Part shown: one piece after another, positions 1 through 64,000 of the stretch | Numbering within the stretch: position 1 is the first letter of the stretch | Layout: each line of letters opens with the position of its first letter | Source of the DNA: an uncultured Methanosarcinaceae archaeon | Lineage (GTDB): Archaea > Halobacteriota > Methanosarcinia > Methanosarcinales > Methanosarcinaceae | Direction: 5' to 3' | Assembly (NCBI GenBank): GCA_963727895.1 | Contig: CAVSHT010000004.1 | Coordinates: forward strand, 128,001 to 192,000 | Length of the DNA stretch: 64,000 nt | The notes under the pieces: model-generated | What the model was told of the DNA's origin: nothing | Database searches by the model: none | What the model saw: only the letters and a program-made list of their open reading frames with translations | Made by a program: the position numbers and the translations under genes

Positions 1-207
1 TTCAGTACTTAGAAGAAGCTTCCTGAAAACTTTAATAGCAGTAGACACAAAAAATAAGGGCATTGTTAATTAAATATATCTAGTTCTTTATTTATGTATT
101 TCAGAGACTTTTTAATATCTTCTGGAATTTCCAAAATTTACCATTAATTTCACTAGCAATTGGATGCAATCAATACAAGACCAGAAAATAATAAAAAGTC
201 TCGAATT

Positions 208-459
208 TTAAGACATGCTCTTAGAGTCATTAAAGTATGATCTTCTAGAAGTGTTGTTCCAATAAAGTCTTTCAGAACCATTCATATGTAGTCTATGGTG
301 ATGTATAATATTACCATTTGTCGAATATTGATTATTTTTTGGTTCTGATGCCCTTTGAGTTGAATTTTGCGCACTCTGTGTTTTTTCAGTGCAGCCAGCA
401 GAAAAAATAATGCAGGTAAAAACAAAAAATATTGCAACAATTTTCAATTTTGTATTCAC
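208..459 (-). CDS. small putative lipoprotein
   Basis: Basic N-terminus, hydrophobic stretch, SAGC lipobox-like motif; GGAGGT-like RBS upstream. Confidence 0.55.
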   Translation of the reverse strand: MNTKLKIVAIFFVFTCIIFSAGCTEKTQSAQNSTQRASEPKNNQYSTNGNIIHHHRLHMNGSERLYWNNTSRRSYFNDSKSMS

Positions 460-880
460 TGATTACACCTTCCAATTATTTGTTTATTCTATAATTAGAG
501 ATAGTATTAATGAAACAATAGCTTGTTTTTATATTATTCATTGCTGGAATCTAATTTATTAATTATATTGAAGTGTATTTTGAAAAAATAGTAATTCAAT
601 CGCTATAAATAAAAAGTATTTAACCAATATTCTTACTACTTTTTCGATAGCCTCTAGGCCAATTTCTTCTTGATTTTCTTATATATTCCTTAAGCCTACA
701 TTTGAAAATATTTCTAGTAATATAGATCCAAATTTATTTTTTAAATTGTAAAGCTTATTTAAAATCATTTGATAGCTGTCTACCACAAAATTCCATTACA
801 TTTTTACGATAAGCATAGACTTTTTTTCAAACAACCTGTCAAATTGTTTTTTCCTTTCAATATTCTAAAAGCTAGAAATT

Positions 881-904
881 AAGAAAGGGACTGTTCCCTT
901 TCTT
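881..904. terminator. hairpin just downstream of the ABC permease stop
   Basis: AAGAAAGGGA-ctgt-TCCCTTTCTT perfect 10-bp inverted repeat. Confidence 0.55.
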
Positions 905-910
905 TTCCAT

Positions 911-2149
911 TTATTCATATCTTAGTGCATCTACCGGTTTCAGTTTCGAGGCTCTATATGCGGGTACTACTCCAGAGATCACACCCATAAAGACAGCAAG
1001 AGCTAGCCCATAAACCATTAGTCTAGGAGAAAGTGATATACTTGTCCCGCCTCCTCCTCTCATCATTGTAACACCGATCATTGGAAATACAGCTGAAAGA
1101 AGAGCTCCTAAAATCACTCCAAAAACACCGCCAACAAAGCCTACCATTGCGGAATTAAACAGGAAAATCATAAGGATATCTCTATTTTTCGCCCCTATGG
1201 CTTTCATTGTCCCTATTTCTTTTGTTTTTTCAAGGACAGAAGTAAACATGGTGTTTGCAATTCCTACAGCTCCTACAATAAGCGATACAGCAGCAATTGC
1301 TCCCAAAAAGAGACTCATTGAATCTATCATACTGGTAACAGTACTAGCCATTGATGCTGTGGTGGTTACAGTAAAGTCTTGATCACTTGCTTTATTATCA
1401 TGCCTGGAGATCAAGAGCTTATTTACAATTGCTGTGTCTGCAGCATCTACAACAGCCGGACTCTGAGCTTCTACTTGAATGGAATCATACACATTTTTTT
1501 GCGCATCTGTAATCACGTTTACTGCAGCGTTTATGGGCATATATATCTGATTATCTTCACCTCCACCCTGTGATGTCAAAATTCCAATAACTCTTACGGA
1601 CTTTCCATCGACATCTATAATCTGGTTAATTCCAATGTCTTTTTTGTAGATTCCAGTAGCTACTCCACTTCCTATAACTGCAACATAATTATCTGCTGGT
1701 TCGAGTAGCCTTCCTGAATCCAGGGTAATAGTATTCATATACTTCCAAACTTGTGGATCTACTCCAGTAACAGAAAGAGAAGCGTTTTCTGAGTTGTAGC
1801 TTATATTTGTTTTACCAGAAATCTCACCAGTAATATATTTTAGATCTGGTATTCCACGAAGAGCATCAATATCTTTGTCTGTCAGCTGAACATCAGTTGT
1901 AGTAGTAGTTCCTCTTCCAAAACCACCACCGCCAAATCCCCTTTCTGAAGCTTTTGAGTATCCTGGCGATATCGTGATATGTGCTAAATCTAAGGTGGAA
2001 AGTCTACTCTGTACCTGTGCCTGCATGGAATCCCCAAGAGAGATTATTCCAACTACTGAACCAACTCCTATTACGATTCCAATGATAGTAAGCCAGCTTC
2101 TAAGTTTGCTGTGTACGAGCATGTTTAGAGCTAATTTTAAGTAAGTCAC
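911..2149 (-). CDS. MacB/FtsX-family ABC transporter permease
   Basis: RSWLTIIGIVIGV N-terminus, GIANTM..SVLEKTKEIG, C-terminal PAYRASKLKPVDALRYE. Confidence 0.93.
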   Translation of the reverse strand: MTYLKLALNMLVHSKLRSWLTIIGIVIGVGSVVGIISLGDSMQAQVQSRLSTLDLAHITISPGYSKASERGFGGGGFGRGTTTTTDVQLTDKDIDALRGIPDLKYITGEISGKTNISYNSENASLSVTGVDPQVWKYMNTITLDSGRLLEPADNYVAVIGSGVATGIYKKDIGINQIIDVDGKSVRVIGILTSQGGGEDNQIYMPINAAVNVITDAQKNVYDSIQVEAQSPAVVDAADTAIVNKLLISRHDNKASDQDFTVTTTASMASTVTSMIDSMSLFLGAIAAVSLIVGAVGIANTMFTSVLEKTKEIGTMKAIGAKNRDILMIFLFNSAMVGFVGGVFGVILGALLSAVFPMIGVTMMRGGGGTSISLSPRLMVYGLALAVFMGVISGVVPAYRASKLKPVDALRYE

Positions 2150-2184
2150 ATTTTTAATTGAGCATCCCTCCAGCTTTTTTCCTT

Positions 2185-3642
2185 TTAATACTTCGGAATT
2201 TCTAACTTGGAATCGTCCGAGGATGTTTTACCTTCAGATTTTTTAGCTCCTCGTTTTTGTCTACGGTACAGGAAGACTCCTGCGCCTACAATCACTATTA
2301 ACAAAATATAGGGTAGACTTGAACTGAAACCACCTCTCCTGTAACCTCGCGCTCCTGACCTGCCTCCAGTGTTAAATTCTGTAGATCCAGATGTCTGAAT
2401 TGCTACATCCTTGTCAACTGTTACTCTTTCTCCTTGTGCATCCGTGTACTCAATCTGGACTTTTAATGGTTTTGAATTCATTGAGGATGAATTTGCATTA
2501 TTTGCAGTATCAAGTGCTGTCCCTGAATTACCATCTCCAGCCTGTGTATTCGTGACATTAAAAGATGCAATTGTATAATCTCCCTTCTCCAGATTCCCAA
2601 CAATTGTTGAAGAACTTCCTAACACTTGGTATCCGTCTTGATCGGGAATAGAAACTTTCACAGCATATGCTATATTATTACCTACATTTGCTATTGAGAG
2701 AGAAGTATCTCCAGCATCGCTTTCCGAGAAGGATACATCGAAGTCAGTTGGTCCTCCTACAAAAATGCCTGCTGTAGTCTTAATGATTTTTGCGTTGGAT
2801 TCATTGTCTTCATATGAAAGATTTACATTCAAGGGATAAAGTCCGGGAGTAGCACTGACGTCTGCCATTACAGTATAGTCAACTTTTACAGATTGGCCGG
2901 CATCTAGATACTTAATGTATTTTGTGTTATCTGAATATACAGGCAAAATAATGCCTTTTGGATCATTCCAGGAGAAAACCAGATTTTTCAAGAGAGAAGT
3001 TCCTGTATTTGTAACAACAAACTCTAGAGGTTCTTCCTTTGCTATGTCAATATCAGCCTTGCTAACAGTTACAACCTGAGCGTATTCTTTACCTTGAACT
3101 TGAACCTGGATTGTTTTTGTAGTGGTGTAAGTAGTTTCTGAAGACCCTGAACTTTTATAAGTGGTGACAATATCGAGATTATAAGTGCCTTCGGAAGCAT
3201 TTGCATCGGTCATAAGTCTGAATTTCAGAACTCCAGCTTCATCATCCTCCTGACGTGCATTTAGAAAAGAGATATCCTTTTCAAAGTCTTCTCTAGAAAT
3301 TTGGCTGAATGGATATTCAGGGTTGACTTTAACACTAATATCTTGGAGATCATTGTTTCCTATATTCTGCACGCTGAGAGTAAGTTCGACAGGTTCTCCA
3401 GGCCTAGCAGGATCAGGATTTTGATTAGTCACACTCACCTGCACATCTGCAGAATTTATATTCCCATTTGATGCGCTGATTGTTGTTCCGGTTTCGGTAG
3501 TAGTAGAATATTGATTAGTTAGATTTGTCTTCACAGATGAAGAGTTTAGAGTCCCATTTGATGCACCAAGTGCTGTGCCAGCTCCTATGCATATGAAGAT
3601 TGAAAGCAACAACAAAAATGTTAATGAAGATAACTTTCTCAT
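2185..3642 (-). CDS. COG1361-like S-layer/CARDB-repeat surface protein associated with the ABC exporter
   Basis: Signal peptide, repeated Ig-like segments (V.N.G), C-terminal TM helix plus basic tail; sits between ATPase and permease. Confidence 0.8.
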   Translation of the reverse strand: MRKLSSLTFLLLLSIFICIGAGTALGASNGTLNSSSVKTNLTNQYSTTTETGTTISASNGNINSADVQVSVTNQNPDPARPGEPVELTLSVQNIGNNDLQDISVKVNPEYPFSQISREDFEKDISFLNARQEDDEAGVLKFRLMTDANASEGTYNLDIVTTYKSSGSSETTYTTTKTIQVQVQGKEYAQVVTVSKADIDIAKEEPLEFVVTNTGTSLLKNLVFSWNDPKGIILPVYSDNTKYIKYLDAGQSVKVDYTVMADVSATPGLYPLNVNLSYEDNESNAKIIKTTAGIFVGGPTDFDVSFSESDAGDTSLSIANVGNNIAYAVKVSIPDQDGYQVLGSSSTIVGNLEKGDYTIASFNVTNTQAGDGNSGTALDTANNANSSSMNSKPLKVQIEYTDAQGERVTVDKDVAIQTSGSTEFNTGGRSGARGYRRGGFSSSLPYILLIVIVGAGVFLYRRQKRGAKKSEGKTSSDDSKLEIPKY

Positions 3643-4364
3643 TTTAACTCCTCAGATTCAATTTTCATTCGTTTTTCTATTTTTTCGATCTCACCATCTC
3701 TAATGTACACAACTCTTGTAGCGTATTTTACGAGATCAAGATCATGAGTTACAATAATAACCGTCTTTCCTTCCCTTTCATGCAAATCGTTTAAAAAATC
3801 CAAAATATAGTTTCCAGTCTTCGTGTCAAGGTTTCCTGTAGGTTCATCTGCCAGAATAATAGGTGGATTCACAGCAAGAGAACGAGCTATTGCAACTCTC
3901 TGTCTCTGTCCCCCTGAGAGTTGAGACGGAAAGTTCCCTTTTTTTTCTGAGAGCCCAATAATATCAAGTAGATATGAGGCTTTTTTTTGGGCTTTATGTG
4001 AATTTTCTTCCTGAAATTCCAGAGGTAACAACACATTTTCTTCTGTATTCAGCGTGGGAATAAGATTAAAGCTCTGGAAAATAAATCCTATCATCTGCCC
4101 TCTGATCTTAGCAAGCTCAGACTCATTAAGTTCTGAAATGTCCTTTGAATTCAGATAAACAATACCTCTAGAGGGCAAATCCAGGCAGCCCAACAGATTC
4201 ATAAGCGTGCTTTTTCCGCTTCCGCTTGGTCCGAGAACAACAAGAAATTCCCCTTCATAAATATCAAGGTTTATTCCTTTAAGGGCTGCAAACTCAACCT
4301 CGCCCATCTGGTAAATTTTCCAGACATTGATCAGTTTGATAAGAGGCTCTTCTATGCTTCTCAT
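3639..4364 (-). CDS. ABC transporter ATP-binding protein (LolD/MacB-type)
   Basis: [30 protein letters not shown]. Confidence 0.95.
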
Positions 4365-4379
4365 AAAGTTCCCTTCACC

Positions 4380-4399
4380 ATTGTTGACTAATCAACAAT
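4380..4399. promoter_or_regulatory. putative MarR operator
   Basis: ATTGTTGA-ctaa-TCAACAAT perfect inverted repeat between the divergent ABC operon and marR. Confidence 0.55.
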
Positions 4400-4481
4400 T
4401 TTGATATGATCCATTTAGTATTAATAGTATACCATTCAACTAATTTTTTAAAAGGACTTGAATTACGCTGAATTGCCATGA

Positions 4482-4946
4482 GTGAAAATAATGAATGAAG
4501 AAGAAACGCCTATCCAATGGATTGAAGATATTGACAAAGTTGTTGCACTTATCTCATTTACATATCGCTCTGTCCAGAAGCATTTTGCGAATGAACTGGC
4601 TTCATACAATATAGGATGGGGCCATTTCTCTATCTTAATGTCGTTATATCGTCAGGAAGGTCGGAGCCAGGACAGCCTTGCACAATCGAGAGGATTTGAT
4701 AAAACGATGATTGCAAAATCGATACTGAAAATGGAAAAAGAAGGCATTGTCTACCGTATAACAGACCCGGAAGACAAAAGAATCAAAAGGCTCTACCTGA
4801 CTGAAAAAGGTAAAAAAATGAAGCCTGAAATGCGAAAAATAGGCTCCGAGCTGAACTCACTTCTGCTCAAGGATTTTGAATCAGATGAACTACAATCTGT
4901 TATTGAGATAATTCGAAAGATTGCTTTGAATGCAGCTAATCTCTAA
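4482..4946 (+). CDS. MarR-family transcriptional regulator
   Basis: wHTH with D.EDKR.KRLYLTEKG wing motif. Confidence 0.92.
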   Translation: MKIMNEEETPIQWIEDIDKVVALISFTYRSVQKHFANELASYNIGWGHFSILMSLYRQEGRSQDSLAQSRGFDKTMIAKSILKMEKEGIVYRITDPEDKRIKRLYLTEKGKKMKPEMRKIGSELNSLLLKDFESDELQSVIEIIRKIALNAANL

Positions 4947-5151
4947 ACAAGAACGCATTCACATTTATAAATGAGGATTGGGTTATGTAGAAACTTTCTT
5001 CCTATCCGTCTTATGCAGTTGATGTTCAAAAGATCTGTTTCAATCCTAATGAGTAAGTCCTAAAAGAATCAAACACCTTAAGTCAAGAGACTTTTTAGAT
5101 AATTCCCAAAATTTGATTTTTTATTTTGACAAAAAAATTCAGGGATCAAAT

Positions 5152-5943
5152 ATGCAAAACATACTTTCAGTCCAATCCCTTATAAAAAAATTTGATGATT
5201 TTACAGCCGTAAAAAACATTAGTTTTAATGTAGAAACAGGTTCAATCTTCGCTTTTTTAGGTCCAAATGGGGCAGGGAAATCCACAACAATCAAAATGCT
5301 CACAACTGTCCTGAAACCAACATCTGGAGACATAATTATCAATGGTTTCAATGTTCTTACAGAAAAGGATAAGGCACGTGCATCTTTTGGGATAGTCTTT
5401 CAGGATCCTAGTCTTGATGATGAGTTGACAGCTTACGAGAATATCGTCTATCATGCAGTTGTCTACAAAGTACCTAAAAAAGAAAGAGAAGACAGAATTC
5501 AGAAAGCTCTGGAAATTGTCGGGCTCTGGGACAGGCGTGAAGATTATGTTAAGAATTTTTCAGGCGGCGTGAAACGCAGGCTTGAGATTGCGCGTGCGCT
5601 TGTCCACTATCCGAAGATTCTTTTCCTTGATGAACCTACAGTAGGCCTTGATCCTCAGACTCGGAATTCTATATGGGACCATATAAAAAAGCTGAACGAA
5701 GAAAGAAATATGACAATTTTTCTGACAACACATTACATGGAAGAAGCTGAAGCAATTGCGGACCAGATAGCCGTTATTGATCACGGAAAAATTATAAAAT
5801 TGGGAACAGTTGAAGAGATTAAGAGCCAGACAAAAACCGAATCCTTAGAAGAAGCTTTTCTCAAACTAACAGGCAAAAACATTCGTGATGATAATGGGAC
5901 AAGTAAACAAATAATGATGCGAGGTATGGGGAGGATTAAATAA
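5152..5943 (+). CDS. DrrA-like ABC-2 ATP-binding protein
   Basis: GPNGAGKST, FSGGVKRRLEIA, LDEPTVGLD, LTTHYMEEA; ATG 5152 preferred over TTG 5113. Confidence 0.93.
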   Translation: MQNILSVQSLIKKFDDFTAVKNISFNVETGSIFAFLGPNGAGKSTTIKMLTTVLKPTSGDIIINGFNVLTEKDKARASFGIVFQDPSLDDELTAYENIVYHAVVYKVPKKEREDRIQKALEIVGLWDRREDYVKNFSGGVKRRLEIARALVHYPKILFLDEPTVGLDPQTRNSIWDHIKKLNEERNMTIFLTTHYMEEAEAIADQIAVIDHGKIIKLGTVEEIKSQTKTESLEEAFLKLTGKNIRDDNGTSKQIMMRGMGRIK

Positions 5944-6695
5944 TGATCGAGGTTATCTACGCTCTCTCTCTGAGGCAGCTCAAACATTATTGGCGTTCCA
6001 AGGCCAGACTTATAGGTACTCTAGGGCAACCAATGCTTTTTTTGATCGCTTTTGGATTTGGCTTCGGTCCTATGTATTCTCAGGTCAGTGGAGGAGCAAA
6101 TTACATTGATTTTCTTGCCCCAGGAATTGTCACAATGGGAATTCTATTTACAGCTGTCTTTTCTGGTCTGGAGGTAATATGGGACAGGCAATTCGGTTTT
6201 CTCAAGGAAACTCTGGTAGCTCCTATTTCAAGAACAGAGATCATGATTGGAAAAACGTTTGGAGGTGCAACTATAGCTATAATTCAGGGTTTGATTGTAC
6301 TTAGCCTAACGTATATTCTTGGATTCAGAATTTCCAGTATAAGTAGCCTTGTTATTGGGTTAATTTTTATGTTTTTGATAGCCATTTTCTTTACAGGAAT
6401 TGGTCTCACTATGGCTTCACAAATGAAAGATATGCAAGGGTTTCAGATGATATTGAACTTTCTAATTATGCCTACATTTTTCCTTTCAGGAGCTTTATTT
6501 CCTCTAAAAAACTTGCCTCCTGCAATTTATTTTATAAGCAGGATCGATCCGCTTACTTATGGGGTTGATGGTCTGAGAGGAGCAATCGCGGGTATAAGCA
6601 CTTTCAGTATCTCCAGCGATTTGGTGGTAATGGGCTCATTGTCAATTATCATCTGTTTGATAGGAACAATGTTTTTTTCAAAAATGGAGGCATAA
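5943..6695 (+). CDS. ABC-2 type permease (DrrB-like)
   Basis: DRQFGFLKETLVAP motif, multiple TM segments, directly follows ATPase. Confidence 0.92.
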   Translation: MIEVIYALSLRQLKHYWRSKARLIGTLGQPMLFLIAFGFGFGPMYSQVSGGANYIDFLAPGIVTMGILFTAVFSGLEVIWDRQFGFLKETLVAPISRTEIMIGKTFGGATIAIIQGLIVLSLTYILGFRISSISSLVIGLIFMFLIAIFFTGIGLTMASQMKDMQGFQMILNFLIMPTFFLSGALFPLKNLPPAIYFISRIDPLTYGVDGLRGAIAGISTFSISSDLVVMGSLSIIICLIGTMFFSKMEA

Positions 6696-6751
6696 GCCTC
6701 TAAGCATTACTTTCTTTTCATTACTTTAACATATTAAAGAAGGCGAACTAA

Positions 6752-7567
6752 ATGAGTGAAATTGACTGGGATACTCCAAAAAGTGATACAAATTATGATC
6801 AGAATTGTGATCATCAGTTTCAGAAAGGTCAAACACTGATAGAAATGATGAAAATAAAGAGCGGAGATTCTGTACTTGATATGGGCTGCGGGACAGGATG
6901 GCAGGCTTTAAATGTCTCGGGAGTTCTCGGGCCAGCTGGCAAGCTTACGTGTATTGATCCTTCCTCATATCGTATAGAACTTGCACGGAAAAAGTTTGGC
7001 GTTGATTCTCTCAATAATGTCCGTTTTCTTGTGGGGCAGACTGAAAATCTTAGTAAAGTACCTGACAACTCAATCAACCATGTCTATTTCTGTTCTTCAT
7101 TTCACTGGATTGCTGACAAGAGAACCGCTCTCAGTGAAACATATAGAGTGCTTCAATCAGGGGGCAGTGTAGGAATGACAACGCTTGATAGAGACAGCCC
7201 TGATATGATGAGAACGCTTGTAGATCCTATTTTAGCAAAATATAACATTACAAGGAAATATAAATTACACAGGGAAATAAGCAGAGTAAATGCACAGGAG
7301 CTCCATAAACTTCTGTCGGAAGCCGGTTTTACCTTTATTTCAATTGAACCAAGGACGATTTCAAGGAATTATCGTTCACCTGAAGAATTTTTGAAACACC
7401 TGGAAGAAAGGGATAGTATGAGGAGTTTGTTGAAAGATATCCCAGAAAAAATTAAGGAAAAGATCAAACAGGAGATTTACGAAGAACTCACTAAGATCCA
7501 AAAACCGGTCTTTGCTGAGTTTGGTATTGTTACATTGTTCGCAATTGCAAAAAAACTAAATGAGTAA
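6752..7567 (+). CDS. class I SAM-dependent methyltransferase
   Basis: VLDMGCGTG motif I, SSFHW, E.YRVLQSGG. Confidence 0.88.
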   Translation: MSEIDWDTPKSDTNYDQNCDHQFQKGQTLIEMMKIKSGDSVLDMGCGTGWQALNVSGVLGPAGKLTCIDPSSYRIELARKKFGVDSLNNVRFLVGQTENLSKVPDNSINHVYFCSSFHWIADKRTALSETYRVLQSGGSVGMTTLDRDSPDMMRTLVDPILAKYNITRKYKLHREISRVNAQELHKLLSEAGFTFISIEPRTISRNYRSPEEFLKHLEERDSMRSLLKDIPEKIKEKIKQEIYEELTKIQKPVFAEFGIVTLFAIAKKLNE

Positions 7568-7606
7568 TGTTAATGAAAAATAGGTGATTCATCTTTAATC
7601 AGTTAA

Positions 7607-7859
7607 TGTTCATGTCCACAGACCTCCTGCAGTAACACTCAATGAAACTCCTGAGGAATTCCATATTTCCATTGGACTTCGATAGTTAAATGATGAATGC
7701 TCACGTAAATTGTATCTATTTTTCGCAATCACAAGAAAGTTCTGAAAATCATTAAAAGTTGCATCATTTAGCCTCTTGACTATAGATGTTGATTTGTGTT
7801 TACAAATATGTCCGAAGATTTAAATCAAATTTACTGCAAGAGGTCTGTGGACATGACCC
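7607..7859. mobile_element. MITE, family B (TIR GTTCATGTCCACAGACCTC), 253 bp
   Basis: Terminal inverted repeats; flanked by TTAA and CTAG; related copies at 14104-14227 and from 40594. Confidence 0.75.
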
Positions 7860-8010
7860 CTAGCAGATGACCAAAACTAGACTTTCAGGTTTCTCCACAT
7901 TGTCTTATGAGCTTAGCACAACTGCATTACTGCTGATGTACCTCATAATAGGATTACTCTAAATGGAAAGAGTAGCACAAGGCAATTTATGACATAACTT
8001 CTTGTCGCAC
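7860..8010 (-). ncRNA. group II intron 5' fragment (start of domain I)
   Basis: Begins GTGCG on minus strand at 8010; near-identical to 26317-26467; truncated by the MITE. Confidence 0.85.
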
Positions 8011-8068
8011 TTACAGAACTTTTGGTACATTATCACAAAATTCTAGATTTTTGGAACTGAGCCTTAAA

Positions 8069-8701
8069 TCAGTGCCGTTCAGACAATGAGTAAATTACAT
8101 AATGAGATGCAAATTTAGTGTTAATTTCTATCGTTTTTAGTTCTTTTATGACAAAATAAGGTGAAAAGAGGTCCTTTATTTCGGACTCCGAAGAGAAATA
8201 CAATGTTGTTCCCAGCTGAGTTTTCCGGAATTTACCCTTGCCGCCGAACTGTGGATCTTTCTTAGAAAAACAGACCGAAAGGTACTGTGCTCTTGGTTTC
8301 AGGAGATTATATACATTTTTTACGTATTTTTTTCGGTCTTCCGGAAAGATATGGTGTAAAAATTCCCAGTCATAGCCAAAGTCAAAAGTCTCTTTTATTT
8401 CATGCAAATCACCGAGGAGATCAGCGACAACAAACCTGCACCTGACTCCCCGTCTTTGTGCGTTTTCAGTAGCGATCTTTATTATGGTAGGGGAATTATC
8501 GATACCGGTTACCTCAAATCCCTGACCTGCAAGGTATATCGCATAGTTGCCTGCACCACAACCAAGATCAATAGTCTTGCAGGGCAGGATTTTTCCACTC
8601 TGTACCAATTCAACAAGTGCATCTGGAGGTGTCTCACTATTCCAGGGGATTTTATCAAGCGGTACCTTCTGGTAGATTTTGTCGACGTCGACATATTTCA
8701 T
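8069..8701 (-). CDS. class I SAM methyltransferase (TPMT/TehB-like), last gene of the nitrogenase-like operon
   Basis: IPW..ETPP, IDLGCGAG, FD..YD...LHH; about 30 nt after the NifH-like stop. Confidence 0.85.
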   Translation of the reverse strand: MKYVDVDKIYQKVPLDKIPWNSETPPDALVELVQSGKILPCKTIDLGCGAGNYAIYLAGQGFEVTGIDNSPTIIKIATENAQRRGVRCRFVVADLLGDLHEIKETFDFGYDWEFLHHIFPEDRKKYVKNVYNLLKPRAQYLSVCFSKKDPQFGGKGKFRKTQLGTTLYFSSESEIKDLFSPYFVIKELKTIEINTKFASHYVIYSLSERH

Positions 8702-8730
8702 ACATGCTACTTCCGGAAATGATTGAGTTC

Positions 8731-9579
8731 TTATTTTTTTACCAGAGATTGCCGGTACATTGTCTCAAGCTCGGCAAGGTCATTTATCGGTGTAGGGATT
8801 ACCCGTGAATCATTCTCCATAATCGCTTTTGCAAGGTTTCGGAAGATTTCTGCTTCCCGTGAATCTGGAGCATATTCCACAAGCTGTTCTCCCTTCTAGC
8901 TCACAAGCCTGAATCAAAGGACTCCTGGGGACAAATTGGACAAATGAGGTTCCCAGCTTTTTTGCAAATGCAGGAATAAATGCATGCTCGAAAGCCTCAT
9001 CACCGTTGCTGTTGCAAATTATCCCGGCAAGACCTGCATCTCCTCGCTTTGCAAGACGCTGCACGGCCCGCGCAATATTATTTGCAGCGTATATACTCAT
9101 GAACCCTCCAGAACAAAATAAGGTAGATCTCTTCTGCAAAACCTTCACGAATCGGCATCGAGAATCCACCGCATACTACATCGCCAAGCACATCGTAGAT
9201 TGCCACATCAATGTTGTAGATCGAAAAAGCCCTGAGGTCTTTCAGGATCTGCAGTGCGGTCAGCACGCCTCGACCGGCACATCCTATACCTGGTTCTGGT
9301 CCCCCAGCTTCGACAAGGTAGACCCCACCGGGTGATCTGAATACGATATTATCCAGATTGATTGCATACTCGTCTTTTCCTACCCTCAACTGTTCACGGT
9401 GTTCTTCCAGCACTGCGAAAATAAACTTCCCCTCTGCAAGGATCCTTGTCGAATCCCTCTTGGGATCACAACCAACTTGCATGACAGTGTGCTCCACCTC
9501 ATTTAATGCGGCGGACAGGTTCGAGGAGATAGTGGCTCTTCCCAATTCCACCTTTGCCATAGATCGCGATCTGTCTCAT
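8731..9579 (-). pseudogene. NifH-like (group IV-type) Fe-protein, three apparent +1 frameshifts (possibly assembly errors)
   Basis: Reconstructed MRQIAIYGKGGIGKST, GCDPKRDST, EAGGPEPGIGCAGRG, DVLGDVVCGGF, IICNS; ATG at 9579, TAA at 8731. Confidence 0.9.
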
Positions 9580-9586
9580 AGTTCCT

Positions 9587-10945
9587 TCACCATTTTGCCT
9601 CATATCTCTTTTCCTTCGAACGCCACCCCATTGTCCATTCGTTCTGGACGCACTCAAACAGATTAAGAATACCGTTATACCCGAAGTATTCTCGGTTGAT
9701 CATCCTGAACTGGCGTATCATCCTGACCACCTCAATGACATAGGCAACGGGAAGTCCCTCGATGGCATGCCTTTCGATTGTACTGCCAAACACGACCTGA
9801 GGCCTGACCTCCTGGAGACCCTTTCGTGTTTTATATACATCTGTTCCGTAAACGATCTTAGGATTAAGCCCGAGATTCTTGAGTTCCAGCTCCAGCAATT
9901 CTCTCACTGACCGTTGTGAAGTGTACAGAGCAATGAGTTCTGGAGTCATCTCCATCTCCTCTGTGACAAAACGAACCAGCGGTATTCCTATTGTAGCATC
10001 GGCAACAATTGCTGCCGGGGTTCGGTATAGGAATCTTGCCATCGGCCATTCGCGCCGGCACGTTGCCATCACCATACGTTCGCCTTCGACAATCATCTCT
10101 TCCGCCATTTTCAGTGAATCGAACCTCTCTCCCAAAGCGATAAGCCAACGTTTTGTGTTTGTCATTCCTATAGGCAGTGGTATTCCTTTGCAGACCTGCT
10201 CGATGCCATATACTGCAGAAAGATAATCCGCTGCTTTTTGTCCAGCATCATGACTCAACAGGAGGGATGTCTCGGCAGATGCAATATTCTCGATTTCAGC
10301 AATAGGAGTTCGGTGTGTCAGCGTGGCTACAACCTTAACGCCCATCCGGGAGAGAACCTGCTTCACCCACGCAAGGTCTGCTGGCCATGTGGGGTTGGCG
10401 TTTGCATGGGGAGCAACAAGGCAAACTGAATTAGGAACTTTTTCAACGTCACTTTTCACCAACTTTTTCAGGATCGTATCCAGCGCGATGTCGATGCCGT
10501 CATACTGTAACCCTCTGAATCCGGCGCATTCAATAGGAATGAGTCGGAACTTTACTTCAGGCTGCAATGCCTCGCATACTCCCACAATGTCGTCTCCCAC
10601 TATCTCGGGCCCACACGCGCTGAGCACGAACAGGGCAGAGATCGGCAGATCTTTTACCTCCCTGATCGTGCGGGCAAGTATGTCCTCTCCACCATGCACG
10701 ATCTCATCTACACAGAGCTTCGTACACAGAGTCATAGTTTCCATGTAGTCGCACTCCTGTGAGGCGAAGGCATTGTTGACAAGGTACTCGCATCCTTGAG
10801 GAGAATGGGCAAGCAAGGAAGAATTGGATATCCCTAATGCTGTGAGAGCAGCGCCGTTGAAAGCACAACGGAGATAAGGATCTGTACAGGCCTCCGAAGA
10901 TAAAATTAAAGGCGCAGCTGTTCCCTCAATTGATTCTTGTTCCAT
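9587..10945 (-). CDS. nitrogenase component 1 beta-like (NifK/NifN-like) subunit
   Basis: LRCAFNGA, HSPQGC, IVHGGEDIL, LSACGPEIVGDD, PIGM.NT, YFGYNG; start MEQESIEG at 10945. Confidence 0.88.
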   Translation of the reverse strand: MEQESIEGTAAPLILSSEACTDPYLRCAFNGAALTALGISNSSLLAHSPQGCEYLVNNAFASQECDYMETMTLCTKLCVDEIVHGGEDILARTIREVKDLPISALFVLSACGPEIVGDDIVGVCEALQPEVKFRLIPIECAGFRGLQYDGIDIALDTILKKLVKSDVEKVPNSVCLVAPHANANPTWPADLAWVKQVLSRMGVKVVATLTHRTPIAEIENIASAETSLLLSHDAGQKAADYLSAVYGIEQVCKGIPLPIGMTNTKRWLIALGERFDSLKMAEEMIVEGERMVMATCRREWPMARFLYRTPAAIVADATIGIPLVRFVTEEMEMTPELIALYTSQRSVRELLELELKNLGLNPKIVYGTDVYKTRKGLQEVRPQVVFGSTIERHAIEGLPVAYVIEVVRMIRQFRMINREYFGYNGILNLFECVQNEWTMGWRSKEKRYEAKW

Positions 10946-12429
10946 AGAGCATCCCTTTAAATAAGCGCGAACGTGGGAGGTCTTTGTTCTCAAGGGCCTG
11001 TCTGACGAGAGCTGCAATGTTCTTTATCCCTCTGAAACCATACTGAGGCTGAAACACCGGATTCATGAGTGTTAAGTTTACTACCGGACATGGAGGAAAA
11101 CGACCAGAATTCCCGAAGAATATGGGGTTGTCATATCCCTTCACGATCTCCTCAAGTTCGTCCTCAGTCTCTTTTGACGACCGAAAACTCCCCAGACGGA
11201 AGAGCCCTTTTGTCAGAATAATCTCCGGATTAACCCCGGCTTCCAGGAGAAACTTTATACTGGGCATACGTTCTTTGATAGTATATGGGTGGACGTTAAT
11301 TACAATAGGATGGGCGCCAAACTCTGCTGCCATCCGTGCAAGGGAAAGCGCCCTTATTGGCCCTGGAAACTCCGAGATTTCTATGATAGCTGTTTTCCCG
11401 GAAAGAGTCTTTCTTAGGTATTCAATTTCCGGTTCCACTTCCTGTAACTCTCGTTCAATTACCTTAATGGCTTCAGCTTCCATTCCAAGAGGTGTTGCAA
11501 CTCCAAGCAACCATTCCTTTGTAGCTTCAGGCCCATAGGGTTGCCCAGTTTTGCTGTAGGGGATACCGAACCGCTCCTGCATCAGGTCACCCAATTTCTG
11601 TCCCCAATCAAAACACCATGAGGCATTCAGCTCAACCTCTCTGGCATGCCTGATTTGATCAACTGTGCACCCTCCAGCAATGATAGCGTTAATCTTTATT
11701 CCTACTTCACTAAGGAGCCGCTCTATTTCATCCATGTCCCAGTTGAACTCTGTGGGGGTAGGGCCCAGCGGGCTCCAAGAATGTTAATTGTCCTTTTCAT
11801 TTTCGTTTTAGGAGGATCCATCAAATCCATGATAAGCTTAAAAGCGTCCTCATAACCGCTTCGGAAATCCCCGCCAAATCCTTCACTGCGGAGTGCCAGC
11901 ACCCGGCAACCAACCAGCTTCTCTACCTCATGGGCAATACTTTCAACGTCATCACCGATAATTCCGGAGCAGTAGCAAGAGAGGATGACAATGAGGTCTG
12001 AGTGGTACTTAGCGTATGCTTCCTTTACTGCTTCCAGGAGTTTTCCCTCTCCACCATAAATGATGTTGCTCTCATTAAGGGTGGTACAAGCTGTGGGTTC
12101 GAGCGGGATTCCACGGATCTCACAGCACTCCCGGGTCCTGACAAAGTCCGACATGTAGAGTGGGCATCCGGTCGGACCGTGGACAAGAGGAACAACATGA
12201 CGAATCCCGCTGATGACGTAGTAAGAAGTAAAAAACTTGCACATAGGAGCATGCGAAGCCTGCAGTTTGGGAATCATCTCGCCCGTTTCTACTTTTTTCA
12301 GTAACTGCTGCAGGTCACCGTGAAAAACTATGGAATTATTTTCCGAATTCACACATTTTTCAATGTTGCATGGAGATAAATATTTTCCTAAATTTGGTTC
12401 AGTGTAGTTGCAGGGGATGTGATAAATTT
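10926..12429 (-). pseudogene. nitrogenase component 1 alpha-like (NifD/NifE-like) subunit; one frameshift near 11765, 5' end abuts an IS6 end
   Basis: MCKF, HGPTGC, TTLNESNIIYGGE, SCYCSGIIGDD, SEGF, ELNASWC, PYGPEAT, QYGFRG; start codon uncertain. Confidence 0.85.
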
Positions 12430-12497
12430 GGTTTCGTTGCAAAATATCTCAGAATAAGCCTGTAAATCTATGGATAATGAACAAAAGTTAAAATATC
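12430..12497. mobile_element. IS6-family terminal fragment
   Basis: ggtttcgttgcaaaatatctcagaataagc matches the IS6 end at 47123. Confidence 0.7.
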
Positions 12498-12750
12498 CAA
12501 AGAAAAGGAGTATATGGTTCTTACACCTTTTTTGCGTTGAATATAAGGGTTATCGAAGAAAACTCTTATATTCTCATAGTCTTTGGAATTGATTTTAACT
12601 CAAACACATAGCAAGCTTTAACCGATATTGTTTTTATTTGTTGAGTAAACAAACTCAACGAATTCGCTAGATTTTATTTATAAATGATCTAAGATATTAG
12701 TGAAAAAAAGTGGGAACTGTAAGGAAGGATATTACTCTTTGCTTGTTAAT

Positions 12751-12873
12751 TTAAGAATTTCTTCTATTATCTGGTTTTTTATGCTGGTTGTTACTCTCTT
12801 TATTTTCTTCCTCTTCCATTTCTTTCCTGAATTCTATATAATCCCTCTCGACTTCTTCTATCTTGTTTTCCAT
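12751..12873 (-). CDS. 40-aa charged small protein (MENKIEEVERDYIEFRKEMEEEE...)
   Basis: GGAGGT RBS before ATG; below the ORF-track size cutoff. Confidence 0.4.
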   Translation of the reverse strand: MENKIEEVERDYIEFRKEMEEEENKESNNQHKKPDNRRNS

Positions 12874-12961
12874 TTGTGACCTCCATCCAATATTAGCAAG
12901 TCACACTCTATTTATATATTTTGGAACAATTTAGTATTTTTTTGAGTCGTTTAAATTCTCC

Positions 12962-13045
12962 TTCTAATAATTCCCCATTCTATGAGCCTCTTTTCTATGT
13001 ATCTCATTTCATAATCTGTAAAAGAAAGGCTATGATAATGTCTAA
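12962..13045 (-). pseudogene. 3'-end fragment of a tyrosine recombinase
   Basis: Translates RHYHSLSFTDYEMRYIEKRLIEWGIIR, matching the C-terminus of 45822-46352. Confidence 0.75.
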
Positions 13046-13138
13046 TAAAACATCAATATGACCAAAATGTTGACTAGACTTTGGGAGATCCCATAAACTC
13101 AATTACCGGAGCCAAAACGAATATGATTAAAAAAGGAC

Positions 13139-13880
13139 GGCTTTGATACTTAAACATAGTTATATACTATTAGAAAGTATATTTCTTCATTAACTGCCCC
13201 AGATGCAATAGTTCCAGTCACAAAAAGAATGGTATAGTTGGTGGTCGTCAACGCTACAAATGCCATGATTGTGGATATAACTATACAGTAGAGCTAAAAT
13301 CAACTGCTTTTTCCGCCTCTGTCAAAAAACAGGCTTTACAACTTTACCTTGAAGGATTGGGCTTTCGTTCAATAGGACGAGTTTTAGGGGTGAGTCATGT
13401 TTCTGTCCAAAAATGGATAAAGAAATTTGGTCAAGAGTTAGAGGCTCTAAAAAGCGAAAATGAGATATCTATTGTTGAACTGGATGAGATGCACACTTAC
13501 ATCGGTAACAAAAAAAAATATTGCTGGATCTGGATTGCTGTTGATAGAGTTGGGAAAAAGTTCATCAACTGCTCTTTTGGTAGCAGAGGAACGGAAACTG
13601 GAAAACTACTCTGGGAAAAATTGAAGAAAAAAGAGATTGGAGAAGTGATGACAGATCACTGGAGAGCATATGCAGAGTTTCTTCCAGAAAAGAATCATAC
13701 TCAATCAAAAGCAGAAACATTTACAGTTGAGGGATATAACAGCATATTGAGGCACTTTCTAGCAAGATTAAGAAGAAAGACAAAGTGTTATACGAAGAGT
13801 ATTGAAATGCTAAAGTACTCGGTTATTCCATTGATGAAATACAGAAATAAAGAGTTAACTATGTTTAGATAACAATATCG
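13139..13880 (+). mobile_element. IS1-family element (start codon reads ATT; InsA/InsB frames fused by an A9 tract)
   Basis: CPRC/CHDC zinc ribbon, ELDEMHTY, MTDHW, VEGYN; ends ggctttgatactt / aacaatatc. Confidence 0.9.
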
Positions 13881-13974
13881 AATATTTTAATAACCCCCTA
13901 TACATATTAAATTAATTTGAATATTTGATAAGTTGCCAAAAACGATGTGCTAAGACCCAACTGCGTAACTCCTA

Positions 13975-14025
13975 TATTGATGAAATACAGAAATAAAGAG
14001 TTAACTATGTTTAGTTAACAATGCC
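13975..14025 (+). mobile_element. IS1 right-end fragment
   Basis: Repeats the last ~50 bp of the IS1 copies, ending aacaatgcc. Confidence 0.75.
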
Positions 14026-14103
14026 CGAAAATTTTCTCCTCGCACTTTAAGGCTATAATTGACACCTTTATGTACTATTTTTCCAGGTGATGAGAATGAT
14101 TAA

Positions 14104-14227
14104 CGTTCATGTCCAGAGACCTTCGGCAGTAAATTTGATTTAAATCTTTTGACACAGTCCAGTGAAAATATGGAATTCCTTGGGAGTTTAATTGAGTGTT
14201 ACTGCAGGAGGTCTGTGGACATGAACC
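14104..14227. mobile_element. MITE family B, 124-bp internally deleted copy
   Basis: TIRs cgttcatgtcc / ggacatgaacc with TTAA on both sides; nested in IS6-type remnants spanning about 14026-14275. Confidence 0.8.
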
Positions 14228-14417
14228 TTAACCGATGACCAATGAATCCTTATTATGATTTTTTGCAACAGAACCGATTAAAGCGTTAAATTTGTTTGTT
14301 CTTTCTATTTTTCCTTTATTTTTTCCTGATACGACAATATTTCATTTAGTTATTGGCTTAAAAGGATAGTATATTCAATATTAGGAAAACGCTTATAACT
14401 CCTAAATCGTAACAATT

Positions 14418-15248
14418 GTGTACATGACACAAAAATTCACTCTTACCATTCAATCTGGAAAAAACAGATTAGGAGAACAGGAAGGATTTGAAAGCATAGA
14501 AATAAAGCCAGGGGATACCCTCTCAATTGTAGGCCCTACTGGCTCAGGAAAATCAGCTTTAATTAATGATATTGAAACTCTTGCACAGGGAGATACTGTA
14601 ACAGATCGGAGGATTCTAATCAATGACGAAGAACCTCCCGAATCCTTTGTACGGGAGCCAGCCTTCAAACCGATTGCCATGATAACCCAGAACACACGTT
14701 GTCTGGCAGATCTCTCAGTCGAAGCATTCCTGCTGATGCATATAAGAGCAAGGCGACCTGGTAGGGAAGACCTGCTTGACGAGACAATGAATCTTGCAAA
14801 TACTTTTACAGGTGAAGAGATCAGCCTTAAATGTCGTATGAGCGGCTTATCTGGAGGGCAGACCAGATCGCTTATGATTGCAGATGCACTTGTAATCGGC
14901 GATACTCCGATACTTCTGCTTGACGAAATCGAAAACGCAGGCATCTTCAAAGACCGGGTCATTCAGTCTCTTCAGGGAGGAAACAAGGCAGTTATCCTTG
15001 TAACACACGACCCTTATCTTGCTCTTACGGCAGGCAGGCGCATAGTGATGAAGAATGGGGGAGTTGCTTCTGTGATCGAGCCGGCAGGACAGGAGCAGCA
15101 TCTTATTGAATATCTTGCTTTAATCGATGACCGACTCCATCAAATCCGGGAGAAACTCAGACAGGGAGCTTCTTTCCCGTCAAGTTCTCCGAAAGTTATT
15201 TCAGAGACTGTAATGGCTGCGGTTGAACAGGAGGTAATCTACAGATGA
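14418..15248 (+). CDS. stand-alone ABC-type ATPase
   Basis: GPTGSGKS, LSGGQ, LLDEIEN, VTHD; no adjacent permease. Confidence 0.85.
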   Translation: MYMTQKFTLTIQSGKNRLGEQEGFESIEIKPGDTLSIVGPTGSGKSALINDIETLAQGDTVTDRRILINDEEPPESFVREPAFKPIAMITQNTRCLADLSVEAFLLMHIRARRPGREDLLDETMNLANTFTGEEISLKCRMSGLSGGQTRSLMIADALVIGDTPILLLDEIENAGIFKDRVIQSLQGGNKAVILVTHDPYLALTAGRRIVMKNGGVASVIEPAGQEQHLIEYLALIDDRLHQIREKLRQGASFPSSSPKVISETVMAAVEQEVIYR

Positions 15249-15949
15249 AGCTCCTAATAATCGCAGGCCCTCCAAGCGGAGGAAAAACAGCTGTGATCCG
15301 CCAGGTTATAAAAAATCTCCCCGAAGGATCCCTTCTCGCCTTCCTGAAGATCGATGTTGTACATGCAACAGAAGACCAGGAACTTGCAGATGAGTTTGAC
15401 ATTCCTGTCAAAAAAATATATTCGGGAGACGTGTGCCCTGACCATATGGGAATTCTGGTCCTTGACGACGCATTACGCTGGGCCGAGAGCATTTTAAGAA
15501 ATATCCTGATAATTGAAAGCGCAGGACTCTGTCTCAGGTGCACTCCTTACACGACTTACTCTCTTGGAATTGCAGTTGTCAGCGCGATCTCAGGCACCAA
15601 TTCCCCGCTCAAAATGGCCCCTTTGCTTGCTCTTGCAGATGTGGCAGTTGTTACCAAAACTGACCTTGTATCACAGGCAGAAAAAGAGGTTTTCAGGGAA
15701 AGCATCCGAAAAGTTGTCCCGAATATTGACATAGTAGAAACAAATGCAGTTCAGGGAACAGGTCTAAGATACCTGATGAGGCGGATTGCCGAGCATCCGG
15801 ATATAGGGCCTGACCCGATCGTGCTCAGAGGTGCCCCTCCGCTTGGCGTCTGTACGGTATGTATTGGGAAAAAAGAAATCGGATGGAAAAACCACTTTGG
15901 AATCATCCGGCCGCTGGATATGCCAGAGCCCATCTACAGAGGCGACTGA
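15245..15949 (+). CDS. HypB/UreG-like (G3E) GTP-binding protein
   Basis: GPPSGGKT, CPDH, IESAGLCLRC, TKTD, C-terminal CTVC. Confidence 0.85.
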   Translation: MKLLIIAGPPSGGKTAVIRQVIKNLPEGSLLAFLKIDVVHATEDQELADEFDIPVKKIYSGDVCPDHMGILVLDDALRWAESILRNILIIESAGLCLRCTPYTTYSLGIAVVSAISGTNSPLKMAPLLALADVAVVTKTDLVSQAEKEVFRESIRKVVPNIDIVETNAVQGTGLRYLMRRIAEHPDIGPDPIVLRGAPPLGVCTVCIGKKEIGWKNHFGIIRPLDMPEPIYRGD

Positions 15950-16056
15950 TGGTGAATAAATGGGATCCTCCGGGTAAAAACTGGAGCTTGCGGTTCCCAG
16001 ATCTGTTCGGACTTTGTTGGGCGGCTTGAAGCAGGATTAACAGAGTTAGATCTGTG
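15949..16056 (+). pseudogene. N-terminus of an Fe-S binding protein, truncated by a MITE
   Basis: MVNKWDPPGKN(C)GACGSQICSDF with a frameshift near 15982; start overlaps GTPase stop (TGATG). Confidence 0.7.
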
Positions 16057-16206
16057 GGTTCCGTTGCAAAAATAATTTTTCTGTACTTTGAGGTTATTCT
16101 TCTTTCCTTTAAATGTCATTTTAATCCAAATTTTCTCACTAAAATTATCTTATTGTGAATGTTTTCAACGATTTTGTAAAATGCTCTGATTTTTTGCAAC
16201 GGAACC
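16057..16206. mobile_element. IS6-type MITE family A, 150 bp
   Basis: Perfect TIRs GGTTCCGTTGCAAAAA, no ORF. Confidence 0.85.
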
Positions 16207-16386
16207 CAAAAACTTATTGACATTGGTAATAACCTGCTCCTTGCTCATCTAGTGCTGCTGACAGAAGACATAAACGCCCTCGGCGTTGCGACGAAAATCG
16301 TCTCCACATGCTTCTCCATACTGCTGCCCGATCTCGTAGTCCGTACCCTGACACTTGATCACTTTGAGCGCCTTTGCTTCCTTCAT
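16207..16386 (-). pseudogene. N-terminal fragment of a C45-family (Ntn-hydrolase) protein
   Basis: MKEAKALKVIKCQGTDYEIGQQYGEAC, in-frame TAG, cut by the MITE. Confidence 0.55.
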
Positions 16387-16434
16387 GAAAATACACCCTC
16401 TTTACTTCATTTTAACGTCCTAACTACGCATGTT

Positions 16435-17076
16435 CTATTTTTCTCTGACCTGGATTTGAGTTTCAGTCAAAAGTTCTTCGTCGGGAATTTCTGTAGTGTC
16501 GTTTAGATATAGCTCTCCGCATAGATCAAAAAGCTCCAGATTGTTTTCTTTAACAAATGAGAGGACACTGTTGTATGCGACTTCAACTTCATAATAAGGT
16601 CCCACACATACAGCAGAAACAGCTTTAGTAGCTGGCAAGGTCTTAATCTCCATTTTTGGATCTTCTATTGAAATTTTGCCAGAAACCGGAAGTGCAATCT
16701 CAATATCGGCATCAGTTTCTTTGTTTTCACAAGCCTTATGCAAGATGTTTATGTTCTTTTGCAACTGCTGAATCTCTGCTTGAGTTTCCTTTATTTTTTC
16801 CTTAAAACACGCCTCTATATGCTCATAATTTCCATCGCTTTCCGCATCTAAAAGCTTAGAGGACTCTTCTAAGGAAAAACCGAGAGAGAGTAAGGTTTTA
16901 ATTTTCATTCCTTTTTCCAGTTGTGTACCGGTGTAATATCGATATCCTGTAAAAGGATCCTTTGCTTCCGGAACAAGCACTCCGTTTTGGTCATAGAACC
17001 TGAGAGCTTTTTTTGAGAGGCGAGTCATAAAAGAAAATATACCAATAGGAATCTGATTTATTGACATCTTGCTCAA
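16435..17076 (-). CDS. MerR-family regulator with GyrI-like domain (appears internally shortened)
   Basis: IG.FS....LS.KALRFYD, TGYRYY; C-terminal ELYLND...LTETQI. Confidence 0.85.
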   Translation of the reverse strand: MSKMSINQIPIGIFSFMTRLSKKALRFYDQNGVLVPEAKDPFTGYRYYTGTQLEKGMKIKTLLSLGFSLEESSKLLDAESDGNYEHIEACFKEKIKETQAEIQQLQKNINILHKACENKETDADIEIALPVSGKISIEDPKMEIKTLPATKAVSAVCVGPYYEVEVAYNSVLSFVKENNLELFDLCGELYLNDTTEIPDEELLTETQIQVREK

Positions 17077-17113
17077 TCTGCTAATTGTCCTGAGATTAGA
17101 TAAACCATCTTAC

Positions 17114-17130
17114 TTTTCCCCTAGGGAAAA
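17114..17130. promoter_or_regulatory. putative MerR-family operator
   Basis: TTTTCCC-cta-GGGAAAA palindrome about 40 bp upstream of the MerR gene. Confidence 0.45.
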
Positions 17131-17304
17131 CTTCAAAAAAGGAAGTGTTGTAAATCTGTTTTTTAAGTAGGTCAGCCCCCGCAGACTACACAGAACATAA
17201 TCAAATAATATTCAAATATAACCTCATCAGACTCTCATCGAAGTATCAAAGAAAAGTAATAGTAAGAAATAACTGTGACGCAATGGGAATTTGGAGTGAG
17301 AGAT

Positions 17305-17766
17305 ATGCCAAAGGTCGTAGTTGGCGGTACGTTTCAGCATCTTCATGACGGGCACATCAAACTAATCAAGAAAGCATTTAAGGTTGCAAAGGATGGGAAA
17401 GTCCATATCGGACTTGTATCGGATGAGATGCTACAGAAAAACCATAATATCGATAACTATGAAAACAGGAGAGCCCAACTGTTGCGGTATTTAAAGGAAA
17501 TAGGGGTCCATAAAGACAGATATGAAGTCGTGAAATTAAATGACCCCTACGGCTCCACTTTAAAAGAGAATTTTGACTATATAATTGTCTCTCCCGAAAC
17601 TTATCCAGTTGCCCTTAAAATTAACAGTATCAGAGAAAAAATAGAAATGGAACCTTTGGAAATTATATATGTTGAATATGTGATGTCTGAAGATAAAATC
17701 CCAATTTCTTCAACAAGGATTGAAAAAGGAGAAATTGATAAGCACGGCAAACTGAAAAAAACATGA
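17305..17766 (+). CDS. coaD: archaeal phosphopantetheine adenylyltransferase
   Basis: VGGTFQHLHDGH, LNDPYG, IIVSPET, PISSTRI..GEID. Confidence 0.9.
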   Translation: MPKVVVGGTFQHLHDGHIKLIKKAFKVAKDGKVHIGLVSDEMLQKNHNIDNYENRRAQLLRYLKEIGVHKDRYEVVKLNDPYGSTLKENFDYIIVSPETYPVALKINSIREKIEMEPLEIIYVEYVMSEDKIPISSTRIEKGEIDKHGKLKKT

Positions 17767-17963
17767 GTCTTTAAACATCCAAAGACCGAGGATTAAAAGT
17801 GGGTATTTTTTTGTAGGATGTAGGAATGTAAAATACATGAAAACAAAAAATTCATTTATTATAAAGAAAAGGTCTTCATAATCATTTTTAATTTTACAGG
17901 GCTTTTTATACACTGCTTGCGATGACGACAGTGTGCCTGTTTTTCCGTTAAATTATAAAAAAG

Positions 17964-19421
17964 GTGTATAAAATGCAAGATCGGAAGGAAATCGATGATA
18001 GTGATATACATGGATATGTACATAGTCTCTCGAATACGGAGAGAATATTTCTTTGGGGTATGCGATCCAAAATAGCTGTGGTCGGTAGGATTCTTGGAAA
18101 TGTGTCCGAAAAAGACCTTGTAAGAGCGCTTCTTTATGTTCGTCGCATGCATCCGCTTATAGGGTGCAGGATCATTTTTGATGAAAACCATAATGCTCTG
18201 TGCTCAACAGATAATGTCCCTGAAACCATATTACGCATTGTAAAGAGAAAATCTGAGACTCAATGGTCCGATGAGATCCGCCACGAACATCTGATACCAT
18301 TTGAGCCTGAAATAGGACCATTGATACGATTCGTTCTTGTATATTCTCCTCAGGTTTCAGAGTTAATTGTATTTGCCCACCACAGCATATGTGATGGGAC
18401 AGCTGTGGCAAATCTTATCCATGACATCCTAGTCTGCTATTCAAATCCAGAAAAAGAAGTACAAACTATCCAACCACCAATATTAACAGATTACATTCTG
18501 AAAGATGAAAACGTGTCATCATCAAGATCTATAGAAAAACTTGCAATTAACAATTATAACAGTCAATGGAAGCAGAGTGCGCACTTATTTACTCAGGCGG
18601 ATTTTAATGAGTTGTATGCAGCCTACTGGAAGAAGAACCGGTACTGCATGATCCTCCTTCAACTTGAACCAGAAGAGACAAGGAATCTAATTACTCGATG
18701 TCGAAAGAATGGAGTAACTATAGTTTCTACAATGACTGTTGCATTTCTTGCTGCAAGGCAAGAGATCAAGGGTTCTCTTCCTGAAGATCAGAATACCGTC
18801 GGAATACCATTTGACCTAAGAAGGCATCTTAAAAAAGATAACATTAAGGCCTTTTGCTTTTTTGCTGGAGACTTCAACCTACATTTTTCATATAACCAGA
18901 ACAAATCCTTCTGGAAAAATGCCCAAGAACTACACACGATCATCTGGGAACGAGTAAAGGCGCTCGATACATCTGCCCTGAATATGAAATCTTTTGATCC
19001 GACACTGGTTGATGCCATCTTCAGCTACGCTCCTTATGTGCAGAAAATCCCGAAGGCCTTTAACAAGACAGAAAACCTTTCTGCCTTTGCCAGGGATTCA
19101 AAGAACGTAGCCTTTGCCTTATCACAGAAGATTAGATCTAAACATCCTAGCATGATAGTCACTAATCTCGGACGGCTTGATTTTCCTGAGACTTATAATG
19201 ACCTCAGACTTGATCACATTTTTTTTGCACCACCAGCCAATGAGGCTGTTCCTCTAATCTGTGGAGGCGTTGGTGTCAACGGCAAGTTGACTTTCTCCTT
19301 GGTTTTTCTAGATAAAATTGAGGAGGATAATCCATATATTAATGAAGATATGATCCGCATTCGAAACAAGGTGCTCCAATATATAGGCTTCCCAGAAAAA
19401 GCGAGTGATAGAGTAATGTGA
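17964..19421 (+). CDS. stand-alone condensation-domain / CoA-dependent acyltransferase
   Basis: HHSICDG (HHxxxDG), RHP.I, PFDLR, TNLGR. Confidence 0.8.
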   Translation: MYKMQDRKEIDDSDIHGYVHSLSNTERIFLWGMRSKIAVVGRILGNVSEKDLVRALLYVRRMHPLIGCRIIFDENHNALCSTDNVPETILRIVKRKSETQWSDEIRHEHLIPFEPEIGPLIRFVLVYSPQVSELIVFAHHSICDGTAVANLIHDILVCYSNPEKEVQTIQPPILTDYILKDENVSSSRSIEKLAINNYNSQWKQSAHLFTQADFNELYAAYWKKNRYCMILLQLEPEETRNLITRCRKNGVTIVSTMTVAFLAARQEIKGSLPEDQNTVGIPFDLRRHLKKDNIKAFCFFAGDFNLHFSYNQNKSFWKNAQELHTIIWERVKALDTSALNMKSFDPTLVDAIFSYAPYVQKIPKAFNKTENLSAFARDSKNVAFALSQKIRSKHPSMIVTNLGRLDFPETYNDLRLDHIFFAPPANEAVPLICGGVGVNGKLTFSLVFLDKIEEDNPYINEDMIRIRNKVLQYIGFPEKASDRVM

Positions 19422-20047
19422 TGGATATTGAGAACAATGAGTTACAAGAGACGGGGTAAATATTAAAGTTTTGCGGCAGTGTGCTGGTTCTTCTATAAAA
19501 TTGAAATCGAAGCTAAAATTGAGGAAATGCACAGTTTTTAAGGTAAAACCTATGCACAAAGAGGTAGTGTTTCAAATCGTCTGTAAAATTGGTTCCGTTG
19601 CAAAAATCGTATCCTCTTCAAATTTGATGGGTTTTCAACCACAGAAAAAATGTATTAGTTTAGGGTCCTTAAAAAGTGGACCAATTTTTAAGGAATAATG
19701 AGCCTTATTTTTTAGATTAGATATTGTGCCAGTGTTTCCCAAATAAAAATACAGCTGGAAAATGAATTTTTTTGAATTTAAATAACTAAATATCCTAAAT
19801 ATTCTATTTAAAAGCATATTAATCCTTTTTCAATATTATATTTTATATAAAGGAAAAATGTGGTCTAATGACATAATTATGAATAAATATGATCTATCAA
19901 AATATCAAGCTATTATTACATTCAGTTATCAATTTTAAAGTTTAATTTTATTTATTATCTTAAAGTCTACGTTTTTATGGTGTATTTTTTCTTGGGAAAC
20001 TCTGATTATATACATATTGATTGAAATAAGCATTTTAGGATCTTATT

Positions 20048-20479
20048 TCACACACTCATTTTGAAGGACCTTAAACAGTTTATTATAAGTATACTTAGGG
20101 TTATGAACAAATATGGGAAGATAGATTCCATTAAAGATATAGTACTTGCACTTATAATAATAAAAACCGGATCAGTAAACCAAAAATTATTAACCCAGGA
20201 TTTGGTATAAATATTGTAAAACCAAGAACTGTTATAAAAGTTATATAGGTTATAAATAAACAACGGGATGAATAAAGCAATAAACAGTTTTAGGGAACTC
20301 GTTTTTTTCATAGCATGTCTATCTTTTCTTTTCATCCGATAGAATAAATATAAAAAAAATAATACAAATAATGCGACAATTACAATGTAACCAACCGGTA
20401 TTCCATATAATGTTACAGCATGGCTGTAAACTACTTTTCCTCCTGAACTAGAGTTAAGGATTGGAGTTTCATTTTCCAC
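20048..20479 (-). CDS. hypothetical membrane protein
   Basis: Three hydrophobic segments. Confidence 0.5.
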   Translation of the reverse strand: MENETPILNSSSGGKVVYSHAVTLYGIPVGYIVIVALFVLFFLYLFYRMKRKDRHAMKKTSSLKLFIALFIPLFIYNLYNFYNSSWFYNIYTKSWVNNFWFTDPVFIIISASTISLMESIFPYLFITLSILIINCLRSFKMSV

Positions 20480-20678
20480 TTTTTTTAATGTTACAAAGAG
20501 TTAAATATTTATTTCTGTTATTTTGTGAACTAAACCTCTCGAAAAATTAGAGTTTTTCAACTGAATAAAAATGTTAGATATCTTTATTAATTCTCTAAGC
20601 TCTAATATTAGTCAGCAAATTTATGAAAATAATAGAAGCAGTTTGCTATACTTTATAAAATTGAGGAAAGGGAAATGT

Positions 20679-21197
20679 ATGAAAAATCAAACACTTAAAA
20701 TGCTAAAAAAGAAACAATTTTTTTTACTATCAGTCTTTTGTGTAATTTTACTGACAACTGTATATGCAAGTGCGACTTCTTTAGTTCCATCATGCCAGAA
20801 GAATGAGCCAAATCAATTTGTCCTTCAAGGCATTGGATCAAAGTATAAAGATGTACAAATAAGTTATTCAACGACCAGTATCACAGGCAAACCTGTTTTT
20901 AGCTATAAAGACTCAAAAGGCTCGGGCAGCTTCACAGGAGATGAAATCCGTACTCAACAAACAGAAATGGGTACAGTGGCCACGGTGACCTTAGAGAGTA
21001 TTCCTGACCTGCGTGTTATAACACTGACCATATTAGTACCAACAATCAATCTCGATAAATCAGCAAAAGAATTTAAAACTATTGCAATTAGAACAACTAG
21101 CAAAACTAGCATCGGTGGAGAGCACCTTATCAAAGGAGCAGTTCAATCCTATGAAGTAATTGACCTTAAAGGAACTGCTAAAAGCGTTGAGTTTTGA
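20679..21197 (+). CDS. secreted hypothetical protein, paralog of the C-terminal domain of 41483-42472
   Basis: Signal peptide; EPNQFVL...ISYSTTSITGKP...FTGDEIRTQ shared with paralog. Confidence 0.75.
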   Translation: MKNQTLKMLKKKQFFLLSVFCVILLTTVYASATSLVPSCQKNEPNQFVLQGIGSKYKDVQISYSTTSITGKPVFSYKDSKGSGSFTGDEIRTQQTEMGTVATVTLESIPDLRVITLTILVPTINLDKSAKEFKTIAIRTTSKTSIGGEHLIKGAVQSYEVIDLKGTAKSVEF

Positions 21198-21661
21198 GAT
21201 AAAGTTCGTTGCTAAAATTTTCGTATTGTACATTAAGGCTATTATTGGTACTTTTATGCCTATTTTTTTAGAGGATTCTTCTTTTATCATTTTCTTTTAT
21301 TTTTACCTATGTTTTTCTTATCCTTTTTAGCTGTCAAAGGGGGGGTCATCGATAGGAAAAAATTTTTACTCAAAAATGAAACAAGTTTCCTGATATTTAA
21401 TTTTCACATATGTATTGGTTTTTGTATTCCATAGTATCTGGAATGAATCTAAGCTCAAACACATAGCTCTAATTAGCCGATATCGAAAATTTTCGTCGAG
21501 TAAACAAAATTAGATAAAATTTGAAGAAAATCCTTGACTTTTGGACACTTACATTAATCCCAAATTTCTAGTAGTAAGCTCAAAAGGTATGTTTCCATTG
21601 TAATATTTTGGCGTAGCCTCCAATATTTATTGTTATTGGGCAATATTCTCTCAAATTTCCC

Positions 21662-21745
21662 TTCTAAGAATTCCCCATTCTATGAGCCTCTTTTCGATGT
21701 CCCTCATTTCGTAATCTGTAAAAGAAAGGTTCTGATAATGTATAA
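21662..21745 (-). pseudogene. second 3'-end fragment of a tyrosine recombinase
   Basis: Translates HYQNLSFTDYEMRDIEKRLIEWGILR. Confidence 0.75.
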
Positions 21746-21901
21746 TAAAGCAACAATAACATAAAAATGTTGCTTTTTAAGAGAATATCTGCTTCAAAAC
21801 CCGAGATTTTACTGAAAATTGTGAGAAAAAGGCAACAAATCGTCTAAAATGTTGACTAGATTTTAGGAGATCTGCATAAATTCGATTACCGGAACCAAAA
21901 C

Positions 21902-22081
21902 GAATATGATAAAAAAGGACAAGTCAATAATCTAAATTACTCTGGTCTTGATTATGTTATATATACTAAATCAATTATTTAATATATTTCTATAATATTG
22001 ATACATCTTTTTGAAGATTTTAACTTTTGTTCATTATCCATAGATTTACATGCTTATTCTGAGATTTTTTGCAACGGAATC
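21902..22081 (+). mobile_element. IS6 3'/right-end remnant
   Basis: Matches the 3' end of the IS6 transposase and IR (ttttttgcaacggaatc). Confidence 0.75.
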
Positions 22082-22136
22082 AGAAAAACAGAGGACTTAC
22101 AAATATATATTATACAGTCTAAATAGTGTAATCGGC

Positions 22137-22643
22137 ATGGATAAATCAGATCGCAAACAAACAATATTAGTATCTCTAACACTTACTATATTAATTGCAA
22201 CAACAACTAGCAGATTTATTACTGAAGATAAAGATAGCTCCTTTTTAACATCAATTGTCTTTTTTTATGGAATGGATGTTGTATTCTTAGCGTTTTATTT
22301 TATCTATATACAGATTCAATCAAAAGAGTCCATATTGACAGAAATATTAGATTTTTGGGGACTTGTTTACATATTCTTGACTAATCTTTCATTGTTCTCA
22401 TTATTAGTATACTCAACATATCCTGATACACAAAATTATATATATGTCTCTATAATCTGTTTGATAGCTACCAACACGGTACTAGGAATCTTAATTGGAG
22501 TAGGTGCTTTCGCAGCCGCTTTTCACATTATTAAGTTAAAATGGATAAAAAGAAAAAGAATTAAAATTTTTCGTGAACCTGAAAATAAACCCCTTTCTTC
22601 ATTGGCAAGTTCGCACGTGAAGAAGAAAAAGAAGAGGATATAA
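22137..22643 (+). CDS. hypothetical membrane protein
   Basis: Four hydrophobic segments, basic tail; the longer ORF-track start lies inside the IS6 remnant. Confidence 0.55.
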   Translation: MDKSDRKQTILVSLTLTILIATTTSRFITEDKDSSFLTSIVFFYGMDVVFLAFYFIYIQIQSKESILTEILDFWGLVYIFLTNLSLFSLLVYSTYPDTQNYIYVSIICLIATNTVLGILIGVGAFAAAFHIIKLKWIKRKRIKIFREPENKPLSSLASSHVKKKKKRI

Positions 22644-22863
22644 AATATGTCTCTATGTAAACCAGTTCGACAGATCTCTATTTGATCCCAATATTCATTC
22701 CAGCGCTAGAGTTAACCTGTCAATTGCATAAATCAAATGGCCAAAAGAATCTTGTGACCCAAAAAGGACGGATCGTTGCCATGTCCCATATTCAATGATT
22801 GTAATGCTCTTATCCAGCAGGTGAGATATCATATTGACTCGTCTCGACCACTCAATTAAATGC

Positions 22864-24042
22864 TCATTTTTCGTTAAATAGCGGCTTTAAGTCCACCTCA
22901 GTCCATTCCTGCGTCTCTGGCATCCTGACCCAAATTTTCAGCTCTTTGGGCACGGCGACTATTTGATAGCTTGTGTCGTTGGGAGCTCTAAATGATCCAC
23001 CTTTCTCCAGAGGGATGTTCATGATCTCCATCATGACCTCGGGATTAAATTTTCCCTTATATTTCTCACCCAAGGCAAGCAGATTTGCACGCCTATGTGC
23101 TGTATATACGGGATCCTGATCATTTAAGGCAATAGGCACAAATCCCCAGGAAGGATCTACAAAGTGATTTGTGGCTACCAGCAGGCCAACTTTATCAGGT
23201 GTCCTACGCATGACATTAGAGGTTGCCCATTCGTAAGAGTAGGCCACTGTTTCGTTAGCTACGTTCACTACAAACGCAAGGTCAGGATAGGATGTATGAA
23301 ATTGAGCATCAATCTGGTCGAGATCAGCTGAATTCTCCAGGAATGAGAACAAAGAAATTAAAGCGGGCATTCTGTCATAACGCGGAATGTTCTCAGAGTT
23401 GTGGCCATCGTTAAGCTCCAGGAATATACCCTCCTTATTCATGCCCGATTCCATTCCGATATGTCCGATGCAGTTTATGCTTGCCAGGGGAATGCTTCCA
23501 TCATTGGGATTGTAGACGACTACAGTTGTGTACTTAGTGGGTTCCGGCCCCAGATCATAATTTCGACCGAAGACCAGCTGGCCATTGGAGGTATAGTTGC
23601 CCCAGGCAGCGACTCCTGAGCACTCCTTTACATGTGGGTTTTCTTGATGTGAGTTTATACAGATAGCTATTTCTTTGATCATATTGTTGACTATCAGCTG
23701 CTTATCAAGCCCCATACCTGAGGTCTCAGCCATTCCGTATATGATCTCCTTGTATCTTTGTGGATAAAACCTGAAGTCAGATCTTGCAGTCTGCAGTATG
23801 GCATCATATGTAAACCTGGGATCTATACTAGTGTTAGTACTCATATTGTCGTAAAATTCGTTCAGCTCATTCTTTTACAGCGTTCCATATTGTCTTCCCA
23901 TGTTCCTATAGCTACCGTGAAGCTCGACGACGTTCAGAGATCCGGCTCTGTAAAGCTTTCCATCCTCAAAGATCATTACAGGATTTTTGGTATCCAGGAC
24001 TAAACTCTCATTGGCAATGTTTGTTCCCATACTAAGATTCAT
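22864..24042 (-). pseudogene. C45-family / Ntn-hydrolase, interrupted by in-frame TAA at 23875
   Basis: VVELHGSYRNMGRQYG, ECSG nucleophile, GRNYD, SGMNKEG, TNHF; both ORF pieces in the same frame. Confidence 0.8.
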
Positions 24043-24341
24043 TGAATTTCTCCCCAAAATTAAATTATAATTATATAGTTAAATATATTTTCTATATTAG
24101 GTACTGTAAACTGTTTGGAATTTTGTAATCATTTAACTTATTTGCGAATGATTATTAACAAATGATCAAAAAAGATACGAACCGTTTGGTATTTGTTCGC
24201 ATATACTTTTCATGGATAATGGACTTGTTGGGCAGTGTCGCAAATTTGCTGTAAATTTGAAGTCAAGTTTTTGTGTATTAGGGGAAAATTGATCTTATGA
24301 TGTGGAATTTTCTACTCAATAACTTCTTGAGATTTGTGATT

Positions 24342-26467
24342 GTTGAATAAGAAAGAGCGATTGCTCGCTCTCCCTCTTCTAAGAACCGGACTTGAAAGTT
24401 TCCCTTCATCCGGCTCAAGTGTTCTATAACCCTTTCTGTATCAGGCAGCAGTTTTTTTTCAAACGGATTGACTTTTCCTTGAACTTAATTTATTATGACG
24501 TTCATGGAAGTAGTCGATATCAAGAAATGGATTCATTTGCAGTTTTAAAGGAATGTGTCTATGGATTTTAGTTTTGGATAAAAGCAACAAACTGTTTCTT
24601 TCTGTTCTGAAGTTCCATTTTCGTGTAGCACTTTGCTTCCAATATTTGTTGATAATCCAATTTTTGGATTTGTTTGGATGTCTTCTTTTAGCCCATCTCC
24701 ATAACATTTCCCACATTCGATGGTCAAGTGTCTGGAATGTTTCAGAAGAGACCACTGAATTATGATAGTTAGTCCAACCTCTAATTATTGGATTTAGTTT
24801 GGAAATTAAGTTATCTTGGGACCATGCTATCCCTTTTCTTAAGGTTTGACTAATTGTTTCAGTGAATCTTTTAATGGACTTCTTGGAAGGCTTGGTCAGT
24901 AGCTTGCCTTTGTACTCGCGAAAATTCCAGCCCAGAAAGTCGAAGCCTTCATAATATTTGTGATAAGAGTTTTATCATCAGACAGTTCAAGACCTCTTTC
25001 TTTAAGAAAAACAGCAATCTTATCTTTGATTTCTCTGGCAGTTTCTTCTGAATTAGCAGTTACTATGAAATCATCGCAGTACCTGATGAAGTTAATCTTG
25101 GTTGAATTCTTTTTTTTTAGGGTATTCATCCAAAAGTAACTTCTCAAGACCGTCCAATGTCATATTAGCCAAGATAGGGGAGATCATTCCGCCTTGTGGT
25201 GTGCCTGCTTTTGTTGGATTTGTGTGACGTTTGTAAATAAATCCTGCTTTGAGAAATTGAATTAATACTGATTTTTCCATTGGAATATTGGCCAGTAACC
25301 ACTGATGATTAATGTTATCGAAACACCCTTTAATATCGCCTTCTAAAATCCATTGCGCTGAATTTTTCTTGCTTAGACATAGAAAGATTTGCTCACAAGC
25401 ATCCTTAGTACTTCGGTGTTTTCTAAAGCCAAAGGACCTTATATCAGACAAGGTTTCAGCTATGGGGTCAAGAGCTAATGCGTATAAAGACTGCACAGCT
25501 CTATCATACATTGTAGGGATACCTAAAGGACGTCTCTTCTTTTTACCAGGTTTATTAATGAAAACTCTTTTGAGGGGTTTAGCTTTGTATCTTTTATCAG
25601 TAAGAATAAGAACAGCTTTCATCCTAGAGTCGGGTGTTAGCCATTTCTCACCATCGATTCCAGATGTCCTTTTTCCTTTATTTTGAATGACTCTTCTTAC
25701 TGCCAATAGTTTGGCAGAATAGAAATGTGTCAGTAAATATTGTAATCTCTTAATAAGGTTCCATTTGTTTTGTAAAACTGCTTTTGTAATTCGGGTTTGC
25801 AACTTATTAACGCTTTTCTCTACTTTATGCCAGTTGATACTTTTCTATTTCTGGGAGAGATAAGCGTCTGTAAGCTTCTTATCCTGAAGGGATATCGTTG
25901 AAATACTTACATTCAGAAGTTTGCCTCCTTTCATACAATAGAACACCATCAGTAAGTCTGCATCCTTTCGGATCAAGGCAAAGTTTGAACCTCTATCCAA
26001 TTCATTACAAATTGACATTCGCTTTTTACTGAATCCTATACCCTCTATGCAATTAATTCCCTTCACAGAGTTTCTACCCTTTTTTTTTAATTAAAAGGAG
26101 CATATAGGGCTTACCAAGTTTTATGTCACAAATAATGTAAATGTTTTAGAAGCCATCTATAGACCGGAAAGTGTATGTCCATTTTCTGCGACGTCTGTAA
26201 CACCATCGCACCCTGCTTTCATACCGTTTGGTTCAAGCGTATCAGTCTAGTTTCGCTTGTCATGAGTCACGACCCGTACAATGATTCAACATATGTTTCT
26301 TCATAGCATTTTTACCCTAGCAGATGACCCAAGTTAGACTTTCAGGCTTTTCCACATTGTCTTACGAGCTTAGTACAACTGCATTACTGCTGATGCACCT
26401 CATAATAGGATTACTCTAAATGGAAAGAGTAGCACAAGGCAATTTATGACATAACATCTTGTCGCAC
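24342..26467 (-). ncRNA. group II intron (probably chloroplast-like class)
   Basis: 5' GTGCG, domain V GAGCCGGATGAAGGGAAACTTTCAAGTCCGGTTC, domain VI hairpin ending AAC. Confidence 0.93.
24459..25916 (-). pseudogene. ltrA: intron-encoded reverse transcriptase/maturase without an evident endonuclease domain; TAG at 25845, two frameshifts, CTG start
   Basis: RPLGIPTMYDR, EGDIKGCFDNI, GTPQGG.ISP, RYCDD, X-domain RWAKRRHP. Confidence 0.9.
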
Positions 26468-26554
26468 TTACAGAACTTATGTTACACTGTCACTTGTTGC
26501 CTCTGATGGAACAAAGGTTCTCACAATTGCAGAATACAATCAATTTATTAATTT

Positions 26555-27294
26555 GATATTGATAACCAAAAATAGTTATCTTTTATTAGAAAGTATATTT
26601 CTGCATGAATTGCCCCAGATGCAATAGTTCTAATCACAAAAAGAATGGTATAGTTGGTGGTCATCAACACTATAAATGTCATGATTGTGGCTATAACTAT
26701 ACAGTAGAGCTAAAATCAACTGCTTTTTCCACTTCTGTCAAAAAACAGGCTTTACAACTCTATCTTGAAGGATTAGGCTTTCGCTCAATAGGAAGAATTT
26801 CAGGGGTGAGTCATGTTTCTGTCCAAAGATGGATAAAGAAATTTGGTCAGGAGTTAGAGGCCCTAAAAAGTGAAAATGAGATATCTATTGTTGAAATGGA
26901 TGAGATGCATACTTACATAGGTAACAAAAAAAATATTGTTGGATCTGGATTGCTGTTGATAGATTTGGGAAAAAGTTCATCAACTGCTCTTTTGGTAACA
27001 GAGGAACAGAAACTGGAAAACTACTCTGGGAAAAATTGAAGAAAAAAGAGATTGGAGAAGTGATGACAGATTACTGGAGGGCATATGCAGAGTTTATTCC
27101 TGAAACGATTCATACTCAATCAAAAGCAGAAACATTTACAGTTGAGGGATATAACAGCATATTGAGGCATTTTCTGGCAAGATTGAGAAGAAAAACAAAG
27201 TGTTATACGAAGAGTCTTGAAATGCTAAAGTACTCGGTTATTATATTGATGAAATACAGAAATAAAGAACTAGATATAGTTAAGTAACAATGCC
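26555..27294 (+). mobile_element. IS1-family element
   Basis: InsA/InsB-like ORFs joined by an A8 slippery site; right end aacaatgcc. Confidence 0.9.
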
Positions 27295-27370
27295 AAATTA
27301 TAATGTGAAAATATAATGTAAAAACGTTTCTTGATCTGTGAACTTAAATCGTTACTTGAGGGTGAAATTA

Positions 27371-27508
27371 ATGGAAAAATGTGAAAGTTTTAGAAAAGAA
27401 GTTGAAAATTTTGTAACAATCAAAGGGCAAAAACTTTGCATCGAATGTGCCATTAAAACTCAAAAGGATATTGACCCGGACAGTCTAAACTTCAGTGCAT
27501 GTATATAA
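27371..27508 (+). CDS. 45-aa zinc-finger-like small protein
   Basis: MEKCESF...LCIECA...SACI; GAGGGTGA RBS; first CxxC incomplete. Confidence 0.55.
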   Translation: MEKCESFRKEVENFVTIKGQKLCIECAIKTQKDIDPDSLNFSACI

Positions 27509-27768
27509 TTTTAGTAAAATTATTTTTAGGTTAAATTCTTTTGATAAACCATTCATGCTCTTTGAAACCTGACTACTATGTAGGAGCTTGCAGTAATTTA
27601 AACATCAATAGGCTTTGAGCCTGATAAAAATTTCCCACCTTATTATTCCTTACTTCGACTCTTTGATGTTGTGATAGGAAAAGTTAATCATAAGGGAAAT
27701 ACATTGTAAGCTTTACATACTTAAAAACATTATAACAAAGTTTTCAAATTTCTTGTGGAGTATCATTC

Positions 27769-28701
27769 TTGACTGTGAAAAAAGCACTTATCCCCGCGGC
27801 AGGCCTTGGGACACGCTTTTTGCCTGCTACCAAATCAATGCCTAAAGAAATGCTTCCTATTATTGATACACCTGTTATCCATTATGTAGTAGAGGAGGCA
27901 ATTGCCTCAGGTATCGAAGACATAATTATTATTACAGGAAGAGGTAAGAGAGCAATAGAAGACTATTTTGATGATTCTCCCGAACTTGAAATGCACCTTG
28001 AGAAGAGACATAATAAGGAACTTTTACAACTGGTTAGAGATGTTTCCTCTCTTGTGGACATTCACTATATCCGCCAGAAAGAACCAAATGGACTTGGAGA
28101 TGCGATCCTCAGGGCAGAAAATCATATTGGAGACGAACCTTTTGCCGTATTGCTGGGTGACGACATTATTGTGAATGACAAGCCTTGCACTGCCCAACTT
28201 ATTGAATATTTTGAAAAATATGGACGATCTACACTCGCAGTGGAAGAAGTACCTTATGAAAAATTGAGCAGTTATGGAATTATAAAAGGAAAACCCCTAA
28301 ATGATTCTCTATATGTACTGGAAGATATTATCGAAAAGCCATCACCTGAAAAAGCTCCCTCTAATATAGGAGCCATCGGTCGTTACGTCTTTACCCCTGA
28401 AATCTTTGACTGCATAAAAAAAGCAGGAACAGGAGTTGGAAACGAAATTCAGTTGACGGATGGAATCAGGATTCTTAACAGGTCGCAGACAATCTACGCC
28501 TGCAGGTTCAAAGGAAAAAGATTTGATACAGGTGACAGATTAGGGTATGTGAAATCGATAATAGATTTTGCTCTTGAAAATCAAAATCTCAAAGAAGACG
28601 TACTTGAATATATCAGAGAAATCATTGAAACTGAAAAAGTTCCGGAACAGGAAAAAACTGATATAATCAAAAAGTTATCAGTTGACAAAATCACATCTTA
28701 A
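27769..28701 (+). CDS. galU: UTP-glucose-1-phosphate uridylyltransferase
   Basis: PAAGLGTRFLPATK..PKEMLP, RQKEPNGLGDA, EIQLTD. Confidence 0.96.
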   Translation: MTVKKALIPAAGLGTRFLPATKSMPKEMLPIIDTPVIHYVVEEAIASGIEDIIIITGRGKRAIEDYFDDSPELEMHLEKRHNKELLQLVRDVSSLVDIHYIRQKEPNGLGDAILRAENHIGDEPFAVLLGDDIIVNDKPCTAQLIEYFEKYGRSTLAVEEVPYEKLSSYGIIKGKPLNDSLYVLEDIIEKPSPEKAPSNIGAIGRYVFTPEIFDCIKKAGTGVGNEIQLTDGIRILNRSQTIYACRFKGKRFDTGDRLGYVKSIIDFALENQNLKEDVLEYIREIIETEKVPEQEKTDIIKKLSVDKITS

Positions 28702-28765
28702 TGAGAAAGGAATTTGGGCAAGAACTAATAATTAGAAATTAAAAAACCTGATAAAAAAGATTTAG

Positions 28766-28848
28766 TGCGGGAGAAGGGATTCGAACCCCTGAACGCCTAC
28801 GCGAAACGATCTTGAGTCGTTCACCGTTGACCACTTGGTTACTCCCGC
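28766..28848 (-). tRNA. tRNA-Leu(CAA)
   Basis: Cloverleaf GCGGGAG/CTCCCGC, anticodon arm AACGA-CTCAAGA-TCGTT, long variable arm, GTTCGAATC. Confidence 0.95.
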
Positions 28849-29080
28849 ATTTCAGGAATCCAATAAGGTAACGACAGAACTAGCATATAAAGCTAATCCT
28901 GTGGAAAAACTGTGTTTAAAATTTAAATTAAAAGAAATTTAGGATCATTCTGGATTAATCTTGCTAACTCAACTTTATACTTTGTACTGTTTGGCGTAGT
29001 CTGTTAGACTTCAAAGTTTTTAGATTAAGAGTCTTCAATTTTTATTATTTTTACTTCAACATTATATTTTTGCCTGAGTT

Positions 29081-29398
29081 TCATGCCTCTTTTTCTGAAC
29101 AATTAACTTGAAGACATTCAAGATATTCCTTTTCTCCCTCAATATTCCAAAATTCTATAGCAGACATTTCATATGTGTGTAACGACTTTACTAGTTTTGT
29201 GGTTTCTTCAAAACGTGAAGAATCAGTTTTTACAAACATAGCAATTTCATTATCTTCTTCAATATTTTCAGTCCAACTGTATATTGAAGATACTGGAAAC
29301 ATATTTACACAGGCTTCAAGCCTTCTTGAAACCAACTCTCTTGCTATCTGTGATGCATTCTCCATATTTCCGGCAGTAATATATACAATTCCGAGCAT
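29081..29398 (-). CDS. cutA: divalent-cation tolerance protein CutA
   Basis: VYITA, ACVNMFPVSSIYSW, E..M.VKT, LHTYE. Confidence 0.9.
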   Translation of the reverse strand: MLGIVYITAGNMENASQIARELVSRRLEACVNMFPVSSIYSWTENIEEDNEIAMFVKTDSSRFEETTKLVKSLHTYEMSAIEFWNIEGEKEYLECLQVNCSEKEA

Positions 29399-29929
29399 GA
29401 GTAAACACCTCATGGACACTTAATGTTGTAAACAAGAGTTTTAACTTAAAACACATTCTTTTCTATGGAACAAGTATTTATCGCCTCTAAATACGGAACT
29501 ATCAGCTTTGATAACGAAACTGGTTTTTAAAATATATGAATTCATACATTTATTGCATTACATATGAATTCCCATATAAATTTATATATAAATAAAATTA
29601 TTTATAATTAGTACATTTTCTTAGATTGAATCCTGGTTAAAAAAAGGCAATATATATCGATTTAAAACAGTAAGATTACTGTAACATTTTTATATTATGT
29701 TGGGTACTAAAATTCAACGCGATGAATTAATTGATGTAGAATCGGATTTATATACTACAGTATAAAAATTTAGAGACCAGTTTAATCCAACATTTTAGAT
29801 TTATAACCAAATCCAAAATTCATAATATTACAAGTATCTGGTTAAGCTTAATTCAAAACATATTAATCTTAATTCATAACTGGTTAAGCTTAATTATATT
29901 AGTTTAGCTTAATAATTTGGAGAATTTCC

Positions 29930-31723
29930 TTGAATGGCACAAACATTGCACTGAGTATTTTTTTACTATACTGGTTCGCAGTTTCCTTTCTTGACAGGAA
30001 AGGTATACTGAAAAAGTATAACATAAGCACCTTCGGGCCACTTCCCATCCTTATGATCAGGACAACTAAGGGACTTAAATTATTGGATGTATTGGCCCGT
30101 CCAAAGTCTTATTGGAGATATTTTGCAAACCTTGGAATCCTATTGATGTTTGCAGGCATGACTGCAATGTTCCTGGTCATAGCTCTCTCAGACGTTGGAT
30201 TGTATACTTCATTCCTTAATGGAAACGTGCCAGCACCGGGAAAATATAATGCTCCAAGAAATATCCTGCTTATCCCTGGAATAAACGAATTCATTCCCTT
30301 TACCTGGGGAGTTATTGCTCTCGTAGTTACACTTGTAGTCCATGAATTTTCGCATGCTATTCTCTGCAGAGTTGAAGGCATCAGAGTCAAATCAATGGGA
30401 ATTCTGTATGCTTTTGTTCCTATCGGAGGTTTTGCGGAGCCTGATGATGAACAGCTTTTCGGGTCAAAAGAAAAAGTAGAAACTGAACCTCCTCTCACAG
30501 CTACAATCGACGAAATTGAAGAATGGGAAAAAGAAGAGAAAATCAGGCGAGAAACTGAGGAAACACAATATCAAAAACAGGAATCTAAGCCTGTAGTAGC
30601 TACAAGGATTCAGAGATCACGGATTCTTGCAGCAGGCGTTATGGCCAATTTCACTGTGGCTTTTATCGCTTTTCTGCTGTTTTTCGGGCCCGTACTTGGA
30701 GCAATAGCTCCTCTCAGTGATGTCATGGTCTTACATGTAAATGAAAGTTCTCCGGCTGATCTTGCAGGGATCAAGGAAGGCATGATAATAACCCAGGTCA
30801 ATAATACGAATATAACTACAGCAACCGATTTACTAACTTACCTTCAGAAAACAAAGGTGGGAGATACTGTCAGAATTTATGCAGAAAAAAATAATACCGT
30901 TTCCATACATGATTTACATATCTCCTCAGATCCTAATAACTATGTAGGTGGAGTGCTTGTAGGAGGAATTGTTTCGGGAAGTCCTGCGGAAGCTGCAGGA
31001 ATTAAAACCGGAATGAAAATGATCAAAATTAACAATACGGAAATGCAAAATATTGCAAGTTTCGCAAACGTTATGGGAACAACTAAGGCAAATCAGACCG
31101 TAAAAATAGAAATGATCCCTCCTGATAACTACACAGGCAAGCTTACTCAAAATGGGACTGTTATTTTCGATGTGAAGTTATCTTCCAATCCAGAAGAAAA
31201 TGATCACGGTTATCTGGGAGTTATTTATGGAAATAACGAAGTTGCCGATCTTCCCGGACTCGGAATGTCTATATGGATGCCACAGGCTAAAGTGTATCTT
31301 GAAGCTTTGAAACAAATTCCATCCTTACTAACTGTGCCTGCAGGCTGGATTATTATTTTTGGTCTTCCCATTTACGGATTTGCAGGTGAAGGATTCAGAG
31401 GTTTTTCAGGTACTCTTATGCAGTTTTACCATCCTGTAGGTTGGGCAGAACCTCTGGGAATAGGAATTTTCTGGATTGCAAATACTTTACTATGGATTGG
31501 CTGGCTTAATTTCTATGTCGGCCTATTCAACTGTTTGCCTGCCGTACCTCTGGACGGAGGACACGTATTTAGGGACTCGACATATTCCTTTGTATATAGG
31601 CTCACCAGAAACGACTCTATATCGGAAAAGATCTCAAACTCTATCACAGCAAGCTTTTCGATGTTGATTTTGTTTTCTTTTATATTTATGATAGTTGGGC
31701 CTTATCTAGGACAGTGGATCTAA
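29930..31723 (+). CDS. site-2 protease (M50) with two PDZ domains
   Basis: HEFSH, AGVMAN, FNCLPAVPLDGG, two SPA..AG PDZ motifs. Confidence 0.92.
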   Translation: MNGTNIALSIFLLYWFAVSFLDRKGILKKYNISTFGPLPILMIRTTKGLKLLDVLARPKSYWRYFANLGILLMFAGMTAMFLVIALSDVGLYTSFLNGNVPAPGKYNAPRNILLIPGINEFIPFTWGVIALVVTLVVHEFSHAILCRVEGIRVKSMGILYAFVPIGGFAEPDDEQLFGSKEKVETEPPLTATIDEIEEWEKEEKIRRETEETQYQKQESKPVVATRIQRSRILAAGVMANFTVAFIAFLLFFGPVLGAIAPLSDVMVLHVNESSPADLAGIKEGMIITQVNNTNITTATDLLTYLQKTKVGDTVRIYAEKNNTVSIHDLHISSDPNNYVGGVLVGGIVSGSPAEAAGIKTGMKMIKINNTEMQNIASFANVMGTTKANQTVKIEMIPPDNYTGKLTQNGTVIFDVKLSSNPEENDHGYLGVIYGNNEVADLPGLGMSIWMPQAKVYLEALKQIPSLLTVPAGWIIIFGLPIYGFAGEGFRGFSGTLMQFYHPVGWAEPLGIGIFWIANTLLWIGWLNFYVGLFNCLPAVPLDGGHVFRDSTYSFVYRLTRNDSISEKISNSITASFSMLILFSFIFMIVGPYLGQWI

Positions 31724-31934
31724 AAAAGTCTTAAGTCCCTTATTACTCAGCGTTCAAAGAAGCAGAATGCTGGGTTATCACTTTTTTTCGGCTACAGAAT
31801 TTTTTTCTTGCTTCCTATGTTTGAAATGCTAAATGTAATGTAGCTAAAGATAATTGCTTCTATGTTAATTTATTAGTAACATCTATAAGATTTCTCAGCT
31901 TTATATAAAGAAAGTTTTCAAGCAAGATTTAAAT

Positions 31935-32966
31935 ATGTTTACTTTAGGAGGAAAAAAAATAAGTTTGAGAACCAGATTTCGGAGGTTATTCCGCAAGAAG
32001 CGTAATTTTGTGTACAAGATTACAGCTGTTCTTGTGCTTATCATTTACATACTTATTTTTGAATATCTGATGATTCGTGAGAATCAGTTTGAAAATGCAA
32101 ATCCAATAACTGCTCTTTACTGGGCCACATCTACCTATGGCAATGTTGTCTTTAATTCCCAAGCAGGAAGACTTTTTTCAGTAATTGTACAGATTTCAGG
32201 CATCATATTGATTTCGGGATTTCTTGTAACTTACATTGTTACTCCGTGGATGGATAGAGTTATCAAGTTCAGGCTACCTAGAAAAGCTTCTCAAGCCATG
32301 AAAGAGCATGTTATTATCTGTGGATACAATCAACTGGTTGAAACCCTAATAGATGAGTTGGCTGATCAGGAATTGCTATTTGTTATAATAGACGAAGACG
32401 AAACTGTAATTCGAGAGCTTTCTTATAAAGGCATTCCGTGCATTTTTGGAGTTTCAAGTGATAAACAGACACTTATTAGTGCCGAAATCCAAAAAGCCAG
32501 ACTCCTTATTGCTAATAAGTCTGATGAAATAAACGCTAACATAATACTTACCGCTAGAGAGTATCAGAACCTCAGTATAATTGGCATTGTAGAAGATAGA
32601 GCTAACTCAAAATATCTCAAATATGCAGGGGCTGATACCGTTGTCTCTCCAAAATCAATGTTAGGGCAATTTATCGGAAAAAAAGCTATGGATAGGCTTG
32701 TGAACAGAGTAACTGGAGCGACTGAAATATTTGAGGGGGTTCATGTAGTAGAATTTCCTGTTTATCTGAAAAGTCCCCTTATAGGTAAATCGGTCAAAGA
32801 GGTTTCCAGCCAGCAGAATATTATAGGTGCAAAAATTGTAGGAATCTGGAAAAGTGGAACTCTTTCTTTTGATCCTAAAGAGGAAGATATAATCCAGGAA
32901 AACTCAGTTATACTGGCTGTAGGGACTCGTGAAGGACTTTCAAAACTGAAGAAATTGACGCACTGA
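31935..32966 (+). CDS. potassium channel-like protein with TrkA-N/C (RCK) domains
   Basis: Two TMs flanking a pore region, HVIICGYNQ, AGADTVVSP; selectivity filter incomplete. Confidence 0.85.
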   Translation: MFTLGGKKISLRTRFRRLFRKKRNFVYKITAVLVLIIYILIFEYLMIRENQFENANPITALYWATSTYGNVVFNSQAGRLFSVIVQISGIILISGFLVTYIVTPWMDRVIKFRLPRKASQAMKEHVIICGYNQLVETLIDELADQELLFVIIDEDETVIRELSYKGIPCIFGVSSDKQTLISAEIQKARLLIANKSDEINANIILTAREYQNLSIIGIVEDRANSKYLKYAGADTVVSPKSMLGQFIGKKAMDRLVNRVTGATEIFEGVHVVEFPVYLKSPLIGKSVKEVSSQQNIIGAKIVGIWKSGTLSFDPKEEDIIQENSVILAVGTREGLSKLKKLTH

Positions 32967-33087
32967 ATCGATAGCTTGAAATACATTATAAATTTTAAAT
33001 GTATAAATAAAAAGTTTCTGAGTTTCACATACCAATCTTTTTAGTTAAACTTTAAAAATATTGATTTTGAAGATTCTGGAGTCAAAA

Positions 33088-33765
33088 ATGGAATCAAAAG
33101 GGCATCTTGTCGTACTTGGGTATGGAGATGTGGGTAAAAGTATTGTAAGTACTCTCTCTGGAGGACCATTTCGTTTTGTAGTCGTGGACTCTAACGAAAA
33201 AGTCTTTGAAAACGTTGACTTTGAACATGTAGTCGGTAACGGAGCAGATGAAGAGATATTAATTGCCTCTGGAATGAAAACTGCTTCTTTTGTATTTGTA
33301 GCCCTCAATGACGATACCAGTGTTATCTTTGCAACTCTTATTTGCAGAAGTCTGAATCCTGAACTTACAATTGTGGCAAGGGCAAATTCCGTAAAATCTA
33401 TTGACAAGATCTACAAGGCAGGAGCAGACTATGTAGGTTCTCTTTCCATAGTAGCTGGCCAGATGCTTGCCAAAATGACTGCAAATTGTATGGGAAAAAG
33501 TTGCAGAATCGATGAAGATATAATGCTTTATGAGGGAATAGATATCGAAAAACACCGCGTTGACAAAGGTTCTCTCCTTGATAACATGTCAATAGAAGAA
33601 CTTGACCTTGAAGGAAATATCGGGTGTACTGTAATAGGAATTGAACGCGGAAAACTCGTTATAACAGATATTAAAAGACAGACAATTATAAAGCCAGGAG
33701 ATATTATTGCAGTTGTGGGGAGCAGCAAGCAAATTTCCGAGTTTAAGAAAATGTATGTTAATTAA
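33088..33765 (+). CDS. TrkA-family RCK protein
   Basis: VLGYGDVG, KAGADYV, C-terminal TrkA-C domain. Confidence 0.88.
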   Translation: MESKGHLVVLGYGDVGKSIVSTLSGGPFRFVVVDSNEKVFENVDFEHVVGNGADEEILIASGMKTASFVFVALNDDTSVIFATLICRSLNPELTIVARANSVKSIDKIYKAGADYVGSLSIVAGQMLAKMTANCMGKSCRIDEDIMLYEGIDIEKHRVDKGSLLDNMSIEELDLEGNIGCTVIGIERGKLVITDIKRQTIIKPGDIIAVVGSSKQISEFKKMYVN

Positions 33766-34034
33766 ATAGCTTTTTTAAATTTACTTAACTGGTTAAAACT
33801 TATTTAAGTTCTAATTAAAACTTAATTAATTTTATTGAATCAACAAAGATGACACTATTGATTCCTGAATTCATTATTTATATATAGGCTAACACGGTAA
33901 ATTTGAATTCAAAGTTGAAAACCATGAAAATATTGAGTTAGCATTTGCATGATTGCGTTTTACATAATTTTTTATACAATTACTTGTTATAATTCATAAA
34001 CTAACTCAAAATAACAGAATAGTGGGAATGTTAA

Positions 34035-34382
34035 ATGAGTGATGATCAGATTAGAGTAGGTCGTAAACATCAGCGAATTAGTACCTCTAGTCATCGTGTA
34101 TTGGGTTATTTTGTAGAGATGTCACACGACGGATTAAACGAACATAAGGTAATTTCAGCGCCTGATCAGTATATGCTTGATAATAAAATTAATTTGCAGA
34201 AAAGTAAATGGCGAGAGAAATGGGTAAAAGTTTCTACTAGACGAGAATTAGATCCAGAGAGAGAAGCTAATTTAGAGGAAGCTAACAGACGAACTGAAGA
34301 AGCCACAAATGTCTTAAAAGATATGGAAAATATTTTACTTGATTCTCTTAAAAGTACCAATGCAATTACTGGGAAATGCTAA
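34035..34382 (+). CDS. hypothetical protein
   Basis: 115-aa ATG-start ORF, helical C-terminus. Confidence 0.5.
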   Translation: MSDDQIRVGRKHQRISTSSHRVLGYFVEMSHDGLNEHKVISAPDQYMLDNKINLQKSKWREKWVKVSTRRELDPEREANLEEANRRTEEATNVLKDMENILLDSLKSTNAITGKC

Positions 34383-34443
34383 AAAAGAAAAAAATATTTT
34401 CCAAACAAATGCCTATTAAACCTCATGCTCAAATTAAAATAAC

Positions 34444-35198
34444 GGCATTGATACTTAAACATAGTTATATACTATTAGAAAGTATATTTCTTAGAAAGTA
34501 TATTTCTTCATGAACTGCCCCAGATGCAATAGTTCCAGTCACAAAAAGAACGGTATAGTTGGTGGGCGTCAACGCTACAAATGCCATGATTGTGGATATA
34601 ACTATACAGTAGAGTTAAAATCAACTGCTTTTTCCGCCTCTGTTAAAAAACAGGCTTTACAACTTTACCTTGAAGGATTGGGCTTTCGTTCAATAGGAAG
34701 AGTTTTAGGGGTGAGTCATGTTTCTGTCCAAAGATGGATAAAGAAATTTGGTCAGTAGTTAGAGGACCTAAAAAGTGAAAATGAGATATCTATTGTTGAA
34801 ATAGATGAAATGCACACTTACATAGGTAACAAAAAAATATTGCTGGATCTGGATTGCTGTTGATAGAGTTGGGAAAAAGTTCATCAACTGCTCTTTTGGT
34901 AGCAGAGGAACGGAAACTGGAAAACTATTCTGGGAAAAATTGAAGAAAAAAGAGATTGGAGAAGTGATGACCGATTACTGGAGGGCATATGCAGAGTTTC
35001 TTCCAGAAACGATTCATACTCAATCAAAAGCAGAAACATTTACAGTTGAGGGATATAACAGCATATTGAGGCACTTTTTGGCAAGGTTGAGAAGAAAGAC
35101 AAAGTGTTATACGAAGAGTCTTGAAATGCTAAAGTACTCGGTTATTCCATTGATGAAATACAGAAATAAAGAACTAGATATATTTGAGTAACAATGCC
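34444..35198 (+). mobile_element. IS1-family element, defective (TAG at 34756, A7 tract)
   Basis: TIRs ggcattg / caatgcc; 16-bp tandem duplication near the left end. Confidence 0.9.
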
Positions 35199-35596
35199 TA
35201 TTCTTAATTCAACTGGCTTTAGAAAGCAGTGTTATTTGTACGTTGAGGAGATGATTTTGCCTTTCTGAATCAAGGACAAAACAGTTACTATTTAATTTTG
35301 ATTACTTTGCGCTGTTTCTCAAATTAATTTTTTATCATTACTCTTGATTTATTTTATAAAAAATATTCTGAAAATACCTCTGTTATACATAATAATAAAT
35401 ATGCAATTATCTAAATACTGTTATACAAAACTTTCAAATTAACTACATAAATTTATCTTACGTTTCATTCATTTAAAATTTTTAATGATATTAAAAATTT
35501 AGCTATTATTAAATATAACTGTCATAGAAAAAATTCAAATTATAAATTTAATTTTAAAGCGATTATGATATATATTCAAATATCATTGAATTATGC

Positions 35597-35704
35597 AGAT
35601 TGAGAGTAGGGTTTCTTCTTAATCTTTGGGTTGGATCGCAGGTAGGAATCCTTGAATAGGGACTTGGAATTCCTACCATCAATCTCTATACTATACATTT
35701 TTTT
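35597..35704 (+). ncRNA. candidate two-hairpin small RNA, copy 1
   Basis: TATA-like box 35568-35575, two stems, oligo-T tail; homolog at 44699-44823. Confidence 0.65.
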
Positions 35705-35957
35705 AAGTTATTACTTCATTTTGTTAGCATTTTTATAACCAACTTTTAAAAATATTTTTTTAGAATATATATTTTTCTTATAGTGTGCCCACGTTTAATA
35801 AAGCTTATGATTTGTCATAGATTCCTGCATATTCCCGATCATCGGGTTTTAGGGTCAACTATACTTCTTGATCAAATTTTTCAGAAAATTATTTTCTCCG
35901 GAGTAATTTTTTGATCGGGGTAACAAAAATTCTAGATAACAGTATGGAACAGAATTG

Positions 35958-36772
35958 GGTTCCGTTGCAAAAAATTTCAAAATAAGCATGTAAATCTATA
36001 GACAATGAACAGAAGTTAAAATATTCAAGAAGATGTATCAATATTATAGAACTATTCCAAATAATTGATTAATATATTTAGCTTCATTAAGACCAGAGTA
36101 ATTTAGATTCTTGACTTGTCCTTTTTTAATCATATTCATCGCTTCAATTCCTTTTAAAGTTTTATTAGCAGATCGAAAAGACTGAAATCCTAACATTGGA
36201 TTAACTATTCGTTTAATGGATCTATGATCCTGTTCTATAATGTTATTCAAATACTTGATTTGTCGAATGCCTACGTTTATAGGTAGTATTTTATCATTTT
36301 TCAGTTTATTTATAGCAGGTGGATAAGCTGGATTTTTGTCAACTGTGATTACTCTTGGAATTTGATTATGATTAGAATTCAAAGCTTTCTTAAAGAAACG
36401 TTTTGCTGCTTTTTGGTCTCGTTTTGCACTTAACATAAAATCAATTGTATCTCCATTTGAGTCAACTGCTCGGTAAAAATATTTCCATTTACCTTTAACT
36501 CTGATATAAGTTTCATCAACTCTCCAAGAGTCGTTTGTTGGTCTTAAATGCCTTCTGACCTTCTTTTCGATTTCAGGAGAGTATTGATGTACCCATCTCA
36601 TAATATGGTTGTATGGTTGACTATTACTCCCCTTTCTGCCATCATTTCCTTTAAATTTCGATAACTTAATGGATATTTTAAGTACCATCTAACATTCAAT
36701 AAAATAATTTCACCCACAAAATGCTTCCATTTAAGGGATTAGATAGCATGTCATTATCCTTTACTTCCCTTT
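35958..36772 (-). mobile_element. IS6-family element, frameshifted, left end replaced by IS21
   Basis: WRVDETYI, ITVDK, IEQDHR; IR ggttccgttgcaaaa. Confidence 0.9.
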
Positions 36773-38230
36773 TGTCAATGCCGGTTTACTTTTCCCCATT
36801 TTGTCCTGATTAATTTTCCCCACCTTGTGATATAAAGTTTACTCAATTTTTCATGAACTTGTTAAAAATTACTGGTATAGATTTCCTGTTTTTATACCCT
36901 GTTTTTTCCTTTCTTTCAGCCTGTAACTTTCCCCTTTGATATTAATCGTCGTAGAATGATGGAGAAGCCTATCAAGCACAGGTTCCATACTGTTACAGCC
37001 GCTATTACATGGTCCTTGAATATCTCTCCCATTCTCCATACGACTTATTCGATGTTAAGATCATTGAATTCCTTTCATAACGTCTTGAGATTAGCTGAAA
37101 TAAACAGTGAGTTCCTTCTTCGTCAAATGGGAGATATCCTATTTCATCAATAATCAGCACTTTATACTTTATCAAGTCCCTGAGTTTCTTTTCAAGCATT
37201 CCTTCTTGATTTGCTGTTTTCAACCTTTCAATAAGGTTTCCTGTATTGGTAAAGTAAACCGAAATCCCCGACTTTACTGCTTCGATTCCAAGAGCAATTA
37301 CAAGGTGAGACTTGCCAACACCTGGTGGACCAAAGAAAACAACATTCTCTGAATTATGAACAAATCTCAAGGTTGCAAGGTCTTCGATTATCTTCTTATC
37401 AATGGATTTCTGAAAATCAAAATAGAATTCCTCAAGAGTCTTTTTAACAGGAAAAACTGCACTTTTCATCTTTCTCTCAATTGCAACAGCTTCTCTGTGT
37501 TTCTTTTCCTGTTCAAATAGATAATCAAGAACTTCCATTGTTGTCTTGTTGTCCCTTACAACAATTTCAAGAAAGTTGTCAAGGAGCTCTTCAACAGTAT
37601 TCAGTTTCAGGTATTGCAGATTGTTGTGAAGCCTCTCATAGGTGAAGTTGTTCATTCAAAACCTCCCTGGCTAAATATTTCATAGACATCAAGAGACCTT
37701 TTTTCAACTTCAGGACCTGAGGATTTCAACGGAATCTGTGAATTTTTCTTGCATTTTGAGTTCTCTTTAAGAATCTCACTCAGTAAACCCTGGAAATGTT
37801 CCTTTTTCCTTGAAACTCTGCAGTTACCTGGGAGAATTGCATGTTCACAGATCTTTTCATAATCAACATAGATCTCTAATTTTTCTTCAAAAATATGAAT
37901 CTCTGCAGTTCTTCCTGCATACCTGTAAGGAACAGAATACTTATTTCCAAGAAATGAAATATAACAGTCTCTGGAGACCTTTCTGGTCTCCTTCTTAACA
38001 ACTTTGTAAGGAGGAACCTGACCCAGAGGGTTCAGGTCCTCCTCCTTAAAGCATTCAAGAGGGATTTGATAGGTTGTTCCATGGACAGTTGAATTTACTC
38101 TTTCTAACCAACTGTTAACTTGGCCATTCAGTTCTTCAAGAGAGGTAAACCTTCTTCCAAGGAAGAAATCCCTTTTGACGTAACCTACCGTATTTTCAAT
38201 TTTACCTTTTGTTTGAGGCCTAAAAGGACA
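36773..38230 (-). mobile_element. IS21-family remnant (3' half of istA, istB frameshifted near its end)
   Basis: IstA PQTKGKIE, IstB GPPGVGKSHL and IIDEIGY; TGT end with ttcccca repeats. Confidence 0.9.
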
Positions 38231-38376
38231 AGTCAAGAATCTAAATTACTCTGGTCTTAATGAAGCTAAATATATTAATCAATTATTTGGAATAGTTCTA
38301 TAATATTGATACATTTTCTCGAATATTTTGATTTTTTCATTATCCATAGATTTACATGCTTATTTTGAAATTTTTG
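38222..38376 (+). mobile_element. IS6 3' remnant
   Basis: Matches the end of the IS6 transposase gene and its downstream sequence. Confidence 0.75.
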
Positions 38377-38442
38377 AACTTGTCCGTTTTGTCCGTTTAT
38401 ACCGCATAGGATAAAATATACAACTACCGATAAATAGTTATT

Positions 38443-38652
38443 ATGGGAGGGGAGTTGAAACTGGAAAACAAAACGATAGAAACTGCGATAGCTAATGTGC
38501 TAAAAAGGTTGAACATTGCATATGTGGATGATACCACGTACAAACGGCTTGTTAACATTGGCTTACAGTATGATTATATTGAAAGTGAACTTTTAGAACA
38601 GATGCTTGAAACCGAATTGGTTATACTTAGTGGGGATTCTGAAAGCTTTTGA
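38443..38652 (+). CDS. hypothetical small protein
   Basis: 69-aa ORF; GGAGGGGAG may be the RBS for an internal start. Confidence 0.45.
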   Translation: MGGELKLENKTIETAIANVLKRLNIAYVDDTTYKRLVNIGLQYDYIESELLEQMLETELVILSGDSESF

Positions 38653-38920
38653 AGTTGGGGTGTAATTTCATTTTTCTTATTTCTTTATTGTTTGTACTCT
38701 CAAATTAATTAGTTGATACTATCAAATTGTAAAAAAGCCGGATTTTATGCAATGGAACTCATTTTCTTGAATATTTTAACTTTTGTTTATCATTCATAGA
38801 TTTACATGCTTATTTTGAGATTCTTTTGCAACAGAATCCTTAAAGGAGCTAATTATTTTCAACAGTATTTGTATATAATTTAAGATAATTTTTATATACA
38901 TTCTCTTTGTACATATTAGT

Positions 38921-39058
38921 ATGAAGTTTTTTAAATTTCCACTTTCGGTTTGGGTATATGTAGGCGGCGCTATTGCTTTGGGTGCTATAGGTCTAGTAAT
39001 TAATCACATAAGATCAAATAAAGTAAAATCTAAAAGAAAGGTCTCAAAACAAAACTGA
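38921..39058 (+). CDS. 45-aa single-TM small protein, possibly leaderless
   Basis: MKFFKFPLSVWVYVGGAIALGAIGLVI then basic tail; TTTATATA about 25 nt upstream of ATG. Confidence 0.5.
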   Translation: MKFFKFPLSVWVYVGGAIALGAIGLVINHIRSNKVKSKRKVSKQN

Positions 39059-39346
39059 AAGTTGACATGCTTCAGAAGCAGAAAGCAGGATTTTTAAAAT
39101 TGGAATTATCAAGCTTAAAATGCAGTATTTTTGGTTCCGTTGCATAAATTTTCTTCTCACGCTTTGAGGCCATAATTGGCACCTTTATGTCCTATTTTTC
39201 TGAGTAATAAGAATGATTAATTGGTCATCGGTTAAGGAATCTGTTACCGTTAAAATAACTATTGAAATCCTTTATGCGTCTCGATTTCCATTTATAGGTT
39301 TACAGAAAAGGCAATGAAAATAACGCATTTCTTATAGATCATATTT

Positions 39347-39496
39347 GGTTCTGGTGCAAAAAATCTGGCTATTTTACAAAATTAATCAAATTCTTCACAT
39401 TTTGGAAAGTTAAACAAAATCTCACCAAAAAATTTGGCACAAAAAAGTAATTATTATATCCTTAAAGTCCGAGACGAAAATTTTTGCAACACAACC
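39347..39496. mobile_element. IS6-type MITE family A, 150 bp
   Basis: Near-identical inverted copy of 41272-41421. Confidence 0.88.
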
Positions 39497-39539
39497 ACTT
39501 TTTCTATATTCAGGAGCAGCTTCTAATATCTTTTTCACC

Positions 39540-40493
39540 TTATTTTGAAATCCAGTTTATATTCTTTTGAGCCATGAATCGATTAAAAGTGCTATAGTTG
39601 AATCCTGATACCCATTTTTGAATATGGTATCCAATTATAATTACGATCAAACTAGCAATAAAAATAACACAGAATTCCATAGGTCCAGTAACACCTAATT
39701 TATTATTAAGATATTTTACAACTGAAAGAAGAGGTTGATGAATCACATAAGTTGCGTATGACGACTGAGCTATATAATATATAACTTCTTGAACACTTAG
39801 AGGAATTTGCGAAAGATATGAGTGGGTTATGTTTAGTAAATTATATCTTCCAGCAAAAATCCCAATTAAAAAAACAGGATAATATAAATAGAATCTAGGA
39901 TCAAAAATATGGTACAGATAACATACAATATATATGCTTAAAGAAATAATGAATATTTCAATATCATCTCTTGCGTATTTTGCGATTATTGCATAAATAA
40001 CATAGTATACCATAATTGTGCCGACAAACCAATCTATATGTCCACCTCCTATATCCATATCAGCTTTAAAAAACCCATGAATTCCTGTCAGTTGATACAA
40101 TAATCCCATAAAACTAAAAAAATTTTCAGTATAAGGAGCAGGGTTAATATGAAAAATCCCAAATATAATGAACTCAAATAATAATCCAATCCACCATATA
40201 GGATAAATTCTGGTGACTCTTTTTTTAAAGTATTGAGTTATACCTTCCTTAGTTTCAAGACTTTTATATCTGCTAGAAAGAGTGTATCCAGAGGCAAAAA
40301 TAAACATTGAAAGCCCTATATACGCAAAAGTAGGACCAAAATATGCATAATGAAGTGATGGATATACATCCATCGAAAAATTTAAAAAAAATCCTAAATG
40401 AGATAATATGATTAATAAAATAGCACACTTTAGAATATCAATTTCTATAAGCTTTTTTGTATTGTAAGATGTTACAGGGTCAAACTTAGACAT
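39540..40493 (-). CDS. acyltransferase-3 (OafA-like) membrane O-acyltransferase
   Basis: IDILK..I.L.ILSH, FIFASGY, KRVTRIYP, WFV, SYATYVIH. Confidence 0.85.
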   Translation of the reverse strand: MSKFDPVTSYNTKKLIEIDILKCAILLIILSHLGFFLNFSMDVYPSLHYAYFGPTFAYIGLSMFIFASGYTLSSRYKSLETKEGITQYFKKRVTRIYPIWWIGLLFEFIIFGIFHINPAPYTENFFSFMGLLYQLTGIHGFFKADMDIGGGHIDWFVGTIMVYYVIYAIIAKYARDDIEIFIISLSIYIVCYLYHIFDPRFYLYYPVFLIGIFAGRYNLLNITHSYLSQIPLSVQEVIYYIAQSSYATYVIHQPLLSVVKYLNNKLGVTGPMEFCVIFIASLIVIIIGYHIQKWVSGFNYSTFNRFMAQKNINWISK

Positions 40494-40593
40494 CTTCTCA
40501 TTCTCCTTAGTAGTACGGAGTAAAATAATTTCTGATCAGATATGTCACCAAAAATCTTAAATCAGTGTCATTAGCAAAGTTTTAGTCTTTTAA

Positions 40594-40700
40594 TCTTCGT
40601 GTCCACAGACCTCCTGCAGTAACAACACTCAATGAAAACTCCCGAGGAATTCCATATTTCCATTGGACTTTGATAGTTGAATGATGAATACTCAGTATTC
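40594..40700. mobile_element. MITE family B, partial copy
   Basis: After TTAA; matches 7607-7705. Confidence 0.7.
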
Positions 40701-40908
40701 TCTTCAAATTGTATGGGTAAAAGTAAATTTCATGCATTTGCTGAAAATTTAAAAATTTAACCAAGTCTAAAAAACAACCTCAAACGATGCATTCAACTTT
40801 ATAACTGTACGATAAAATTGTTGTATATTTTTCGAGTTGGAAACTTCTCCATTGAATTTGAAGAGGATACCAAATTTGCGACACCGCGAAGAAAAAGAAA
40901 AGGAACAA

Positions 40909-41151
40909 TTATCTGCGCTTTACTGTTTTCTGTGCTGATTTCTGTGCTGTTTTCTGTGCTGCACGCTCAGCCTTAACTCTTGGTGCCTTCTTTGAATTTT
41001 GTTCTTTATGTGATCTAGCTTTATCAAAGATCGATGCCTTTTCCGGAGAATATGTTATCATTTTCTTTCTATTTGCATCATCATTCGCCTTTTTAGATTT
41101 CTTTTTGGTTTCAGTTTATTCTTTGCCTAAAATCTTTCTCAATATGCCCAT
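40909..41151 (-). pseudogene. small basic protein with in-frame TAA and AQK(T/S) repeats
   Basis: GGAGGT RBS, MGILRKILGKE*TETKKK...AQKTAQKSAQKTVKRR; three 12-bp tandem repeats. Confidence 0.45.
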
Positions 41152-41271
41152 TTTCTAAACCTCCTTTGCTTTCTTATACATACCTATTTCCATTAATTAG
41201 CTTATTTTCTAAGAGCGTGTTTTAAAATTCATTCTCATAAAGGTTTTCATTTGTATTCGGTTAAAATATGA

Positions 41272-41421
41272 GGTTGTGGTGCAAAAATTTTCGTCTCGTA
41301 CTTTAAGGATATAATAATTACTTTTTTGTGCCAAATTTTTTGGTGAGATTTTGTTTAACTTTCCAAAATGTGAAGAATTTGATTAATTTTGTAAAATAGC
41401 CAGATTTTTTGCACCAGAACC
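41272..41421. mobile_element. IS6-type MITE family A, 150 bp
   Basis: TIRs ggttgtggtgcaaaaa / tttttgcaccagaacc. Confidence 0.88.
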
Positions 41422-41482
41422 GAATACTGCAATGGATAAAGGTCCGCAATTTGATTGGGACCAATTAAAAATCGGAGTTAAC

Positions 41483-42472
41483 TCAAGAAATAATGATATT
41501 AGCAGTCCCTTGAAGATCTATTACTTCATAGGATTCCACTGCTCCTTTAACAAGGCCTTCTCCACCAATAGTTGTTTTACTAGTTGTTCGGATCGCTATA
41601 GTCTTAAATTCTTGTGCTGAATTATCAAGATTAATGTCAGGCACTAACAAAGTCAGTGTTATAGTATGAGAATCCGAAACACTTTGTAAGGTCACTGTCA
41701 CTATCGTACCTATTTCCGTTTTTTGTGTTCGGATTTCATCTCCTGTAAAACTGCGCATACCTTTTGAATCCTCATAGCTGAAAAGAGGTTTACCTGTGAT
41801 GCTAGTTGTCGAATAGCTTATATGTACATCTTTATGCTTTTTTCCAGTTCCATTTAGAACAAATTGGTTTGGTTCATTGATTTTGCTGTCAGAAGTCATA
41901 TTCTGTCCTTTAATCTTTTTTGAAAGGTTGTTTGATGAGATAATATTGTTACAATTAAATGCCGTACCAATTAAATTAGTTATAACATACGATTCAGCTT
42001 GCCCAATACGAGCCGAAGAAGGGAGGGAAGCAGCTTTGTAAGAAGTTGTAATACCGATTGTATGAAACGACGCTGAGGTATTTTTCTTATTTAATAAATT
42101 AACTTTTGGAAGTAAAAAGGTAAATAATGGCTGAGGTGGAGCACCTGGTATAGGTTTTAAAGTGCCCAGAGTGATACTAACCAAAGTACCGAGTTCTGGT
42201 ATGTCGACGCAATGTATTTCTTTATTGGTAAAATGAAATGTCCCAAATTTTTTATTATTATATACAAGATTTGACACTGCACCTGGACCCATAGGTGTAT
42301 ACATCACGCTGATACAATTGCCACTCAAGTGATATTGATATGGATTAATGAATTTTATTTCTGTCGTTTGGCATGATGGAGCCAAAGAAGATGCACCTGC
42401 TGACGCAGCTGTTAGTGATACTACAAATAAGACAACCAGCAAAATAGCCAGTGTTCTTTTTTCTCTGCTCAT
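41483..42472 (-). CDS. secreted hypothetical protein with two related domains
   Basis: Signal peptide; C-domain highly similar to 20679-21197; N-domain a diverged repeat (GTLVSITL, LLPKVNL, TIGITT). Confidence 0.75.
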   Translation of the reverse strand: MSREKRTLAILLVVLFVVSLTAASAGASSLAPSCQTTEIKFINPYQYHLSGNCISVMYTPMGPGAVSNLVYNNKKFGTFHFTNKEIHCVDIPELGTLVSITLGTLKPIPGAPPQPLFTFLLPKVNLLNKKNTSASFHTIGITTSYKAASLPSSARIGQAESYVITNLIGTAFNCNNIISSNNLSKKIKGQNMTSDSKINEPNQFVLNGTGKKHKDVHISYSTTSITGKPLFSYEDSKGMRSFTGDEIRTQKTEIGTIVTVTLQSVSDSHTITLTLLVPDINLDNSAQEFKTIAIRTTSKTTIGGEGLVKGAVESYEVIDLQGTANIIIS

Positions 42473-42589
42473 AAAAATTCATCCCTTGTCAACTACTTTC
42501 AGTGTTTTTGTCACTTGTAATTCACTTTCAATCACTAATAAATAAAAATGTTGTGATGTAAAACTGTGAATGTATTATGAAAAAACATC

Positions 42590-43331
42590 GGTTTTGATAA
42601 TTAATTATAGTTATATACTATTAGAAAGTATATTTCTTCATGAACTGCCCCAGATGCAATAGTTCCAGTCACAAAAAGAACGGTATAGTTGGCGGGCGTC
42701 AACGGTACAAATGCCATGATTGTGGATATAACTATACAGTAGAGCTAAAATCAACTGCTTTTTCCGCCTCTGTCAAAAAACAGGCTTTACAACTTTACCT
42801 TGAAGGATTGGGCTTTCGTTCAATAGGAAGAGTTTTAGGGGTGAGTCATGTTTCTGTCCAAAGATGGATAAAGAAATTTGGTCAGGAGTTAGAGGCTCTA
42901 AAAAGCGAAAATGAGATATCTATTGTTGAACTGGATGAGATGCACACTTACATCGGTAACAAAAAAAATATTGCTGGATCTGGATTGCTGTTGATAGAGT
43001 TGGAAAAAAGTTCATCAACTGCTCTTTTGGCAGCAGAGGAACGGAAACTGGAAAACTACTCTGGGAAAAAGTGAAGAAAAAAGAGATTGGAGAAGTGATG
43101 ACAGATCACTGGAGAGCATATGCAGAGGTTCTTCCAGAAAAGAGTCATACTCAATCCAAAGCAGAAACGTATACTGTTGAAGGAGATATAACAGCATATT
43201 GAAGCATTTTCTAGCAAGATTGAGAAGAAAGACAAAGTGTTATACAAAAAGTCTTGAAATACTAAAGTACTCGGTTATTCTATTGATGAAATACAGAAAT
43301 AAAGAGTTAACTATGTTTAGTTAACAATGCC
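42590..43331 (+). mobile_element. IS1-family element (InsB part frameshifted)
   Basis: Same sequence family as the other IS1 copies. Confidence 0.9.
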
Positions 43332-43654
43332 TCCTTTTACTTTAATGTAAGTTTCATCAGCTCTCCACAAATCGTGTGTTGGTCTTAAATGTTTTCTGAT
43401 CTTCGTTTCTATTTAAGGGGAATATTGATTCATCCATCTCATTATTGTACTGTGATCAACTTGAATTCTTCTTTCTATCATCATTTCCTTTAAATTTCTG
43501 TAGCTCAATGGTATCTTAAGTACTCATCTTACGTTCAATAAGATAACTTCACCTACAAAGTGTTTTCATTTAAAGGAATTAAATAGCATATTACTGCTTT
43601 TTATTTCCTTTTTATTTTAGTATATCCCTAGCAGATATTTTTTGCGACGGACTC
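43332..43654 (-). mobile_element. degenerate IS6 5' remnant
   Basis: Homologous to the IS6 transposase N-terminus; end ttttttgcgacggactc. Confidence 0.7.
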
Positions 43655-43791
43655 CTATATATCAATAATATATTTCAATGCATGTATATATATAACATGA
43701 GCTCTATATATAAGTATTAAAAGATATACTGTTATAGTATTTTCTATTTTTAGAGTGATTAAGCTACTGAAAAATAACATGAGGAATATTT

Positions 43792-43980
43792 ATGGAGTTT
43801 ATAGATTCTTCGATAACATTTAAGCAAAAAAATTTAGTAATAAAGTCTCTTAATTATATGGAGAGGCATAAAAAAATTAGTCAGTGTTGCAAAGAACATT
43901 GCAAAAAGAGCTGGACTGACTTATCCTTTGATGAGGCAAATAACTTAATCCAGATGCTTGACAAGATGGCTTGGAGGTAA
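43792..43980 (+). CDS. hypothetical small protein
   Basis: GAGG RBS, 62 aa. Confidence 0.4.
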   Translation: MEFIDSSITFKQKNLVIKSLNYMERHKKISQCCKEHCKKSWTDLSFDEANNLIQMLDKMAWR

Positions 43981-43992
43981 CTATTCTGATTG

Positions 43993-44035
43993 GTGCAAAA
44001 AATCTGATTTTGTAACAAAGCCAGATTTTTTGCAC
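43993..44035. repeat. 43-bp hairpin derived from MITE family A ends
   Basis: GTGCAAAAAATCTG / CAGATTTTTTGCAC perfect 14-bp IR. Confidence 0.65.
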
Positions 44036-44078
44036 AACGGAAAAAGGACTAATAGGATGCAAAACAAACAGTGATATC

Positions 44079-44324
44079 ATGTTACCTGAAAAAATGGCTC
44101 GGCAAATGTACGCGAAGAATCGTGAAAAGATAATTCAACATGCACGAAACGCACGGCGTGGATACTTTATTGTGAATTTTTATAATAATTATGATGTGAA
44201 AATAAGCTCTGAGAAAGATGATAAATCAGAGTTCAGCTTTCTCATACCTAGCGCGCTTGAATTTCTAGATGTTAAGTTTAACAAAGCATTGACTGATTAT
44301 CTTACTTATGGTAAAAATTATTAA
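44079..44324 (+). CDS. hypothetical protein
   Basis: 81-aa ORF, GTGAT upstream. Confidence 0.45.
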   Translation: MLPEKMARQMYAKNREKIIQHARNARRGYFIVNFYNNYDVKISSEKDDKSEFSFLIPSALEFLDVKFNKALTDYLTYGKNY

Positions 44325-44448
44325 TAAGCCTTTGACTCAGGCGAAATAAGGAAGAATGGACACAACGTCTAAGAGGAAACTATAGTCACAAAAAGGTAGT
44401 GTATCAATTTTTCTGTAAATTTACCCTACGGTTTATGCATAGGTTTTG

Positions 44449-44600
44449 TGGTTCCATTGCAAAAAAAATAGTTCTGCAATTTGACACTATAATTTTCACC
44501 TTTTTCATATCAGTTTCTCCTGTATAAAAATGATTAACTTTCCGAATTGTGATGGTTTTTACTGATTTTGTGAATAAGCCATATTTTTTGCAACGGAACC
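44449..44600. mobile_element. IS6-type MITE family A, 152 bp
   Basis: TIRs ggttccattgcaaaaaa / ttttttgcaacggaacc. Confidence 0.85.
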
Positions 44601-44698
44601 CGGAGTTCAAAATAAGGTTCAGTATAAAGCATGGCTGACCTGGAAAAGGTTATAACATGCTTGTGCAACGAATTGATTGAACCTAAACAGGAGCAGAA

Positions 44699-44823
44699 GA
44701 AAAAAATTCAGAATTTCTGGAGATCAATTTAGAAGTAGATGGTAGAGTTTTGAGTCCCTATTCTCAAATCCCTACCTGCGATCCAACCCAAAGATTAAGA
44801 AGAAACCCTATTACTCTTAATCT
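44699..44823 (-). ncRNA. candidate two-hairpin small RNA, copy 2
   Basis: TATA-like box about 44846-44853, same core as 35597-35677 with compensatory changes, oligo-T tail. Confidence 0.65.
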
Positions 44824-45018
44824 ATACATTTATAATAGCACGGTTATATATATCATCATTGATATCAAAAATTGTTTCTAATTTAAAATTGCAATATAAT
44901 TAAATAATTATATTACATAACATATTTTAATGGTGTAAAAATAAAATGCATTAAATTATATTTCGTTTAAAAACAATTTATTAGATAACTTATTTAATAT
45001 AATTTATAATATTGCTAT

Positions 45019-45156
45019 GTGCTGGAGTTGGGAAATCGAGATGGGGTATCACCAAAGTAAAAGAATCTCCTTGAGGTTGCTGATCTTTCTTCGAACCTTT
45101 GCTTGGGGGAGCATAACTTCGGGAGACTGTATTGGGGGATACAGTAGCTACAGCAC
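45019..45156 (+). ncRNA. candidate structured RNA with UGGGGG-loop hairpins
   Basis: GC-rich island closed by GTGCTG/CAGCAC; two hairpins with the same TGGGGG loop. Confidence 0.45.
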
Positions 45157-45609
45157 TTCTGGGCTTCTTCTTGCATTACATCTTTAATTTGACATAAGTT
45201 GTCAATTTATATAGTGATTCCTTACAAAAACACTTTCTGTCGGCATAGAATTTTTTGGAAAAATGAAACTATCAAAAATCAAAGAATGTAGTCTATAAAT
45301 TACAGTTGTAACAAAATATAACCATGTGGCTGATTTATTCATCATAATATTTATGTTTCTGTCAAATTAGGGTTTCATATTCAAGACTCTGTATCAAATT
45401 TAAAAATGAAAATTCAAGGATTTTATTCATGAAATATCTGAAAATATGTCCAAAATGAAATGCTAACCTGAAATTGCATTCAGATGGTGAGACTCAGTGT
45501 GATATTTGCAGTTACTGGACAAAAGTAGGTACAACAAAACTTGATCCAATTATTTTACGGATGAGGAGTTTGCATGAAGAATACCTAGATTTTTGATATC
45601 TTCTGGTCG

Positions 45610-45840
45610 TCATTGATTTTGTGAATGTTCACCACGGACTTTTTTTAACTGGTAAATACTGGATCTACTCAGCCCTGTCTTTTTTGTGATCTCAGTTTGT
45701 AGCATATCTCTATCAACATATAGCATGAAAAGTTTAAGTTTTTTAATAGATTTCAAATCCAATCCGGTTTCTTCAATCTTCGTACCGTTCAAAACCTCTC
45801 GATAAGCATCGGCTACGCTCATCACCTTAAAATTCCCCAC
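45610..45840 (-). CDS. small HTH protein downstream of the recombinase
   Basis: QTEITKKTGLSRSSIYQL helix-turn-helix; overlaps the recombinase stop. Confidence 0.65.
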   Translation of the reverse strand: MGNFKVMSVADAYREVLNGTKIEETGLDLKSIKKLKLFMLYVDRDMLQTEITKKTGLSRSSIYQLKKVRGEHSQNQ

Positions 45841-46352
45841 TCAGTAAGTCTCTTTTCAATATCTTTCATTTCATAATCTGTAAAACTTAAACTCTGATAG
45901 TGCCTTAATGACGTTACTGGGTCGTGTCCCTGTCTACTGTAAATCTCAATTTCCGGTATTCCAGCTTTAAGCATCCATGACTCTATTGTTTTCCTGGGAG
46001 TCTTCGGGCCGACTTTCGGGCTTATATCTGCTTTCTCAGACCACCTGCTAAGGTTATCCCACCAACTTGTACGATCTGGAGGTCTTCTACCTTCCTGAAA
46101 TGCCTTAATTAGATATGGAAAAGTAGTGGGAAGTTTGTCAATAGTGCGCTTTGGTGCTTTCTGTTTAACCTTCTTCTGAGCTTCCTTTGGGAGTATAATT
46201 TGATTCCTGCTCTCAATGTACCATGATGGATTATAATATAATCTTTGTAATTCGACATAGCGAAGTCCCGTAATTGTGTTAAGTTCAAAAATAAGCTTAA
46301 ACTTTGCAGGTATCGCCTTAACAAATCGATCATACTCTTCGACAGTTAACAC
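45822..46352 (-). CDS. small tyrosine recombinase (catalytic domain only)
   Basis: TGLRYVEL, TPRKT, RQGHD, LRHY; true start probably slightly upstream across an A-tract shift. Confidence 0.82.
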   Translation of the reverse strand: MLTVEEYDRFVKAIPAKFKLIFELNTITGLRYVELQRLYYNPSWYIESRNQIILPKEAQKKVKQKAPKRTIDKLPTTFPYLIKAFQEGRRPPDRTSWWDNLSRWSEKADISPKVGPKTPRKTIESWMLKAGIPEIEIYSRQGHDPVTSLRHYQSLSFTDYEMKDIEKRLTEWGILR

Positions 46353-46759
46353 TTTTAGTGCCGTCTGCTGTTATTAATCCATTTTCTATAAAAATCCCTT
46401 CAAAAAATAGTATACCAACGTTCTATAAATACGTTGGTTTTTATACTTTGTTTTCTAACCCAGTATTAAAAAGATATTTAATTTTTACTCGTTGCTGCCA
46501 TTTTTGCTCTGGCACCATAATCAGAAATACGAACTTTCGAAGTTAAAAACGTTCATATATCAAAAAAGTACAAAGTACGTATACTTTCTTCTTTGGGTAC
46601 TGTGTTGATGAGGTTTAATCTCTTTATAGAGATCACCAAATGCCGAAAATTTATCCAAGACCCCATAGACTACATGTACTCTACTCTTCGAATAGGGCTA
46701 AGTTCCAACTGCGAATAAAATCTACTAAAGATCTATAACACCTAATGGCGATTATATAT

Positions 46760-47030
46760 ATGAACATTGAGCAGAAAAAAATAATAGAAAAATCGATTTT
46801 ATTTAGTGTCATATTTATTGTCTCAACTATATTTATATACTACATTTTTTTTTGCACAATTTGTGCCAACTTCTTATTCTCATACAGTGGAATATGCAAA
46901 TGGAACAAATGGAACAAATGTAACAACGTATGTTGACTCCGCAACAGATTTATATGAAAATATTTTTGTCCTGGTTTCAGGCATCATCGGTTGTGCTTTA
47001 GGAATTATATCTACTAGAATAATTAAATGA
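46760..47030 (+). pseudogene. small two-TM membrane protein split by a shift in a T-tract
   Basis: ORFs 46745 and 46806 join at the T9 run near 46845. Confidence 0.45.
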
Positions 47031-47122
47031 CTGATTGTACTAAACTCCCAATTGACTTAAGTGATCTATAACTGTCATAGTCTTTTTTTCAAAAAGACTT
47101 ATATTTTCCATTTAGTAACACC

Positions 47123-47981
47123 GGTTCCGTTGCAAAAAATCTCAGAATAAGCATGTAAATCCATAATCAATAACCAAAAGTACAAATATTCAAAAAGATG
47201 TGTCAATATTATAGAACTATTCCAAATAATTGATTAATATATTTAGCTTCATTAAAGCCAGAGTAATTTAGGTTTTTGATTTGTCCTTTTTTAATCATAT
47301 TCATAGCTTCAATTCCTTTTAAAGTCTTAATAGCTGTGTTAAAAGACTGAAATCCTAACATTGGATTAACTATTCGTTTAATGGATCTATGATCTTGTTC
47401 TATAATGTTATTCAAATACTTGATTTGTCGAATGCCTACGTTTATAGGTAGTATTTTATCATTTTTCAGTTTATCTATAGCAGGTGGATAAGCTGGATTT
47501 TTATCAACTGTGATTACTCTTGGAATTTGATTATGATTAGAATTCAAAGCTTTCTTAAAGAAACGTTTTGCTGCTTTTTGATCTCGTTTTGCACTTAACA
47601 TGAAATCAATTGTATCTCCATTTGAGTCAACTGCTCGGTAAAAATATTTCCATTTACCTTTAACTCTGATGTAAGTTTCATCAACTCTCCAAGAGTCGTT
47701 TGTTGGTCTTAAATGCCTTCTTACCTTCTTTTCGATTTCAGGAGAGTATTGATGTACCCATCTCATAATATGGTTGTATGGTTGACTATTACTCCCCTTT
47801 CTGCCATCATTTCCTCTAAATTTCTATAACTTACTGGATATTTTAGGTACCATCTGACGTTTAATAAAATGATTTCTCCTTCGTAATGTTTCCACTTAAA
47901 GGAATTAGATAGCATATTATCGTTCTATTGATTTTCTCCTTATTCAATTGAATCCTTATTATGATTTTTTGCAACAGAACC
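47123..47981 (-). mobile_element. IS6-family element, both ends present, frameshifted transposase
   Basis: IRs ggttccgttgcaaaaaa / ttttttgcaacagaacc; DDE motifs. Confidence 0.93.
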
Positions 47982-48144
47982 AAACAATATCTCTCCAGAT
48001 ATATGCGGTTTTTAACTTTTCAGAAAAACTCTCAATAGATAGAACATGCTCCTGTAAATATAAATATTATACTATAATTATAATACTCACCGAATAACAT
48101 AGAGATATTTCCAAATTAGAAATAGAAATGGGGGATGGGAACAT

Positions 48145-49362
48145 ATGACAAAAAAGAGTATTTTATACTTAGTATCCTTTACTTCAGCAATCCTTGTTTG
48201 TTTTTTAATCATCGGCTCATCGGCTACCCTGGCAACTAACGAACAAAATGTATCACATAAAGATTCATCAAACAATAGTAAATTTCCGTATCCGCGTGGT
48301 ACAGTCCCACCATATGGATATATGGGATGCGAAGCAGATAACACATGCATATCAGGTAACGCAAAGCTTGTTCACTTTGGATGGACAGCTTCTATAACTC
48401 CACAAGAATTTGTTGATAATGTTACAAAAGCCAAAAAGTTGGGGGTTTCAAATTATCTAATCGTTCCCGGTGGTCCAGAAATGAGTAGCGAAAATTTCTG
48501 GAAAGAAGTCAAAGAGCTGGGAGTTACTGATAAAGATTTCTTTGGGGTTTATTTCCCTGACGAACCAACCGATCCTGCTAAAATCATTGCCATGCATGAA
48601 GCTATGAAAAAATATTTCCCCAATACTGTTGCTGGCGATTATTTAGGTGATATGGCAAGTAATGGAAGTACAAAATTTATTCCAGGCCTGGATATTGCCT
48701 TTTTTACCGGATATACGATATTTCATGACCGTCCACACGCCTGGACTTATGGCAACCTTATTACTAATGAACCTGCCTGGAAAAAAGCAGGAAAAACAGT
48801 GTACTTAACAACAGAAACATTTGGGAATGCCTGCAAAATAAATTCATCCAATCCAGACTTAAATACTTCACAAAAAGTGAGTGATCGACAGACAAGTCAG
48901 ATCGTTATGGGTATTTTGGGAGGGGCTCAGGGTGTTTTCTCATATGCAAATAAATATGCAAAAGATACTCCTTGCGATACTGGATGGGCTAGCTTCAGGC
49001 CAAGATATGAACAGGTCTGGCCCTGGATAATAAACGGAAACAGGACACTTCTGACAACAAAAGTAACCAGCGGCAGAACAAACATAAATTCAGATCCTGG
49101 TGGCACAATTTCTGCAGTTACAGCTTACATCTTTACCGATGCAGACGGTAGGAAATTAGTTGCATCATCCAGTATGCTCGATTTTATTGAAGCAAATGGT
49201 GTGGTGAATAAGGCAACAATTACCGGCGTGCCAAACGGAATATATGATGTCTTATGGGAAAACAGAACCGTGAATATTACCGATGGGGCAATTAAAGACA
49301 CCTGGAAACCATATAAGTATCATTTTTACCAGTTAAAAGTAAATGATACTGGTAAAGAGTAA
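48145..49362 (+). CDS. secreted hypothetical protein, possibly glycoside hydrolase-like
   Basis: Signal peptide, YFPDEP, GAQGVFSY, C-terminal beta-sandwich-like segment. Confidence 0.6.
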   Translation: MTKKSILYLVSFTSAILVCFLIIGSSATLATNEQNVSHKDSSNNSKFPYPRGTVPPYGYMGCEADNTCISGNAKLVHFGWTASITPQEFVDNVTKAKKLGVSNYLIVPGGPEMSSENFWKEVKELGVTDKDFFGVYFPDEPTDPAKIIAMHEAMKKYFPNTVAGDYLGDMASNGSTKFIPGLDIAFFTGYTIFHDRPHAWTYGNLITNEPAWKKAGKTVYLTTETFGNACKINSSNPDLNTSQKVSDRQTSQIVMGILGGAQGVFSYANKYAKDTPCDTGWASFRPRYEQVWPWIINGNRTLLTTKVTSGRTNINSDPGGTISAVTAYIFTDADGRKLVASSSMLDFIEANGVVNKATITGVPNGIYDVLWENRTVNITDGAIKDTWKPYKYHFYQLKVNDTGKE

Positions 49363-49534
49363 ACTCTTAATGTTACCAAAGATCCTTTTCAGATCTCCTT
49401 GAGATTTACCAGTTCTTTCGTAGGGAGTTGCAGATATGTCCCTGCCAACTTTCAGTATAATTTTTGAAAGCTAAACATTTATTAACACTTGAGGATGTAA
49501 TGATTACTACAGGTAAAATCAGGAGGTTATTAAA

Positions 49535-49891
49535 TTGAATGCAGAACAGTACATTGAGAAACAAGAACACAACCAAAAGAGCGATGAAGAAGAAGTTGAA
49601 CGAATAAAGGCAGAACTCGAGATGGCCACAGAGAGAATTGCATACTTTGAAAATATAATAAATTCCGCAGCTGAATTAAGGAAATTAGCAGAAGTTAAGA
49701 TTCTCGAGACGGAATCTAAAAAACTGGATACAATCACCAATAAATTGTCTTCACAAATTCAAAGTATTGGCGAACTGGTAAGAAAAGCAGAAAGCCGACG
49801 AGAAGAAGCGGTGAACAAACTGCTTGATGCAGAAGTCAGATTGATAATGGTAGAAAATAAGATATTACATGCAAAAGTTGCAAATTTTTGA
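49535..49891 (+). CDS. coiled-coil hypothetical protein
   Basis: AGGAGGT RBS, heptad-rich sequence. Confidence 0.6.
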   Translation: MNAEQYIEKQEHNQKSDEEEVERIKAELEMATERIAYFENIINSAAELRKLAEVKILETESKKLDTITNKLSSQIQSIGELVRKAESRREEAVNKLLDAEVRLIMVENKILHAKVANF

Positions 49892-50391
49892 AGATAGATT
49901 TACCGCATGTATTGTTTAAAAATACATTAATGGCAAATTTTTAGAGTTCATCAGAAACAACGAACTAAACTAAAAACACAGATAATAAACAGTAATTTAA
50001 AACATATTTCCTCCTATATATGTAAATCAGGCATAGAGTATGTTCTTGGCTAACTTGAAGGCTTTGTAGAAAACCTATCTAAATCAATTCCAGGAAACTG
50101 GAAAAGAAACAAGTAAAAATGTATCAGGCATTTGTTTTAAATTAATAAAAGGTTTTAGTTCAGAGGATTCCTACAGAGCCGAAATTTCCATAAATAACCT
50201 TACAAAAGGAACGCTTTTTGACTTTATAATAAAACCAAATTTTGTTTTATCATAATAAAACAACAGTTTCAAGAATTCACATGTATCAGTTTGACTTAAC
50301 TTTTACTTATCAAACTTTGCTTAAATTTAGAAGAGTGTAGTTTGCCTGTATATTTTTTCTCTGTCAAAGTGTTTTTCGTGAGAATAATTTA

Positions 50392-51131
50392 GGCATTGAT
50401 ACTTAAACATAGTTATATACTATTAGAAAGTATATTTCTTCATGAACTGCCCCAGATGCAATAGTTCCAGTCACAAAAAGAACGGTATAGTTGGTGGTCG
50501 TCAACGCCACAAATGCCATAATTGTGGATATAACTATACAGTAGAGCTAAAATCAACTGCTTTTTCCGCCTCTGTTAAAAGACAGGCTTTACAACTTTAC
50601 CTTGAAGGATTAGGCTTTCGTTCAATAGGAAGAGTTTTAGGGGTGAGTCATGTTTCTGTCCAAAGATGGATCAAGAAATTTGGTCAGGAGTTAGAGGACC
50701 TAAAAAGTGAAAATGAGATATCTATTGTTGAAATGGATGAGATGCACACTTACATCGGTAACAAAAAAAATATTGCTGGATCTGGATTGCTGTTGATAGA
50801 GATGGGAAAAAGTTCATCAACTGCTCTTTTGGTAGCAGAGGAACGGAAACTGGAAAACTACTCAGGGAAAAAGTGAAGAAAAAAGAGATTGGAGAAGTGA
50901 TGACCGATCACTGGAGAGCATATGCAGAGTTTATTCCAGAAAAGATCCATACTCAATCCAAAGCAGAAACGTATACTGTTGAAGGATATAACAGCATATT
51001 GAGGCACTTTTTGGCAAGGTTGAGAAGAAAGACAAAGTGTTATACGAAGAGTCTTGAAATGCTAAAGTACTCGGTAATTCCATTGATGAAATAAAGAAAT
51101 AAAGAACTAGATATAGTTAAGTAACAATACC
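50392..51131 (+). mobile_element. IS1-family element
   Basis: TIRs ggcattg / caatacc; premature TAA near the 3' end. Confidence 0.9.
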
Positions 51132-51947
51132 GAAATTCTAATACCAAACAATCAAATAAAGATAATTTATGATGAAGTTATATATAAAATAACTCTCAGA
51201 ACGCTGCATGAGCTTTTTGAATCTGATCTGGCAAGCGCGATTGATACCATTTCTTTCAATGGCTGGGTAAAATCAATAAATAAAGCGACAGGTAAAGAAG
51301 AAAACAACTGCATTTTAAGCATACAAGCAAAGAAAGAAGAATTCATAGACATAGACTTATCAAACGTTGATCCCAAGACCTGCTTTAAGAGCTTAAAGGG
51401 AGTTGCAAGTAGCAAATTAAGTACTCTAACACCGATTCAGCCGATTTTACAAATTAGCAGAGAGGACAAACGATTTGTAGATAGCTATGAAGTCGAGGAT
51501 AAAATTGATAATTCAACTAATCTCGCTGCAATGGACTGGGAAGAATTTGAGCACTTGATTAGGGAACTATTTGAAAGAGAATTCAAAGTCAATGGTGGAG
51601 AAGTAAAAGTAACGCAAGCCAGTAGGGATGGCAGTGTAGATGCTATAGCTTTCGACCCTGACCCTATTAGAGGCGGAAAAATAGTAATTCAAGCAAAGAG
51701 ATACACAAATCCAGTTGGAGTTTCAGCAGTAAGAGACTTATACGGAACTATTTTAAATGAAGGCGCAACAAAAGGAATACTGGTAACTACTTCAGATTAT
51801 GGGTCCGATTCATACGATTTCGCAAAGGGTAAACCATTAACACTATTGAAAGGTTCAAACCTATTATACCTTCTTGAAAAACATGGAACCCATGCAAAAA
51901 TTGACTTGCGAGAAGCAAAAAGAATATTGAAAGAAAATAGTGAGTAG
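51132..51947 (+). pseudogene. Mrr-like restriction endonuclease, N-terminus lost at IS1
   Basis: Open frame from the IS1 end (LRTLHELFESD, FNGWV) into FEHLI..LF, D.SVDA, IVIQAKRY. Confidence 0.82.
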
Positions 51948-52249
51948 TCACCAGATATTCTTGATAGATAACATATTCTTTACTTTTTACCCTCATATAA
52001 TTGAATTTGATACTATGCTGTGTTTCCTTTATGTGAAGCTTTGCCTCTAATCTAGAACATGAGCTTTCAAATGCTTTTTCCCATTGAGGTTGCTGCTTAT
52101 TAATTACGTCCTTTTCTATGCCTATTGTCTCCCTTTAATTAAAATTTATTTAATCCTGTTGTATCCAACTGATTGTTTTTTTTAGAGAAATTTATATTAC
52201 TTAGAACATCTCTCATAAATAAGCAATTTTTGCATTAAGATGTGATAGT

Positions 52250-52689
52250 ATGGAGAGTTTGTCTACAGGGATAGAAGGGTTGGATACGTTAATGGATGGA
52301 GGTTTCCCTAAAGGAAAAAGTATTCTGGTCACAGGTCCTCCAGGTGCCGGGAAAACTATTCTTGGGATTCATTTTCTTCACAGAAGCTGCGAAAGAGGAA
52401 AAAAGTGCATACTTATCCTTACAAGAGAACTTACGGAAGATATTCTCAGTCAATCCAGAAATCTCAATCTTGACCTCAAACCTTTTCTGGCAAATGGACA
52501 GCTCAGTATTAAAAATATCTTTGAAGACAAAATAAATAAAATCAAAAGCGCTTCCAAATTTCGGAAAGGACTCTGCGCTGTGGATACAGATATAATAGAA
52601 TACCTCAGTTCCATATCTTCTGAAGTAGATTTAATGGTTATCGACAATATCGGAGTAATGGCTATAAATCACGATATAAGAGAATTTGC
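52250..52689 (+). pseudogene. KaiC/RAD55-like ATPase truncated by IS6
   Basis: STGIEGLD, GPPGAGKT, MVIDN; remainder of the ORF-track call is IS6 sequence. Confidence 0.85.
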
Positions 52690-53546
52690 GGTTCTGTTGC
52701 AAAAAATCATAATAAGGATTCAATTGAATAAGGAGAAAATCAATAGAACGATAATATGCTATCTAATTCCTTTAAGTGGAAACATTACGAAGGAGAAATC
52801 ATTTTATTAAACGTCAGATGGTACCTAAAATATCCAGTAAGTTATAGAAATTTAGAGAAAATGATGGCAGAGAGGGGAGTAGAAGTTGATCACAGTACTA
52901 TCATGAGATGGGTACATCAATACTCTCCTGAAATCGAAAAGAAGGTAAGAAGGCATTTAAGACCAACAAACGACTCTTGGAGAGTTGATGAAACTTACAT
53001 CAGAGTTAAAGGTAAATGGAAATATTTTTACCGAGCAGTTGACTCAAATGGAGATACAATTGATTTCATGTTAAGTGCAAAACGAGATCAAAAAGCAGCA
53101 AAACGTTTCTTTAAGAAAGCTTTGAATTCTAATCATAATCAAATTCCAAGAGTAATCACAGTTGATAAAAATCCAGCTTATCCACCTGCTATAGATAAAC
53201 TGAAAAATGATAAAATACTACCTATAAACGTAGGCATTCGACAAATCAAGTATTTGAATAACATTATAGAACAAGATCATAGATCCATTAAACGAATAGT
53301 TAATCCAATGTTAGGATTTCAGTCTTTTAACACAGCTATTAAGACTTTAAAAGGAATTGAAGCTATGAATATGATTAAAAAAGGACAAATCAAAAACCTA
53401 AATTACTCTGGCTTTAATGAAGCTAAATATATTAATCAATTATTTGGAATAGTTCTATAATATTGACACATCTTTTTGAATATTTGTACTTTTGGTTATT
53501 GATTATGGATTTACATGCTTATTCTGAGATTTTTTGCAACGGAACC
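52690..53546 (+). mobile_element. IS6-family element with intact 234-aa transposase (52756-53460)
   Basis: Both IRs; FKWKHY, WRVDETY, VDK, IEQDHR. Confidence 0.95.
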
Positions 53547-53890
53547 GAAAGGTCAGTACGGTTTATAGGAAAAGGTTTGCTATTGAATCTTCCTACAGGA
53601 TGAGGAATATAGTTAAGCCAAAGACCTCATCAAAAAACGCTATTATCAGGTATTTTTATGCAATGATATCTTTTCTCCTAAAAAATACATGGTTATACAT
53701 TCAGAAAAAACATTTTACAATCGTCAAGAGAGGACCACAGGTGATAGATGAGGATAAATTCAGATTTGAAGTATTTATACTTCTGATTGAGGAATGGCTC
53801 AGACAGAAGTTAAGAGTAAGGACAATAGTAAGGTGTTTGAGATAAGTGGAGGAAAAGGAAAAGTGGAGGAAAGATTTTAGCGAACTACTG
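53547..53890 (+). mobile_element. ISH3-type transposase 3' fragment and right IR
   Basis: YRKRFAIESSYR motif; end reads CAGTAGTTCG on the minus strand. Confidence 0.78.
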
Positions 53891-54375
53891 AACTTCGTCA
53901 TTTCACCGTATTTTTGAACTATTTCTCCGTCTAATTCTTCCATGAAATTCGGGTTTTGTGATATGAAATATCTGAAATCTTCAGCAACAATCAAATCATT
54001 ATAAAAGTTACAAATTTTTATCGACAGATTGTAATCCAATTTGGGTAGATCATGTTGGTATATAAAATATAAACCAGTTTTTATGTTGTAAAATGGATAA
54101 GGAGGGTAATGCGGTGTTGGAGTGTTCCCGATATTTTCCTTACAAAATGTTGTAGATTTTTCCTCGGTGTAAAGTTTATAAGCAGTGAAAAAATATGGAG
54201 AATTCTGTATAGTTTTAATGTCTAGCTTAAAAGCTTTGGCAACATTTTTTGTTTCGTTTTTTAATTGGGTTTTAATCGCATTTTGTGAACCAAGATACGA
54301 CCAATACCCTCCCACACACGCTCCTATTAATACAAGAATTGCGAGTATGAAATCTGTAAAAGAAAATTCTGACAT
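53891..54375 (-). pseudogene. membrane-anchored hypothetical protein, C-terminus cut by ISH3 end
   Basis: N-terminal TM; ORF runs into the IS IR. Confidence 0.55.
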
Positions 54376-55196
54376 AAAAATATTAAAGTTATTGTATATT
54401 TAAAAAACTACTGATATTTATTAGAAGACAAGTTAAAGAGAATAACAACAACATTTAAGTAAAGATATTATAAACAGATCTTTTGGAGATCTAAACGTTT
54501 CATGGTAAGAATAACGCAATAACGCCCAAATGGTGAACAACATCAAGACCAAATAAGCAACTAAAGATTAGAGTACTTATTGAGCTTATTACGAATGTAT
54601 TGTAATTAGCTACAAAAAGTGCAACAAAAAAGCCTATGATTTAAATTATTCTAATATCTCCATTCTTTTTTACAAACAATTTAAACTCATCCGCAATAGG
54701 AACTGGATCTATTTTTTTAGTATTGATGTTGGGATATAAAACTCTAACTTTCTCAACGAGCCACCGAAAATACACAATGTTTTGAGATATATTTAAAACC
54801 CCGACAACTACACAATACCCCCAGGATAATTTTTATATAATAGTAATGGGTAATAAGAATCCGGTTGCTTATGAGAAAATACTAAAAGCCTCATTTCACA
54901 CACCAGATTCAAAAGGATTATTATGAAGGATAAGTTTCATCCCCTTCTTCTTGTCCGTTTATAATCGTTTTCTCGTAAGCAACTATCCTTTCCATATTTT
55001 TATAAATCTAAAATTCAGGTATTCCTTATTATAGTCCTGATTGTAAGAAATTCACTTAAATCTCTTAACTGCCCTGTTCTCTCATATATCTGTGTAAATT
55101 TTCCATATAATCTGCTTTTTTTTCAACTTGAATTCAATATAAGACCGAAGAATAAGACCTATTATTTAAATATCGACAGCTCTATTTAGTATCAAG

Positions 55197-56327
55197 ATGA
55201 TCGAGGACGCACTGAGGGTTTTTAAGGAACTTGACTCTAAAGATTTTAGAATTCTTACTGGCATTGAAACCGGTATGAAACATTTTGAATGGGTTCCAAT
55301 AGACGAACTAAACAAGTATACTCGACTGCCTATTGAAAAATTAGAATATAAGCTAAAAAAGCTTGTCCGGAATAAGCTTGTGGTAAGGAATACTCAGCCT
55401 TATGAAGGTTTTCAGATTTACTTTGAAGGATACGATGCCCTTGCTCTCAATGCCTTTGTCAAGCGTAAGAGTATCAGTGCAATAGGAGATGAAATTGGAG
55501 TAGGAAAAGAATCAGTTGTTTACGAAGCGATATTGCCACCTGAGCTCGCAATTGGAGAACCTGTCCCTGTTGTAATCAAGCTCCATAGAGAAGGAAGAAC
55601 AAGCTTCAAGCAAATAAAACGAGTACGTGAACATCTTGGGGAAAGGGAACACTTTTCATGGATCTACGCAGCCAGACTTGCTGCCCAGCGAGAGTACGAC
55701 ATAATGACTACTCTGTATCCTAAAGTCTCTATCCCGAAACCTTTTGACCATAACAGGCATGCAATAGTTATGGAACTTGCAAAAGGCAGCCTTCTCTCAA
55801 AAACAAAACTTACTGATCCAGCATGGTATCTTGATGAAATACTTAAACAGGTGAAAATTACTTATTCATTAGGAATTATCCATGCCGATTTAAGTGAATA
55901 CAACATCTTTGCTTCAGAAGACGGTGTCCAGTTAATAGACTGGCCTCAGTATATTACTCCAGAGCATCCTCATGCTGACGAAATTTTAGAACGAGATATT
56001 TCAAATGTATTGACTCATTTTTTCCGGAAATATGAAATTAAAAGAGATCTTGATGAAACTATCTCTGAAATTAAGAGTGGAATAGGCAAACAAAGTAATA
56101 AAGAAGGTTCAGAAGACAGGGATGAAGTTACTGTAGAAAAATCGGATTTTGAAGAAACTTCAGAAGAAGATTTTGAAGAAGTCTCAGTAGAAGATTTTGA
56201 AGTCGAAAAATTTGATGCAGAAAATTTAGAAGCTAAAGAATTTGAAGCAGAAGAAATTGAGCAAGAAGATCTAGAAAAACAGGATTTCAATAAAAATGAC
56301 TCGAAAAAGGAGACTTCAAAAAAATAA
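55197..56327 (+). CDS. rio2: RIO2 serine/threonine kinase with acidic repeat tail
   Basis: N-terminal wHTH, IGVGKES, IHADLSEYN, IDWPQ. Confidence 0.93.
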   Translation: MIEDALRVFKELDSKDFRILTGIETGMKHFEWVPIDELNKYTRLPIEKLEYKLKKLVRNKLVVRNTQPYEGFQIYFEGYDALALNAFVKRKSISAIGDEIGVGKESVVYEAILPPELAIGEPVPVVIKLHREGRTSFKQIKRVREHLGEREHFSWIYAARLAAQREYDIMTTLYPKVSIPKPFDHNRHAIVMELAKGSLLSKTKLTDPAWYLDEILKQVKITYSLGIIHADLSEYNIFASEDGVQLIDWPQYITPEHPHADEILERDISNVLTHFFRKYEIKRDLDETISEIKSGIGKQSNKEGSEDRDEVTVEKSDFEETSEEDFEEVSVEDFEVEKFDAENLEAKEFEAEEIEQEDLEKQDFNKNDSKKETSKK

Positions 56328-56415
56328 CATATTTTCTTAGTTCTTCAGGTCAAATTATAACAAATAAGAGTAAAATAATAAAAAATAAGAGTTAACCATT
56401 CGGGTATGGAATAAC

Positions 56416-57995
56416 TTAACTGAGAGCTTTTCTTATTTTTCCCATTTTGGTGATGGTTGAGCATACAAGCTGGGAAACTTCTTCATCCATGCAGCTTTCT
56501 TGACTTCCTAATTGAAATAAATCAGACTGCATCATTTCCACAAGGAGGCGGTATGAAGGTTCAGGTTTGGTCTTAATATCAAAAGTATCATTTAGAATTT
56601 CGATGTCTTTGCGAACTTCCTCCTGACATTTCTTAGATAAGAAACGGGAAGCTACATTGAGATCCAGATATCTATATGCAAAATTAAGGTCACCTTCAAG
56701 AGAGGGGAAATATCTTGTGAGCAAGTGTTCACAGGCATTTTCTCCTAATTTTTCTCTTGCTGCTTCAAGGGCACGACCTGTACCTATGAATTCAGGAGGC
56801 AAGCCTATCGAATAGAGCGCACCAGTAAACTTGATTGCCCTTGGAAGTTGAAGGTTTTCAGCAGGGATGCTGGCTTCAAGATCATTTCCTATATCAGTGC
56901 GGCAGAGTTTGATCAGGCTTGAAATATCAGGAGCGCTTCTTGAATAGCCGCCTGTACCTTTATGCATAAGACGATCGCGTTGCTGGGGAAGAAGAGCAGC
57001 TATCTGATTTATTGTAGAAGCCAGTTGTCTGAGTGTCTGGCTGTAACTCGTCCCAAAGATCCCTATCAGGTTTATTATTTCTTCTTTTTCTTCAGCGGAA
57101 GAAAATTCAGGTATTTCAGGAAGCCTGTCTTTTGCAAGTTTTACCAGGGCTTCAGCATCTCCTTTTTTATGGCTGTACCTGAGAGCAGACTGGAGAGTAA
57201 TCGTCCCGACTCCCTGATATTCCCTGAAAAAGTTTTCTGCATTTTTTAAATCAAGGTGCCCTCTGAAAGGAAGCGTTCCTGCACCGAATATGATGCCAGT
57301 TTGGGTTTCGAGTTCGGAATTTAGCTCGCAGACTCCATTTATTGCGTATTTGCATGACAGTGTGCTAGTAACATGTCCAAAGGATAGAGCAGAATCGGAT
57401 TTACCCAGAAATATCCTGAATTTTTCGGGAACTGCTCCAAAGTTCTCTTCCCAGGCAAAAATCGTATTCTTTGCAAGTTCTTTTGCTTGTAGAAGGGCAG
57501 GAGCATCCTCAATAAGAGGAACTATTCGCGGTGCCTCCATTGAGAACCCGAATTCCTTTTTTGCAAGCTCACTTACGTCTACCATTGCTGCTGAGCTTCA
57601 ACTATTTCCTTGACAGTGTCTGTCATTGGATGGATGAACTCGTTGATTGCCTGGACATCTGAGTATTTAAAGGCATTGTAGTTAGCCTCAGCAATTGACA
57701 TCATAACCATGAGCTGCCTGAATCGATTTTCTTGAACTGCGCTAGGAGCTCTTGGAGTGAGGAAAATATCCTTTCCGGGCACAAGGTCTGTCTCTTCTAT
57801 AAGTTTTGACACGATCTGGACATTTTGATGGTAAGGGGTAGCTTTGCCCTCATAATCCGGCATGTACTCGTCACAACCGAATACTGTTGCAGCCTCTATA
57901 GCTTCTTCCGGCTCTTCCTGTGTAGAAATATATTTTGATGCTGAATCTGGGTGCTGAGTACACATTATCTTTGGAAATACAGTTTTTCTGCTCAT
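56416..57995 (-). pseudogene. ppcA: archaeal phosphoenolpyruvate carboxylase, 1-bp frameshift near 57585 (possible assembly error)
   Basis: MCTQHPD, DYEGK, FLGKSDSAL, LPFRGHL, LPRAIKFTGALYSIGLPPE. Confidence 0.92.
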
Positions 57996-58541
57996 GAAAT
58001 TAAATCCTCACTGCTTACAGCTTAACCTTAATCTAGCTGAGATCGTTATTGATTTTAGTTTGAAGTCCACTACTGATTTTTTTTACTTCAGCTTTCATTG
58101 AATTTATTACTAAATTTGTAATTTTTTACTCAACAGATGAGATATGAAAAATAAATGGGGAAGATAAATTAAATTAGTGTTAACCATTAATTTTAAGCAA
58201 ATCAACATCGATGCATATTGTATACTATATAATAAACGTTTCCGTTTACAATAAGTTGACATTAAGATATGAAGATCACAAAGCTAGTATGACTGTTCAA
58301 AACTACTATGATTTCAGCGTTATCAGATTTAAGTAAAAATTATTCGGTAAGTAGCTTAAATTAAAATTATAAAAATAAAGTTAAAAAGTATGAGACCCGA
58401 AAAATTTGATAGAATTTTTTGCTCGATTGAAGACTATATCAAGTTTTTTCATAAAAAACAAAAATAGATTAAGGAAAGCCAGATAAATATTGGAAGGATA
58501 TCATATTACAGTGAATAGGAGACTTGGAATTCTTGAATCAT

Positions 58542-59276
58542 TTAAAACCTTTTAATTATTCTGATTTCATGGTATCCGCAGTTTCTGCATTTAAAATATC
58601 TGATTTTCTTTCTGAAAAAGTAGTTTAATACATCAATATTTCTGTATTCTTCTACTGTATGTTCTTTCCCACATTCTTCACAGGTATCCTCTGTTGAATG
58701 AATTTGCTTTTTCTCATAGTGATGATCTACAGATTGAGGTTCGATTTTTATGTATTCATACCCACAGTTTCTACAATGCCAGTATTGTGTTAGGGTTTTC
58801 GTATAGGCATCAGCTTTACTCTCTTCTTTTACAAGGGGAGGTTGAAATTCCTCAAAAACGAAATGTTTCTCGCATTTTTCGCAGTAAGAATCCGTACAAT
58901 AATTCATTGTAGCCCTGTAATAACCAAACATGTAAAGAAAAACAACTTCTGATATAATTGTAAGATATTTTCCGGCTGATAAAAAAAAGTTTTCAGATTT
59001 TAGAGAGAAATAACCAGGAGCAAACATCAAAAATAGGAATAACAGCATTGATAAAAGAAGGAGTTTCGAGAACAAACTGGTCCTTTTTTGAATTTTTTCG
59101 ATTCCAAGTTTATTTGCCAGGTTTGTAGCTTCTTCCCTACTTTCAGGACTATATCTTGGATTTAATCTCTGGCTCATTTCTACAATGTCATTTTCAGGGT
59201 CTATTGTGTAGCTGATACCTTTATATGAAACCTGATATGATCCTGATGGAAACCTTATGCGTTTGTCTTTTGCCAA
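58542..59276 (-). CDS. membrane protein with zinc-ribbon CxxC motifs
   Basis: Two TMs, CEKC, CRNC, CEEC, CRNC. Confidence 0.7.
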   Translation of the reverse strand: MAKDKRIRFPSGSYQVSYKGISYTIDPENDIVEMSQRLNPRYSPESREEATNLANKLGIEKIQKRTSLFSKLLLLSMLLFLFLMFAPGYFSLKSENFFLSAGKYLTIISEVVFLYMFGYYRATMNYCTDSYCEKCEKHFVFEEFQPPLVKEESKADAYTKTLTQYWHCRNCGYEYIKIEPQSVDHHYEKKQIHSTEDTCEECGKEHTVEEYRNIDVLNYFFRKKIRYFKCRNCGYHEIRIIKRF

Positions 59277-59651
59277 TAGATCAGCGGTCCGTTTCTGGTT
59301 AGATTAACTGTTATTAATAACTATTTTTATATAACTCCATATATAAAAAAGGTTTTTCCAATCCAGTCCACTCCTTTTTAAAAAAATTTAATTACAAACT
59401 TTTAAGAGAATACTATCATAAATGAAATCTTGTATAGTCTAGTTGCACAACACAAACCTTTTTTGAAAAGATTTGATTTTAATCTTGCTGGTAGAAACTT
59501 TAACCACAAATTTATTCGGTGATATCATGCGATGAAACAATTGAAACTCAAAACTGGCGTTCAAGAAGACTAAAAAATCTAAAGTTAAATGAAATCAAAA
59601 CTAAGAGTCAAAAACTGCTGTCTAATATAAAAGTTATTTAAAAATTAAAGA

Positions 59652-59723
59652 AGCCAAGGTCCGGATTTGAACCAGGACTGAATCGCTCTGCTGGCGATTG
59701 CGTGACCGCTTCGCCACCTTGGC
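59652..59723 (-). tRNA. tRNA-Cys(GCA)
   Basis: GCCAAGG/CCTTGGC, anticodon arm ATCGC-CAGCAGA-GCGAT, U73. Confidence 0.9.
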
Positions 59724-60178
59724 ATTTTGTATAATCTAATACAGTAAATGAGTATATAAATTTTTAGATTTAAAGGATATTTTCATTCACACAACCAGTT
59801 AATTATAATATAATTTTAGAATTTGAGTTGTTATTAAAACGCTTAATTGTGTCAAGAAGTAGGCTTTTGAATAAGAACACTTGTTTTTAATTCATGAAGA
59901 GGACTAGTCAATAGAGAAATATTGTTCCTCTTTCTCGTTAAAAATAAAGTAAAAGTTAATTTATTATTAGATTATAGTGGGGTCAATTTAATAAGTTGGA
60001 AGAGTGGAGGCTTTTGTTTCAAAAACATACTAAATAAATTAATATACTATGGCATGGTAAGTTTACATGTAAATTTATTATGTACATGTAAGACGAAGAG
60101 GATTTAATTATATAATTTTATGTGAAAATTATTAACTAATATATATTTATTACTAAAAATAAAAAGAAGGATCTGCTT

Positions 60179-60559
60179 ATGACCCGAGTGATGATTGTAG
60201 AAGATGCTGAATTTATGCGAATAGCAATCAAGGATATTCTTTTTAGACATGGGCATGAGGTAGTTGCTGAAGTAGCTGATGAAGAAGAAGCCGTTCAAAA
60301 ATATCTGGAAGTAAAGCCGGATCTCGTTTTAATGGATATAATGGTGCCGGGAAATGTGCCAGATAACATATATTGGAAAACGTTATTTAATGAGTTTCTC
60401 GTTATAGACCATAAAGCAAAAATGGCAATGTTTTCTTCTCTTGGCCATCAGATTTTGATAACGGAATCCATGAAAATAGGCTCGATGGGTTTTATAGTAA
60501 AGTCTTTTGAGTCTGATGGAATATTAGATCTGCTTAGAATAATTGCCGAGCCTAACTGA
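60179..60559 (+). CDS. CheY-like response regulator receiver
   Basis: VMIVEDA, PDLVLMD, GFIVK. Confidence 0.88.
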   Translation: MTRVMIVEDAEFMRIAIKDILFRHGHEVVAEVADEEEAVQKYLEVKPDLVLMDIMVPGNVPDNIYWKTLFNEFLVIDHKAKMAMFSSLGHQILITESMKIGSMGFIVKSFESDGILDLLRIIAEPN

Positions 60560-60700
60560 GTTTTTGAATAAACAGGAACTTAATATAAATGAATAAGACT
60601 CAATAAAACTCTCAGCAAGCTCACAATAAAAACGCAGGGTTTGGCACTTAAATATGGTTTTCTCCTAATAAATAACTATGGTTAATTATCAAAGTCGATA

Positions 60701-61154
60701 TTTGGTCAGGAGTTAGAGAACCTAAAAAGTGAAAATGAGATATCTATTGTCGAACTGAATGAAATGCATACTTACATCGGTAACAAAAAAAATATTGTTG
60801 GATCTGGATTGCTATTGATAGAGTTGGGAAAAAGTTTATCAACTGCTTTTTTGGTAACAGAGGAACAGAAACTGGAAAACTACTCTGGGAAAAATTGAAG
60901 AAAATAAACATTGGAGAAGTGATGACCGATCACTGGAGAGCATATGCAGAGTTTCTTCCAGAAAAGATCCATACTCAATCAAAAGCAGAAAAATTTACAG
61001 TTGAAGGATATAACAGCATATTGAGGCACTTTCTGGCAAGATTGAGAAGAAAGAGACAAAGTGTTATACAAAGATATTGAAATGCTAAAGTACTCGGTTC
61101 TTCTATTGATGAAATATAGAAATAAATAACTAGATATATTTAGTTACCAATGCC
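60701..61154 (+). mobile_element. IS1-family 5'-truncated remnant
   Basis: InsB-like sequence, right end caatgcc. Confidence 0.85.
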
Positions 61155-61591
61155 AATTAATTTATTTTAAGCCAATGACCAGAAATTTTTCTGTTTATTC
61201 TTACAAAAAAGTATCTGTTAGATCATACTTCTTCTTTAAATATCATTTAATCATGTTGTGCTCATAGGAAAACTGTATTATTAAGAGTTTACAAGAATAT
61301 TGACAGGTTCTTATCCCGAAAAAAATAGTTTTTGAGAAAACTTGAAATTTCATATTTTATAGAAGTTCTTTTAATTTTTTTATTTAGAAAAATAGGTTTA
61401 TATATAATTTATTCAATTTTACGACTGTCTGATGGTAAATAGCCAACAGACAATAAAAACAAAATGGACTTACGCAATCGTGCTGGAAATTAGTAGAATA
61501 AAGTTTTCGAGCCGCTTAAGTCATAGTCATGAAAGACTTATCCGTGTTTTTTCTTGTACCTCATATGCGCTCGTCCTTAGGAGCATTTTAT

Positions 61592-62452
61592 ATGAAAAAA
61601 TATTTCTTGCTTATGGTGGTTTTACTAGTATTAGGTATACTATTAATGCCTACAACTCTAGCAGAAGGCAATGTAAAAGTTAATGACTTCTCTTCTAATG
61701 TTACAAATGGAACTGTTACATTATATACCAGATTTACTGGCAACGTTTCTGGAAATATTACTAATTGGAAGTTTATATTTACAAATTTAGTAACAGGAAA
61801 TACTACTTACAGTGGTGGAAACGATAATGTAAACATAACAACTCACCACAATATTAAAAGACCTGGTGTTTATAATGTTACATTGCTGGCATGGGGACCC
61901 GATGGAAATGACTCACTTACAAAGGTAGCCTATGTAACTGCCAATATGAATAACTCAAGCACACCAGTTGCAGATTTCAATGTGTCTTCCACTTTGGGAA
62001 ATGCACCATTAAACGTATCATTTACTGATAATAGTAGAAATGCAACTTCCTGGTACTGGAATTTCGGAGATGGAAATAATTCGACCGAAGAAAATCCAAC
62101 TCATAACTACACTGCAGACGGGAACCATACTGTTATCCTGGCAGTAAACAATACAAATGGTTGGAGTGCAAAAACTCAAAACATAACTGTACAAAATGGA
62201 CTCCCTGTAGTTGATTTTAGTGCAGATAATTCCACTGGCTCTGTACAATTTACAGATTTATCTCAAAATGCAACCTCATGGTCCTGGGACTTCGGAGATG
62301 GAGAAATCTCAACTGATGAGAGTCCATTACATACTTATTCCGCAGCTGGAAACTATACAGTAACACTTACAGCAAGCAATGAAAATGGGTCTGTCTCAAA
62401 AGCTAGTACAGTATATTTAACAGACGACGACATTGATAATGAAGATGACTAA
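61592..62452 (+). CDS. PKD-domain cell-surface protein
   Basis: Signal peptide from MKKYFLL, WNFGDG and WDFGDG repeats. Confidence 0.9.
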   Translation: MKKYFLLMVVLLVLGILLMPTTLAEGNVKVNDFSSNVTNGTVTLYTRFTGNVSGNITNWKFIFTNLVTGNTTYSGGNDNVNITTHHNIKRPGVYNVTLLAWGPDGNDSLTKVAYVTANMNNSSTPVADFNVSSTLGNAPLNVSFTDNSRNATSWYWNFGDGNNSTEENPTHNYTADGNHTVILAVNNTNGWSAKTQNITVQNGLPVVDFSADNSTGSVQFTDLSQNATSWSWDFGDGEISTDESPLHTYSAAGNYTVTLTASNENGSVSKASTVYLTDDDIDNEDD

Positions 62453-62689
62453 AAGTAACAAAGTAGCGCATGAAAATATTGCTATTAATGACAATGCACC
62501 TGCCAGATAACGGAAAAAGGATACGAATTTCCTTCAGTTCTTATTGATGACAGGACAATGAGCATTGACATAGAACTCTTTGAACATTCAAAATATCTGG
62601 TAAGGCATATAAGATGTCAGACCAGAAGAATTATCTTTTTTATACCGTTTCAACTTTCGAGAATCTTTACGCGAGATTATTTTTTAACC

Positions 62690-63235
62690 TTATTTTCTGT
62701 CAAAAAAGATATTCTTCCCGGTTACACTCAACGGAATTCCAAAAACAACATCTGCATCCAGCAAGCCTGAAACTCTAGCTGCTGCGCCAATTGAGTACAT
62801 TACTCTGTTGTCAATGCAGAAATCCTTGGCTTTTGCAACGGCTGCACCTATAGCGATTCCCAGGTCTACATATTTGAGCATGCAGTTTGGACCCTTAAAA
62901 TCTACATCTACTTTCTGCTGGTTCAGCATCTCAGCACAGGTTTCAAAACCGCAGGCTCCACAGTTCAAACCTGCAGCTCCACTGGATTTGACACCAATGA
63001 GGACAACAGCTCCTGCATTTCGAAGATTTGCAGCGTCCCTTTTCAGAAAAGCAAAGCTTGAACCCTTTTTATCTGCTAACTTTTCCATACATGAGGCAAG
63101 AGCTTCAATGTCTTCTTTTTCAACAAGGGCAGTTATTATATCATCTACTCCTTTGGCTTTTGGTGCAGTCCGTGCAGCCAGAAGTATGCTCTTTGCAAGT
63201 GTATCAAGAACTTCGGATTCAGGATTGAGAATCAT
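62690..63235 (-). CDS. DUF2148-type ferredoxin-domain protein
   Basis: AARTAPK, NCGACGFETC, DLGIAIGAA, DNRVMYSIG. Confidence 0.85.
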   Translation of the reverse strand: MILNPESEVLDTLAKSILLAARTAPKAKGVDDIITALVEKEDIEALASCMEKLADKKGSSFAFLKRDAANLRNAGAVVLIGVKSSGAAGLNCGACGFETCAEMLNQQKVDVDFKGPNCMLKYVDLGIAIGAAVAKAKDFCIDNRVMYSIGAAARVSGLLDADVVFGIPLSVTGKNIFFDRK

Positions 63236-63322
63236 GCTCAGGTATTGGAATTGTCTGGGTTTAAGTATTTCGCAACTTTTGAAAATGGCTGGGTTAGAAC
63301 TTTTAAAAAAGCTCATAATCTC

Positions 63323-64000
63323 TTAAAACCTAAAAGATTCCCCGTTTGCGGGCGCATATGCATCCACGCCGATTTCTTCCGAAATCCACTCTGCAAAGCT
63401 TTCGGTTTTGTCTCCATGCATTACAAAAACTCTTTCAGTACCTTTCTTGCAGAAATCCTTTACAACCTTTTTGAGCTCGCTATCTCCGCTGTGGGCGGAA
63501 AAATCATACTGCTCTACTCTGGGCTTGAGCGTAAGAATATCTCCTCTGGTCTCAATAAGTCCGTGCTCAAGAGCCAGCCTGCCGTTTGTGCCTTCAACCT
63601 GGTAGCCTGTAAGCAGGACTTTTGATTTGGGATCTTTGTAAAGCCGGCTCAAGATAATAAAGTACAGGTCCACCATTCAGCATTCCGGCTGTAGTAACAA
63701 TAACTGACGGTTCTTTAAGGACTGAATCCCGATGCTGGTCTTTTACGGAAACCGCACGTCCAAAAGCCCTATCAAGAAGCTCAGGATTTTTAAGATATTC
63801 AGGATATTTTTTAAGGATCTTGTACACATCTCTGCCCATGCCGTCCACATAAGCCCTGATTCCGTGAGCATCAAGGAGCATAAGTATCTCCTGAGTCCTG
63901 CCTATTGCAAAGGCAGGGATAAGAGCAGTGCCTCCCCTATCCAGGTTTCCAGGACCGATTCGATAAACCTTTCTTCGGTTTCTTTTCGCGGGATATGGTC
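63323..64000 (-). CDS. MBL-fold beta-CASP ribonuclease, 5'-partial, two apparent frameshifts
   Basis: IPAFAIGRTQE, TAGMLNGG, TGYQVEGT, FSAH, MHG. Confidence 0.88.

Follow-up and report, generated by a model that had tools for sequence, protein, structure and literature searches.

A nitrogenase-like D-K-H gene island in Methanosarcinaceae, probably imported, belongs to an uncharacterised clade of putative non-N2 reductases

The window, a 64,000-nucleotide stretch of an uncultured Methanosarcinaceae genome, contains an island of four genes at 8069-12442, all on the minus strand. An nflD-like gene (12442..10926) for the alpha-type subunit is split by a missing base at ~11763 and therefore appears as two ORFs (12442..11723 and 11735..10926); the pieces match PF00148 with E-values of 4e-34 and 9.5e-26. 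The beta-type subunit is encoded by an intact nflK-like gene (10945..9587; PF00148, E 3e-73). Its ORF extends upstream to 11017 (11017..9587), and the likely start, MEQES at 10945, yields a protein of 452 aa, the length of its orthologues. The nflH-like gene (9579..8731), for an ATPase/[4Fe-4S] reductase, contains the P-loop MRQIAIYGKGGIGKS and is read in four frame segments, with pieces matching PF00142 at E 3.4e-47 and 2.4e-16. The last gene (8701..8069) is intact and encodes a class I SAM-dependent methyltransferase (MT) of 210 aa that matches Methyltransf_25 (E 2.5e-19), TPMT (44.8 bits), and TehB (35.2 bits). The D and K genes overlap, 7 nt separate the K stop from the H ATG, and ~30 nt separate the H stop from the MT ATG. 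Co-orientation, Pfam matches, and spacing thus agree with the initial annotation, made from the sequence by itself, which described four tightly coupled NifD-like, NifK-like, NifH-like, and methyltransferase genes. The start of D is uncertain (12442 to ~12370), since a 72-nt genomic repeat overlaps its 5' end; an intact D orthologue at locus L075 is 488 aa long and 92-96% identical to the window's D. As initially noted, no gene for NifB, a further PF00148 protein, P-II, or AnfG/VnfG lies on the window's contig stretch; homologues are present on other contigs of the genome.

The composition and surroundings of the island point to an origin elsewhere. It is indeed GC-richer than its flanks, with GC fractions of 0.47-0.48 for D, 0.49 for K, 0.48 for H, and 0.41 for MT, compared to 0.358 across the window and 0.366 across the genome. 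The 72-nt dispersed repeat (12430..12501) abuts or overlaps the start of D at the upstream edge of the island. A search of the genome itself yields 42 matches, roughly 40 of which are copies of this 72-nt element with 90-94% identity, and the similarity of relatives' contigs to the window is lost at this repeat. On the downstream side, a ~290-nt element with terminal inverted repeats, resembling a MITE or the end of an IS, occupies 7586..7874, and a partial inverted copy of it (I1, 93 nt, 88%; I2, 48 nt, 88%) lies at 14100..14248. These two elements bracket MT-H-K-D together with an IS1-family transposase remnant (13139..14025, plus strand; DDE_Tnp_IS1, E 9.7e-22, and repeat matches) that sits between the island and the next genes. 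The Methanosarcina D sequences are nested in the tree among those of Methanoregula, Methanolinea, and Methanotrichaceae (100 support), and K orthologues were detected at E 1e-100 in no more than 4 of the 150 further Methanosarcinaceae genomes sampled, plus one fragmented copy. Together, the GC content, the nesting, the patchy occurrence, and the flanking repeats with the IS1 remnant indicate that a few Methanosarcina probably acquired the island from donors of the Methanomicrobiales type.

D and K fall below every curated cut-off for Nif, Vnf, Anf, NifEN, CfbD, and DPOR proteins, missing them by a factor of at least 3; D, for instance, scores 128 bits on the nifD model (cut-off 653.6) and 69-72 on VNFD and ANFD (>820). 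An intact 281-aa H orthologue scores 336.4 bits on nifH (cut-off 394.35) and 332.7 on CfbC (cut-off 402). Clustering of the library at 50% identity reduces the clade to one full-length representative, with the next matches at 41% and 36% and the rest at 33% or less, and none of the 105 nearest full-length representatives reached an NCBIfam model at E 1e-80. Members of this D-K-H clade derive from Methanomicrobiales, Methanosarcinaceae, Bathyarchaeia, and Chloroflexota. The clade has 99-100 SH-aLRT support in three trees; its sister is the vnfE-like pair plus P0242 (99), and both the Mar-like clade (labelled via P0289, 276 bits to 9fmg_A) and the canonical NifD/NifE/VnfD/AnfD clades stand apart from it. 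These trees come from 'quick' searches, have SH-aLRT values as their sole support measure, and contain no named references of NFL groups IV-A, IV-D, IV-E, and IV-F. A grouping of the clade with NifE was rejected by the AU test (p = 7.6e-7). The AlphaFold model of an intact D orthologue (pLDDT 85.4) found its best fold matches in MarD (9fmg_A; E 1.1e-26, TM 0.68/0.71) and in C. pasteurianum NifD and NifE. The missed cut-offs and separate clades uphold the initial view of a heteromeric nitrogenase-like system outside the characterised clades: as judged from sequence, the island is a member of an uncharacterised clade of putative nitrogenase-like reductases (NFL, 'group IV' in a broad sense).

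The ligand residues of this clade are strongly conserved. The Cys62, Cys88, Cys154, and Cys275 equivalents of D are cysteine in 66/66 orthologues, and so are the three P-cluster ligands of K in 68/68. The retention of the Cys275 equivalent (NASWC) in the alpha-like chain, an extra ECC whose second cysteine is invariant across the same 66 orthologues, and the loss of the His442 motif had all been recognised initially and are borne out. Additional cysteines, among them D C102 (65/66) and K C102 (67/68), are conserved in the clade. An alignment of 23 clade members (A1) has a gap at the His442 column, no conserved Lys426 equivalent, arginine in place of Gln191 in 23/23, and tyrosine or phenylalanine in place of His195 in 22/23. 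Residues needed for N2 reduction are lacking, in keeping with the earlier reading of a system that does not fix N2. The claim of three P-cluster-type cysteines per large subunit holds for K but only in part for D. Cysteine occupies the Cys154-equivalent column in all D orthologues and in 45/45 superfamily sequences, whereas the window's copy has a TAC (Tyr) codon there (11972..11974); the Tyr of 'SCYC' fills this column, so the third D ligand is not kept in the copy as read. By description, the family fits the 'green' NifE/N-related lineages of Dos Santos et al. (2012; PMC3464626), which have adjacent alpha- and beta-like genes, three P-cluster cysteines in each, a Cys275 but no His442 equivalent, and Archaea among their hosts. 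In the accessible text of that paper they are given without a function, and the Methanoregula, Methanosarcina, and Chloroflexota members of the clade are not named.

The splitting of D into two ORFs and of H into four frame segments results from four single-base indels, namely the missing base in D and three extra bases in H (~9534, 9116/7, and 8884/7). We consider it fairly probable that these breaks and the Cys-to-Tyr change are assembly errors rather than true inactivation. The assembly is error-prone, comprising 19 contigs yet only 84% 'complete', and of 74 control genes with orthologues in a closed genome of the same genus, 14 are interrupted by frame breaks or in-alignment stops (86.6 kb contained 12 breaks and 14 stops, in patches), which makes an artefact likelier than decay. 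The nif operon of the assembly likewise has nine single-base coding indels in 4.25 kb, with nucleotide identity to a relative still at 89%, and the D, K, and H proteins of the window are piecewise 90-100% identical to intact orthologues. True inactivation is nonetheless a possibility of some weight: the window's copy may be a genuine pseudogene cluster, part of an imported island that is being lost from this Methanosarcina with MT retained. The break density in the island, four in 3.7 kb, amounts to 3.6-7.8 times that of the controls (ratio calculated by hand); the change at the invariant ligand cysteine is a substitution and not an indel; and the relatives' contigs X2, X4, and X12, as well as the intact orthologues, all lack the four indels. 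Decay would also match the confinement of the damage, with changes unique to this copy at invariant columns of D (P148S, C157Y) and H (P41F), none at the columns of K otherwise invariant in 68 orthologues, and MT unaffected. Moreover, the island has genuinely decayed in the closed same-genus genome G076, where D has broken into four pieces and carries two stops, K survives as two pieces, most of H is deleted, and MT is still intact.

The order D-K-H is collinear in 71 of the 79 related loci, and contig ends truncate seven of the remaining eight. A NifB-like gene (272.9 bits on the nifB model) follows H in nine of ten Chloroflexota loci and one Bathyarchaeota locus, and this gene is the sole NifB homologue in the genomes G001, G005, and G002. 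The NifB of the window's own genome is encoded on contig C9; the available part of a preprint (10.1101/2023.10.20.563283) records NifB in all 245 methanogen proteomes examined. In contrast, the methyltransferase coupling that the initial annotation stressed does not hold throughout the family: MT adjoins D-K-H in 14 of the 64 loci whose flanks are long enough and in 0/10 Chloroflexota loci, and its orthologues stand alone in other Methanosarcinaceae genomes. Its nearest solved relative is a M. acetivorans methyltransferase (6mro_A, 84.8 bits), with weaker matches to thiol, halide, and TehB (tellurite) methyltransferases. MT is an optional passenger or accessory, its link to D-K-H is facultative, and the sulfur or chalcogen chemistry initially read from its TPMT-like character is a guess.

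The nearest relatives of D and K, which the initial annotation did not foresee, are the E/N-like pair (annotated VnfE/VnfN) in the vnf operon of the same genome (contig C11, 26499-28031 and 25174-26598). Identity to this Methanosarcina pair is 36% for D (330 bits) and 39% for K (327 bits), the clade and the pair share the Cys62, Cys88, Cys154, and Cys275 equivalents and the His442 gap, and both are non-canonical (162-166 bits on the nifE model, cut-off 505). The pair lies directly downstream of vnfDGK and is a presumed maturase, an assignment for which the consulted text of a preprint (10.1101/2021.06.03.447018) gives no experimental test. The sister relation makes a role of D/K as cofactor maturase or scaffold, analogous to VnfEN or NifEN, conceivable. 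Canonical NifEN is comparable in fold (TM 0.65-0.74) and likewise keeps the Cys275 equivalent, lacks His442, and has a tyrosine at the His195 position of the alpha subunit. However, D scores 162.5 on the nifE model (cut-off 505.1), lacks the Lys426 equivalent, and lies apart from canonical NifE, which groups with NifD, VnfD, and AnfD (100 support). Canonical NifN keeps only one of the three P-cluster cysteines, whereas the beta subunit here retains all of them. The D-K-H clade further differs from the vnf-operon pair in its extra conserved cysteines and in possessing its own H and, in Chloroflexota, NifB. Two of these Chloroflexota genomes (G001, G005) have no PF00148 gene besides the D/K pair that could receive a cofactor, and an archaeal genome with a clade member (G004) lacks a nitrogenase gene set. 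We therefore regard a maturase as unlikely. An enzyme of the methylthio-alkane reductase type that scavenges organic sulfur, with the thiol/halide-type MT either processing the thiol it releases or supplying its substrate, appears quite unlikely as well. MarBHDK of Rhodospirillum rubrum (group IV-C; PDB 9FMG, 9D9U) has the same parts (H, D, K, and a NifB-type maturase), the D model finds its top fold match in MarD, the weaker solved relatives of MT include thiol, halide, and tellurite methyltransferases, and many of the loci come from peat, fen, and wetland metagenome bins according to record titles. MarBHDK also carries a P-cluster and an L-cluster-like cofactor without a His442-type ligand, as proposed here (review PMC13474568, in the part available). 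Yet the Mar-like clade is separate in the three trees, scores are low (D 119 bits to MarD, K 66 bits to MarK), the gene order here is D-K-H(-B), MAR activity is confined to group IV-C in the published screens covered by the available text of PMC13753814, and the link of MT to D-K-H is facultative.

Two further functions are far less probable. The TPMT-like partner had been taken to hint at tetrapyrrole chemistry, and a reductase of the CfbCD, DPOR, or group VI type with MT as ring methylase would find some basis in the nearly equal CfbC and nifH scores of H, in DPOR BchB as the best NCBIfam match of K (108 bits), and in a weak BchM/ChlM match of MT (42.6 bits, cut-off 158.9). All of these scores lie well under their cut-offs, the genome already has its own CfbD (576 bits), and tetrapyrrole NFLs use [4Fe-4S] clusters without P-cluster and Cys275 ligands (PMC13474568, accessible text); such chemistry is very improbable because the family, unlike CfbD or DPOR, keeps the six P-cluster cysteines, the Cys275 equivalent, and the NifB link. 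A minimal alternative N2-fixing system, whether Nfa-like or a NifEN-like 'prototype nitrogenase', is suggested by the self-contained D-K-H-B set of Chloroflexota and by the weak N2 reduction ascribed to L-cluster NifEN in that review. NifDK, VnfDGK, and AnfDGK do share the superfamily, the fold, the six P-cluster cysteines, the Cys275 equivalent, and an ATP-dependent Fe-protein partner with the present proteins. Nevertheless, these proteins have no equivalents of Gln191, His195, His442, and Lys426, the island comes without a G subunit, nifI, or nifEN gene, and P-II genes are missing both near it within the window and among the Pfam-annotated neighbour clusters found in more than two loci, so that we hold N2 fixation to be scarcely credible.

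The reading we favour, with a probability of roughly 0.7, is that the probably imported island encodes an autonomous ATP-driven NifB-cofactor reductase, NflD2K2 with NflH, acting on a substrate other than N2. We infer its mechanism from ligand conservation and gene linkage, and the identity of the cofactor solely from the ligands and the linkage to NifB. An NflH dimer with a [4Fe-4S] cluster would transfer electrons in an ATP-driven manner to a P-cluster-type centre held by three D and three K cysteines. The electrons would then pass to an L-cluster-like [8Fe-9S-C] cofactor on the Cys275-equivalent cysteine of D. This cofactor would be made by NifB, whose gene adjoins D-K-H in Chloroflexota and in one Bathyarchaeota genome, with methanogens drawing on their housekeeping NifB, and NflDK would reduce a small substrate.

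The minus strand of the window carries four consecutive genes at positions 8069-12442: nflD-, nflK-, and nflH-like genes (hereafter D, K, and H) followed by a gene for a class I SAM methyltransferase (MT), together termed the island. The D-like gene is read as two minus-strand ORFs, 12442..11723 (239 aa) and 11735..10926 (269 aa), both of which match Pfam Oxidored_nitro (PF00148; 118.6 and 91 bits, cut-off 28.6). The K-like gene on the same strand (ORF 11017..9587) matches this family with 247.4 bits; its orthologues begin at the MEQES codon at 10945, which gives a protein of 452 aa. The H-like gene runs on the minus strand from an ATG at 9579 to a TAA at 8733-8731, and its frame pieces (ORFs 9560..9078 and 9169..8810) reach Fer4_NifH (PF00142; 161.6 and 60.4 bits, cut-off 25), with an uninterrupted P-loop, MRQIAIYGKGGIGKS. 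MT (8701..8069, minus strand) encodes 210 aa and falls in generic class I methyltransferase Pfam families. D and K overlap, 7 nt separate K from H, and about 30 nt separate H from MT. The GC content of D, K, and H lies at 0.47-0.49 and that of MT at 0.41, compared to 0.358 for the window and 0.366 for the genome. The initial annotation stated that nifB, vnfG, and anfG are missing from the window, and this was borne out: the stretch lacks nifB, a second PF00148 gene, a P-II gene, and an AnfG/VnfG gene, all of which sit on other contigs of the same genome (C3, C7, C9, C11, and C13).

The D-K-H family, hereafter the clade, was recovered in 79 related loci with K identities of 52% to 91%, and is a real, widespread branch of the nitrogenase-like family. 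By record label, these loci belong to Methanoregula(ceae), Methanolinea, Methanotrichaceae/Methanothrix, Methanosarcina(ceae), and unclassified 'Euryarchaeota/Halobacteriota' bins, as well as Methanolliviera, Bathyarchaeia, Acidiferrales, Dehalococcoidia, and Anaerolineae; many are labelled as peat, fen, or wetland bins. The three genes share one strand and are collinear in 71/79 loci, the other eight comprising seven that are cut by a contig end and one (L090) without a D match. One RNA library (X12) yielded contigs approximately 90% identical over MT/H, H, and D; since DNA carry-over is possible, they offer no more than a hint that the island's relatives are expressed.

Conserved residues were compared in A. 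vinelandii numbering by mapping motifs onto the clade. The equivalents of Cys62, Cys88, Cys154, and Cys275 are invariant among 66 D orthologues, as are the three P-cluster ligand cysteines among 68 K orthologues. In an alignment of 23 clade members with canonical NifD, NifE, and VnfD, Arg occupies the Gln191 position in 23/23 members and Tyr or Phe the His195 position in 22/23, the His442 column is a gap in clade members, and the equivalents of Lys426 and Arg96 are unconserved. Additional cysteines are near-invariant in both D (C90, 66/66; C102, 65/66; C139, 66/66; C141, 64/66; C242, 66/66) and K (C44, 67/68; C98, 68/68; C102, 67/68; C148, 67/68). Parts of Dos Santos et al. (2012; PMC3464626) name the same A. 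vinelandii-numbered residues. With six P-cluster cysteines, a Cys275 equivalent, and no His442, the clade has the residue pattern of nitrogenase-like enzymes carrying a P-cluster and an L-cluster-like cofactor, a combination described for methylthio-alkane reductase (MAR) in sections of a recent review (PMC13474568) and predicted for most of groups IV-A, C, D, and E. An AlphaFold model of D (mean pLDDT 85.4) matched the folds of MarD, NifD, and NifE about equally (TM 0.63-0.74), values at which the nearest neighbour is not separable.

Profile models placed the proteins outside the characterized families. D, represented by its intact 488-aa orthologue (L075), missed the NCBIfam cut-offs for nifE (162.5 versus 505.1 bits), nifD (128 versus 653.55), VNFD (69.4 versus 823.1), ANFD (71.5 versus 873.8), CfbD (methan_mark_13, TIGR03282; 43.7 versus 268.4), and the BchB model of DPOR (80 versus 490). 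K missed nifN (28.5 versus 326.8) and DPOR_BchB (108 versus 490.35), and the DPOR_bchN (50.8 versus 419.95) and BchZ (COR; 32.7 versus 529) models were likewise missed. H scored 336 bits with nifH and 332.7 with CfbC (NF033200; cut-off 402), both under cut-off. Against solved structures, D gave 122 bits to C. pasteurianum NifD, 119 to 9fmg_A/9d9u_A, and 101 to a NifEN fusion, and K reached at most 70 bits, with 66 to MarK; according to a figure legend in the review, 9FMG and 9D9U are structures of R. rubrum MarDK (PMC13474568). Among 1.84 billion database representatives clustered at 50% identity, the clade corresponds to one full-length entry (91%), followed by P0242 (41%), P0243 (36%), and others at 33% or less. 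None of the 105 nearest full-length representatives reached any NCBIfam model at E 1e-80, and PDB searches with P0253 and P0263, from neighbouring clades, gave no match at E 1e-40. A search for P0242 relatives in 401 genomes of the phylum returned members of this clade and vnfE-like genes and nothing else, with identities of 36-42%.

The entry P0243 corresponds to a gene of the window's own genome, namely the E-like gene of its vnf operon on contig C11. This gene and its N-like partner (510 aa and 474 aa; C11 25174-28031, loci L004 and L009) lie directly downstream of VnfD and VnfK, and are 36% identical to D (330 bits) and 39% identical to K (327 bits), respectively. Both are non-canonical, scoring 165.7 and 135.4 bits with the nifE model versus a cut-off of 505. 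The pair is a nearer relative of the clade than Mar is. Methanosarcina vnf-cluster genes of this type are annotated as vnfEN in parts of one preprint (10.1101/2021.06.03.447018), and a passage of Garcia et al. (2022; PMC8890362) notes 'early diverged VnfE' clades of ambiguous placement.

Three trees were computed: 88 rows under LG+G4, 53 rows under a C20 mixture, and 49 rows that included the canonical, NCBIfam-labelled NifD, NifE, NifK, and NifN of a closed genome of the same genus (G135). These were quick searches with SH-aLRT support only, and their rows held no named references for groups IV-A, IV-D, IV-E, IV-F, and VI. The clade was recovered in all three with support of 99-100, and joined the vnfE-like pair and P0242 in all three with support of 99; K grouped with the vnfN-like protein (support 99-100). 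In the 49-row tree, canonical NifD, NifE, VnfD, and AnfD formed their own group (support 100). An AU test rejected grouping the clade with NifE (p = 7.6e-7), this grouping having been chosen after the earlier trees were seen. As for the vnf operon itself, its E/N-like genes on C11 group with the nitrogenase-like clade, outside canonical NifD/NifE/VnfD/AnfD.

Scores, residues, or trees separate the clade from several named groups. It differs from NifD/VnfD/AnfD in missing their cut-offs, in lacking His442, Gln191, and His195, and in its separate position, and from canonical NifE/NifN in its sub-threshold scores and in the AU result against a joint clade. A Mar-like clade (group IV-C), labelled through P0289 (276 bits to MarD 9fmg_A) as Mar sequences themselves were not among the tree rows, stood apart in 3/3 trees, and the scores of D to MarD and K to MarK are low. 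CfbCD (group IV-B) uses a single homomeric D-type subunit, whereas the clade has a heteromeric D and K pair; a separate CfbD (576 bits) is encoded in the window's genome. The model cut-offs also set the clade outside DPOR/COR (group V). Sections of the review describe Isr (IV-F) and group VI as diverging at P-cluster Cys and FeMo-co Cys/His positions (PMC13474568); the clade keeps all of the cysteines called divergent there and is set apart from these two groups by that description. The distinctness that the initial annotation had supposed is upheld to this extent: neither the cut-offs nor the trees, which lacked named IV-A, D, E, and F references, put D or K inside a NifEN, VnfEN, MarDK, or CfbD clade.

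Genomic context bears on what the complex might do. Two bacterial genomes with the clade, one from Anaerolineae (G001, 3.3 Mb) and one from Dehalococcoidia (G005, 4.0 Mb), contain no PF00148 gene beyond the D/K pair, so D-K-H appears to stand alone there rather than to serve a nitrogenase. An archaeal genome (G004, 2.1 Mb) has the D/K pair, two PF00148 singletons, and a full-scoring NifB elsewhere. A radical-SAM gene (~280 aa) comes next after H in 9/10 flanked Chloroflexota loci and in one Bathyarchaeota locus, and the one member scored gave 272.9 bits with the nifB model over the SAM domain. In G001, G005, and the Bathyarchaeota genome G002, the gene adjoining D-K-H is the sole NifB homologue at E 1e-20 or better. 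NifB is encoded on C9 in the window's genome, and parts of a preprint report it in all 245 methanogen proteomes examined (10.1101/2023.10.20.563283). This genetic linkage to NifB points to a carbide-type cluster. Taken from gene content and residues, D-K-H would most probably be an autonomous NifB-cofactor reductase.

As assembled, the window's copy is broken. Four single-base coding indels are unique to it relative to intact orthologues (L075/L099, L013/L100, and L097) and relatives' contigs from three public runs: one base is missing from D at ~11763, and one is extra at each of ~9534, 9116/7, and 8884/7 in H, all on the minus strand. The initial annotation had all three P-cluster-type cysteines kept in the window's D, which does not hold for this copy: orthologue comparison showed that the Cys154-equivalent codon (11972-11974, minus strand) encodes Tyr, at a position that is Cys in 66/66 orthologues and 45/45 diverse superfamily members. 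Further unique changes at invariant columns number one in D, one in H, and none in K.

To gauge the error rate of the assembly, which is 84% 'complete' in 19 contigs, we compared 187 ORFs of at least 200 aa, drawn from 20 evenly spaced 20-kb stretches of the closed genome G135, with the window's genome. Of 74 that qualified as orthologues (at least 70% identity and at least 70% coverage), 14 contained frame breaks or in-alignment stops, amounting to 12 breaks and 14 stops in 86.6 kb and often clustered as several among neighbouring genes. A smaller prior comparison found two broken genes outside the D-K-H cluster, the nif operon on C3 contains nine single-base coding indels in 4.25 kb, and anfG and one nifI are split. 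With a fifth of conserved genes broken, the assembly is error-prone and artefact becomes the default reading of the island's breaks; we put the probability that the four indels and the Cys-to-Tyr change are assembly artefacts at about 0.65. A truly inactivated copy, i.e., a pseudogene cluster, is a possibility that we hold tentatively. It would fit a break density of four in 3.7 kb, 3.6 to 7.8 times the control rate by hand arithmetic, and a simple Poisson estimate (P ~0.002-0.03) whose significance is overstated because breaks come in patches. The same island has also truly decayed in another closed genome of the genus (G076:C1:640000-652000, locus L098), where D is split into four pieces and contains two stops, K is split in two, and only the last ~45 residues of H are left, with MT intact. 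Against inactivation stand the 14 broken control genes in the very same assembly. The best-matching read run (X1; word share 0.17, with no run reaching half) gave four pieces identical to the window, all of them outside the indel sites and codon 11972-11974. Separately, an in-frame stop interrupts a VnfK/AnfK-type gene on C7 (49820-51208), and the vnf genes appeared intact.

We infer from sequence features that the island was imported from a Methanomicrobiales-type donor into a spot rich in mobile elements. This reading draws on the elevated GC of D, K, and H, the patchy presence of the genes in one genus, the repeat and IS setting, and the nested placement of the Methanosarcina D among Methanoregula, Methanolinea, and Methanotrichaceae sequences (support 100, 88-row tree). 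At the start of D, where relatives' contigs lose similarity to the window, lies a 72-nt dispersed repeat (12430-12501) with 42 matches in its own genome, about 40 of them 72-nt copies at 90-94% identity. A repeat search revealed a TIR element of ~290 nt (7586-7874), which together with a partial inverted copy (14100-14248) brackets MT-H-K-D and an IS1 remnant over ~6.2 kb; elsewhere in the genome, halves of this element flank ~1.1-kb units, like IS ends. The IS1-family transposase remnant (13139-14025) has short inverted ends and contains a 171-aa ORF and a 47-nt stretch that is directly repeated (13830-13876 and 13976-14022).

The methyltransferase was compared with family models and solved structures. 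Its Pfam matches include TPMT (44.8 bits, cut-off 26) and TehB (35.2 bits, cut-off 20.4), with Methyltransf_25 and Methyltransf_11 scoring higher, and no NCBIfam cut-off was reached. Among solved structures, an M. acetivorans methyltransferase without stated function (6mro_A, 84.8 bits) came closest; more distant ones are thiol, halide, and tellurite methyltransferases and Rv0560c, and a protein-atlas search returned generic names only. The initial annotation described the operon as coupled to MT and proposed a neighbourhood survey, which we ran on the 64 loci whose sequence continues for 1 kb or more past H. The coupling found loose support: MT was adjacent in 6/7 Methanosarcinaceae loci, and this did not extend to the clade at large, since an MT orthologue followed H directly on the same strand in 14/64 loci and lay anywhere in the locus in 19/64. 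Adjacent and total counts were 4/31 and 8/31 for Methanomicrobiales and Methanotrichales and 4/16 and 5/16 for other archaea and unclassified loci; MT was found in 0/10 Chloroflexota loci. Every Methanosarcinaceae D-K-H copy inspected carries MT, except L081. Among 150 other sampled Methanosarcinaceae genomes, 12 contain MT orthologues (E 1e-40 or better; 78-90% identity, one a fragment), and four contain K orthologues (E 1e-100), with one further fragmented copy (G155). Three genomes with MT only (G064, G119, and G018) showed no remnant of D, K, or H within ~8 kb of MT. These genomes, and the survival of MT beyond D-K-H in G076, indicate that MT can do without D-K-H, and it is best regarded as a facultative accessory or passenger.

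Other genes recur beside D-K-H in five to 19 loci, namely ABC-2 exporter ATPase (19) and permease (9), FMN reductase (7), DUF169 (5), and MFS transporter (5) genes, and are too scattered across loci to build a pathway from, an idea that we rejected. Exporter genes of the kind that recur are also found in the window at 4482-7567 (plus strand, convergent with the island), where the ATPase and permease of an ABC-2 exporter are encoded together with a MarR-family regulator and another class I methyltransferase (271 aa). A GC-rich islet (14418-15949, plus strand; GC 0.46-0.49) has a gene for an ABC_tran-like ATPase (276 aa) overlapping one for a CobW/HypB/UreG-type GTPase (234 aa; hypB model 59.6 bits versus cut-off 121). 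We discarded both as system members, since the 79 loci yielded no counterpart beside D-K-H and two weak ABC matches only. A reverse transcriptase of group II intron or retron type (RVT_N and RVT_1) lies at 25092-25802 (minus strand). In the fen/'Euryarchaeota' loci (L055-L064), three to five tandem genes for RDD-family zinc-ribbon membrane proteins follow D-K-H(-MT), and two conserved small genes without Pfam match lie upstream; as these loci come from close relatives, the order may be inherited rather than functional.

The broad kind of protein has been known since 2012: passages of Dos Santos et al. (2012; PMC3464626) describe NifE/N-related pairs, in Archaea among others, whose members have three Cys apiece and which retain Cys275 but lack His442. 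For the clade itself we found no published description among the papers listed on nitrogenase-like genes of Methanoregula, Chloroflexi, and acetivorans, with bioRxiv supplements and figures outside the scope. A 2026 screen reports, in the portions consulted, MAR activity in IV-C only (PMC13753814), and the strings 'Methano', 'Chloroflex', 'Dehalococc', and 'Anaerolin' do not occur in its four supplementary files. A bolder scenario, which we think unlikely as a whole, would make the clade a NifB-dependent L-cluster enzyme that stands on its own, and the closest autonomous relative of early-branching VnfE/N-like maturases, with archaeal 'VnfEN' recruited from such a catalytic reductase or the reverse. 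Its ATP-driven reduction, maybe a C-S or C-X cleavage, would give a thiol or chalcogenide product capped by MT, in hosts comprising wetland methanogens, Bathyarchaeia, and Chloroflexota.

The window's own copy is of lower value because the current assembly shows it broken; intact D-K-H copies are available in the same-genus genomes G135, G129, and G103. Outside chlorophyll synthesis, the nitrogenase-like branches with an assigned reaction are only Nfa, CfbCD, MAR, and ISR, which the review sections place in groups IV-A, IV-B, IV-C, and IV-F, with IV-D and IV-E listed without assigned function (PMC13474568). Each newly assigned reaction has exposed unexpected anaerobic chemistry, and the present clade is common in related loci, many from peat, fen, or wetland bins. 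Its compact gene set (D-K-H, to which bacteria add NifB), apparent autonomy, and tie to NifB make it a candidate, and a tractable one, for a fifth nitrogenase-type carbide-cluster chemistry. Moreover, its place beside the E/N-like pair of the Methanosarcina vnf operon is relevant to the divergence between maturases and catalytic enzymes.

Follow-up and report, generated by a model that had tools for sequence, protein, structure and literature searches.

The question raised by this locus is what is made from two related short sequences on opposite strands of the window (the whole 64,000-nucleotide stretch of DNA from an uncultured Methanosarcinaceae archaeon that was analysed), and on what the product acts. 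The original prediction described an independently transcribed, two-copy sRNA family with covarying stems, serving as a protein sponge or a multi-seed regulator. Both copies were found where it had placed them, and their likeness is well beyond chance (BLAST of one copy against the other, E 1.8e-18). The core unit comprises approximately 97 nt with two hairpins, at 35597-35693 (+; copy 1) and 44725-44823 (-; copy 2), and includes a 40-nt stretch that is identical in both copies (35607-35646 and 44810-44771). The TATA-like promoter box TGATATATAT is located 21-22 nt before the unit (35566-35575, +, and 44855-44846, -), with predicted starts at about 35596 and 44825, and runs of seven T at 35698-35704 (+) and 44706-44700 (-) are likely terminators. 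Hairpin 1 spans 35597-35625 in copy 1 and 44792-44823 in copy 2, with its loop (seed 1) at 35607-35615 and 44813-44802, respectively; the linker seed is located at 35624-35636 and 44781-44793; hairpin 2 spans 35641-35677 and 44741-44776, and its loop AATAGGGA (seed 3) occupies 35655-35662 and 44762-44755. Covariance-model scores were 84.6 bits for copy 1 and 111.2 bits for copy 2, both copies being part of the model's training alignment. Copy 1 is the most degenerate of six, loop 1 being shorter by 3 nt and the apical helix carrying two U-U mismatches.

The exchange of G-U for A-U in stem 1 and the re-pairing of stem 2 around its loop were both seen as originally described, and the stems covary: over 28 pairs, 95.9% of the alignment cells are paired, versus 35-51% in slid-alignment controls. 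Two-sided change was recorded at nine pairs, in 53 cells versus 17.2 in shuffles (0 of 500 reached this value). A helix drawn through the linker showed zero two-sided change, so the linker is not conserved for internal pairing. Single-sequence folding of the two window copies was unremarkable relative to shuffles (z -1.15 and -1.52); the structure thus rests on covariation. Both hairpin tips share a loop motif (AAUAGGG) and a GAG closing triplet, the motif occurring twice per unit and four times in tandem pairs. A G-quadruplex formed from the four G runs was rejected by inspection, because one of these runs lies in a helix and copy 1 and the divergent types have lost some of them.

The copy number first proposed was wrong, the genome carrying six close copies and one divergent copy. 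Of 42 genomes from three related genera, 41 contain homologues, versus none of 108 other genomes of the same family, with 1-13 matches per genome; tandem units occur, and some copies lie head-to-tail with a second unit that has no promoter of its own. A covariance-model search of other families in the order gave no match in 87 genomes; one weak BLAST match (E 0.0055) was recorded in such families. Viral contigs gave no match to one 21-nt family motif. A conserved home locus lies between genes for a PLP decarboxylase and a 2-oxoacid:ferredoxin oxidoreductase. Terminal inverted repeats or target duplications were not visible by eye in 65 aligned matches with flanks, and no conserved adjacent or overlapping toxin gene of a type I/III toxin-antitoxin system was found, the neighbours being variable. 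Neither box C/D nor H/ACA boxes were seen in the unit, and five seed complements are absent from 16S. Mimicry of the 16S 3' end was rejected; the likeness extends over only 7 nt and the order differs. Rfam returned nothing at gathering score and only four chance matches at E<=10 (for copy 2, one of two scans); its models for sRNA154, sRNA162 and sRNA41, put forward as candidates beforehand, match neither window copy. The sRNA154 model does match the window, at a place away from both copies.

In almost every non-tandem copy the promoter box precedes the unit by 31-35 nt, and the mapped 5' ends of three Methanosarcina mazei homologues lie 30 nt after the box start. In the portion of PMC11456600 available, homologues from M. 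mazei Go1 are catalogued as sRNA145, sRNA146 and spRNA41 (close) and as sRNA084 and sRNA085 (divergent); the three entries with such values have 700-17,000 RNA rpkm and translation efficiencies of 0.11-0.41. These entries agree with the family in sequence, strand, promoter spacing and length (94-106 nt, one being annotated with 183 nt). They are listed as unrelated, three being flagged as possibly translated, and that portion of the source assigns them no family, structure, target or function; the original catalogue (Jager et al. 2009) and the paper on sP41 (Prasse et al. 2015) may note homology. The family therefore matches known sRNAs as catalogue entries and not as a described family. Independent transcription, as originally proposed, is supported by the abundant mapped M. 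mazei transcripts, the fixed promoter spacing and the covarying stems. For the genome studied, the only and indirect indication comes from metatranscriptomes, in which family sequence was found on short contigs in four runs with small word shares, from which strand and level cannot be read and which are no proof of transcription. Some of these contigs break off just a few bases from the 5' end of the unit; tandem units are seen on two of them. A bacterial promoter/terminator scan of copy 2, which is unsuited to archaea, gave chance-level results, and the main text of a paper on MetSV infection mentions neither the family RNAs nor the targets proposed below.

Judged by base complementarity, the linker and the two loops match, in antiparallel order, the start region of secreted disaggregatase-related beta-helix genes, the predicted targets. 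This predicted target for the family is new, the individual M. mazei RNAs having been catalogued already. The proposed multi-seed regulator thereby gains support, with a candidate target derived from conserved complementarity; as for the seeds themselves, the linker that joins the two hairpins is the most informative, and the original prediction had not singled it out. In both window copies the linker is a 13-nt perfect complement of target positions -21 to -9 (15 pairs with extension), overlapping the Shine-Dalgarno sequence; in copy 1, seed 1 is complementary to codons 7-9 and seed 3 to a site at -32. The candidate was found post hoc, by a motif search, and the two-site pattern occurs at only two places in the 3.67-Mb genome, both at the starts of target paralogues (on contigs C3 and C9, far from any sRNA copy). 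By summed seed energies these genes come first and second among 2601 crude start regions (copy 2, z -6.3/-5.7), a result reached by 0 of 12 shuffled seed sets, the seeds being scored independently of each other so that a single site serves both loops in the C9 gene, which has no -32 site. No single seed ranks first (ranks 4-8). The cofold gain was -20.2 and -17.4 kcal/mol, versus -3.8 +/- 2.7 (minimum -11.8) for 150 random start regions. A neighbouring G-rich RNA (45015-45185) contains no block longer than 9 nt that is complementary to the target leaders.

Among 29 orthologues chosen for protein similarity, the non-coding positions -21 to -13 are conserved at 0.90-1.00, versus mostly 0.4-0.85 further upstream, and codons 6-10 show one codon in 0.97-1.0 of the rows versus a mean of 0.80; later synonymous columns conserved at 0.95 or above number 29 of 117, about a quarter. 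The site pattern is present in 33 of 34 genomes of g1 and 6 of 6 of g25, versus 2 of the 108 genomes of genera without the sRNA, counts in which related genomes are non-independent samples. Related beta-helix proteins are present in 21 of those 108 genomes, and the site is absent from most of the distant paralogues that have the same Shine-Dalgarno sequence and a similar signal peptide. Seed and site appear to have changed together in one divergent lineage (G076): with the linker of this genome the values are -23.8 on the cognate target and -18.1 on the G076 target, and with the G076 linker they are -25.4 on the cognate target and -17.2 on the target of this genome. Good cognate fits of linker and target were also obtained for G061, G116 and G166, the independent lineages being few; M. 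mazei sRNA145/146 pair less well (-17.3). In divergent family members loop 2 is changed and the linker is kept.

The structure model of the target (pLDDT 92.5 when made with an alignment; 56 from the single sequence) matches polysaccharide lyases, hydrolases and epimerases, and the fold matches also include non-enzymatic adhesins; a PDB sequence search with the target gave no match. Like the M. mazei disaggregatase, the predicted targets have a secreted beta-helix fold, and the site sits before different mature proteins. PF06848 was detected in 2 of 13 scanned cassette-bearing proteins and also in G008 and G166; some targets carry PF06848/NF033679, and one in G166 also has PF08480 and the full disaggregatase architecture. 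Both targets in this genome differ from the disaggregatase in having none of PF06848, NF033679 and PF08480; the disaggregatase repeat domain is absent from both, and a frameshift divides the C9 gene. Several long genes of disaggregatase architecture do not have the site. Activity on methanochondroitin has been shown only for the M. mazei disaggregatase, according to the available part of a review (PMC12369344), which describes the enzyme and mentions no sRNA control or regulator there.

The reading that we favour, with a probability of roughly 0.6, is that sibling trans-acting sRNAs repress the mRNAs of matrix-degrading, disaggregatase-family enzymes; the sRNA likely binds such mRNAs and likely holds down enzymes predicted to break up cell clumps. 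The linker would pair with mRNA positions -21 to -9 and cover the 5' end of the Shine-Dalgarno sequence AGGUGAU, loop 1 would pair with codons 7-10 and loop 2 with CCCUA near -31, and the start region would thus be clamped from both sides. Translation initiation would then be blocked and/or the mRNA would decay. The targets would be extracellular glycan-modifying enzymes acting on methanochondroitin, and the sRNA, through its many copies, would impose a high threshold, cells remaining aggregated until transcription of the targets outruns the sRNA pool.

The same pairing might instead stabilise or activate these mRNAs, for example through masked cleavage sites or competition with a leader fold, or cassettes in the leaders might titrate the sRNA; we regard this as unlikely, although all of the complementarity evidence applies to it as well. 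Published translation efficiencies of the predicted M. mazei targets MM_1118 and MM_2864 (2.3 and 4.0, one condition) speak for it, since the two mRNAs are not silenced per transcript; their scarcity (means of 69 and 7 reads) fits decay and, equally, low transcription. In models the leader also folds over its own Shine-Dalgarno sequence (unpaired probability 0.17-0.47). Against activation, the main duplex covers two to four of the seven Shine-Dalgarno bases and falls within the usual ribosome footprint. Titration is suggested by one or two extra degenerate cassettes ~140 nt upstream in many leaders; CCCTA is kept in 18 of 19, but the linker site in only 7 of 19.

It is less probable still that sRNA and leader are complementary through shared ancestry, one having arisen as an inverted copy of the other, with each side conserved separately, for example for a cis fold of the leader. 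Leaders do hold further blocks of complementarity to the base-paired arms of stem 2, of 13 nt in the C3 gene (at -150) and of 7-9 nt elsewhere. A conserved UUUGGG of the leader near -75 can pair with the same CCCAAA, which gives a cis reason for part of the site conservation. Moreover, G008 and G018, in which only a divergent-type copy was detected, keep the linker site. However, the best-kept matches sit on unpaired parts of the sRNA, and bases -21 to -16 have no cis partner in the models and are still conserved at 0.90-1.00; the co-change in G076 and the good fits in G061, G116 and G166 also argue against this origin.

Repeated G-rich motifs in hairpin loops, present in multiple copies, are used by CsrB, RsmY and RsmZ to titrate a protein. 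A sponge of this kind, in which the GAG-closed AAUAGGG loops would titrate an RNA-binding protein, had been part of the original prediction and now seems improbable. The identical motif and closing triplet on both hairpin tips are in keeping with it, as are the large number and the abundance of the copies and their occasional head-to-tail order with only one promoter. Unlike the motif of those RNAs, that of the family is depleted rather than enriched in the 2601 mRNA leaders (TAGGG in 54, versus 92 after shuffling; AATAGGG in 6, versus 14), and a conserved complementary mRNA site is found instead; the hairpin-tip pattern recurs at only five loose, unrelated places, and it is loop 2, not the linker, that the divergent members alter.

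Least probable is that the RNAs are mRNAs of small proteins (the sP41 family) or have dual function with a peptide as the main product. In its available portion, PMC11456600 states that LC-MS detected sP41 in 2015 and lists Ribo-seq ORFs on spRNA41, sRNA146 and sRNA084, and an ATG frame of 53 codons is present in the matching copy of G012. Against this, the first frame has ATG in only 13 of 61 copies and TTG three bases into the unit, at the covarying stem pair, in 21 of 61; the second has a start in 35 of 61 (ATG in two), at lengths of between 8 and 52 codons. The segments differ in length by numbers that are not multiples of three, and the window copies would encode 9 and 20 residues. In that portion of the source the proteomics columns are empty for the three Ribo-seq ORFs, and the spRNA41 ORF begins 4 nt before the mapped 5' end of the RNA. 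The reported peptide sP41 may be encoded by one M. mazei copy; the frame is not conserved across the family.

Among known systems, the repressing siblings proposed here can be likened to Vibrio Qrr1-5 and Listeria LhrC1-7, in which several near-identical, separately promoted siblings mask ribosome-binding sites with redundant seeds; LhrC carries three repeated motifs in its loops and linker. The likeness is by description; the present family is archaeal, its seeds are G-rich rather than C-rich, and it is not known to depend on Hfq. M. mazei sRNA41 is trans-acting and pairs with ribosome-binding regions. The same is described for sRNA162 and sRNA171 in the available part of PMC3510493, where sRNA162 has a duplicate; sRNA41 is named in the part available of bioRxiv 10.1101/2025.10.28.685009. 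The family has no sequence relation to these three (no Rfam match) and differs from them in its 1-13 matches per genome, in its tandem units, in three seeds that flank one start site, and in predicted targets that are cell-surface enzymes.

A wider model is possible, though we hold it to be doubtful: an aggregate/single-cell switch of Methanosarcina would be run by expanding sibling sRNAs that clamp mRNAs of matrix-degrading enzymes at three points, the target cassette being a portable module that is placed on different secreted enzymes and duplicated in leaders as decoys, with divergent siblings addressing other paralogues. The family also advises caution with small ORFs from Ribo-seq, as structured regulatory RNAs carry some of them, possibly including sP41. 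One family now unites five formerly orphan sRNA entries of a model strain that is genetically tractable, and with MM_1118 and MM_2864 as predicted targets and the exact bases named, the timing of aggregate break-up becomes directly testable. If true, archaea would gain a rare example of sibling sRNAs for which a target is predicted, with a bearing on the stability of granules in anaerobic digesters.

The two sRNA units of the window, each a two-hairpin core of about 97 nt, are located at 35597-35693 on the forward strand (copy 1) and at 44725-44823 on the reverse strand (copy 2), and matched each other with E 1.8e-18 (BLAST). Unit, upstream box and oligo-T tract were present in both as originally predicted, the TGATATATAT box lying 21-22 nt 5' of the unit and a T7 tract 3' of it. 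Comparison with Rfam returned no model for either copy, and folding of the single copies was not exceptional relative to shuffled sequences (z -1.15 and -1.52). The copies are surrounded by a mobile-element-rich tract (IS1, IS6-type, IS21, a truncated tyrosine integrase and an Mrr-like fragment; window 34510-38236, 42640-43074, 45822-47766 and 51531-51947). A G-rich RNA candidate (45015-45185, +) stands back to back with copy 2 and holds 8 nt, and nothing longer, complementary to the Shine-Dalgarno region of the predicted targets. An Rfam match to sRNA154 (54862-54995, +, 94.8 bits) bears no relation to this family; it indicates Methanosarcina as the genus, an assignment confirmed by the published M. 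mazei sequences described below. Group II intron domains were matched at 7826-7974, 24342-24418 and 26287-26431 (-).

Six close copies and one divergent copy were found in the window's own genome, in place of the two copies first proposed. The element was detected by BLAST in 30 of 36 same-genus genomes and, with a covariance model trained on 55 copies, in 33/34, 2/2 and 6/6 genomes of three related genera (g1, g14 and g25), at 1-13 matches per genome; the model found it in 0/108 genomes of 13 other sampled genera and in 0/87 genomes of other families of the order. A separate box stands 31-35 nt ahead of most copies; some others are second units in head-to-tail arrangement and lack one. A conserved home locus is flanked by genes for a PLP-dependent decarboxylase and a 2-oxoacid:ferredoxin oxidoreductase; the remaining copies are dispersed and their neighbours differ. 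In the 55-row alignment, 95.9% of cells were paired in the proposed structure, falling to 35-51% when the structure was slid along the alignment as a control. The predicted covariation of the stems was borne out by 53 cells with two-sided change (17.2 in shuffles; reached in 0/500), figures that count as support and not as a probability, because the shuffle ignores kinship and the structure was drawn from the same sequences. A weak helix drawn through the linker showed no two-sided change. Short one-hairpin variants in G166 and g25 genomes (L242, L245, L248, L252, L098, L100), none of them found in the window's genome, keep loop 1 and a linker behind a different upstream region.

The M. mazei entries sRNA145, sRNA146, spRNA41, sRNA084 and sRNA085 in the supplements of PMC11456600 belong to this family by sequence and are listed on the same strand. 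They start 2-8 nt upstream of the unit, and the 5' ends of the first three lie 30 nt past the first base of the box in the copies of genome G012 that match them. Three family entries are given there at 700-17,000 RNA rpkm and translation efficiencies of 0.11-0.41, and no significant nitrogen response is listed for the close ones. For sRNA085, reads from ribosomes outnumber those from RNA, and the Ribo-seq change recorded is significant. Its counterpart in the window's genome is the divergent member (contig C9:341211-341311 (-), L114; orthologues L110, L112, L077, L087), which holds a constant position flanked by an FmdE-like gene and the gene of a FilR1-like regulator, carries a Shine-Dalgarno-like GAGGUG in loop 2, and has a linker that best fits a disaggregatase-like gene of genome G112. 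The very abundant 58-nt hairpin RNA sRNA144, which PMC11456600 lists on the other strand at a distance of about 470 nt from sRNA145, is unrelated in sequence and was seen at the home locus (L113). The family is real, conserved and expressed. Its members are already catalogued, and are unrecognised as a family or with a target in the literature searched, where no family, structure or target was described; prior notice is possible in Jager 2009, Prasse 2015, Prasse and Schmitz 2018, Weidenbach 2022 and Osumi 2008. The main text of PMC11456600 names only sP41 of the five, once. Sibling base-pairing sRNAs are a kind already known.

A protein sponge, as first suggested, predicts the loop motif itself in mRNA leaders, whereas pairing predicts its complement, and the motif was scarcer, not richer, in 2601 crudely called leaders. 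The loop complement occurred in 6/2601 start regions, two of which belong to paralogues that also carry the linker complement, perfect over 13 nt (gene on contig C3) and 11 nt (gene on contig C9) and placed directly 5' of, and into, the Shine-Dalgarno sequence. This two-site pattern is confined to these paralogues genome-wide. In the C3 gene the order is antiparallel, sites at -32, -21 and +20 relative to the start codon matching loop 2, the linker and loop 1 respectively, in keeping with the multi-seed regulator of the original prediction; for the C9 gene, a single site accounts for the scores of both loops. When seed energies were summed, the two genes ranked 1 and 2 with each of three copies tested (of six), single seeds ranking targets 4-8, and 0/12 shuffled seed sets matched the observed best. 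Cofolding gained -20.2 and -17.4 kcal/mol for the two targets (minimum of 150 random regions, -11.8).

The possibility that the members are small-protein mRNAs is raised by the mass-spectrometric detection of sP41 and by Ribo-seq ORFs on three members, both reported in PMC11456600, where the proteomics columns listed for those ORFs are empty. Among 61 copies (4 of 65 matches, one duplicate locus and three partial or gapped, were left out), no reading frame was conserved: the first has ATG in 13 and TTG in 21, the second has a start in 35 and runs for 8-52 codons, and segment lengths differ by non-multiples of three. The G012 copy matching spRNA41 holds a 53-codon ATG frame, within the range quoted as 23-61 for the 2015 M. 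mazei peptides; this frame may be sP41, which would then be a gain specific to one copy.

The predicted targets encode secreted right-handed beta-helix proteins (PF13229, PF12708), some with the disaggregatase repeat PF06848; their M. mazei counterparts are MM_1118 and MM_2864. At 9-18% identity, the C3 protein model (pLDDT 92.5) matched adhesins as well as alginate epimerases, galacturonases and a Vibrio polysaccharide lyase. The C9 gene is split by a frameshift in the window's genome. Target leaders show conserved sequence, extra CCCTA sites and one or two tandem duplicates of about 140 nt (start region and signal-peptide codons) in the form of 26-48-codon upstream ORFs (L116, L147, L150, L151, L155, L162, L163, L166 and others). 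A 290-residue secreted protein (L154:3316-4185 (-), L289) without Pfam or NCBIfam matches shares the target cassette and its signal peptide. In G166 a site lies upstream of a gene with full disaggregatase architecture; at L270 (G166 C5), acyltransferase and polysaccharide flippase genes adjoin cassette-bearing disaggregatase genes, as in a surface-polysaccharide locus.

Site conservation was assessed at loci collected by protein similarity (31), 29 of which were captured with a signal-peptide expression that fixes residues and not codons. Positions -21..-13 were 0.90-1.00 conserved, and codons 6-10 used a single codon in 0.97-1.0 of rows (mean 0.80), a level of 0.95 being likewise reached by 29/117 later columns. 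The site was present in 33/34 g1, 6/6 g25, 0/2 g14 and 2/108 other genomes; in g14 genomes, disaggregatase-like genes bear variant sites that suit the sRNAs of the same genomes. With its own site the G076 linker forms 12 base pairs (-25.4; -17.2 on the site of the window's genome), and the linker of the window's genome likewise prefers its own (-23.8; -18.1 on that of G076). The linker site was found in 4/18 more distant homologues read, including a 41% identical G166 gene with all three sites; most keep the same Shine-Dalgarno sequence without it. Against the link, the linker site is retained in G008 and G018, whose sole detected copy is divergent. Part of the conservation may be due to cis pairing in the leader, where UUUGGG near -75 is able to pair with part of the site.

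We favour repression in trans, at a probability of roughly 0.6: the linker seed would pair at the ribosome-binding site while the two loops contact the target on either side of this duplex. The sRNA-target pairing itself is quite probable. The sign of regulation is less sure, because MM_1118 and MM_2864 show translation efficiencies of 2.3 and 4.0, which rest on few reads. Disaggregatase is described in PMC12369344 as degrading methanochondroitin and dispersing aggregates, and domain content and fold of the targets further suggest that the sRNAs may be linked to disaggregation. With genes and bases named, how Methanosarcina controls its aggregate life cycle can now be tested.
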